From Macrostomum lignano (Eukaryota): a DNA stretch of 64,000 bases. The translations under genes were made by a program, and so were the position numbers. Every line of letters begins with the position of its first letter. Position 1 is the first letter of the stretch. The stretch covers positions 67,769 through 131,768 of the forward strand of contig NIVC01001998.1 of the NCBI GenBank assembly GCA_002269645.1, given 5' to 3'. Below, piece after piece: positions 1 to 64,000 of the stretch. The notes under the pieces are model-generated. The model worked only from the letters and a program-made list of their open reading frames with translations, was not told the origin of the DNA and did no database searches.

Positions 1-110
1 CCAGCTACAGAGGCGTAGGCTACAGATGGGGTGCCAGTTACAGATGGGATCCCAGCTACAGATGGGATGCCAGCTGCAGATGGGATGCCAGCTACAGAGG
101 CGTAGGCTAC
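1..110. repeat. End of an ~18-bp minisatellite (ccagctacagatgggatg-like), truncated by the window start
   Basis: Repeated ccagctacag/ccagctgcag cores every ~18 nt. Confidence 0.8.
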
Positions 111-875
111 AGAGTTTCCTGTAACTCCTACTGGCTACTGGAAGCTGACTGCAGCGAGTTTGCTAACAAGCTTTTAGAAGCGGGAAAATCTCCCGCTCTA
201 ATAGTGCATTGTGGTGAAGTCTGACGCTTACATTAGGATTATCCTTAAAAACAGGAACGTGCAATTGTATTATTCATTTTCCCAGTCCTCAATCCAATTT
301 AGCCCTTGAATTTTTTGTGCCGGAGATCTGAAGGATGTTTATTAAACCAGTTTGCATGACTCATCACCTCAATTCACATTGTTGCTTTCGACTATATACT
401 TGGTCTGTTTTGCTACAAAATTGCTAGCTGGGTACACTGTCCTAAAATTAGGTCTATTTGACGCTTTCTTTTAGAATCAAGCAAGTATTCATCTCTAGCC
501 GATATGTATCGAAATAAAACTTTTTCGAACAGGCAAAGAGTACAAACGGTTATACGCCAGATATTATACAGTTTTTGGTCGACAAAAATGAGAAGAGTTA
601 ATCATTAATGATTGATATAGAGAGTATTTGCGCAGTTTGAGGCTCTGCGCATTTCTGATCTGATTTTCAGAATTATAAATATGTGTGCATTCCAACTATA
701 TTTAGTGTGCAGCATAAAGCTTTCATTCTAGCGATATGCTAACACCAATTTACACAGTATCTTCATCTGTAATTTGTACTTCGATAAATCAATATAATAA
801 ACGAAATAATATGCTAGTGATACTACTAACAATTCAAAAGTGAATATTTGCTTAATCAATTTTTGTCTTTGTCAG

Positions 876-8676
<7,801 letters not shown>

Positions 8677-8934
8677 ATGCGCGAGATTAGTGACGAGTAT
8701 CGTATTAGAAGAAATCTGTACTTGAAAATTTCGCTTAAGTCTATAGGATTTACAGTAGTGCTAAAAATACATTGAAAGTTTTCCATCTCGTTATGGAATT
8801 TTGCAGCGAAAACCAAGGGCCTCCTCACCTGTGGAAGTTTTTATATTTTCCAAGCTTAACATCTTTCTAGGCCAGAGGTCGGCAAACCGTCTTAACGTAA
8901 GTGCCGAATATAGAATCTAGCGCATGGCTGCGGG

Positions 8935-9312
8935 CCTGAGAGGAGAGAGAAGAGAGGAAATAGGAGAGGGGAGTGGAGAGAAGAGAAGGGAGGGGAGAGG
9001 AGAGGGGAGAGTAGAGAAGGGAGGGGAGAGGAGAGGGGGAGGAGAGGGGGGAGAAGAAGGAAAGGGGAGAGGAGAGGAGGGGAGAAGAGAGGAAAGGGGA
9101 GAGAAGAGGGGAGAGAAGAGGGGAGAGAAGAGAGGAAAGGGGAGAGAAGAGAGGGGAGAAGAGAGGAAAGGGGAGAGGAATATAAAGTAGAAAGGAGAGA
9201 GGACAGAGAGCAAAAGGGGAGAGTGGATAGGAGAGGGGAGAGAAGAGGAGAGAGGAGGGGAGATGAGACCAGGGTAGAAAGATGAGATGAGACAGAAGAG
9301 AAAAAGAGAAGA
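8935..9312. repeat. GA-rich polypurine low-complexity tract
   Basis: About 380 nt almost entirely G/A, downstream of the gene 1 stop codon. Confidence 0.9.
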
Positions 9313-11211
9313 GTGCTGAGCTGATGCCCGCATTGCTATTGTGAAGTTTCAAGGACCAGCGGGCAGGGTTTGCCGACCCCTGCTCTGGACTTTATTTCGT
9401 GCAACTGTGCTGATGACACTGTGTACTTCTTCCTTGTCAAATATAATCCTGCCCCGGTTCGTTATAAGCTTGTATTTGAAACAAGGTTTAGGTTTATATT
9501 TTACTCTTGCATTGCTTATTCATTAATTATTAGCAGCCGGTACTTGTTAGACTACTTAAAGTGGCAATGTTAGTAAAGGAACGAGTAGAGTTTTGCTAAT
9601 CTTGTATTTTAATTGCTTGCTTACACGATATCTTAATTATTTGTGGCTACATATGCTATCAATGTTGCTTATTTGTGTAAATATATTCATATCCAAGAAT
9701 AGCTTGCTCTTTGTTTAGCAATGCAATAAATATCTTATTGATTACGATGGTTAATAATGTTTCATTCGTTTATGTAAAGCTTTTTGTTTTGCTTTGGCAG
9801 CAGCAGAGTAGTGTGAAAGTTGATTATTAATATTTATACTTTAAGCTCTAGTTCATGTTGCCTATGAATTATTGTAATCGATTTTAGTTACCCGCGGTTC
9901 CTCTATTATTATTTAAGCTGTCGTCGAATGTCAGATTTTGCAATAGCTCCTTAACTTGTTTGTTTTTCCTGCTTTGAATCAATTTTTGTTTTAATCCTGT
10001 TTATACTCTTTTCACAGATTTCCAGCTGATGAAATGATTAAGCGGTTAAAATATAAATTCATAATTCAATTTTAGACAAATTTATTATCGTCCTGCGGCT
10101 GGCTTTTTGCTGCGCTTGTAAATCACGGACTAAATATTTATTAGTTATGAACAGACTTTTCTCTTTTGTTTCATTCAAGATACTACTTTTAGTAGTAAAA
10201 AGAATCATACTCTATAAGCTGAAGCGATTAAGCCGATCAACAGAAAGAAATCCAATTCTGAACTTCTAGTCGGGCGCGGATATCATTTAGGCCGGAAAAA
10301 ACCATGTTTCAAAATTAATTTATTTATAGAAATTTTGCAACGGTATATGCGCTGCTTACACTACTTGTTTGTGATGTGAGTACTGAGTAGTATGCATCGC
10401 ATTAAGTACTTATACTATACATTTATAACAGCTGTTTAATTCTTGACTTCTTCGTTAAGCCCTCTGGTAAATAAACCAGATAACACCACAAGATAATTTG
10501 CGAATCTTGTCAGATTCACTACCGATTTCCTTGTTTGAGGTGCGAAACTGGTAAAAACCACCAGATTCGTCACCAGGTAATTTTAGTGTTATCTGGTTTG
10601 CCTGTTATCTGGTGAGTCATCTGAATTTCACCAGATAACATGGCCCAAATCTTGCTTTGAAATCAGATTACATGACAAGATTCGCCACCAGAAATTTTTT
10701 TGTTTTCTTGTTTGACTGTTATCTGGTGAGTTATCTGGATTTTACAGGATAACATGACGCGAATCTTGTTTGAAAATCAGATAATGGAACAAGATTTCAA
10801 TCAAGATACCTTTGTGTTATCCGGTCCATAAAAACCCATTGTACTTTTCACCCAGAATTTCTAAAATTTCGTGATCCGGGCCCGATTTATTAATTAATTT
10901 CCAAGTAAAGGCCCGGATCAGCATTTTTGGCCCGGAATAGTACCTTTTTCCAGAAAATGTGATCCTGCAAAGTTCGAGAAAAAAGAAAGCTGTTCCGGCT
11001 GGATTTTCCAAAAAATTTCACCTGGAACACAGCTAAATTCTGAGTGTAGACCCTAATTTCAGTAGATTTTCTGGATGTAAATGTTCTGGGTGAGATTTTG
11101 GGAGTTCAGTCGGAATTCTTCAGTGATCTGAACCAAGTGATCCGGAAAATCCACAGGGATCAGCTCCCATTGACCCGAATCTCGATGAAGTTACGGATAA
11201 GACTGGTCTTC

Positions 11212-11700
11212 GCGTCTGTTGTGGCTTAAGGCAGCTGCTATGCTGACCTGCGATGGATAATCAATCCTCGCTTCTGTTGTGGCTCAAGGCAGCTGCTATG
11301 CTGACCTGCGATGGATAATCAATCCTCGCTTCTGTTGTGGCTCAAGGCAGCTGCTATGCTGACCTGCGATGGATAATCAATCCTCGCTTCTGTTGTGGCT
11401 CAAGGCAGCTGCTATGCTGACCTGCGATGGATAATCAATCCTCGCTTCTGTTGTGGCTCAAGGCAGCTGCTATGCTGACCTGCGATGGATAATCAATCCT
11501 CGCTTCTGTTGTGGCTAAGGCAGCTGCTATGCTGACCTGCGATGGATAATCAATCCTCGCTTCTGTTGTGGCTCAAGGCAGCTGCTATGCTGACCTGCGA
11601 TGGATAATCAATCCTCGCGTCTGTTGGGACTCAAGGCAGCTGATAAGCTGACCTGCGATGGATAATCAATCCTCGCTTCTGTTGTGGCTTAAGGCAGCTA
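11212..11700. repeat. 58-bp tandem repeat, ~8 copies, inside the TIR element
   Basis: Unit ggctcaaggcagctgctatgctgacctgcgatggataatcaatcctcgcttctgttgt. Confidence 0.95.
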
Positions 11701-12170
11701 CTAAGAGTAGTCACTTTTATTTGACTACGCAGGTCAATCTTTAATCCGAGGGGTAATAAAGCCTCGAAATTGCAAAGTGAATTGATCTGCTTTTCGGAGG
11801 CACTGTAGCGTCCGTAATGTGAGGCTGTGCACATCCTCCGTACAGGTGACAATTGAAAAATTGTTGCGCCCTGATTGTGTGCGAGAGGTTTGACTACCAC
11901 TGGCATGTAGTCTATCACAGCTGCTTAGTGTGTCAACGGGCAGAATGATTCTATCGTCGTATTTGACGCTTAGAAGCATGAGTCAGCCAACCATATTCTT
12001 TGGCACAGCTGGGTGTCTAGACTGAGACTGTGGCATAGTTCCAAATAGCTCTAACTGGCCCAGTATGCAAAGCAGCTTTCCTATTAAGATATATGCTAAT
12101 CCTAATTATTTCGGTGCATGCTCCATTGGTTTGTCTAAGGCGTTTGCAGTTGCACCAGCCGTGAGCAGAT

Positions 12171-12359
12171 CAAGTCAAGAGAGTAGTCGTTACAGACTAC
12201 GAGTGTCGGTAATCTTGTCGAGGGTTAATAAATCTTCGAACAAGTCAAGAGAGTAGTCGTTACAGACTACGAGTGTCGGTAATCTTGTCGAGGGTTAATA
12301 AATCCTCGAACAAGTCAAGAGAGTAGTCGTTACAGACTACGAGTGTCGGTAATCTTGTC
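12171..12359. repeat. 70-bp tandem repeat, ~2.7 copies
   Basis: caagtcaagagagtagtcgttacagactacgag... starts at 12171, 12241 and 12311. Confidence 0.95.
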
Positions 12360-13319
12360 AGCCACTTGTTTTCGGAGGGTGTCACCGTTGGACGATCGTC
12401 TATCGCACTAGCAACATCTGCAACGCCAAGTCGGTTGGATATTACCGATGGCACACGGGATTGCGAAGACAATCAGGTAAGAGTTTCCAGCGCAGTCGGA
12501 ATTTCGTGGACGCAACTGCACGACGAAGCCATCGCCGCGCGAGCCGGCGCATCAGATGAGACACCATTCACTCTGTATCCGATCTACGAGCAGCCGATCA
12601 ACAAAAGCCAGTTGATTCCGGATGACGACTATGCTACGAATGACATTCTATCGACGCAGCTAACATTACTAGTGAACAGTCGTAAAATCTGGCAATGATT
12701 GTCGGCGAACCGTCGCTGTCTGTTAGAGCTAGACGATCGAGTGTGTATGTACATTACTGTTTCTTTATATAACTCTGTATATTTCGGAGAAACTGGCTTC
12801 CATCGCCATTTAATTTAACTTTATAATGCAGAGTCGTTCCATTGCGCCGGCATATAATGCAAGCCCCCGTCGGTGGTCTCATTCATCGCCGTCCGTGCGC
12901 GCGACCCGATCTTTCAAACGTCTGGCTCACGCGTCGACTGCCGCCATGCAGAGTCGTGTCCGAGTACAGCAGGTCCGACCTCGCCAGCGAGTACACCAGC
13001 TCGCAGCAGATCACCAATTCAGTAGCATCAATTGGTATCCACAGTATAAGTAGGTCTACTTATAACTGGACTCCCGCAACTCAGACGTATGCCACGCTGT
13101 TCTCCAGACATTTCCGCTCCTGTTGAGCTACCGCTTAATTTGTATAAGACGATTACAAATGACACCCCGCTGTTAAATAGATGCTACTCATAAAATCTTG
13201 AAGCACCAACTTTTTATACACTTACTTACTACTTACTACTTACTACTGACGGGGGGCGCAGGCGCCGCGAATAGGCCGCGAGGCCCCTATCGCAACCCCA
13301 AGGTAAAAGAGCACGAGGA

Positions 13320-17953
<4,634 letters not shown>

Positions 17954-18569
17954 GTTGGAGGGTTGGGGGATTGACGGACCCCCGGCCGCGGGAATTGACG
18001 GCTCCCGAGCCGTGTATACGCTTCTTTACTGCGAAATTTGATGTCAATGCCTTCCGGATTTTATTCGCATGAATTACCCGACTGTTACCTGGTCAACGAA
18101 TGTTGCTTGTCGGATAGGATAAAAAACAAGATAACAAACAGGATAACACGATGTTTCTCTGCAAGATTCGCATGAATTACCCGACTGTTACCTGGTCAGT
18201 GAATCCTATTCGAATCTTGTTTGAAACAATGAAACGTAAGATTTCGTCACGCAAACAGGATTCATACAAGATAACATTTTGCCTAACCGGAATATGGCGT
18301 TATCTTGTTTGAGCGAAAGTTATCTTGTGATGTTATCTGGTTTATTTACCAGAGGGAGTCTTACGCTTCTGTCGACTTTATCAGTGCCTTGGCTGCGATC
18401 GGGGTATTGAGGTTTAAATTTGAGCAAGGATTCATTGAAATCCTTCCAATCTGTAAAACTAGCTTTTTCGGCTCTCTGAATGAATTAAAATTTAGATGAG
18501 AATAAGGTGCAGATACTAGAAAAATCGGGTATGCTACTCGCTATAAAATGCGCTTATCTTCTCTTTTTC

Positions 18570-19700
18570 AGTAGCGAAAGTAGCGTTTTAGCCAAAAAAA
18601 TAGTAGCATTCAAATCTACGAGTACTAAACTTCACAAGATATTTTGCATTGACTTTTAAAGCTGCAGTAATCGTCTCTGGTTTTCTACAAGCAGATCTCT
18701 TAAGTTAGCTATTTCATCCTCTTACACCGACTGGGCTGCTTCAGAATATATAAATCCTTCAGGCTTTCTAGGGCAGAAAGGAGGAGAATCCGAGGGCCGC
18801 GAAGCGGCACGAGGATTTCCGACTTTTTGCCCTAGATAACCTGCTGGATTTGTATTCCTTCTTGATTTTGCGGGCTTCTTCTATTCCTTCTTGAAACGAC
18901 ATTCTTCGGCCCGCGAGTCAAACTGCATTTGCTTCAGTCTAAGTTCAGTGCAAGTCCTGATTCTCGACCCGCAAGAAAATGGAATTTGTCTATGGCACAA
19001 AATGCAAACTGGCTTGCCTGTGCCTGGAATTGGAGTCAGCAAGGCGCTCGACAACGGCCTGTTGGATGATCTTATAAGTGATTTTCCTATAAGTGAGTAC
19101 CTCTGAACGCCATGTACTGTAAAGACGGCGTGGGTTGCACCACAAGACTATATTAAATCGTTACTGTTGTCCTCTTTGTAATGTTGCACTTTTAACGTTT
19201 TAAATACAATCGTTTCGGCTTCGTCTATGGCCCAGCCCGATATCGGGCAGAGAATGGGCCATTTCTTAAGCAGTCTTGCCCGCAAAATCAAGCAGGAATA
19301 AAAATTATTTTTAAAAATATATTTAATTAAAACTGAAGATTGCAGGAAAACTTACAAAACCCAAATCCACTTCCTGTGAATAGCGACTATAGCGAGCAAG
19401 AGAGAAAAGAGCCCCAGCTAAGGCTGATAAATAGTTTTTGGCTTTCGCCCGCTTGTGTCTTTGACCTTTCTCCTTACTGCTCTCTCATTGGCGGAGCCAG
19501 ATTGGGCCTGCCCCTAGGCTGAGTTTCGTCCGTCTGACTTACCTCTCTCCTTACTGCTCTCTCATTGGCTGAGCCAGATTGGGCCTGCCCTCGGCTGAGT
19601 TTTGTCCGTCTGACTTTGACCTCTCCTTACTGCTTGCTCTCTCATTGGCTGAGCTAGATTGGGCCTAGCCCTAGGCCGAGTTTCATCCGTCTTGCGTTCA
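18570..19700. repeat. Dispersed repeat, copy 1 (interrupted by ~550 bp), with three tandem CCAAT-containing units
   Basis: 18570-18748 and 19300-19700 align by eye to 26105-26560 in the same orientation. Confidence 0.8.
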
Positions 19701-19985
19701 CTTTTGTGTACATTGAGTTAATGCTTGCTGTTCATGCTTAGTAAATTCTGCACGTTCTTAGTAAGTTCTGCGTTCTTAAAACCCCATACATGTAATGTTC
19801 CTGAAGCCGAAAACCCGAGAAATGAAAGTAAATTTAAGTGACACTGCGCAGACAAACTACTAAAAAAAATTAGACGCTCTGCTTTTTTACAAACTTTAAT
19901 TGCGATTGACATCTAGTTTTTCTAGCACCAAATGCACGAAATGCAGAATGCAGAATTCAACATGCACGATATTCTAGGGTCCCTA

Positions 19986-20182
19986 GCGTTTTTTAGAATC
20001 CAACAGACACCTCCCTCTGGTAACCAAATCTTGTCTATGGCCTACACCGCTTCTAATATTGATGTTCAAAGCCACTGCTACAAAATAGGCTGAAGAAAGT
20101 TTGCAAATCGATTCAGCAGCGATTTAGGCCATAGACAGAAGATTTGGTTACCGGAGGTGTCTGTTGGATTCTAAAAAAACGG
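19986..20182. mobile_element. MITE with ~55-bp TIRs flanked by TA (Tc1/mariner-like)
   Basis: cgttttttagaatccaacagacacctcc..ggtaaccaaatctt..tctatggccta is mirrored at 20125-20181; TA at 19984-85 and 20183-84. Confidence 0.75.
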
Positions 20183-20316
20183 TATTCAATCGTATTTTCT
20201 CTCTCTTAGTCCATGTAAATTGGCACTTTATTTAACATCAGATTATAAGCAATATTACGACATCAAAATTCTTAGTTAATCGTACATTCAAAACTAGAGA
20301 CTAATACACCTATTTA

Positions 20317-23300
20317 ATGCCTGCCAATTGGAATGCGGTTCTACCAACTTGTCTAGCGATTACAATTTGTCTATTTTGCGCTTGCAACAAGTCTGGCTTC
20401 GCTTTAAAGTTGGACAACAATTTCTACGACCTCTTCAGCCTGTCGCGCATTTACGACCGCGTGAAATATGGTGATATTGCTCAGCTACACAAGGCCTATC
20501 AGGAATACCATATCAATGAGAACACGGCCCGGTTATTGTTCACTTTGGCTAGAGCTTTCACAACTACTAAAATTATGAGTGAAAAGGATTTTATACTGGC
20601 GTCTTACATAAGCTCCTCGCTTGATCCCAGCGTGTGCGACGACTACACCCGGTTTAGTAAGCATCAGCAGATCGATGTGCAATGCCACTTCCAAGCCTTT
20701 GTGGTAAGGGGGCCATGTAAATTTGCATGACAATTTTCATTGATTTTTATAATAGGGGCCAAATCAGAAGCAAAGAAAACTAAAGCATCGTATATATAGG
20801 ACGCGACACTCGAAATCTATCGAAAATGTTTAGAAAGTCACTTTTCGCCAAAAAATACACTCGAAGATAGGAAGTTTTCATTTTTTCAGCACAAAAAATT
20901 GTTATTGCTTTCGATAGGAGGCAGACCCAATGTTCATCTTTTGATATGATGTGCTGATACAAAATATCTGAATGTTGCAATTCAAAAATTAAAATAACGT
21001 GCTTTCCGTTACTACTCTACTTAAAATAGAAATGTAGGAAAAAAACGCCTAAAATAATGAAAACAACGCAAATGTAACACTATAAATTATCACGAAGTCA
21101 TCAAATCACAAAATCATACGAAAGTAAAACTTCATATTGAAAAAACCACCCTAAAAAATTCGGCAGACATGCGTGGAAGGCGTGCTCCAGAGACCAGCCG
21201 ACTGTCTAATGGCCAGCGAAGCCGATCGAGGCGACTGTCCTCAGGCGAAGCTGTGCAACTCTGCCTACAATCACGCAGCCGAAGGAGGCAAGGAAACTCG
21301 AGCCTGGCTGCAGCTGTGGGCCGAGGAGACAATGCAGGACCTCGTTAATTATCGGAACAACACACCGACAGAGATCGCCGCCATGCTGCGGAAGAGCTGC
21401 CTGCACGATTCTCAGTTCCTATCCGCCATCTACAATCTGGCCCTGTGCTCGGAGATTTCTAGGCAAGCCTCGCTGATGCATCCGAGGATAGTGCACCCGC
21501 TAGCTGAGATCTACTGCCCGGATCCCTGCCTGCGAAGGCCATGCGCTTCCAGGGCGCTGCGGCATCAGCTAATTAACACAGAGTGCTCATCACTGTCCAC
21601 TCGATGGGAGAGTAGGCACGCCATCGCGCACATGTGGGATGACTTGCAACTGCAGCTACAGCACGATATGCCACCGCAGTACACGTGAGTGCGATAACAC
21701 GGTTTACACTTGTTGACCTTGAAAGTCTCTTATAAAAGTATCTGGTGACCTTCAAGTAACATTGAAACTCTCTTATCAACGAATCATGCGACCTTGAAAT
21801 TCTCTTATCAAAGTATCTTGTGACCTTGAAAACCTCTTATCAAAGAGTCATGCGACCTTGAAATTCTCTTGTCAGGTATCTTGTGACCTTGAAGCCCTTT
21901 TATCAAAGAATCATATGACCTTGAAGTTCTCTTATCAAAGAATCATGCGACCTTGAAATTCTCTTGTCAGGTATCTTGTGACCTTGAAACCCTTTTATCA
22001 AAGTATCTTGCGACCTTGAATCTCTCCTATAAATGTTATTTAGAGAACTTGAAACTCTTGTGACCTTAAAATTATCTTATAAATGTATCTTGTGACCTAC
22101 ATGTAGCTTGAATTACTTGTATAAAAGTATCTTGGTACCTTGAAATTAAATCTCACCTGAAAGATTTGTACTACCCTTAAGAAATCATGTATTCTAGGTA
22201 AATCTTACAAAACTGACGCACAGTACCTGCGCCATTCCCAGATGCGCTTGCCGCTACGGCAGTTGGTCGCCAGTCAAGCAGGCTTGCGAACATGTTTCCG
22301 GAGGCGACTTTCGCACCTGCTCGCCAACCCTGGCCAACCGGTATTTCCCCTGCGACTCTGTCGGAACTGTGGCTTGCTACGAGAACAGCGAATCAGAGGA
22401 GATCCCATTCATCTGCCGCTGTCGCCCAGGCTTCGTTGGCGTGTTTTGTCACGAGAAAGTCAACTCCTGTCTGAACTTGGCTGTGGACGTCAAACTGCAT
22501 GGTAAATATTGAATCTATTGATAGTTTGCATAAATAAAACTATTGACCAGTGTTTGTTTGGAAGTGGTCTGAACTTTTTTTAAAAAACATGTTGGTTCAA
22601 GGGGCTTAAACATCAGGGGCTTTAGCAGCAGGGGCTTTAGCAGCAAGGGCTTTAGCAGCAGGGGCTTTAGCAGCAGGGGCTTTAGCAGCAAGGGCTTTAG
22701 CACCAGGGGCTTTAGCAGCAGGGGCTTTAGCATCAGGGGCGCCAGCACCAGGGGCTTTAGCAGCAGGGGCTTTAGCAGCAGGGGCTTTAGCAGCAGGGGC
22801 TTTAGCATCAGGGGCGCCAGCACCAGGGGCTTTAGCAGCAGGGGCTTTAGCAGCAGGGGCTTTAGCAGCAGGGGCTTTAGCACCAGGGGCTTTAGCAGCA
22901 GGGGCTTTAGCACCAGGGGCTTTAGCAGCAGGGGCTTTAGCAGCAGGGGCTTTAGCAGCAGGGGCTTTAGCAGCAGGGGCTTTAGCAGCAGGGGCTTTAG
23001 CAGCAGAGGCTTTAGCACCAGGGGCGCCAGCACCAGGGGCTTTAGCAGCAGGGGCTTTAGCAGCAGGGGCTTTAGCAGCAGGGGCTTTAGCAGCAGGGGC
23101 TTTAGCAGCAGGGGCTTTAGCAGCAGGGGCTTTAGCAGCAGGGCTTTAGCAGCAGAGGCTTTAGCACCAGGGGCCAGCACCAGGGGCTTTAGCAGCAGGG
23201 GCTTTAGCAGCAGGGGCTTTAGCAGCAGGGGCTTTAGCAGCAGGGGCTTTAGCAGCAGGGGCTTTAGCAGCAGGGGCTTTAGCAGCAGGGGCTTTAGCAG

Positions 23301-25536
23301 CAGGGGCTTTAGCAGCAGAGGCTTTAGCACCAGGGGCTTTAGCCATCTCATTTTTTCCAGCCGAATTCGCTCTTCTCCATGTCGCCCCTGGCTGCAATCC
23401 CCTGTCCTTTAAGCCAAAGTATGCAGAGCCAGATGTGGAAAAACTCAATCCGCAGGCACAACCCGTCGCATGTCGGGCAACCGGATGTGCAACGTGAATC
23501 ACGGAGGCGAGCCCTTAGCCAACTGGAACTCGCCCGTGAACACCTGCCAACCCGACCCGAAATCGCACGGCGGCTATAATTGTACCTGTGTTTCGCCATT
23601 CTACCGGCTGATTTACCTGGAGACGGACAATTGCCTGGGCGCTCGTCGGGCCTGCGACGCTGAGCTGTGCATCAACGGCGAGTGCGTCTCAACGCCCGAC
23701 AAGATGACCGCCAGCTCGTGCCGCTGCAGCCCCGGCTGGGCCGGCTCGCTATGCGACGTCCAGTTGGAGGACTGGAGCGTCTGGACCGGCTGCCGGCCTG
23801 TCTGCGGCGTCAACCGGACTCGACAGCGCCGGAGGCGCGGCGATAGGCGCCAATACGACCGAGTGTACGTGGAGACGGAGCTCTGCCCGAGCAGGTGGGC
23901 GCTTTCATATTTTTTTACTAAATCTTGGTGTTATACACTGGCTGACAAGCAGCCTCGTTGCAGCCAGCTTACAACAGGAGTCACAGGGACCTCTAGCCAG
24001 AGCCTCTGTAGCTGGCGCCCCCTCTGTAGCTGGCGCCCCCTCTGTAGCTGGCGCCCCCCTCTGTAGCTGGCGCCCCCTCTGTAGCTGGCGCCCCCTCTGT
24101 AGCTGGCGCCCCCTCTGTAGCTGGCGCCCCCTCTGTAGCTGGCGCCCCCTCTGTAGCTGGCGCCCCCTCTGTAGCTGGCGCCCCCCTCTGTAGCTGGCGC
24201 CCCTCTGTAGCTGGCGCCCCCTCTGTAGCTGGCGCCCCTCTGTAGCTGGCGCCCCCTCTGTAGCTGGCGCCCCCTCTGTAGCTGGCACCCCCTCTGTAGC
24301 TGGCGCCCCCTCTGTAGCTGGCGCCCCCTCTGTAGCTGGCGCCCCCCTCTGTAGCTGGCGCCCCCTCTGTAGCTGGCGCCCCTCTGTAGCTGGCGCCCCC
24401 TCTGTAGCTGGCGCCCCCTCTGTAGCTGGCGCCCCCTCTGTAGCTGGCGCCCCTCTGTAGCTGGCGCCCCCTCTGTAGCTGGCGCCCCCTCTGTAGCTGG
24501 CGCCCCCTCTGTAGGTGGCGCTCCCTCTGTAGCTGGCGCCCCCTCTGTAGCTGGCGCCCCCTCTGTAGCTGGCGCCCCCCTCTGTAGCTGGCGCCCCCCT
24601 CTGTAGCTGGCGCCCCCCTCTGTAGCTGGCGCCCCCTCTGTAGCTGGCGCCCCCTCTGTAGCTGGCGCCCCCCTCTGTAGCTGGCGCCCCCCTCTGTAGC
24701 TGGCGCCCCCCTCTGTAGCTGGCGCCCCCCTCTGTAGCTGGCGCCCCCTCTGTAGCTGGCGCCCCCCTCTGTAGCTGGCGCCCCCTCTGTAGCTGGCGCC
24801 CCCTCTGTAGCTGGCGCCCCCTCTGTAGCTGGCGCCCCCCTCTGTAGCTGGCGCCCCCCCTCTGTAGCTGGCGCCCCCTCTGTAGCTGGCGCCCCCTCTG
24901 TAGCTGGCGCCCCCTCTGTAGCTGGCGCCCCCTCTGTAGCTGGCGCCCCCTCTGTAGCTGGCGCTCTGTAGCTGGCGCCCCCCTCTGTAGCTGGCGCCCC
25001 CTCTGTAGCTGGCGCCCCCTCTGTAGCTGGCGCCCCCTCTGTAGCTGTCTGTAGCTGGCGCCCCCTCTGTAGCTGGCGCCCCCCTCTGGCTGTAGCTGGC
25101 GCCCCCCTCTGTAGCTGGCGCCCCCTCTGTAGCTGGCGCCCCCTCTGTAGCTGGCGCCCCCTCTGTAGCTGGCGCCCCCTCTGTAGCTGGCGCCCCCTCT
25201 GTAGCTGGCGCCCCCCTCTGTAGCTGGCGCCCCCTCTGTAGCTGGCGCCCCCCTCTGTAGCTGGCGCCCCCTCTGTAGCTGGCGCCCCCCTCTGTAAGCT
25301 AGAAACGGTACGTCTTTTCACTATCAGAAGGGTTGGCGTGCAAACTGCCGAATTTCAGGTCCTGCTACGCCGACACGAATGATCTGGAGTACTCGGCCTA
25401 CCAGACGCTGACCCACGCCACTAGCGCGGATGCCGCCGCCCTCACGGGCTGCGCACTGCTGGCTTTGCTCAGCTTTGTTGGCTTGCGATTCTGGCAGCCT
25501 CGATTTGCTGCCGTTGAGGGACAGCCAGCAAGCTGA
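20317..25536 (+). CDS. Secreted/GPI-anchored-type protein with EGF-like repeats and a thrombospondin type-1 motif
   Basis: Exons 20317-20703, 21167-21684, 22242-22501, 23456-23894 and ~25328-25536. Hydrophobic N-terminus. EGF motifs CRCRPGFVGVFC, CTCVSPF, CINGEC..CRCSPGWAGSLC. TSP1 motif WSVWTGCRPVCG..RTRQR. Hydrophobic C-terminal tail. Phase of the last junction is unresolved. Confidence 0.8.
21715..22150. repeat. Degenerate ~35-40-bp minisatellite (tgaccttgaa..cttatcaaag), intronic
   Basis: Recurrent gaccttgaa core. Confidence 0.85.
22605..23345. repeat. 15-bp minisatellite (ggggctttagcagca), intronic
   Basis: Direct reading. Confidence 0.97.
24005..25296. repeat. 18-21-bp minisatellite (ctgtagctggcg-Cn-t) with variable C-run, intronic
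   Basis: Direct reading. Confidence 0.97.
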
Positions 25537-26104
25537 TGTTTGCAGCGGGGCTTCAAACGTCTTCGTCTTCAAGTTCATGAAATTGACTAATGGAACCAGC
25601 TAATTGGTTTGTCAAATTTGTTTAAAAATTGAACAATTTATTTAAGTCCTCCTTGCGTTGTAAGTTGTCTTATAAACATTAATTGTTAGTCGTAAGTTTA
25701 TAATCACACGAGTTCTGTTGATATTTAGACAGGTTTTTAATCAATATTTCGGATTCATCAATTTAATACAACCGTGAGAAACTCAAAAAACAGAGAAAAT
25801 GGTGACTTCCTTTGCTTTTGTCTTTTTGTTTGCTTTTCTCGAACTTCGTAACTGCATGTGACTTGATGGATTCAATCTAAATAAGTCACTGATTTTTTCT
25901 GCTTATTTTTGTTAAATTTTTGCTTCATCAAAAGCCAGAGAGATCGGCAGCCAAGGTACTTTGATTATACATACTTATTTTATTTGCTTGCAGTGGGAGC
26001 TCCTTTTGTTGTAGCAGTGTCAGTTAATTGGTTGCAACCGCAGAAACTATAGTAAAAGTATGCCACCTGCAAAAATACGCTCATCTAGCTCGTACCGGTA
26101 CTCT

Positions 26105-26560
26105 TTCTTAGTAGCGAAATTACCAAAAATATAGTGAAAATTTATTTACATTTTACAGGATATTAAAAGTTTTTGAAGCTGTAACAGTCGCCTCTGGCTT
26201 CTCTATTAAGCAGACCCATCAAATTAGCATATTCATCCTGTTTTACCGACTGCCTCAGAATTGAAATAATAAAAAATGAATCTATTTAAAACTGAAAAAT
26301 TTAGAAAACTTAAAAGCCAAATCCAGTGCGAGTGCATAGCGAGCAAGAGAGAAAAGGGGTGGCGCCCCAGCCCTCAGCCAGGCCGATAAGCAGTTTGGCT
26401 TTTCTCTTGCCCGCTTGTGTCTTTGACCTCTCTCTCCTTACTGCTCTCTCATTGGCTGAGCCAGATTGGACCTGCCCCCTAGGCTTAATTTCGTCCGTCT
26501 GACTTTGATCTCTCCCCTTACTGCTCTCTCATTGGCTGATCGAGCTAGATTGGACACTGC
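26105..26560. repeat. Dispersed repeat, copy 2
   Basis: Shares atagcgagcaagagagaaaag, gcccgcttgtgtctttgacct and ccttactgctctctcattggc blocks with copy 1. Confidence 0.8.
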
Positions 26561-26661
26561 GCACACGAACTAGATTTTCTAATTCTTTTAAAAGTTTAAT
26601 TGCAAGGGACACATCTAGTTGTCCTAGCATCTGTGGTTGCAACATGCTGGCAAGATGCCAG

Positions 26662-29600
26662 TTACCAAGGCGCAAACATTGCCACAATCATTACCATTAC
26701 AGACGCAGCAAGGCTGCACTTTTTTCGGCTGCAACTGTTATTTCGATCGTCGTCGAGATTAACGTCGACAACATCGATTCCCAGATGTTGCAGCTCAGCC
26801 GTGGTTGGCACCGCTGTTGGATTGTCCAATTCAATCACGTTAGACGCTAAGCCGGTAACGTTGGCAGCGGAAATCGCCGTCACAGCTAGGAAGGTTTGGC
26901 TTAAACCGAGCGAACTAACTTGACTGAAGATGTTTGCGGATGCTTTTGGCGTTCTAAGTAGCTCCTGTGCGATTGAAAAGTTATTACCTAGCAACTGGCC
27001 AGGCGATGCAGCGAAACGAACCGAGTAAGCTGGTACGTCTGTTGGTTGAATTGAGACGAACAATTTCTAGTCGAATATAACGAGTTACAAATTTTCGACA
27101 ATAGAAAAACGAATACTGTTTTAATGACCACGATTCGTTGAAGAAAATCGAGTGTTCAAATTTGGTCCAAGAGTAACAAAATTCCTGTCTCTCTAAGTTT
27201 AATGGGAAACGAAACTTCTAATAGTAAACTTTTACAACCTTGTAATTATTATTTCTTCTAAAACTATTCGGGTTTGGTTTTAGTTGCGACCTTTTTTACT
27301 GTTGTTGTTCTATCATTTTTATTTGAAATTTGCGATTATCCTAGAAGTATAGCTGGCAATATTGAAACTAAGTGATGACATGACATGACATACTTGGACC
27401 GTCCGATTGTCCTGATGGATCTTCAACTGCCGTCCAGGATAGAAGCACAGTTCTGGTCGAGACGCTAACGCTCAATCTGAGGTCCGTGATCCGAACAGGC
27501 GCTGTCAGGCTCTTTTCAAAGCTCGGATTGCTATTAGCAACCGTCAGTTTGCCGGCTGAAGCAACCCGACTGAGCGGTGAGGTGCAAATTATTGAAACAG
27601 AATAGTCGCGAGAGATACTCACAGCGTCGGCTGGTATGTAACCGGAGTAAGTGCCGTCGTTTGCCTTCAGATCGGCTCCTGAATTGGTGTTAAAAGGTGA
27701 CTGATTTTAGTTTATTCGTTTAGAAAGCAAGGTCACAGGATAATTTTCCTCATTTTCAAGTTGGTATTTCAATATTCTATCATCAAGCTCATCAGATAAA
27801 TATAGCCCTCAAGAAAAACAAGACCTAGCAAAGTTTTCTAGCTTATATAGGAAATTTTCGCCCCCGTCGCAACCTACCGGCCCCATTGTCTGTCAGATTA
27901 AATCGAGCCACTCGACCTTCGTTTGACCTGACAGCGGCAAACAGCCGAGCCCCGGCAACCGGAGTGTAGCCTCGCATCAAGCGAGCATAAACGCCTATCA
28001 GTGTGCTCTCCGTCACTGCCTGCACCCAGTCTGGGATAACGTCACCGCTGAGCGTAGTGGGCAGATCCGCAGTTTCAGTAGCCGATACTGCAGGCGCTGG
28101 CCTCCCAGTAACGACAACCAGGCCGCTCCTGACGGTGTCAGCTTGCCTTCTGAATCGTCGGTAAACCCGGCGTCGCTGCCAGACCGAACTCGACGTAGCC
28201 GCCAGGTTTTCCAGCGACCAACGGCCAATCTAATTTTCACAATTGAAGCATTATAATAAAAAACTACTTCCTATACGACTTTCTGTCAGGCGGTACATGT
28301 AGTTCCGAGAGGACAGACAACTCACCACAATATCCTTGTCAGGAATCCGCACAGACACGGTGCCTGAAGCTGTGTCCACCGTGCAGGCACTGTTATCGCC
28401 AGCTCCGCTGCAGTTGAAGGACTTGCCGTTCGGCGATCGAACCATCAGCCGCAAGCTGGCCGCCGAGGCGGGCTCGGCGGGGAAGGACAGCACGAAAGCG
28501 AGGTCGCGACGAATCGACGAGTCGACATTGAATTCTAGACGACGTTGAAAATTTGGCCGGACCTCCTGAGTAGCCAGCTGAGGTAGTTTGTTAGGGGTAT
28601 TGCGTATTATTAATATGTTCTCTGAAAGGCGTCCAGAAGTGTTCACACTATATCTGTGACTTGGAGGATGGCTCTTATGGGCGTGAATCATGGTAGAGCA
28701 GCTTCGGGTGAATCGGCAGAATTGCCTCAGCGCTGGCTATGGACGATGACACCGAAGGTGAAGGCGTATGCCAGGGTGCCCACAGTTTGCTCTGCAACTC
28801 ACGGTGATGACTCTATCAGCAGCAGCCACCGCGGATGTGGTGCCGCCCAGCGACAGCCGCAGTCCCGCAGCCGCCAGCCCACCAGCGGCGTCGGCGCCGG
28901 CCGCTTCGCCAAAAAACTGACGACCTCCGGTGACATCGGCCAGACGCGACATCCGAGTGTCAGCTTGGTCGCCGTAGCGAACGGACACGACCTCCAGGCT
29001 GCTGGCAGCCAGTGCATTAATCGTCGCATCTAAAACGCCATCGCAGCCTTCTTCGCCGTCTGACAGGAGAATAATTTGTCCCGTAGAGCGACGATTCGGA
29101 CGATGCGGATTCACGCCTAGCAGCTGGTTGGCGAGGGGTTTTGTTTCTGGCATGGAGTCAACAGGTGATAAATCATTCGATGACTTCCCATGCATTGATC
29201 TGTAGTATACACCATCTACACCCCTGGTGCTGGCGCCCCTGGTGCTGGCGCCCCTGGTGCTGGCGCCCCTGGTGCTGGCGCCCCTGGTGCTGGCGCCCCT
29301 GGTGCTGGCGCCCCTGGTGCTGGCGCCCCTGGTGCTGGCGCCCCTGGTGCTGGCGCCCCTGGTGCTGGCGCCCCTGGTGCTGGCGCCCCTGGTGCTGGCG
29401 CCCCTGGTGCTGGCGCCCCTGGTGCTGGCGCCCCTGGTGCTGGCGCCCCTGGTGCTGGCGCCCCTGGTGCTGGCGCCCCTGGTGCTGGCGCCCCTGGTGC
29501 TGGCGCCCCTGGTGCTGGCGCCCTGGTGCTGGCGCCCCTGGTGCTGGCGCCCCTGGTGCTGGCGCCCCTGGTGCTGGCGCCCCTGGTGCTGGCGCCCCTG

Positions 29601-32600
29601 GTGCTGGCGCCCCTGGTGCTGGCGCCCCTGGCTGGCGCCCTGGTGCTGGCGCCCCTGGTGCTGGCGCCCCTGGTGCTGGCGCCCCTGGTGCTGGCGCCCC
29701 TGGTGCTGGCGCCCTGGTGCTGGCGCCCCTGGTGCTGGCGCCCCTGGTGCTGGCGCCCCTGGTGCTGGCGCCCCTGGTGCTGGCGCCCCTGGTGCTGGCG
29801 CCCCTGGTGCTGGCGCCCCTGGTGCTGGCTCCCCTGGTGCTCAACCTGGTGCTAAAGCCCCTGGTGCTAAACCTGTTGCTGGCGCCCCTGGTGCTAAACC
29901 TGGTGCTAAAGCCCCTGGTGCTAAACCTGTTGCTGGCGCCCCTGGTGCTAAACCTGGTGCTAAAGCTCCTGATGCTTAAACCAGGTGCTAAAGCCCCTGA
30001 TGCTTAAGCTAGGTGCTAAAGCCCCTGGTGTTAAACCTGGTGCTAAAGCCCCTGGTGTTAAACCTGGTGCTAAAGCCCCTGATGCTAAACCTGGTGCTAA
30101 AGCCCCTGGTGCTGGCGCTCCTGTTGCTAAGTAGCTCGTAGCTTGTACATTACACAACACAGTAATTCTCCCTCACCTGCATAGCCCGCTGAACAGCTCC
30201 ACCAATGCAGGTGCCACCTTTTGCCTTCAGGCCAGAGACAGCTTGCGCCAGTCGCTGTCTTGCAGCCGGTGAATCAATCGTTAGAAAATTTACCAGCACA
30301 GTGGCTTTTCTGTTGAAGCTGATCAGTGCGCACTCTGCTCCATTTTCCAGTACCTCAGTTAGGAACTGGTTGACTGCACCGATCATGTTGCTGATGCGGC
30401 TGTCCTGCGTGGTTCGATGGCGAATCTCTGTGTATTTTGGATTATATTTCGGTAATCTGAGGGTACCTTTAAAAAGGACGAATCTCGGGAGTACCTTAGT
30501 GAAGAATCTCGGGAGTATCTCATGGTAAGGAATCTCGGGGTTTGGTGACGAATCTCGGGGTATCTTGGTGACGAATCTCGGGAGTACCTTATGACGAATC
30601 TCGGGAGTATCTGGTACGAATCTCGGGAGTATCTTGGTACGAATCTCGGGAGTATCTTGGTGACGAATCTCGGGGTATCTTGGTGACGAATCTCGGGAGT
30701 ATCTTGGTGACGAATCTCGGGTATCTTGGTGACGAATCTCGGGAGTATCTTGGTGACGAATCTCGGGAGTATCTTGGTGACGAATCTCGGGAGTATCTTG
30801 GTGACGAATCTCGGGAGTATCTTGGTGACAAATCTCGGGAGTATCTTGGTGACAAATCTCGGGGTATCTTGGTGACAAATCTCGGGGTATCTTGGTGACA
30901 AATCTCGGGGTATCTTGGTGACGAACCTCAGGGTATCTTGGTGGCTAATATCGGGGTATATTGGTGACGAATCTGTGGGTATCTTAGTGGCGAATCTCGG
31001 GGTATCTTTGAAGTGACTCTTGTGGTATCTTTTTAGCTGCATTTATACTCACGCTACCCATGCTGCCTGAGGTATCCATGACAACCACCACGCGTCGCTT
31101 TTCAGACTCGGCTACCAGCTGAAATCGAACCCCAGAATCATCGGCCGGTCCACTTCTCGGGCCGTCAACATCTCTTTGAAAATCTTCGTGCATCCTGACA
31201 ATCTCAGCCGCGCTCAGGCCTCCGCAGTGCCTGTTGAGCAGATTGTCGGCGCCTCTGTTGTGCACCAGCTTGGGATTCGATACCCGACTGACGGAGTCGC
31301 AGAATGCAGCGACCCCGGAGCTGTAGGGCGCGAATAAGAATGATGCAGCGTTTGAGTCCGGCAGCTCCGTCACCTCTATGCTGCAGTTGTCGCTCAGCTG
31401 TTTCGTGTCAGCATTGAAGGCGCAGCGGCGACTGGCACCGTTGCCTGCGGGAACTCGCAGCTCAGTTTGCAGAGCCGGGCTGCAGGATGCTGTCCTGTAC
31501 TGGCGAGTGCTAGCAGAAGTGGCCACGGTCTGCAGCAGGCTGCCTAATGGGGCCTCGCTCAACAGGCCCCAGCGGTATTGCGAGAAGTACAGGGCGAGGC
31601 GCCGGCCCACTGTGAGTAATTATCAGGGGGGGGGCATTGTTGGTTGAGTTCAGGTTGGAAGTTTGTCAGCTTTGCGATTGGCAAGATAGAGACTCAAGGT
31701 GAAAATTTCAGAGTCAACGTGTCATGGTGTCAGGGCTCCATCATCCTCTGCTCCCTCATCCTCCACTCCCTCATCCTCTGCTCCCTCATCCTCTGCTCCC
31801 TCATCCTCCACTCCCTCATCCTCCACTCCCTCATCCTCTGCTCCCTCATCCTCCACTCCCTCATCCTCCACTCCCTCATCCTCCACTCCCTCATCCTCCA
31901 CTCCCTCATCCTCCACTCCCTCATCCTCCACTCCCTCATCCTCTGCTCCCTCATCCTCCACTCCCTCATCCTCCACTCCCTCATCCTCTGCTCCCTCATC
32001 CTCTGCTCCCTCATCCTCTGCTCCCTCATCCTCCACTCCCTCATCCTCCACTCCCTCATCCTCTGCTCCCTCATCCTCTGCTCCCTCATCCTCCACTCCC
32101 TCATCCTCCACTCCCTCATCCTCCACTCCCTCATCCTCCACTCCCTCATCCTCCACTCCCTCATCCTCCACTCCCTCATCCTCTGCTCCCTCATCCTCTG
32201 CTCCCTCATCCTCTGCTCCCTCATCCTCCACTCCCTCATCCTCCACTCCCTCATCCTCCACTCCCTCATCCTCCACTCCCTCATCCTCCACTCCCTCATC
32301 CTCCACTCCCTCATCCTCTGCTCCCTCATCCTCTGCTCCCTCATCCTCTGCTCCCTCATCCTCTGCTCCCTCATCCTCCACTCCCTCATCCTCCACTCCC
32401 TCATCCTCTGCTCCCTCATCCTCCACTCCCTCATCCTCTGCTCCCTCATCCTCTGCTCCCTCATCCTCTGCTCCCTCATCCTCCACTCCCTCATCCTCCA
32501 CTCCCTCATCCTCTGCTCCCTCATCCTCCACTCCCTCATCCTCTGCTCCCTCATCCTCTGCTCCCTCATCCTCTGCTCCCTCATCCTCTGCTCCCTCATC

Positions 32601-35600
32601 CTCCACTCCCTCATCGTCCACTCCCTCATCCTCTGCTCCCTCATCCTCTGCTCCCTCATCCTCTGCTCCCTCATCCTCTGCTCCCTCATCCTCCACTCCC
32701 TCATCCTCCACTCCCTCATCCTCCACTCCCTCATCCTCCACTCCCTCATCCTCTGCTCCCTCATCCTCCACTCCCTCATCCTCCACTCCCTCATCCTCCA
32801 CTCCCTCATCCTCCACTCCCTCATCCTCTGCTCCCTCATCCTCTGCTCTCTCATCCTCTGCTCCCTCATCCTCTGCTCCCTCATCCTCCACTCCCTCATC
32901 CTCTGCTCCCTCATCCTCTGCTCCCTCATCCTCTGCTCCCTCATCCTCTGCTCCCTCATCCTCCACTCCCTCATCCTCTGCTCCCTCATCCTCTGCTCCC
33001 TCATCCTCTGCTCCCTCATCCTCTGCTCCCTCATCCTCTGCTCCCTCATCCTCTGCTCCCTCATCCTCTGCTCCCTCATCCTCTGCTCCCTCATCCTCTG
33101 CTCCCTCATCCTCCACTCCCTCATCCTCCACTCCCTCATCCTCTGCTCCCTCATCCTCTGCTCCCTCATCCTCTGCTCCCTCATCCTCCACTCCCTCATC
33201 CTCCACTCCCTCATCCTCCACTCCCTCATCCTCCACTCCCTCATCCTCCACTCCCTCATCCTCCACTCCCTCATCCTCCACTCCCTCATCCTCCACTCCC
33301 TCATCCTCTGCTCCCTCATCCTCTGCTCCCTCATCCTCTGCTCCCTCATCCTCCACTCCCTCATCCTCCACTCCCTCATCCTCCACTCCCTCATCCTCCA
33401 CTCCCTCATCCTTCACTCGCTCATCCTCCACTCCCTCATCCTCTGCTCCCTCATCCTCTGCTCCCTCATCCTCTGCTCCCTCATCCTCTGCTCCCTCATC
33501 CTCTGCTCCCTCATCCTCCACTCCCTCATCCTCCACTCCCTCATCCTCTGCTCCCTCATCCTCCACTCCCTCATCCTCTGCTCCCTCATCCTCAGCTCCC
33601 TCATCCTCTGCTCCCTCATCCTCTCTCATCCTCACTCCTCATCACTCCCTCATCCTCTGCTCCCTCATCCTCTGCTCCCTCATCCTCTGCTCCCTCATCC
33701 TCTGCTCCCTCATCCTCCACTCCCTCATCCTCACTCCCTCATCCTCCACTCCCTCATCCTCCACTCCCTCATCCTCTGCTCCCTCATCCTCCACTCCCTC
33801 ATCCTCCACTCCCTCATCCTCCACTCCCTCATCCTCCACTCCCTCATCCTCTGCTCCCTCATCCTCTGCTCTCTCATCCTCTGCTCCCTCATCCTCTGCT
33901 CCCTCATCCTCACTCCCTCATCCTCTGCTCCCTCATCCTCTGCTCCCTCATCCTCTGCTCCCTCATCCTCTGCTCCCTCATCCTCCACTCCCTCATCCTC
34001 TGCTCCCTCATCCTCTGCTCCCTCATCCTCTGCTCCCTCATCCTCTGCTCCCTCATCCTCTGCTCCCTCATCCTCTGCTCCCTCATCCTCCACTCCCTCA
34101 TCCTCCACTCCCTCATCCTCCACTCCCTCATCCTCCACTCCCTCATCCTCTGCTCCCTCATCCTCCACTCCCTCATCCTCCACTCCCTCATCCTCTGCTC
34201 CCTCATCCTCTGCTCCCTCATCCTTCCCTCCTTCATCCTCCGCTCCTTCATCCTCCTCCCTTGCATCCTTCACTCCTCTGTTCCTTCCCTAGCTTTGCAG
34301 GTAAATAAAATGTATAGCCCCTTTTTAATACCTACAGTTACTACTAAAGGTTACTAAACTAAGTAGTCACACTAGGATTCACTTTTCATGACACACTCTA
34401 AGTGAGGTGGCAGAGTCACACCATGGAATCTGAGAGTCACACCATGGAATCTGGGAGTCACACCATGAAATCTGAGGGTCACATCATGGAATCGAGAGTC
34501 ACACCATAGAATCTGAGTGAGGTGGCAGAGAGTCGCACCATGGAATCTGAGATGCACACCATGGAATCTGAGATTCACACCATGGAATCTGAGATGCACA
34601 CCATGGAATCTGAGATTCACACCATGGAATCTGAGATGCACACCATGGAATCTGGGAGTCACACCATGAAATCTGAGGGTCACATCATGGAATCGAGAGT
34701 CACACCATAGAATCTGAGTGAGGTGGCAGAGAGTCGCACCATGGAATCTGAGAGTCACACCATAGAATCCGAGTGAGGTGGCAGCGAGTCACACCATAGA
34801 ATCTGAGTGAGGTGGCAGAGAGTCGCACCATGGAATCTGAGAGTCACACCATAGAATCCGAGTGAGGTGGCAGCGAGTCACACCATAGAATCTGAGTGAG
34901 GTATCAGGGTGCACCACTTGCCCAGCAATGGTCACTAAGACTCACAATTATCGCTATTCTGAGGCTCCAAACTCTCTGTCGCAAGCAGCACTCGCAGCGC
35001 AGGCCTTGCGCAGCCGGCCACCACAGATTCCGGACCCTCATTCCCCATAGCCAGATCCGGACTGGCAAAGAAATCCGCTCTGTCGCGCCTGTGCCAGTCG
35101 GCTGGAAGCGGGTGCAGCCGGGAGCCTCGGGGGTACACTTGGGCGAGTTGGCGACCTAGTCGAGCCGACACCAGCACGCTGACGTCCCCGAAGCTCAGTC
35201 GGCATCCAACTTGTTCAGTGAGAGATGCCAAAATGCCAGAGGCTTGCTCAAAGCCTGCCTGATTTTGGAAAAGGAAAAGTACATGATGATACAAGTTCAA
35301 GCTACACAAAGCGGTACTCTCTCAGCTACACAAAGCGGCACTCTCTCAGCTACACAAAGCGGCACTCTCTCAGCTACACAAAATGGCACTCTCTCAGCTA
35401 CACAAAGTGGCACTCTCAGCTACACAAAGTGGCACTCTCAGCTACACAAAGTGGCACTCTCTCAGCTACACAAAGTGGCACTCTCTCAGCTACACAAAGT
35501 GGCACTCTCTCAGCTACACAAAGTGGCACTCTCTCAGCTACACAAAGTGGCACTCTCAGCTACACAAAGTGGCACTCTCTCAACTACACAAAGTGGCACT

Positions 35601-36601
35601 CTCTCAGCTACACAAAGTGGCACTCTCTCAGCTACACAAAGTGGCACTCTCTCAGCTACACAAAGTGGCACTCTCAGCTACACAAAGTGGCACTCTCTCA
35701 GCTACACAAAGTGGCACTCTCTCAGCTACACAAAGTGGCACTCTCTCAGCTACACAAAGTGGCACTCTCTCAGCTACACAAAGTGGCACTCTCTCAGCTA
35801 CACAAAGTGGCACTCTCAGCTACACAAAGTGGCACTCTCAGCTACACAAAGTGGCACTCTCAGCTACACAAAGTGGCACTCTCTCCTACACAAAGTGGCA
35901 CTCTCTCCTACACAAAGTGGCACTCTCTCAGCTACACAAAGTGGCACTCTCAGCTACACAAAGTGGCACTCTCTCAGCTACACAAAGTGGCACTCTCAGC
36001 TACACAAAGTGGCACTCTCTCAACTACACAAAGTGGCACTCTCTCAGCTACACAAAGTGGCACTCTCTCAGCTACACAAAGTGGCACTCTCTCAGCTACA
36101 CAAAGTGGCACTCTCTCAGCTACACAAAGTGGCACTCTCTCAGCTACACAAAGTGGCACTCTCAGCTACACAAAGTGGCACTCTCTCAACTACACAAAGT
36201 GGCACTCTCTCAGCTACACAAAGTGGCACTCTCAGCTACACAAAGTGGCACTCTCAGCTACACAAAGTGGCACTCTCAGCTACACAAAGTGGCACTCTCA
36301 GCTACACAAAGTGGCACTCTCAGCTACACAAAGTGCACTCTCTCAGCAACAAAAAGTGACACTCTAAGCTTCCAGCCATATAGAGAAGTGATGCTGAGGA
36401 TACCCGGATGTTCTGTAGCAGCAAGGCGTACTGCTCCACTGACAGTGAAGTTGCAGAATCTTCCTCCAAGAACACCAGCAGCTTCCTATAGCGACCATTA
36501 GTCAGGCGAAGCTCGCTCCTTTCGCTAGCAACAAAGTCTGGCTGAGTCGCGATGCAGATTGAGATCAAAACAGTCAGTGCAATGCTTTGGTTTAGAAGCA
36601 T
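26662..36601 (-). CDS. CLCA: CLCA-family (calcium-activated chloride channel regulator-like) protein, ~960 aa, with degenerate HExxH
   Basis: Phase-consistent exons 36404-36601, 34946-35258, 31053-31609, 30177-30404, 28803-29123, 28326-28577, 27878-28229, 27394-27678, 26662-27038. Signal peptide; NGRYRKLLV; YRWG..E; FCD..HN..N..C; vWA motifs VVVVMDTSGSMG, GGTCIG, ILLSDGEE; DNGAGADLKANDGTYS; FN3 motif PVRITDL..LSWTA; hydrophobic C-terminus. Confidence 0.92.
29222..30120. repeat. 15-bp minisatellite (cccctggtgctggcg, grading into cccctggtgctaaag), intronic
   Basis: Direct reading. Confidence 0.97.
30475..31010. repeat. 21-24-bp minisatellite (gaatctcgggagtatcttggtgac), intronic
   Basis: Direct reading. 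Confidence 0.93.
31737..34260. repeat. 15-bp two-variant minisatellite ctcatcctc(CA/TG)ctcc, ~165 units, intronic
   Basis: Direct reading. Confidence 0.98.
34415..34895. repeat. 21-bp minisatellite (caccatggaatctgagagtca) with larger duplicated blocks, intronic
   Basis: Direct reading. Confidence 0.9.
35298..36355. repeat. 20/22-bp minisatellite (ctcagctacacaaagtggcact[ct]), intronic
   Basis: Direct reading. Confidence 0.97.
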
Positions 36602-37324
36602 TTCTCCTTAAGAAGTCGGCTTCCGGGAAATTAAGATTTTTAGACTTGTAAAGCGGCTTGAAAATGACGATCAAACTGCAGGTTTCTGTATATATACATG
36701 GACTGCAGCTTGTTAGTTGCTACTTTTAGTAGCAGCAATGACACGGCACAAATGTTTTTGTTCGCCATCCAGAAATTCTTATACGATTACGTTAAATTAA
36801 TTTTTTCAACAAATTACGATTCCAAAACACTGTTAAATATCAAATAATCTACATTTCAATCAATTTCTAACAGATATTCTGTCTTTGTAAGCCTTCGCAA
36901 AAACCTTAACAATTAATAATCTTTTGGCGCAATTTGTCGTACAATTAATAACTGACGAGAGCAAACGTTAAGGTTCTCCGACTAAATGAGTCTTGCAAAT
37001 GGCTACGCCACTTGCGTATTGCTGTCGGAGGGCGACTTTCTGCGTTTCTGCTGGGCCATGGTTGGCAAGGACAAAACTGGCGTCTGCTGCGTGACAGCAA
37101 AGCAGCCCCCACCAGACATTCCGACAGCAATAAAGATCCTGAGATCCGCGGCTGCCAACTCATTGCGGATCCACTCTCTCTCTCTCCCTCCTCTACTCAT
37201 ATGGTTGCGCTTAATTATTAATTTGGCCGCAGTCGGTGAGCTCAGTAAGATCTGTAAAACGGTTAGTCCTCCTGTGTAGTTTGGTCGGTCCAGTGTGCAG
37301 TCGGTTTTCAACAATCTATACAAC

Positions 37325-37581
37325 TGTTAAAGAAATAATCAAGTCTAATAAATCTGAGGGTTAGACTTTAACAAAAAAAACAGGTAAATGTGCCCTGTGG
37401 CTAAATTATTGCTTATATATTAAATTAAATCGATGTTCTCTCTCTCCAACTCTCTGACTCAACAACGCCTCACGCACATCAACCCCACCCCAACACACTC
37501 TGAGACGGGGACCGCCAAGTGTACACTGGCGACGCTACACATAGCAGAGGGTCGGTACGCAGGCACTCCAAATCCAATACA
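37325..37581 (-). repeat. 3' LTR (257 bp)
   Basis: Matches the 5' LTR apart from an extra 110 bp (37433-37542), one substitution and one A-run difference. Confidence 0.95.
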
Positions 37582-37950
37582 CTCCCCCTAATGATGCTTC
37601 ATCATTACAGTAGTTAACATTGATATTCGAAAAAAGAAACTCGCTATTAACTTAAATGAAATTAAACGAAACGAATAGCAAAAAACAAACGAACAACAAA
37701 AAACGCTCCAACATTACAACAGACTTACAACAGACAACATGACTAAAAATGTGACACACCATCACCAGAGTACTGAGTTAACGAAAAAGTAGGAACAAAG
37801 GGAAAACGAAACTCAAAAAAAACGCGTGAAGTCGGAGGGCTCCGGAGGGCTCGGAGGGCTCTCGGAGGGAGTGAAAATTACTGCGAACTAAAACTAAACA
37901 GAAACTCGAAACAACGATTAGAACAGTCATTGAAAGTCAGTTACTTAAGT

Positions 37951-40900
37951 TCATTCAGTCACAGCTTCCAGCAAAATCAGGTTCTCCACCGGTCGGCGAA
38001 TCAAGCATCTCCTGGGACCGCGGCCAGGTCTGGGCGCGACTCGAACCGTTGCAGATCTCACCGCCCCGTCTCGGCCAGGATGCACCGACTCGATGACACC
38101 GGTACACCATGTAAGCCTCGGCTGCCCGGCCTCACCTTTCACCAGGACGATGTCGCCGGCCGTAGCTTCTCGAGTTACGCCATGCTTGGGACTTAGATTA
38201 TGTTCTCGCAGGCTGGTCAGATACTGTCGCTCCCAGCAGTCCCAGAAGGCTTGCAGTCTGGCGCGCATTCGCCTCAGCAGTGTTGGCAACGGCAGCAGGA
38301 GCTCGGGCGTACCGCTAGAAGTTGGCTCCGCCGTTAGCCGTTGCAGGACCAGAAAGTGCGCCGGCGTCAGGACTTCTCCGTTGGTTTCGGCATCCACGTA
38401 GAGTAGAGGCCGACTGTTGAGCACCGCTTCCACCTCCATTAGCACTGTCCGCAGTTCGTCCAGCGTCAGGGTTGCGTTGAGGATGGTCTTGCGCAAAGCC
38501 AGCTTGATGTCCCTCATCAGTCGCTCCCAGAAGCCTCCTTGCCACGGTGCGCGTTCGACGATGAATTGCCAGGTGATTTTCCTGGTGGCGCAGAAGTCTT
38601 GAACTTGTCGACTCTCCGACGCCTGAAGTATTTTGGCAGCCTTGGTGAATGTCTTGGCGTTGTCACTGATGAGATTGGGAATTCCTCTCCGAGCACAGAA
38701 CCGTCGGAGGGCTCGCAGGAAGGTCTCGGTCGTCAAGTCGCTCACCAGTTCCAGGTGAAGGGCTCGCGTGGCCGCACAGGTGAAAACCAGGATATAGCCT
38801 TTCTCGATCTCTGTGTCCTCCATCAGTTTGACAGGTCCGCAGTAGTCGAGTCCGCACCACTCAAAGGCTCTCCCAGACTTCACGCGTGCTTCAGGTAAGG
38901 CTGGGATTTGCTTCACTGCATATGGTAGTCCTTGAAGACGTCTGCAGACAAAGCAACTTCTCAGGATCGACTTGACTCGCTGTCTTCCTCTGATTAGCCA
39001 GAATCTCTCTCGCAGCTTACAAAGAGTGCTGGGCACTCCCCCGTGCAGAACCTTGGCGTGAGCGTCCCAGATGAGAAGAAGCTCCAGGTGTGACTTGCTC
39101 GGGATCAGAATCGGACAGTCAACCTCGGCAGAGGCGTTGGACTCCTTCAATCGACCTTGGCTTCGGAGAATACTCTTGTTGTCGAGAAAAAGATTCAACT
39201 GCCTGCTGAGATCTGTACTGGCCGCTGACTCCTGAATGTGAGCAATTTCGGCTTGAAAACTCCGTTTCTGCACTTCTCGCAGCCAGCGCTCTTCAGCTTC
39301 AAGGACTTCTGCTGCAGCCAGTGGTCCCACTCGCTCCTCCCCCGCTGCAGAAGTTCTAGCTTGCAGGTTTCTGACGAAGCGTAGGACATAGGCTGTCACC
39401 CGAATCAGCTTGATCCAGGATGAGAAGTTCGTGTCATTGAGAACTTCCTGTAGACTGATGTCAGGACCGGCTTCAGTTAGCAGAACAACTGGACGGTTCG
39501 CTTGTGTCTTCTGCTCCTCGGCAACTGCCGCTGTCGGTAAGCTGAGAAAGGATTGGTCGGGCCAATCGTCAGGAGGTCGTGCCAGCCAGTCTGGACCGTG
39601 CCACCAGCTGTCGTCCGCCTTCAACTTGCTCGCTGATGTTCCTCGAGATGCAACGTCCGCCGGATTCTCCTCGCCTGGGACATGTCTCCAGGCATCCTCT
39701 GGCACCAGGCGGCGGATCTCCGTCACCCGATTATGAACAAAGAGCTTCCAGGGTCTGTGCTGCCGGATCCAGTAGAGCGTGTCGGCACTGTCTGTCCAGC
39801 AAAACACCTGGCGAACCTGAGGATACTGACTCATGGATGATGTCAACAGTCTGGCGAGTATCAAGGCACCCAGGAGTTCGAGCCGAGGAATTGAAAGAAC
39901 CGACAGTGGAGCCACTCTCGCCTTGGCGGCCACCAGGTTGCAGCTGACGGAACCATCGGTGTACTGCACTCGCAGGTAAAGACACGCCGCATAGCATTTG
40001 ATTGACGCATCACAGAACCCATGCAGCTGTATCTCCTCGACCTCCTTCGTCGCCGAAAGCACCAACCTTGGAACTTGAAATCGACCTGCCAGCATCTCCT
40101 GCAACCACTTCAGCCACTGCTGCTTAATCGGCTCCTTTAGCGGGCAGTCCCAAGCGATCTTTTCAACGCACAGCTTCTGGAACATCGATTTCGGCAACGT
40201 AAGCAGCGGAACCAGGAAGCCCAGAGGATCGTAGACACGGGCCAGCAGCTGTAGCACGACACGCTTGGAGGGCGACGCCTTGAGCAAATCTTCTGGCGGA
40301 GAAAACTGCAGCACGAACACGTCCGATCCTGTCTCCCATCGCAGCCCGAGGACTTTTGACGATACGCCATCTTCGCCCAAGGAGGCGGCTGAATAGCTGG
40401 AGGGGTCCTCCGTGATGTCCTTCGTCACCGCCGACAACGCCGGAGCAAGAACATCACTGTCAAGTGTGCTGGCGCGAACCACTTTCAATACATTTTTGCT
40501 GTTGGACTGCCAGTGTCGCAGATTCATTCCGGCCTGTTGGAATATGTGCCGTGATTTTTGGATGAGATCCAGGGCCTGCTGTTCATCCACGCACCCAGAG
40601 ATCAGGTTGTCTACATAGATTTCTTTGGACACCTTATCCACGAACTCTGCATGCTGGCCTCGGTGAGATGCCAAGTGGTGTTGAATGACAGTCTCCAGGA
40701 CGGCAGGTGAGCAGGTGAGTCCGAACACCAGAGCAGCGTAGCGCAGAACAACGAGAGGTGAATCAGCTTGACTGGGATCCCGTGGCCAGAGGAATCGTAG
40801 AGCATCGCGGTCGTCTTCTGCAATTCGGATCTGCAAAAAAGCCTTCTCAATATCGGCAGTCAAGGCGATCGGATGAAGTCGAAATGCCTGAAGCAGTCGC

Positions 40901-43401
40901 GGAATCTCGGCCAACGAACAGGTTCCTGTTTCCAGACAGTCATTCAGCGATGGACTGCACTGATCTCGCTTGGCACTCGCGTCGAAAACCACTCGAACTT
41001 TGGTCGATTCAGCTTCAGGACGGATTACGGCTCGGTGGGGTAGGTAGTGGATGAGATCGCTGGTCCCATCTGGAGCTTCTTCGACTACGCCAGCTTCCTT
41101 CTGACTGGTCAGAATGCGGTGGTACTCCTGAAGTAGCGCAGGCTCACGACGCAGCCTCGTCAGATTGGTCTTTAGTCTCTTGAACGCTACCTCGAAGTTG
41201 TCGGGCAATCTTAATTCCTTTTTGGGAATCTTCCACGGCAGCTGAACTGAGTAGCGACCCTCTTGGAACTGGGCATTCAGAGTCAGTGGACGCTGATCAG
41301 GCTCGGCTGCACTTCTGATGCCGAGACCTTCTAAAGTCCAGAACGCCTCGATGGTGCTGCTGTCCAGACCTTTCTCCGCTCCTTGAGCACAGCAGAGAAG
41401 AACCTGCTCTGACCTGGTCTCTAGCTCACTTGCGGCGATCCCATCTGACAGTGACCCGCACAGCAACCAACCGAGCTGACTGGATACGGCAACTGGACCG
41501 GAGCCGACCTCTGAGCGAATCACTTGACCTGTGACGAGGTCGTAGAATTGGTCAGCTCCGATGAGGATACTGATCTCGGGATTCTGTTCACCACCGATGT
41601 CCCAGTCTGCCATGTCGAGGTGTTGAAAGTGCTTCATGCACAAGCTGCTGACAACTGGCTGATGAGAGCAGATGTAAGGCACTGTGTTGGCGCGCACTGT
41701 GAACTGGGCGGTGCTGTCAGATTTCCGAAGCTTGAACTCGACCATCGCAGTCTGCAGCACCTTGGCCTCTGTGCCACCGAATGTTGTCACCTCCATCGTC
41801 TCTCTGCCCATGACCTGGAGCCCCATCTTCTCAGCCAAGCTGGTCAAGATGAACGAACGGTTGCTTGCAGAGTCAAAGAGAATTCGCACCGGAGTCTCCT
41901 GATTGTTAACAGTCGAAATCAGTACAGCTCCCGCTGTTGGAAGGATCACTGTTTGAGCTTTTGTCACCATAGCCATGGTCTTCACTTCTTGACTCTTCAC
42001 ATTCTGTGCAGCAGCCTGCTCGGACTTCTTCCGGTCTTCTCCCACCTTTCCAAGTGTGGAGCCGGGTGCCTTCGGTCCATCCTTACCCTGCAGCTTCTCC
42101 ATGCGTGCGCTACAGAGACTTGGGTGATGCTTCATCTGGCAGAATTCACATTGCTTCTTTTGGTAGCAGGTCTTGACGCTGTGTCCCTTGCAGAGACAGC
42201 TGAAGCAACGCCTCTGCTCCTTCAAAAACTGGAGTCGTGCCGCAACGTCTACCAGGCGAGTGCACTTCTCTGGAGCATGTTCAGTTTCGCAGAAGGGACA
42301 AGCCGGGCTGACCTTTTTGACCTTCGTGTGAAGCGCAGCCACTGTGCCGCCATCCCTTGTCTGTTTCTCACCAGCAGTCTTGGACGCTCCATTGGAACCG
42401 GACGTCTGCCCTGCAGCTCCAACGGCCGCCTCCTCCCGGACTAAAATCTCCATTTCCAAGACCTGAAGAAACTCCGTCACAGAATCTAAGCCATTGCCAT
42501 CCCTCATCTGCGACAAGCTGCTACCAAAGGAATAACCGACGAAAGCAATCCGAGCAGTTCTCAGCATCCCGAGACGAACGACTTCCGGCAGCTTCGCCAG
42601 CAAGTTGGGCAGCAACATGGACTCGTAAGATTCGACACTCACCCCGAGATTCGTCAGACTGCGGACATTTCCATTGACTTGGTCGTAGAAATTCCTCAGG
42701 TGCTGTGCCGACGAACTGGAGCAGGTCAGCACCGAGAACTTTGCCAGGTGCTCGCGCACGGCTCCGTTGCGGGATCCAAATCGTCGTTGCAGGTTGTCGA
42801 TGGCGATATGGTAGTTGTCCTTCGTGATGTTGAGACCAGCGATCGAGTTTCGGGCTTCCCCAGACAGACACGACTGCAGGTAGCTGAATTTGTCGACGAC
42901 ACTCAGGCTCGGGTTGTCATGGATACTAGAGTTGAAGCGGTCCCAGAATTCCGTCCATTGGGTCCGATCGCCACTGAATGACGGTGGCGGCAGTTTTGGC
43001 AACCTGATGGCAGTCTGAGTCCTTGTCGTTGAAGAATTCTCTTCCGAAGACTTGGACGAAGTCGTCGTCTGTATGGCTGTATTCTGCAGCAGATTTGTTG
43101 CCTGCGGCGTGCCGGTCCGCGCGGTCTGAAGCTCCTGGAGCCGTCTGGTGAGGTTCGAGATCAATTTGCCAGCCAGCAGGTCGTACTCCATTGTCGTCCC
43201 TGCTTCAGCCTGCACGTCCTTCTCGTCAACCTCCGCGGCGAGCTCTTCATCTGCTGCTTGGAGCTGCTGCTTCTTGAACCGTAGAGCCTCTAGAACGCTG
43301 TCGATTTCATCTTCAGCAGCATCTGTTTTGAGCAGGTCTTCGGCTTTCTGTGCCAGTCTGGTGACCGTCGCTCGTAACACGCCTCTCTTCCTGGAGTCCA
43401 T
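37951..43401 (-). CDS. Bel/Pao Gag-Pol polyprotein (Gag, three Cys/His knuckles, protease, RT, RNase H, integrase)
   Basis: First ATG at 43401 within the 1825-codon ORF. Motifs: WTEFWDRF..IH (Gag); CPFC..H..C, CFSC..GH..C, CEFC..HH..LC; LFDSASNRSFI (PR); HYLPH, DIEKAFLQI, YVDN (RT); GFCDAS..YAA (RH); H..HGG..C..C, GLDYCGP, SDNAKTF, GGFWERL (IN). Confidence 0.97.
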   Translation of the reverse strand: MDSRKRGVLRATVTRLAQKAEDLLKTDAAEDEIDSVLEALRFKKQQLQAADEELAAEVDEKDVQAEAGTTMEYDLLAGKLISNLTRRLQELQTARTGTPQATNLLQNTAIQTTTSSKSSEENSSTTRTQTAIRLPKLPPPSFSGDRTQWTEFWDRFNSSIHDNPSLSVVDKFSYLQSCLSGEARNSIAGLNITKDNYHIAIDNLQRRFGSRNGAVREHLAKFSVLTCSSSSAQHLRNFYDQVNGNVRSLTNLGVSVESYESMLLPNLLAKLPEVVRLGMLRTARIAFVGYSFGSSLSQMRDGNGLDSVTEFLQVLEMEILVREEAAVGAAGQTSGSNGASKTAGEKQTRDGGTVAALHTKVKKVSPACPFCETEHAPEKCTRLVDVAARLQFLKEQRRCFSCLCKGHSVKTCYQKKQCEFCQMKHHPSLCSARMEKLQGKDGPKAPGSTLGKVGEDRKKSEQAAAQNVKSQEVKTMAMVTKAQTVILPTAGAVLISTVNNQETPVRILFDSASNRSFILTSLAEKMGLQVMGRETMEVTTFGGTEAKVLQTAMVEFKLRKSDSTAQFTVRANTVPYICSHQPVVSSLCMKHFQHLDMADWDIGGEQNPEISILIGADQFYDLVTGQVIRSEVGSGPVAVSSQLGWLLCGSLSDGIAASELETRSEQVLLCCAQGAEKGLDSSTIEAFWTLEGLGIRSAAEPDQRPLTLNAQFQEGRYSVQLPWKIPKKELRLPDNFEVAFKRLKTNLTRLRREPALLQEYHRILTSQKEAGVVEEAPDGTSDLIHYLPHRAVIRPEAESTKVRVVFDASAKRDQCSPSLNDCLETGTCSLAEIPRLLQAFRLHPIALTADIEKAFLQIRIAEDDRDALRFLWPRDPSQADSPLVVLRYAALVFGLTCSPAVLETVIQHHLASHRGQHAEFVDKVSKEIYVDNLISGCVDEQQALDLIQKSRHIFQQAGMNLRHWQSNSKNVLKVVRASTLDSDVLAPALSAVTKDITEDPSSYSAASLGEDGVSSKVLGLRWETGSDVFVLQFSPPEDLLKASPSKRVVLQLLARVYDPLGFLVPLLTLPKSMFQKLCVEKIAWDCPLKEPIKQQWLKWLQEMLAGRFQVPRLVLSATKEVEEIQLHGFCDASIKCYAACLYLRVQYTDGSVSCNLVAAKARVAPLSVLSIPRLELLGALILARLLTSSMSQYPQVRQVFCWTDSADTLYWIRQHRPWKLFVHNRVTEIRRLVPEDAWRHVPGEENPADVASRGTSASKLKADDSWWHGPDWLARPPDDWPDQSFLSLPTAAVAEEQKTQANRPVVLLTEAGPDISLQEVLNDTNFSSWIKLIRVTAYVLRFVRNLQARTSAAGEERVGPLAAAEVLEAEERWLREVQKRSFQAEIAHIQESAASTDLSRQLNLFLDNKSILRSQGRLKESNASAEVDCPILIPSKSHLELLLIWDAHAKVLHGGVPSTLCKLRERFWLIRGRQRVKSILRSCFVCRRLQGLPYAVKQIPALPEARVKSGRAFEWCGLDYCGPVKLMEDTEIEKGYILVFTCAATRALHLELVSDLTTETFLRALRRFCARRGIPNLISDNAKTFTKAAKILQASESRQVQDFCATRKITWQFIVERAPWQGGFWERLMRDIKLALRKTILNATLTLDELRTVLMEVEAVLNSRPLLYVDAETNGEVLTPAHFLVLQRLTAEPTSSGTPELLLPLPTLLRRMRARLQAFWDCWERQYLTSLREHNLSPKHGVTREATAGDIVLVKGEAGQPRLTWCTGVIESVHPGRDGAVRSATVRVAPRPGRGPRRCLIRRPVENLILLEAVTE

Positions 43402-43471
43402 GCTGTTGTTGAAAAATCGCTGAGTCACTGTAGCACTCTTGCGCTCACTGCTTGATTTTACTGTGATTTTG

Positions 43472-43483
43472 GTTCGGGCGCCA
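43472..43483 (-). other. Primer-binding site TGGCGCCCGAAC (tRNA-Lys(UUU)-type, 12 nt)
   Basis: Immediately inside the 5' LTR; identical to the first 12 nt of the classic tRNA-Lys3 PBS TGGCGCCCGAACAGGGAC. Confidence 0.75.
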
Positions 43484-43629
43484 TGTTAAAGAAATAATCA
43501 AGTCTAATAAATCTGAGGGTTAGACTTTAACAAAAAAACAGGTAAATGAGCCCTGTGGCTAAATTATTGCTTATATATTAAATTAAATCGAGCAGAGGGT
43601 CGGTACGCAGGCACTCCAAATCCAATACA
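43484..43629 (-). repeat. 5' LTR (146 bp)
   Basis: Direct repeat of the 3' LTR, adjacent to the PBS. Confidence 0.95.
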
Positions 43630-44270
43630 ACAACATCCTAAACAAATTCCAATTGAATTGATTATTTATTAGAAACAATTCCCTCAATCATCGGCTCTGC
43701 TTCAAGTTCTCCGATTTGCTGGTACAAACAGACGGCAGTTCGCAGGGGAAAGAGACGGGTGCTCATAGTAGAAACCGACTCAAGCCAATAACAGCGCGTC
43801 TGCATGGCAAGAATTCAGCTTGGAAATTTTTAAAAAGAGCGCAGAGTCGAGACAGACCCTCCGTCGAAAGCAGTCCCTAACGCGGGGTCCTTTTCTCGCG
43901 TTTTAAAAAGCTTTTTTGTTTGGCCATATAGGTGCGCAGCCCCCTTCACTTTTCTCGGGTTATTTTATTGTCCTGCTCAACTTGACCCACCCAGCTCGCT
44001 ACCGTCAGGCCCGGCCCACCCATCTACACTGCAGCTCTGCATAAGCTCACACCCACTCACTGGGAGCCAGTCTGGCTTTATCTTCTCAACCTAATATTTA
44101 AGCTTGGTATTTTGCTAATACGCATTCCTCAAGGTTAACGTTGGACAATAGAAGCTCTTTGGATTGGAAATCTTTCCCAACAGATACCATGCTATTGTTT
44201 GTTGATTGAAACTGAGACAGAAATAAACAACAGAAAATTCCCTCACATCGAGGCAAAATTTGCGATAAAA

Positions 44271-47200
44271 ATGGCTCGATGGATGTTGCTGACGGCTTGC
44301 CTCATCGCGAGTTTAATAGCATCCGGTGAGTTGACATTGATTTGTTTTTATGTATACAGCCATAGCTTTTGGTAGCGCACTGGCGGTTCTTTCATCATAG
44401 GGTCGGTTCTTCTGTCACAGGGTCGGTTCTTCTGTCACAGGGTCAGTTCTTCTGTCACAGGGTCAGTTCTTCTGTCACAGGGTCAGTTCTTCTGTCACAG
44501 GGTCAGTTCTTCTGTCACAGGGTCAGTTCTTCTGTCACAGGGTCAGTTCTTCTGTCACAGGGTCAGTTCTTCTGTCACAGGGTCAGTTCTTCTGTCACAG
44601 GGTCAGTTCTTCTGTCACAGGGTCAGTTCTTCTGTCACAGGGTCAGTTCTTCTGTCACAGGGTCAGTTCTTCTGTCACAGGGTCAGTTCTTCTGTCACAG
44701 GGTCAGTTCTTCTGTCACAGGGTCAGTTCTTCTGTCACAGGGTCAGTTCTTCTGTCACAGGGTCAGTTCTTCTGTCACAGGGTCAGTTCTTCTGTCACAG
44801 GGTCGGTTTTTTAATCACTGAATTACTTCTTGCGGAAAGGTACTTAAAGCAATAAGATTGTCTTTATCTCACGGAGTGTCAGCTCTTAAACCAATAAAAA
44901 CTTTCAATGTACTTTTAAGCAAATCTAAACATTCACCCCACCCAACCAGTTCGATCTCAGTGTCCCGCCAGTGACGCTGCTGCAAACCCTGCTGTAAGCA
45001 CTGGGGTACCAGAGAACTCGCCGGTTGGCACTCTGGTGCTCAACCTCACCGGGCCGAAACCGCCCAGTGACCCGGTAAGCCCGATCTCCAGCGTTTCAAC
45101 CTACGGTTGCTACTTCCACAGCAACACAAGCGGAATCTACATGGCTAAGGTGTTCGATCTGGAGTTTCCAACATCTTGCTCTGGCGGCAACATCAGCAAC
45201 CCTGGTGCACCAATCACCACTACTTTGAACTGCGCATCTCACACCAACTTAGTCATATCCATTACTGAGGTGGACGAGTTCGATCCGTACTTCATCAAGC
45301 CATATTACAGCTTCACGGTGGCCGAGGTAAATACCTAATTGTAGTTAAGTTACGTCCAATAACGATATAAAATTTATGTTCTTCTAAAACTATTCGAATT
45401 CTAGTCTGACCCTCCGGGAACAGCCATCTACACGTTCAAAGGTCAGGTAGCCGATCGCGACCACTCAACTACTGAACCGAGCTACTCGTTTGCGATTTTG
45501 GTAAGTACAAGTGCTATCGATGTATTATATTCATCAATTGTTTGACTACAGAATCGCCCACTGCAAATGGTGCACAATGCCAACTACGATTTACAGAACG
45601 AATCCATCGCTGCCAACATGTTCACAACCACTTACAACGGCGAAGGAGTCACCGCCGGAGTCCTGCGAATCCAGCAGGCTCTGGACTTTGACGCCGGTCC
45701 CAGCCACAGAGACTACACGTTTAACCTGTCAGCGACGGACAATTTCGGCAAGGTGGCGACTGTAGCCATCTACATTAACGTCTCGGACGTTGACGACTTG
45801 AGTCCGCGATTCAGCCAGGACATTTACCGACTGTCATTCGTGGAGAATGTGAGGCTGGGGGAATGGATTGTGGCTAAAGTGCAGTATCCTTGGTATCCAT
45901 ATCGTCTCTGTCCCTATGATATCCACAACCCTTCACTGTCCCTATGATATCCCCAACCCCTTTCTGTCCCATGATATCCACAACCTCTCTGCGTTGCCTT
46001 CAGATCTCTTGATGTTACCAAACCGAAATTCCAAAGCAACTCAACATTTGAATCTTATTTTTACACACCAGGAAACCAGCCAGTTGAACGTGTCTCTTAA
46101 GACTGTGCCTGAACTATACGCATCCGATATGGACATCGGCATCAATCAGACCATTGGCTACACTATTCAGTCAGGTAATTTGCAAATACGCGCTCCAATA
46201 TTGGTGCACTTTATGTCAGAACTTCTACTTTATATATATTTATCCATCTAATTTAATTATATCAATAATTTTACTATTTCAGTATCTGTTTCAGCTTCTG
46301 GTCAGTAACTAAAGAATTACATGCATATTTCATATGGTTCATAGCCTTTCATTTATTTGGATCAGATGAAATAAAAAATTTCATGCCAAATAATTCAAAA
46401 TTTTTATGGCTTGGATGCATGAAAACTGTTCTTATAATCTTTTTAGACTACCTACTATATGCACCCAGGCTAACTGCAGAACCAACCCATTCTAATCAAC
46501 CTATTACAGGATCAGTGTTGGGCGGTGAGACTTTCCTCGCCATCAACTCTTCGACAGGACAGTTTCTGGTGACAAGACTGATTGACAGAGAGGCAATGAC
46601 TACCAATGAGTTATTGGTGCAAGTCAAGGTAAGGTTGCTGAGCACCATGCCTGCTCAAGCTTAAAATGTCTAGCCACTCATGTACCTAGCTATTGAAATA
46701 TCTAGCTTCTGAGCTGTCTGGCTACGGAGCTATCTAGCTACTGAGCTATCTAGCTACTGAGCTATCTAGCTACGGAGCTATCTAGCTATTGAGCTATCTA
46801 GCTACTGAGCTATCTAGCTACTGAGCTATCTAGCTACGGAGCTATCTAGCTATTGAGCTATCTGAGCTATCTAGCTACTGAGCTATCTGAGCTATCTGAG
46901 CTATCTAGCTACTGAGCTATCTGAGCTATCTGAGCTATCTAGCTACTGAGCTATCTAGCTATCTGAGCTATCTAGCTACTGAGCTATCTAGCTACTGAGC
47001 TATCTAGCTACGGAGCTATCTAGCTATTGAGCTATCTGAGCTATCTAGCTACTGAGCTATCTGAGCTATCTGAGCTATCTAGCTACTAAGCTATCTAGCT
47101 ATCTGAGCTATCTAGCTACTGAGCTATCTAGCTATCTGAGCTATCTGAGCTATCTAGCTATCTGAGCTATCTGAGCTATCTAGCTACTGAGCTATCTAGC

Positions 47201-50200
47201 TATCTGAGCTATCTAGCTACTGAGCTATCTAGCTATCTGAGCTATCTAGCTACTGAGCTATCTAGCTACTGAGCTATCTAGCTACTGAGCTATCTAGCTA
47301 CTGAGCTATCTGAGCTATTCTGAGCTATCTAGCTACTGAGCTATCTAGCTACTGAGCTATCTAGCTACTGAGCTATCTAGCTACTGAGCTATCTAGCTAC
47401 GGAGCTATCTAGCTATTGAGCTATCTAGCTATCTGAGCTATCTAGCTACTGAGCTATCTAGCTACTGAGCTATCTAGCTACTGAGCTATCTAGCTACGGA
47501 GCTATCTAGCTATTGAGCTATCTGAGCTATCTAGCTACTGAGCTATCTGAGCTATCTGAGCTATCTAGCTACTGAGCTATCTGAGCTATCTGAGCTATCT
47601 AGCTACTGAGCTATCTAGCTATCTGAGCTATCTAGCTACTGAGCTATCTAGCTACTGAGCTATCTAGCTACGGAGCTATCTAGCTATTGAGCTATCTGAG
47701 CTATCTAGCTACTGAGCTATCTGAGCTATCTGAGCTATCTAGCTACTAAGCTATCTAGCTATCTGAGCTATCTAGCTACTGAGCTATCTAGCTATCTGAG
47801 CTATCTGAGCTATCTAGCTATCTGAGCTATCTGAGCTATCTAGCTACTGAGCTATCTAGCTATCTGAGCTATCTAGCTACTGAGCTATCTAGCTATCTGA
47901 GCTATCTAGCTACTGAGCTATCTAGCTACTGAGCTATCTAGCTACTGAGCTATCTAGCTACTGAGCTATCTGAGCTATTCTGAGCTATCTAGCTACTGAG
48001 CTATCTAGCTACTGAGCTATCTAGCTACTGAGCTATCTAGCTACTGAGCTATCTAGCTACTGAGCTATCTGAGCTATCTAGCTACTGAGCTATCTAGCTA
48101 CTGAGCTATCTAGCTACTGAGCTATCTAGCTACTGAGCTATCTGAGCTATCTGAGCTATCTAGCTACTGAGCTATCTGAGCTATCTGAGCTATCTAGCTA
48201 CTGAGCTATCTAGCTACTGAGCTATCTGAGCTATCTGAGCTATTCTGAGCTATCTAGCTACTGAGCTGTCTGAGCTATCTGAGCTATCTGAGCTTCTGAG
48301 CTATCTAGCTACTGAGCTATCTGAGCTATCTGAGCTATCTGAGCTATCTGAGCTATCTGAGCTATCTAGCTACTGAGCTATCTAGCTACTGAGCTATCTA
48401 GCTACTGAGCTATCTAGCTAATCATCTATCTGGCTACTGAGCTATCTAGCTAATAATCTATCTAGCTACTGAGCTGTCTGGCTACGGAGCTATCTGAGCT
48501 ATCTAGCTACTGAGCTATCTGAGCTATCTAGCTACTGAGCTATCTAGCTAATCATCTATCTAGCTACTGAGCTATCTAGCTACTGAGCTATCTAGCTACT
48601 GAGCTATCTAGCTACTGAGCTGTCTAGCTACTGAGCTATCTAGCTAATCATCTATCTGGCTACTGAGCTATCTAGCTACTGAGCTATCTAGCTACTGAGC
48701 TATCTATAGCTACTGAGCTATCTAGCTACTGATCTATCTAGCTACTGAGCTATCTGAGCTATCTAGCTACTGAGCTATCTAGCTACTGAGCTATCTGAGC
48801 TATCTAGCTACTGAGCTATCTAGCTACTGAGCTATCTGAGCTATCTGAGATATCTAGCTACTGATCTATCTAGCTACTGAGCTATCTAGCTACTTAGCTA
48901 TCCAGCTACTGAGCTATCTAGCTACTTAGCTATCCAGCTACTGAGCTATCTAGCTACTTAGCTATCCAGCTACTGAGCTATCTAGCTACTTAGCTATCCA
49001 GCTACTGAGCTATCTAGCTACTGAGCTATCTGAGCTATCTGAGATATCTAGCTACTGATCTATCTAGCTACTGAGCTATCTAGCTACTGATCTATCTAGC
49101 TACTGAGCTATCTAGCTACTTAGCTATCCAGCTACTGAGCTATCTAGCTACTGAGCTATCTGAGCTATCTGAGATATCTAGCTACTGATCTATCTAGCTA
49201 CTGAGCTATCTAGCTACTGATCTATCTAGCTACTGAGCTATCTAGCTACTTAGCTATCCAGCTACTGAGCTATCTAGCTACTTAGCTATCCAGCTACTGA
49301 GCTATCTAGCTACTGATCTATCTAGCTACTGAGCTATCTAGCTACTTAGCTATCCAGCTACTGAGCTATCTAGCTACTTAGCTATCCAGCTACTGAGCTA
49401 TCTAGCTACTTAGCTATCCAGCTACTGAGCTATCTAGCTACTTAGCTATCCAGCTACTGAGCTATCTAGCTACTGAGCTATCTGAGCTATCTGAGATATC
49501 TAGCTACTGATCTATCTAGCTACTGAGCTATCTAGCTACTGATCTATCTAGCTACTGAGCTATCTAGCTACTTAGCTATCCAGCTACTGAGCTATCTAGC
49601 TACTTAGCTATCCAGCTACTGAGCTATCTAGCTACTTAGCTATCCAGCTACTGAGCTATCTAGCTACTTAGCTATCCAGCTACTGAGCTATCTAGCTACT
49701 TAGCTATCCAGCTACTGAGCTATCTAGCTACTTAGCTATCCAGCTACTGAGCTATCTAGCTACTGATCTATCTAGCTACTGAGCTATCTAGCTACTTAGC
49801 TATCCAGCTACTGAGCTATCTAGCTACTTAGCTATCCAGCTACTGAGCTATCTAGCTACTGAGCTATCTGAGCTATCTGAGATATCTAGCTACTGATCTA
49901 TCTAGCTACTGAGCTATCTAGCTACTTAGCTATCCAGCTACTGAGCTATCTAGCTACTTAGCTATCCAGCTACTGAGCTAGCTAGCTACTTAGCTATCCA
50001 GCTACTGAGCTATCTAGCTACTTAGCTATCCAGCTACTGAGCTATCTAGCTACTTAGCTATCCAGCTACTGAGCTATCTAGCTACTGATCTATCTAGCTA
50101 CTGAGCTATCTAGCTACTTAGCTATCCAGCTACTGAGCTATCTAGCTACTGAGCTATCTGAGCTATCTGAGATATCTAGCTACTGATCTATCTAGCTACT

Positions 50201-53200
50201 GAGCTATCTAGCTACTGATCTATCTAGCTACTGAGCTATCTAGCTACTTAGCTATCCAGCTACTGAGCTATCTAGCTACTTAGCTATCCAGCTACTGAGC
50301 TATCTAGCTACTTAGCTATCCAGCTACTGAGCTATCTAGCTGAGGCTATCCTGAGACCATAACCATTTAAAAAACCCAGATAGAGATAGTCTAACACCGA
50401 TTCGGACAAATTAGTGTTGCAAGTGTTGCCAGCATAAAAGTAGGCGCCAGCCCATGTACGAACTAGCAGATACTCCCGACTTCGTTTTAAGTCGCGCGTA
50501 CGTTGCTTAGTTTTATAAGCTAGTACTAAATATAGAAACACGCCTTGCTTGCCTTGAGTCCCATAGTTCTCTCGGTTTCTCTCTCTGGCAGGACATTAGA
50601 GCAGGGCAGTGACCAGCACTTGCTTAAAAACCTTTAATGCAGGCAAATAATAGCATAATAGCTGTGAGACACAAATATTTGCTAACCTCTCGAATGCCAT
50701 TTCATTAGACACTAAATACTTATATGGCGTATGAGAATCAGTTTTGGTTGCAGGAAAATATTCAAATGAGTGTGATGATTTTTGATAAATCAAGCCAAGT
50801 AAGACAGTTAAGAAGTTCAATAGCCAGATAGCTTAGTAGCTAGATTAGCTCAGTAGCTAGATAGCTCAGTAGCTAGATAGCTCAGTAGCCAGATAGATTA
50901 TTAGCTAGATAGCTCAGTAGCTAGACAGCTCAGTAGCTAGATGGCTCAGTAGCTAGACAGCTCAGTAGCTAGATAGCTCAGTAGCTAGATATCTCAGTAG
51001 CTAGATAGCTCAGTAGCTAAACAGCTCAGTAGCTAGATGGCTCAGTAGCTAGACAGCTCAGTAGCTAGATGGCTCAGTAGCTAGACAGCTCAGTAGCTAG
51101 ACAGCTCAGTAGCTAGACAGCTCAGTAGCTAGATAGCTCAGTAGCTAGACAGCTCAGTAGCTAGATAGCTCAGTAGCTAGATATCTCAGATAGCTAGATA
51201 GTTAACCTGTAACCCTGCCGCCTTGTCACCCCAACCGCACAGGCCTATCAAACGGACAAACCGGAAACCCGTATCGCTCTGGCGACAGTCATTGTGACTG
51301 TGCAGGACAAAAACGACAACGACCCGGTGGTGTCGCCTGACTCTGTGACCACCAGCATAGCGGAAAATTCGGCTGTTGGCACCTACGTCACCAGACTCAC
51401 TGTGCAGGACAGGGACCTCGTGAGTGACTATTGATATTTGCCTTCTATCTCAGCCCTGGGCTTCTTACCGTAGTTTCTGGTTCTATTTTGATGACTTGTT
51501 ATTTCCACTCTTCTATTTCCACTGTTCTATTTCTACTGTTCTATTTCTACTGTTCTATTTCCACTGTTCTATTTCCACTGTTCTATTTCCACTGTTCTAT
51601 TTCCACTGTTCTATTTCCACTGTTCTATTTCCACGATTATATTTCACTGCTATATATTTCCATGAATCTCTATTGTAGCCATTCTAATTGCGTGGTTTCA
51701 ATCCGCAATTTCTAAATTATATTTATGATTCTATTTCTGGACACGACTTCCGAGTCCTGACTAGATGACTATAAAGTCTATATTACACAAAGGATGATGT
51801 TATGATAATCCTGAGCATAGCTAACACTCATAAATAAGATAGACTATTCCTTTCAAGACTGGCATACTTCAGCCCAACCCACGGCTGCTACAGGCTCTGC
51901 ATGTGGGCTATTTTTTTGCCTAGAGTTGCTCTCGAGAGCAGCTGGGGGGTGAACTAGATGAATTTTTTCTCACCTCTTCACTGTTTGAGGCGGTGACTAG
52001 ATGAGTTTATTGGAATAAAATGGGGCCAAAGAAGACGCCCAAGGAGCAGTTTTGGCTACAATTTTCTTGCTGATCCGAAGTGATCTTTAAAAGCATTAGA
52101 AGCAAACTGCTGTTAAAAGCAGTTGGTTTCTGAGATCCGAATGTGGAAACAGTGCCAAAAATTGTTTTTCTACAGATGGAGAAGCTTTTAATCAGCCCTT
52201 AATGAGTCACTAAGTTCGTTTGATACTTTGGGATACCCAATACCTGGACGCACCTTGAGACTACTTAGACGTTATCAGAGATACTCAGTCATACTCATAG
52301 ATACCCATACATACTCAGTCCTACTCAGACATACTCATAGATACTCAGTCATACTCAGAGATACTCAGAGATACTCAGTCCCACTCAGAGATACTCAGTC
52401 CCACTCAGAGATACTCAGTCACACTCAGACATACTCAGTCCCACTCAGAGATACTCAGTCACACTCAGACATACTCAGTCACACTCAGAGATACTCAGTC
52501 ACACTCAGACATACTCAGTCACACTCAGACATACTCAGTCCCACTCAGAGATACTCAGTCACACTCAGACATACTCAGTCCCACTCAGAGATACTCAGTC
52601 ACACTCAGACATACTCAGTCCCACTCAGAGATACTCAGTCACACTCAGACATACTCAGTCACACTCAGAGATACTCAGTCACACTCAGACATACTCAGTC
52701 ACACTCAGACATACTCAGTCCCACTCAGAGATACTCAGTCACACTCAGACATACTCAGTCCCACTCAGAGATACTCAGTCACACTCAGACATACTCAGTC
52801 CCACTCAGAGATACTCAGTCACACTCAGACATACTCAGTCCTACTCAGAGATTCTCAGTCATACTCAGACTTACTCAGTCCTACTCAGAGATACTCAGTC
52901 ACACTCAGACATACTCAGTCCTACTCAGAGATACTCAGTCATGCTCAGACATACTCAGTCCTACTCAGAGATACTCAGTCCTACTCAGAGATACTCAGTC
53001 ATACTCAGACATACTGAGAGATCTCAAAGACACACAAAAGTTATTACGATGCTGTTACTATAATTACCCATTGAAAACCAAATGAAATTTATCATTTATA
53101 TTAATTATTAAAATTTTATTTCAGAACTCGTCGTCAGAGTTTCTCATTGCCGATCCAAGCGGTGCCTTTCAAATTGACTCAACAACTGGCGTGGTCACCG

Positions 53201-55344
53201 TGCTGAATGCCACCTTGCTGGACAGGGAGCTCTATGCGGATTTCACCTTCCAGGTGAGACTGATCGACTGGGTGATGATTGACTTGCATCATTATGATTT
53301 AGTGATGTTATAAATGATTCAGTAATGCTGATGATGATTCAGTGATGATATAATTGATTCAGTGATGATATAGATGATTCAGTGATGTTATAGATGATTC
53401 AGTGATGATATAGATGATATAATTGATTCAGTGATGTTATAGATGATTCAGTGATGATATAGATGATTCAGTGATGTTATAGATTATTCAGTGATGATAT
53501 AGATGATTCAGTGATGATATAGATGATTCAGTGATGATATAGATGATTCAGTGATGTTATAAATGATTCAGTAATGCTGATGATGATTCAGTGATGATAT
53601 AGATGATTCAGTGATGATATAATTGATTCAGTGATGTTATAGATGATTCAGTGATGATATAGATGATTCAGTGATGATATAATTGATTCAGTGATGATAT
53701 AGATGATTCAGTGATGATATAGATGATTCAGTGATGATATAGATGATTCAGTGATGATATAGATGATTCAGTGATGATATAGATGATTCAGTGATGATAT
53801 AGATGATTCAGTGATGATATAATTGATTCAGTGATGATATAGATGATTCAGTGATGATATAGATGATTCAGTGATGATATAGATGATTCAGTGATGATAT
53901 AGATGATTCAGTGATGATATAGATGATTCAGTGATGCTCCAGATGAGTCAATGCTGCTATAGATGATTCAGTAATTCTGTACATGATAAAAGGATGCTAG
54001 ATATGATTAAGTGAAACATTTTAATGATTCCTTAATGAGTTTACATTTTTATGTATTTTTAATTTGTCAAACCCAACAAAGAACCGTCTCAATTTACCAA
54101 TCAACCAAAAATACGTCTAGAGTTTTGTATGAACTGAATTGGATTTCAGTCAGTACAGATTCAGTCAGTTGCAGGCAAACAAATGAAAATCCAATTCGTA
54201 CAATAATGACTGCGCGATGGACTGAAGAGCCGACAGAAGAGTCACTCTTTATTATTTTATTAAGTGCAGGGGTAGTGAGGCAGCGGTGGCAGAGGTCCGG
54301 GCGATTGTTGGAAATCACCGATTCAACCAGAGAACAGGGACAGAGAGAGGAAATTCGTGTTGCCATGGCAACGAGGAGAGACGCTTATTTTTTAAAGCAC
54401 ATCCGTGTTGTCTGAGTTAGGTAGCTGGACACCCGCGCGTAGGGCAGCTTCTGAATTTTTACTCAAGCCTATGTGACGCTGGGGGCTTTACATTGGGTAA
54501 AGGAAGTGTCAGTGTCGATTACATTATTCTGTGTTTTCTCGCTAGCGCTGAGGCTCTGAGGCAGAATATCGCGTTTCTTTCCTGGCTTAAGTAAGGGCTT
54601 GCTTGAGTAGCTTGTCATTGAATGACACACCTGGCATGACAAGGTGTAAGCCCCAGGTGTGTTTGACCGGCGATAACTGACAAAAAATGCGACACTGTTA
54701 ATATATTTTGATGGGATAAAAAGGGATTTGAGGCCTAGAATAGAATAGAATAGAATAGAATAGAATAGAATAGAATAGAATAGAATAGAATAGAATAGAA
54801 TAGAATAGAATAGAATAGAATAGAATAGAATAGAATAGAATAGAATAGAATAGAATAGAATAGAATAGAATAGAATAGAATAGAATAGAATAGAATAGAA
54901 TAGAATAGAATAGAATAGAATAGAATAGAATAGAATAGAATAGAATAGAATAGAATAGAATAGAATAGAATAGAATAGAATAGAATAGAATAGAATAGAA
55001 TAGAATAGAATAGAATAGAATAGAATAGAATAGAATAGAATAGAATAGAATAGAATAGAATAGAATAGAATAGAATAGAATAGAATAGAATAGAATAGAA
55101 TAGAATAGAATAGAATGAGGTAAGTTTAACAGAAACGAATAAAATAACGCAAATTCAGAAGGTAGAGAATTTTATTTAATTGAACTTAGACAAGATCAGA
55201 GTTTCCAATCGTGCATAATTTACGATTTGGGCGGAATTTTTAGTGTCTCGATGAGTCAGCCTCAAGTCTGTCTTGACAATTTCCGCTTATACTTTTATTT
55301 TGCGTTTATATATTTACATCACAACGTCTTACAGACAGACAGAA

Positions 55345-55435
<91 letters not shown>

Positions 55436-58400
55436 TAGACAGACAGTCACACAGACAGACAGATAGACAGACAGTCACACAGACAGACAGATAGACAAAC
55501 AGACATACGTTACCTGATAGGTGAGTTAGTTTACCACAACTCTCTTACCTCTTCAAAACCAGGTCTACGCCCGCGAACTGTACACAGCGGAGCAGTTCAT
55601 GAGCAACAACGTGACAGTGATGGTGACTCTGACAGACGTCAACGACAACAGTCCGCAGTTTCTTCAGCCATCGTTTGAGTTCAATGTGTCCGAGACCGCA
55701 GCCAATGGGTCTTTGCTAGGCTATGTGAGACTGCTTTTAACTTTGCTGCTATAATATACAATTATATTATTTCAATAATGCCCGATGTACTTTATATTTG
55801 TACAGACCAATGCATACCCCATGTGCACCAGATTGTGCAACCTGGCGTATCTAGCAATTCTCACACCTGGTATGCCCTTACCTAATACGAGCGTATACAA
55901 TGTATGTATTGTTCTCGTCACGATGTGCAGCGTAAATGATCACGAAATCCTAATGTGAGAACTGATGTGTACTGTGTGTACTGTACATCGTTGTGTATAT
56001 CCTGGTGTAAAACCTGATGTACATCCTGATGTGCATCCTGGTGTAAAACTTGACGTACATCCCGGTGTACAACCTGATGTACGTCCTGGTGTACATCCTG
56101 GTGTACATCCAGGTGTACATCCTGGTGTACAACCTGGTGTATAACTTGATGTACATTCCAGTGTACATCCTGGTTTACTACTTAATGTACAACCTGATGA
56201 AAAATCCGATGTACGATCTGCTACACAAGCTGGTGTAAACCTGGTGCTCAACCTGATTCGTGCCTTCAGAATCCAAATTGTAAAATATCTGGCCTGAGGA
56301 GGCGATATTCTCAATAATTTACCCAGAAAGAAATGAACAAACAACTCAGACGAACCGCCAACTCAAAAAAACCCATTTCCAGCTAAATGCCTCGGATTTG
56401 GACGCGGGACTGAATGGCCAGGTGAAAGTCTCGTTATCCTACGCTTCGGACAATGGACAATCAGTGATGTACATCGACTCCAACACGGGTGAACTCCGGC
56501 TCAAAGCGTTGCTAACTGACAACGCAGTGTTTGTGTCCACCTATCAGCTCGTTGTCACGGCAACCGATCAGGCCGCAGTAGAGAAAGACCGGCGCAGCAA
56601 CCTGGCTCTGGTCCGGGTTAACATCCTGAGCGCGTCGGTGTCGCCTCCGGTGTTTGCACCAGCGTTTTTCACGGCCAGCGTGACTGAGGCTGCGCCCATT
56701 GGGACCAACGTTGTGCGGCTCACGGTGAGACTTTATTCCCCGTATTTGATTTCCCACGCCTGATTACCTACACCTGATTATCCACACCTGATTCCCCACG
56801 CCTGATTACCCACACCTGATTCCCCACACCTGATTCCCCATACCTAATTTCCCATACTTAATTTACCATACCTAATTTCCCCCATTATATTCCCCATACC
56901 CGTCTCACTACAATACCCGCTTCCCCATACCTGTCTTTAGATTCTATCTACCTTCGCTAAAAAGTACTCAATGTATCTGTTGATATTTTAGGCAACTCAC
57001 AAGTACCCTGGAGCAGTGCTGAACTACACTTTGCTCAACACAATAGGAAGTGACAGATTCACCGTAGTTACGCAATCCAACGAGTAAGCGAAACATAAGT
57101 AATTCTATTTTTACAGAACGGATAATGAAAAACTGCTGAAAATTTGAACTGTTGCAGAGGATTCGTGCGGATCTCTTTGGGTCTGGATCGAGAGACGGTG
57201 AACTTCTACAACTTGACCGTGGTAGTCTCAGATGGCACCATGGTAAGAGCAGCGGATCAAAAAAATTGATCTGTCTTCCATTTTTCACGGTTACTTTGCG
57301 AGAAGATATGGCTTAAGACAAGTCTCATTTGCTTGGCCTATTCAGAACGCCACCGCCCCAGTGAACATCACAGTCCTAGACTACAACGATCAGACTCCGA
57401 AATTTAACCAGTCGTCTTTCAACTTCACCATCTCGGAGAATCTCGACGCTCCAGTCCTTCTCGGCCAGATTGTCGCCACAGACGCTGATCAGGAAGGTAC
57501 GTCGAACTCAGAAATTCAGTACAGCCTGATGGGTGCTCAGGCTGATACCTACTTCACGGTGAACGCAACGACCGGAGAGCTGTTCACTAAGTTGACACTG
57601 GACCGTGAGGCAACCCCGACCGGATTCACTTTCGCCGTGATGGCTCGGGATGGTGGCATGCCGGCTCTATCTTCAACAGTTGACGTTCGCGTCATTGTTG
57701 AGGACGTTAACGACAATGAGCCGCTGTTTGACGCGTCGACAACGGCAACTGCATCACTGGTTGAGAAAGGCACCTATGCTGATTTTCTGCAGATAAAGGT
57801 GAGTGGACCATCGCAAAAGTCAATGAAACCTTATGGCACAGAAGTTAAGCAAATTTTTGGAAGCATCGTGAAATCAGGAATCTCAATTGCTTCTATTTTT
57901 TATTGCTTTGATTATTTAAAGCGAGCACTTATTTGTTTAATACCTCGCCTCACCGACAGTTCACGGACGCAGATCTGGGCTCGAATCGAGACAGCCAGTT
58001 TGAGCTGGTTTCGCCGTCAGATCTAAACGGGTCCTTTGTCATCAACGCCACCACCGGCTTCCTCTCCTCCACGGTGCCGCTCACGCGGTCGCTATTCGGC
58101 AACGCATCCAGGCATAACATCACCGTGCTTGTGTACAACCTGCAACCGATGGCCAACTTCTCCGGCACAAATCAGACCTTTGTTGTAAGCGTCAACCTGT
58201 TGGACTCGAACGACAATCGACCAATCTTTGTTCAACGAGTTTTTACTGCCACAGTGCGTGAAGATCTTTTCGTTGGACGCGAGATAACGAGTGCTAAGGC
58301 CAACGATTTGGATACTACGGCGCCTTATTCTACCATCGTCTATAATATCACGGGCGGCAATGAGCTCGGGAAGTTTCGCCTGGACTCCAGCACGGGTTCG

Positions 58401-61400
58401 CTGACTCTTTGGCAGTCGTTGAACTACGACGAGCCGGACCGCAATAGGAACTTCTCGATTCAGGTGAAGACTCGGATGATTGTTGTATATGCAGACTAGC
58501 GCATCAGACCCCCCGTGGGGGTTGCGATTCTGGTATTGTAGATTTTCCAGTTAACTAGATATTGATCTTTCGCGTCTCTCTTACTTGACCAATGCTTAAG
58601 CTTTTAAGAGGAAATTACAATAGCTCGTAAGAGGTCTATTTTTAAATAGTAATGGCGTTTTATAAGCCTCAGTAAGCTTAGACTTTTAGGGGCAAAATGT
58701 GGTCGGAAGAGTATTGCTTCTTCAAAAAGAATTCACTGCGTAGATTGCATCCTTACTCTGACACTTCACGTAGAACACTTAAGGCAGCTTCTTAAGTTAT
58801 AGCCAGCTGAAATGGGACTGGCAGATCGATGCATCATATCGATTTTGAGCACTGGGAAAGCATATTGCAGCATTGGAGATTAGGATTCTTCTGAACGAAA
58901 GGCCCAAGTAAATATAAGATCATATAACTTTTACCTGTCAATTTTTCCACTAAATGAGCTTCACCTGTATTTCCACAGATTATTGCCTACAACCCGGCCT
59001 CAGGATCTGGCGGGTCACTCCTCAATGACACGGCGGAAATTCAAATCAGCATCACGGATGTAAATGACAATGCGCCAGTGTTCACGCAGAGTAAGGCCCG
59101 AATTCTTACGCTGTTATTAGCATTGGTTTTACATGCTAAATGAGAATTTTTCCAGCACTTTTTAAGACTGAGATTGTTGTTTAATAAATCGACTTTAAAC
59201 CTTTTGAGAACGTCTTGCAAGCAGAGTGAGAATAGTAGCAGACAGAACTGCTACTTACAGCTGCTATAATACTATGCACATGCAACAGTTGCCCGTTGCC
59301 GCGCCATGAAAGCTTTTCGCAATCACAATCAATATTCTCTACTAATAAGTAGACAAACCCAGACAGACAACTCGGCAGCATTAAACCTATATTTGAGTAA
59401 TAGCTCGTGCATTTAACTGCCGGCCGTAATCAACGTGCAAGCGCGATTGCCGCTAAGTTGCTCTGCTGAGTTGGTCTCAGATTGCGGCGAAAATGTCTCA
59501 CTTTACCTACAAAAACCATTATTACAGCATACTTTATTACTATTGTCCAGTTAGTTTGGCTGGGTATAACTTTTCGTTGATGAAATCCTATTGCAGCTCA
59601 ATACGATTTCTCAATAAATGAGACGCAATCGACCGGTTCCGTCATCAGCACGGCGATACGCGCCACAGACAATGATTCAACGCCGGATACAACCGCGGCG
59701 GTTTTTTACGAGCTTCGTCCCTCTGGCGGGCCATTCGCCATCGACAACGCCACCGGCAGCTTCAGTTTGGCGTCGTCCGTCAGCAGAGACGACGGCGGTT
59801 CTGCCGTGCACACTTTGCAAGCGGTTGCCATCAATCTGGAGGCCACGCCGCAACTGTCAGCCGTAGTTACGGTCACTGTACGCGTCGCTAATGTCAATAA
59901 CAATCCGCCCGTATTCTCCGCCAGTTTGTACAACTTTAGCGTGACTGAGAATGCGCCCTTGAGGACAAGTGTCGGCACTCTGACCGTCACTGATCGCGAC
60001 GGAGATGCCGTTACGATGACAGTCTTAAGTGGAGGTGCGCATTTTAGTCAATTGTAGAAACTGTCATAATGCTTTTCTTACGACACCAAGGAGTAAAGAA
60101 TGACATTTAAATTTTTTTCAGACATGTTCCTTGTCGATTCGACTTCTCTGCTCACCAATGCTAGCATTGATCGAGAGAGTCTGATGGAGAATCCCATCGT
60201 ACTCGTTGTGCAGGCCAGTGATGGCAGGTACCAGACGAACACTACAGTTCGAGTGACAGTCACAGATTTGAACGACAATGCGCCACAATTTTTACCGGCG
60301 GTTAGCGAGCTAACAGTTAGCGTTCAAGAAGCCGCGCCGAATGGGACTTCGGTTGTTAAGGTAAAAGCCATGTAGGGAGGCTTATTGGGACTCTGGAGCA
60401 TATTTAACGTTGCGACTAAATCGATCCAGACGACCAAAATTCAAGCCCAGAATCTCTGGTACACAAAACAGAAAAATGTTCATTTTTCTTACTTTTTTCA
60501 TTTCATTTTAGCTGAATTCAACAGACCCAGACGCTGGCCAGAATGGCAATGTCACCTACAGCATCGTGACTGTCAACAGCCCGTTTAAAATCAACGCTTT
60601 GACAGGCGAGATCACCGTTGCCAATGGAAACCTGCTCGATTACCAGAAACAGGCAGAGATTCCAATCTTAGTAGTGGCCAGTGACAGGGGTCAGCTGGTG
60701 CAATCTACAATGCTGACGTTGAAAGTTCAGCTAACCGATTCCAATGACAAACCGGTAGTTTTCAATCCCAAAGTCTACACGGCAACTGTGCAGGAAAATC
60801 AGAGTCCCGGTCAGTTCGTCACCAGACTTTTTGCAAGTGATGCAGACACAGTCCCGGCTGGCTTCAACTTTTCGTTGCCCGTAGCAGCAGATGCAAGCCT
60901 CTTTTATCTAGTCAATGCAACAATGACGAAAACAATCAGCTTACTGCTCAACGAATCTCTAGATAGAGAGCGGCAGAGCCTCTACTCAGTGACAGTCAGC
61001 GTCACTGACGGTCTGTTCAACGATTCGGCTATAGTTAATATAACTGTAGGAGATGAAAACGATAATCCGCCAACATTTCAAAAAACAGCCTATACGTTCT
61101 TTGCGGACGAGCAAGCTCCAAACGGTCAGGTTGTAGGCAGCGTAAAAGCCACCGATGCCGACATAGGATTCAATGCTCAGGTAAACTATTTCATTTCTGG
61201 CGGACAGGATAAGTTTGCTATCAACTACTCAACCGGAGAGATTTCTGTTCGAGCGTCAATAAATGGAACAGCTGGAACAAAATACGATATTATTGTGACG
61301 GCCCGCGATCAGGGAACGCCGTCTCTAAGTGGCACAACAACCGTGACGGTCTACGCCAATCAGACCAACTCGAATACTCCGATCTTCTCGCCATCAATCT

Positions 61401-63972
61401 ACACGTGTCCGTGAACGAGTCGGCTCCGAACAACACCTTACTCGTCACTGTCAAGGCTACTGATGCCGACTTCCCGTCAGTCAATGGAATCATTTCCTAC
61501 AGTCTGCTTGAATCGAACTCGACGTCCGGACTGTTCAGCGTCGACTCATCGACCGGAGACGTCAGCTTAATCGGCGTGATCGACTTCGAGAAGGTCACGT
61601 CCTACACGGTGATCGTATTGGCCATCGACCACGCGGCTGCGCCTCGCACGGCTACAGCTCAGATCTTCGTACAGGTCTTGAATGAGGACGACACACCGCC
61701 TGAGTTCGTTCCCAACTCCTACTTCTTCTATGCACCTCAAAATGCGACAGTCGGATTCGCAGTCGGATCTGTGATTGCCGTTGATCCGACTATCCTAGTG
61801 CGAATCCTCAACCAGTCAGCTACTCTGCATCGGCATCGGATTTTCAACTCAACTCGACCACCGGAGCACTGACGGTTTCTTCGTCTTTGTCTGTCACAAA
61901 CTACTCTTCGACGCCATCTGCACCGACGCGTCAGCAATGACGGGCAATGCGACAGTCACTGTGTCAGTGATTCCATCGGATGTGTACTATGCGAAGGTAC
62001 CTCAGTTCTTGTCTACACCTCTTGTAGCATCAGTGTTGGAGAATCAAACGGCCTACGTGTTTGTGATCGACGTGAATGCCACCATCAACGGCGGAGCAGA
62101 AGACGCCGGCGTCTTATACAGATTGGACAGTGGAGCGACAATCTTTAATATCAGCAGTAGTTTGGTGAGTAGTTGAACAGTTTTTTTCCTGCTTATTCGA
62201 CAGTTAATAAAATGTCAATTTCGTTCTTTATAGGGGATTGTGGAAGCGAGACCAGAGACGCTTGACAGAGAAGTGAACACCGAGGTAACATTGATCGTAA
62301 TAGCCGTGAACACGGCCGAGCCGTCGTTCTCGTCGAGTCAGCCGATTCGAGTTCTGCTGCTCGACATCAACGACAATGCTCCTCGATTTGAGTTCAGTAG
62401 AGGCGAGGTACTTTTGTACGAGAATGCGACAGTTCGCCATGTTGTGACAGACCTTCAGGCCACCGACCCAGACACTTCCTCAACAAATGTAAGTCACATT
62501 CTAGCTGACTATTGAACGAAGTTAAATCGTTTTCAATAACCAAATTTTAGCTATTATATGTTGTCTTACACTCATTTCAGCTCACATACTCGATTGTGGG
62601 CGATAACTCTGGCGGAAAGTTCCGACTTCAGTCGATTGAGCCCAATGCGTCTCAGCTGATCCTTGACGCTGTAGTTGACTACGAGGCCATGTCTGCTTTG
62701 GGATACGCCTACTCTCTCACCGTATGTTGTCTGAATTGCTTGTGTTTTTTGTATGATTAGTTTAGTTTTGTACGCATTATACTCACTTTCAGATCGAAGT
62801 GAGTGACGGAAGTTTCAGCTCGAACTACTCGCTCATTGTTCGCATCGGAGACGTCAATGACAATCCGCCAGTGTTCAGTGCTCCGATGTACAACTTCTCT
62901 GTGGCGGAGCAGGCCGATGTGGGAACTCTGGTCGGTCGAGTCGTGGCCACAGACCCGGATACTGTGGATCTGAACAAGCTGGAGTACGCAGTAGTCGACA
63001 CTGGTAACTTCTCAATGAATGCTTCAACCGGAGTGATTTCGACACTGACAATATTCGACAGACTCATCACGAGTCGCTTTTCGTTCAACGTTACCTGCAC
63101 GGACACTGCTGGAAACATTGTATGTCATTGATTTTGTTACTGCTGCAGCTACTACGCATATTGTATGCTTGAAAGCGAACAATCAATTATACTATAAGTC
63201 TTGTTCCACGAATGCAGGGTTGGACGTCTGTCAATGTCGACGTACTCGACGTGAACAACTACAGTCCGAACATGACGAACCTACCCACATCATGGAACAT
63301 CACCGAGAACGCGACCAGCTTGATGCAGAGCTTCGTCATCCAGGTGGTCGATAACGACTCCGGTCAGAATGCGAACGTATCGCTGAGCATCGTGTCCGGT
63401 GACTCGGTCGGCTCGTTCGCCATCAACGGAAGTCGGTCGAAGTGACAAAAGTTCTGGACAGAGAGACTCCGGGTCTCACTGTGGACTCGTCCGGAAACGG
63501 TGTCATCAAGCTTGTCATGAGAGCTGCGGACAATGGAGTTCCACCTCGCAGCTCGACAGCCACTCTTACCGTGCTGTTGCAGGACATCAACGACTCGCCT
63601 CCGAGGTTCGCCATTCCTGCTGGTCGAGTACTGCAGCAGGCGGAGAGTCTGCCAGTGAGATCTACCATCGTCACGTTCGACATGCTCGATGCGGACTTGC
63701 CGTCATCGAATAACTTCACATTTAGCATCAGTTCGGCTTCTAATCCCAACGGTGAGCTGAAATTAATTCTGTTGTTATGTCAAGCTTACTGAAGCGTTAT
63801 GATTTTCCGCAACTAGTGTATGACTTAATGGTGAAACGTTTGTTCCGCAAACATTTCAGAGACTTTTGCAATTGATGGAAGCAACCTCGTTCTGAACAAA
63901 GCACTGAGCAGAGTCGCAATGCCCACTCACAACCTTACGATAGTTTGCTTTGATGGAGTTTTCAGTGTTTCT
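44271..63972 (+). CDS. Giant cadherin (at least 20 EC repeats in the window, continues beyond it), PCDH15/CDHR5-like N-terminus
   Basis: Signal exon 44271-44325 (MARWMLLTACLIASLIAS), then exons 44950-45326, 45405-45500, 45552-45848, 46072-46174, 46510-46628, 51243-51419, 53125-53253, 55563-55724, 56383-56724, 56992-57083, 57158-57242, 57346-57798, 57960-58463, 58979-59090, 59597-60034, 60122-60360, 60512-62164, 62234-62488, 62581-62721, 62793-63119, 63218-63751, 63860-63972. Repeated DxNDNxPxF, AxDxD and LDRE motifs. Four 1-bp deletions near 61403, 61788, 61908 and 63435 are probably sequence errors. Confidence 0.92.
44398..44808. repeat. 20-bp minisatellite (gggtcagttcttctgtcaca), ~20 copies, intron 1
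   Basis: Near-perfect array. Confidence 0.98.
46665..50342. repeat. AGCT-rich satellite (gagctatctagctact and variants), left arm
   Basis: Direct reading; contains an exact 660-bp internal duplication. Confidence 0.97.
50820..51201. repeat. Same satellite in inverted orientation (agtagctagatagctc), right arm
   Basis: Reverse complement of the left-arm units, including rare variants. Confidence 0.95.
51510..51645. repeat. 15-bp minisatellite (ttctatttccactg-like), intronic
   Basis: Direct reading. Confidence 0.9.
52270..53020. repeat. 10/20-bp minisatellite (atactcagtc/acactcagac) with a 180-bp higher-order period
   Basis: Sequence lines 52441/52621, 52501/52681 and 52561/52741 are identical. 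Confidence 0.95.
53290..53960. repeat. 20-bp minisatellite (agatgattcagtgatgatat), intronic
   Basis: Direct reading. Confidence 0.95.
54359..54372. promoter_or_regulatory. Perfect palindromic RFX X-box GTTGCCATGGCAAC
   Basis: Exact match to the canonical palindromic X-box, in a non-repetitive intronic island; function not shown. Confidence 0.5.
54736..55115. repeat. (TAGAA)76 perfect pentanucleotide microsatellite
   Basis: 380 bp without interruption. Confidence 0.98.
55331..55505. repeat. (AGAC)n microsatellite
   Basis: Direct reading. Confidence 0.97.
55975..56250. repeat. Degenerate 12-bp minisatellite (tgtacatcctgg)
   Basis: Direct reading. Confidence 0.85.
56752..56900. repeat. Degenerate 15-bp minisatellite (cctgattccccacac)
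   Basis: Direct reading. Confidence 0.8.
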
Positions 63973-64000
63973 GTAAGTTAGCATATCCGCAGAACTTTTG

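What the first reader, a model, noticed from the sequence alone, without database searches (positions are those of the whole stretch)
31540..31609. CLCA homolog with the zinc-metalloprotease HExxH motif replaced (pseudo-protease)
CLCA proteins carry GRxxVHEWAHLRWGVFDEY, which is required for autoproteolysis. Here the aligned text is GRRLALYFSQYRWGLLSEA, so both His ligands and the catalytic Glu are gone. The gene is otherwise intact over 9 exons and the vWA MIDAS residues (DTSGS, T, D) are retained. This points to a non-catalytic CLCA repurposed for adhesion or channel regulation.
Basis: partly seen in the sequence, partly recalled or inferred. Interest (0 to 1): 0.72.

Follow-up and report, generated by a model that had tools for sequence, protein, structure and literature searches.

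The report
Catalytically dead CLCA-like flatworm gene
This is an intact gene of the flatworm Macrostomum lignano for a CLCA-type surface protein that has lost its zinc-protease active site and its self-cleavage loop; such "dead" CLCAs were described in 2013, so it is a well-documented new example, not a new kind of thing.

Summary
On the minus strand, window 31607-31551 encodes GRRLALYFSQYRWGLLSEA. In the CLCA consensus HExxHxxxGxxDEY, both His, the catalytic Glu and the Asp are replaced (L177, Y178, Q181, S188); G185 and E189 are kept.

The gene has 9 GT-AG exons (36601-26662) and encodes 960 aa. It has a CLCA_N domain, a VWA domain with a complete MIDAS, and a short hydrophobic C-terminal tail. 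No alternative HExxH exon exists in the window.

The organism is Macrostomum lignano. A 98.5%-identical second copy (PAA58881.1) has the same structure and motif.

- **Family trait.** At least six paralog groups form one clade (93-100% bootstrap), and all lack HExxH. All also lack the 40-55-residue linker that carries the canonical R/ALY cleavage site.
- **Conservation.** The replaced motif is the most conserved block among the close paralogs.
- **Intact paralog.** The same genome keeps an intact HEWGH paralog (Mlig024754) as sister to the clade.
- **Caveat.** The two recent copies differ with dN/dS of about 0.9-1.1.
- **Prior work.** Substituted-site CLCAs are known (Lenart et al. 2013: 28% of CLCA_N members, at least 5 independent losses).

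Verdict: a real pseudo-protease and a new member of a known kind. Its function is not established. Interest is about 0.3.

The parts
26662..36601 (-). Whole CLCA-like gene: 9 coding exons, 960 aa, from ATG at 36601 to the stop codon ending at 26662
   Evidence: Gene model built; all introns are GT-AG. It aligns end to end with M. lignano paralogs. The exon structure is identical to PAA58881.1/P0160 on NIVC01002323.1.
36404..36601 (-). Exon 1: signal peptide (MLLNQSIALTVLISICIA...) and the start of the CLCA_N domain
   Evidence: the hydrophobic N-terminus is read directly from the sequence
34946..35258 (-). Exon 2: N-terminal half of the CLCA_N (protease-like) domain; phase-1 donor
31053..31609 (-). 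Exon 3: former active-site helix, Cys-rich subdomain and the start of VWA, including DTSGS of the MIDAS (31076-31062)
31551..31607 (-). Substituted zinc-site motif GRRLALYFSQYRWGLLSEA. It corresponds to the consensus HExxHxxxGxxDEY, here LYxxQxxxGxxSEA.
   Evidence: It is the most conserved 15-aa window among the four close paralogs (0.82 versus a mean of 0.36). It lies in predicted helix 165-184 with pLDDT about 95.
30177..30404 (-). Exon 4: VWA domain, with MIDAS Thr421 at 30212-30210
28803..29123 (-). Exon 5: VWA domain, with MIDAS Asp454 at 29060-29058
28326..28577 (-). Exon 6: beta-sheet-rich domain
27878..28229 (-). Exon 7: beta-sheet-rich domain. It includes the copy-group-specific multibasic insert RRRVYRRFRR (aa 642-651, about 28175-28146).
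   Evidence: pLDDT in the insert is 55-68, suggesting an exposed loop
27394..27678 (-). Exon 8: carries the conserved DNGAGAD...DGTYS block and the junction SVSIICT|SPLSRVASAG. In canonical CLCAs the 40-55-aa linker with the R/ALY self-cleavage site sits at this junction; here it is absent.
26662..27038 (-). Exon 9: FnIII-like C-terminal domain and a 14-residue hydrophobic tail (SVMVMIVAMFAPW) with no cytoplasmic extension, followed by the stop codon
   Evidence: helix 943-956. A GPI-signal-like or tail-anchor role is inference only.

Best explanation
The locus is a real, structurally intact gene of Macrostomum lignano. It encodes a secreted or membrane-tethered CLCA-family glycoprotein that cannot act as a zinc metalloprotease and does not undergo canonical CLCA self-cleavage.

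**Shown**
- The consensus HExxHxxxGxxDEY reads LYxxQxxxGxxSEA, so both His ligands, the catalytic Glu and the Asp are replaced.
- The linker that carries the canonical R/ALY cleavage site is deleted.
- The protease-like fold elements, six conserved cysteines, a complete VWA MIDAS and the C-terminal beta-rich domains are retained.
- The gene belongs to a flatworm-specific clade of at least six paralog groups. All lack HExxH and the linker. The clade's sister is an intact-HExxH CLCA in the same genome.
- The former active-site helix is the most conserved segment among the close paralogs.

**Inferred**
- After a duplication in the Macrostomum lineage, one copy lost its zinc ligands and cleavage loop. 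The Glu is still present in the deeper branches (RELSI, YEFGQ) and was lost later in the core group (L[YHF]FSQ). The clade then expanded.
- The protein works as a single-chain, non-catalytic binding module. The MIDAS-bearing VWA domain would engage a ligand in a metal-dependent way, as in CLCA1-TMEM16A. The dead catalytic domain would serve as a conserved structural or binding surface.
- Any maturation cleavage would have to come from another protease. One candidate is a furin-type convertase acting at the exposed RFRR insert.
- The tail suggests a GPI or tail anchor.
For: - Motif and coordinates.
- Gene model with 9 GT-AG exons and 960 aa. The identical structure occurs in an independent copy.
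- Pfam CLCA_N and VWA above cut-off. Match to the hCLCA1 VWA structure at E 6.7e-11. Foldseek TM 0.85-0.89, rmsd 2.9 A.
- MIDAS residues aligned with canonical CLCAs.
- Only one HExxH in six frames of the whole window, and it lies in a LINE element outside the gene.
- All M. lignano close paralogs carry L[YFH]FSQ[YF]RWGL.
- NJ clade support 100/95/93%, with HEWGH protein P0084 as sister. P0084 is M. lignano Mlig024754g1.
- The linker with the ALY site is absent in the whole clade but present in penguin CLCA1, Apodemus CLCA4B and P0084. The site is defined as QNR/ALY and RSR-ALY in PMC9007345.
- An E->Q change in HExxH abolishes cleavage in CLCA2 and in chicken CLCA1.
- The motif window ranks first in conservation among close paralogs.
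- AlphaFold model with pLDDT 87.5 and pTM 0.87; the motif lies in a confident helix.
- The GenBank annotation of the sister copy is transcript-derived.
- Differences between the two copies avoid paralog-conserved columns (P=0.024), with only 1 of 30 in the VWA domain.
Against: - Between the window copy and its 98.5%-identical sister copy, dN/dS is 0.93 (NG86) to 1.15 (YN00), from 30 nonsynonymous and 11 synonymous codon differences. An omega of 0.3 or less is rejected (P<1e-3). Recent constraint therefore looks weak, at least outside exons 3-6.
- The window copy has a young LTR retrotransposon 724 bp upstream of its ATG. It also has an R85C change at a paralog-conserved Arg. This particular copy could be silenced or decaying.
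- Expression of this copy, as opposed to its 95% transcript cluster, was not shown.
- No functional, zinc-binding or cleavage data exist.
- Foldseek found no solved zincin matching the N-terminal domain, so retention of the protease fold rests on the Pfam match and model confidence only.
- The furin-site idea rests on a motif present in only 2 of 5 paralog groups.
Confidence: 0.62

Rival explanations
1. This particular copy, or the whole Mlig006068 copy group, is a redundant duplicate drifting toward pseudogene status in a neopolyploid genome. The missing HExxH would then be an inherited family trait, and the copy itself would no longer be under selection.
For: dN/dS between the two copies is 0.93-1.15, and omega<=0.3 is rejected. 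A young BEL/Pao LTR element with near-identical LTRs lies 724 bp upstream of the ATG in the window copy only. R85C creates an unpaired Cys at a conserved Arg. The assembly holds 180 Mb of duplicated blocks at >=95% identity, and UniRef lists n=3 for the sister protein.
Against: Both copies keep a full 960-codon ORF and all 16 splice sites. Derived changes are symmetric between the copies (12 versus 8). The changes avoid conserved columns (P=0.024), and the VWA and motif exons are nearly identical (3 differences in 1358 nt). dN/dS is known to be inflated at such short divergence (general knowledge). The paralog clade shows strong long-term conservation.
Confidence: 0.2
2. The protein is a substrate, decoy or partner of the catalytically intact M. 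lignano paralog (Mlig024754/Mlig010743). It would be cleaved or regulated in trans, by analogy with trans-cleavage of CLCA2 E165Q by wild-type CLCA2.
For: An intact HEWGH paralog exists in the same genome and is the sister lineage. Intermolecular cleavage and stable precursor complexes are documented for CLCA2.
Against: The linker that carries the canonical cleavage site is deleted in the whole clade. No co-expression data exist.
Confidence: 0.1
3. The protein is still a hydrolase that uses a non-canonical site, for example the retained invariant E189 together with Q181 or Y178.
For: E189 is invariant in 98 of 98 aligned CLCAs. The helix is hyper-conserved.
Against: Leu cannot ligate zinc. Single E->Q or His mutations already abolish cleavage in vertebrate CLCAs. 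The residues at the three key positions differ among clade members (LYxxQ, LHxxQ, LFxxQ, RExxI, YExxQ), which does not fit a new fixed catalytic constellation.
Confidence: 0.03
4. The apparent loss is an artefact: a sequencing or assembly error, a wrong exon choice or a misalignment.
For: Nothing found supports this; the motif is unchanged in every independent source checked.
Against: Exon 3 in an independent contig differs at only 2 of 557 nt and has an identical motif. Five further paralog groups carry the same type of motif. No HExxH occurs in any frame of the gene region. The alignment is anchored by invariant RWG and E.
Confidence: 0.01

Closest known systems
CLCA_N-domain proteins with substituted HExxH sites (Lenart, Dudkiewicz, Grynberg & Pawlowski 2013, PLoS One 8:e62272; PMC3650047)
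   Same: The domain family is the same (Pfam PF08434 plus VWA). The HExxH is replaced while the surrounding RWG..E signature is kept. The loss is lineage-specific and conserved rather than random. In my sample of the 140 closest representatives, 36 (26%) are substituted, matching their 28%.
   Different: The paper appeared before the M. lignano genome assembly used here (2017), so this clade was probably not sampled; I did not check its sequence lists. Here the first His is Leu, rather than the Arg/Lys pattern they highlight. The catalytic Glu is also lost. The clade additionally lacks the cleavage-site linker. It coexists with an intact sister paralog.
Vertebrate CLCA1/CLCA2/CLCA4, self-cleaving zinc metalloproteases that regulate TMEM16A, TMEM16B or Orai1
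   Same: The overall architecture matches: signal peptide, CLCA_N with a Cys-rich part, VWA with MIDAS, a beta-sheet-rich domain, an FnIII-like domain and, as in CLCA2/4, a hydrophobic C-terminus. The VWA fold superposes on hCLCA1 6pyo (TM 0.85-0.89).
   Different: There is no HExxH, no Asp of the DEY triplet and no R/ALY cleavage linker. The gene has 9 exons versus 14. Identity is about 21-25%. Channel regulation is untested.
M. lignano Mlig024754g1 / Mlig010743g1 (P0084), the intact-HExxH CLCA of the same genome
   Same: It comes from the same species, is the sister lineage in the NJ tree and shares the architecture and the MIDAS.
   Different: P0084 keeps HEWGH, the DE pair, the long linker, and a transmembrane segment with a cytoplasmic tail.
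Catalytically inactive ADAM family members (ADAM11/22/23) and other pseudo-proteases such as iRhoms. This is an analogy from general knowledge, not tested here.
   Same: A metalloprotease-like domain without zinc ligands is retained in a cell-surface protein that acts through binding rather than catalysis.
   Different: The fold family is unrelated and there is no homology. The binding role of the Macrostomum proteins is only inferred.

Membership tests
CLCA_N domain family (Pfam PF08434), i.e. CLCA homologs in the broad sense | Significant match to the CLCA_N profile above the curated cut-off | tested here: met
   39.5 bits versus a cut-off of 25.6, E 5.9e-10, aa 55-316. A profile search returns canonical CLCAs from urchins, amphioxus, molluscs and birds.
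CLCA_N domain family (Pfam PF08434) | VWA domain with a MIDAS (DxSxS, T, D) directly after CLCA_N | tested here: met
   VWA_2 E 7.5e-16 at aa 344-456. DTSGS, T421 and D454 align to the hCLCA1 MIDAS.
CLCA_N domain family (Pfam PF08434) | C-terminal beta-sheet-rich and FnIII-like domains, with the conserved DNGxGAD...DGxYS block | tested here: met
   End-to-end alignment with 97 CLCAs; D737, G739, D743, D748, G749 and Y751 are (near-)invariant. The model shows beta-rich domains from 538 to 930. Pfam itself reports no FN3 hit.
Self-cleaving CLCA zinc metalloproteases (vertebrate CLCA1/2/4 type) | HExxH zinc-binding and catalytic motif within HExxHxxxGxxDEY | tested here: not met
   The sequence is LYFSQYRWGLLSEA: H->L, E->Y, H->Q, D->S, Y->A. 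No alternative HExxH exon exists.
Self-cleaving CLCA zinc metalloproteases (vertebrate CLCA1/2/4 type) | Canonical cleavage site (xxR/ALY) in the linker between the beta-sheet-rich and FnIII domains | tested here: not met
   The linker is absent in the window protein and in the whole clade. The site definition comes from PMC9007345.
Self-cleaving CLCA zinc metalloproteases (vertebrate CLCA1/2/4 type) | Zinc-dependent autoproteolysis into N- and C-terminal fragments | not testable with these tools
   This requires expressed protein.
Self-cleaving CLCA zinc metalloproteases (vertebrate CLCA1/2/4 type) | Potentiation of TMEM16-type Ca-activated chloride currents, or of SOCE, through the VWA MIDAS | not testable with these tools
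   This requires electrophysiology or binding assays.
Zincin-like fold (Peptidase_MA-type) | Structural similarity of the N-terminal domain to solved zincin metalloproteases | tested here: inconclusive
   The models are confident (pLDDT 87.5 and 90.4). However, the top 50 Foldseek PDB matches are all VWA-type and no zincin appears. The published fold assignment is itself weak (FFAS Z -6.3, 11% identity).
Substituted-site ('inactive') CLCA_N subgroup of Lenart et al. 2013 | CLCA_N domain with at least one of H, E, H replaced, conserved within a lineage | tested here: met
   All three residues are replaced. The replacement is conserved in 4 close paralog groups, and variants occur in 2 deeper ones.

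The most novel reading that the evidence does not exclude
A flatworm-specific, expanded clade of CLCA pseudo-proteases has co-ordinately lost the zinc ligands and the self-cleavage linker, yet holds the former active-site helix under the strongest constraint in the protein. That would imply the dead catalytic cleft has become a dedicated ligand- or substrate-binding surface. It might, for example, act as a protease-dead trap or regulator paired with the intact paralog Mlig024754. In some members, maturation may have been handed over to furin-type convertases, at the RFRR or RRKR inserts in an exposed loop.
Probability: 0.25. Interest if true: 0.5.

Novelty: new member of a known kind. Interest (0 to 1): 0.3.

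Why it matters
CLCA proteins are studied mainly in mammals, where self-cleavage is considered the switch that unmasks the VWA domain for channel regulation. This is a natural, expanded clade that has discarded both the catalytic site and the cleavage loop but kept the MIDAS, and it sits next to an intact paralog in a transgenesis- and RNAi-amenable model flatworm. It therefore offers a ready-made comparison for asking what CLCA domains do without proteolysis. It also adds a well-resolved case to the catalogue of conserved pseudo-proteases. It does not overturn anything: the existence of such CLCAs has been known since 2013.

Tried and rejected
I used an alignment of session proteins plus the exon-3 translation instead.
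2. The second word-indexed homolog search, using an N-terminal-domain alignment, aimed to list named flatworm CLCAs with intact HExxH. It returned only more M. lignano fragments and a few others. The intact paralog was found instead through the NJ tree and a cluster look-up.
3. Foldseek of the full-length model and of a 417-aa N-terminal paralog model against the PDB gave only VWA matches. There is therefore no structural confirmation of a zincin fold. No full-length CLCA structure appears in the PDB copy.
4. A control dN/dS from neighbouring genes shared by the two copies had too few or gapped differences to be useful.
5. Literature searches for Macrostomum plus CLCA, and for Mlig006068, found nothing.
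6. Rfam and tRNA scans of the window found nothing.
7. I considered whether the exon-7 basic insert is an unrecognised intron. The only GT..AG candidate is 40 nt, which is out of frame, and the insert is present in the transcript-based sister annotation. I rejected this idea.
8. I tested whether the window copy alone is accumulating derived changes. The counts are symmetric, 12 versus 8, so this was rejected.
Full report
**1. What is in the sequence**

The finding lies on the minus strand. The reverse complement of window 31609-31551 reads (L)GRRLALYFSQYRWGLLSEA. Stop-to-stop frames on the minus strand between 36.6 and 26.6 kb contain nine CLCA-like segments. I joined them at GT-AG sites that preserve the frame:

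| Exon | Window coordinates (minus strand) |
|---|---|
| E1 | 36601-36404 |
| E2 | 35258-34946 |
| E3 | 31609-31053 |
| E4 | 30404-30177 |
| E5 | 29123-28803 |
| E6 | 28577-28326 |
| E7 | 28229-27878 |
| E8 | 27678-27394 |
| E9 | 27038-26662 |

The CDS is 2883 nt and encodes 960 aa with no internal stop. Pfam finds CLCA_N (39.5 bits, cut-off 25.6) at aa 55-316 and VWA at aa 344-503. The only solved structure matched by sequence is the human CLCA1 VWA domain, 6pyo (E 6.7e-11).

The MIDAS residues D349-x-S351-x-S353, T421 and D454 align with those of hCLCA1 and other CLCAs. The N-terminus is a typical hydrophobic signal sequence. The C-terminus is a 14-residue hydrophobic tail with no cytoplasmic extension. 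Both readings come from the sequence itself; an anchor role for the tail is inference.

**2. Is the motif really replaced?**

The published CLCA consensus is HExxHxxxGxxDEY, with the Asp or the second Glu proposed as a further zinc ligand (PMC3650047). In an hmmalign of 140 relatives and in a 98-sequence MAFFT alignment, the window residues fall in register: R183, W184 and G185 are near-invariant and E189 is invariant.

The window therefore has L177 for His1, Y178 for the catalytic Glu, Q181 for His2, S188 for Asp and A190 for Tyr. Only G185 and E189 are kept.

A six-frame scan of all 64 kb finds a single HExxH. It lies at 16112 on the minus strand, in a LINE element outside the gene. No alternative exon can supply the motif.

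**3. Organism and independent confirmation**

The best homologs are all from the free-living flatworm Macrostomum lignano. A cluster look-up found PAA58881.1 (BOX15_Mlig006068g1, P0160), also 960 aa.

Its locus on NIVC01002323.1 (L001) has the same nine exons and splice sites. It differs from the window CDS at 42 of 2883 nt, giving 30 aa differences, and the motif is identical.

The GenBank annotation of that assembly is derived purely from RNA-seq-based transcripts. The assembly contains 180 Mb of blocks duplicated at >=95% identity (PMC5730564). The 95% transcript cluster to which this gene belongs is therefore expressed. Expression of the window copy itself was not shown.

**4. The loss is a clade trait, not a quirk of this gene**

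The close M. lignano paralogs are 41-45% identical and read as follows:

| Protein | Motif |
|---|---|
| P0001/P0003 | VALFFSQYRWGLLSE |
| P0002, P0070 | LTLHFSQYRWGL(H/Y)(S/I)E |
| P0004/5, P0011, P0127, P0170 | MALYFSQFRWGLFSE |

Two deeper members also lack HExxH. P0028 (Mlig010915) reads RELSI, and P0023, an unnamed Logan transcript, reads YEFGQ.

An NJ tree on 892 columns with 100 bootstraps gives 100% for the four core groups, 95% after adding P0028 and 93% after adding P0023. The sister is P0084, which reads HEWGH. P0084 is M. lignano Mlig024754g1/Mlig010743g1. It has 1051 aa, an intact HExxH and DE pair, a long linker, a transmembrane segment and a cytoplasmic tail. The next lineage out is a sponge (Oscarella) CLCA with HEFGH.

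I infer the following order of events. A duplication occurred within the flatworm lineage. One copy lost its zinc ligands, while the Glu is still present in P0028 and P0023. The core group later lost the Glu as well, and the clade expanded.

**5. A second, unreported loss: the self-cleavage loop**

Canonical CLCAs are cut at xxR/ALY: QNR/ALY after R705 in chicken CLCA1 and RSR-ALY at 696 in Xenopus (PMC9007345). Human CLCA2 is cut at residue 708. E165Q abolishes that cleavage, and the mutant can be cut in trans by wild-type protein (PMC10669480).

In my alignment, penguin CLCA1 (P0076...KQNRALYIPGY...) and Apodemus CLCA4B (P0054) carry this site in a 40-55-residue linker. The linker lies between the 'GRYS.KV' strand and the 'FSRxxSGG' strand. 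In the window protein, P0160, P0002-4, P0028 and P0023 the linker is missing entirely (SVSIICT|SPLSRVASAG). It is present in P0084.

Loss of both the enzyme site and its substrate site in the same clade is coherent with abandonment of autoproteolysis.

**6. Selection**

*Long term.* Among the four close paralog groups, the 15-aa window LYFSQYRWGLLSEAP scores 0.82 mean pairwise identity against a protein mean of 0.36. It ranks first, above the MIDAS blocks. With all six clade members, the best window overlapping the motif (FSQYRWGLLSEAPLG) is again the top-ranked block. The replaced helix is therefore constrained, not decaying.

*Short term.* The window copy versus P0160 gives Nd 30.5, Sd 11.5 and dN/dS 0.93 (NG86) or 1.15 (YN00). 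An omega of 0.3 or less is rejected at P<1e-3.

- The differences are patchy. Exons 3-6, which hold the motif, the Cys-rich part, the VWA domain and part of the beta-sheet-rich domain, have 3 differences in 1358 nt. The other exons have 39 in 1525 nt. Intron 5, inside the quiet block, is also nearly identical. Part of the pattern may therefore reflect recent gene conversion.
- The amino-acid differences avoid paralog-conserved columns (P=0.024), and only one lies in the VWA domain.
- Derived states are split evenly between the copies, 12 versus 8.

I read this as relaxed constraint on very young redundant duplicates. dN/dS is expected to be inflated in that situation (general knowledge).

**7. 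Structure**

AlphaFold2 of P0160 with the 98-sequence alignment gives pLDDT 87.5 and pTM 0.87. The motif lies in helix 165-184 with pLDDT about 95. Residues 641-658 have pLDDT 55-68.

Foldseek against the PDB returns only VWA-type matches. The best domain match is hCLCA1 6pyo (TM 0.85-0.89, rmsd 2.9 A). A 417-aa N-terminal paralog (P0170) was modelled at pLDDT 90.4 and again matched only VWA structures.

The zincin fold of the N-terminal domain is therefore neither confirmed nor refuted by structure search. The published assignment is itself remote (FFAS Z -6.3).

**8. Mechanism**

*Shown.*
- There are no zinc ligands and no catalytic Glu.
- There is no canonical cleavage site.
- The MIDAS is intact.
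- The ex-active-site helix is conserved.
- The protein has a secretory signal.

*Inferred.* The protein is a single-chain, non-catalytic extracellular protein, tethered by a GPI anchor or its hydrophobic tail. It would act by binding, most plausibly through the VWA MIDAS as in CLCA1-TMEM16A. The dead catalytic domain would be kept as a structural or binding surface.

*Speculative lead.* Exon 7 of this copy group carries a multibasic insert, RRRVYRRFRR (aa 642-651), in a low-confidence and presumably exposed loop. P0028 has RRKRS in the same loop, and the other paralogs have neither. A furin-type convertase could therefore process some members.

**9. Comparison with what is known**

Lenart et al. 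2013 surveyed HExxH families. [quoted passage not shown] My own sample agrees: 104 intact and 36 substituted among the 140 closest representatives that cover the motif. The substituted group includes urchin REWGR and RNWGY, oyster HQWGR and starfish YEWGQ forms.

The window gene is thus a member of the CLCA_N homologous family and of its known substituted-site subgroup. It is not a member of the self-cleaving CLCA metalloproteases, because two defining features were tested and not met. Functionally, the nearest analogies are inactive ADAMs and other pseudo-proteases. That comparison is from general knowledge and was not tested.

**10. Verdict**

The pseudo-protease reading is supported. The 'adhesion or channel regulation' part is untested.

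The additions from this analysis are:
- the species;
- the full gene model and a second copy;
- the clade-wide nature of the loss;
- the intact sister paralog;
- the co-deleted cleavage loop;
- hyper-conservation of the replaced helix;
- the dN/dS caveat.

Novelty: new member of a known kind. Interest: 0.3.

**Housekeeping**

In one search a temporary file holding the upstream retroelement region was written for a self-BLAST to locate its LTRs. It was deleted. No element sequence was printed beyond about 80-nt junctions.

Noticed in passing
window 37325-43629 (-): A BEL/Pao-type LTR retrotransposon with one uninterrupted 1844-aa gag-pol frame (43485-37954; Peptidase_A17, DUF1759, RVT_1, Integrase_H2C2, DUF5641). 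It has TG..CA ends, a 5-bp target duplication GTTGT and short LTRs that are 98-100% identical. It sits 724 bp upstream of the CLCA-like ATG. It is absent from the sister copy, where L001 around position 9311 shows the empty site. Older gene predictions (P0006, P0176) fuse its ORF to CLCA exons 1-2.
   Followed up: partly
window 29221-36365 (introns 1-4 of the gene): The introns are mostly minisatellites: 24-bp x46 (35300-36365), 15-bp x168 (31735-34255), 23-bp x23 (30477-31008) and 15-bp x46 (29221-29895). Intron lengths differ strongly between the two gene copies: 1145 vs 1846, 3336 vs 2006, 648 vs 817 and 1053 vs 1243 nt.
   Followed up: partly
window 28146-28175 (-), exon 7, aa 642-651: A multibasic insert, RRRVYRRFRR, is present in both copies of this gene but absent from the closest paralogs. 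It lies in a low-pLDDT loop. The deeper paralog P0028 has RRKRS at the same loop. These may be convertase sites.
   Followed up: partly
window 36349-36347 (-), codon 85: The window copy has Cys85, whereas the sister copy and four paralogs have Arg. This gives an odd, seventh cysteine in the N-terminal domain.
   Followed up: no
window 13323-18025 (-): A LINE-type non-LTR retrotransposon (endonuclease, RT and RNase H frames, with frame breaks). It is shared with the sister contig at 99.3% identity.
   Followed up: no
window ~56284-64000 (+), possibly from ~44900: A large cadherin-repeat gene (FAT/dachsous-like; three Cadherin domains in 60512-61411 alone). It runs off the end of the window.
   Followed up: no
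window ~20300-24063 (+): A small EGF-domain gene that also has a TSP1-like WSxW stretch. It corresponds to the 593-aa gene called next to the sister copy (L001 20911-24187) and is nearly identical between the copies.
   Followed up: no
window 46686-50341 and many others (1328-1957, 3204-4200, 5019-6351, 22600-23343, 24003-25296, 52275-53972, 54736-55116): Tandem-repeat density is very high across the window. The largest array is a 16-bp unit repeated about 227 times over 3.6 kb. This fits the report that 15% of the M. lignano genome is simple or tandem repeats.
   Followed up: no
proteins P0007/P0010/P0013/P0066 (Diadema), P0014/P0016/P0020 (P0014 = Lytechinus; P0016 and P0020 not named here): Sea urchins carry separate groups of substituted CLCAs (REWGR in the Diadema group; RNWGY, RNWAR and RIWAY in the group that includes Lytechinus P0014) alongside intact ones (P0015, P0032). 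Pseudo-protease CLCAs coexisting with active paralogs therefore looks like a recurrent pattern.
   Followed up: partly
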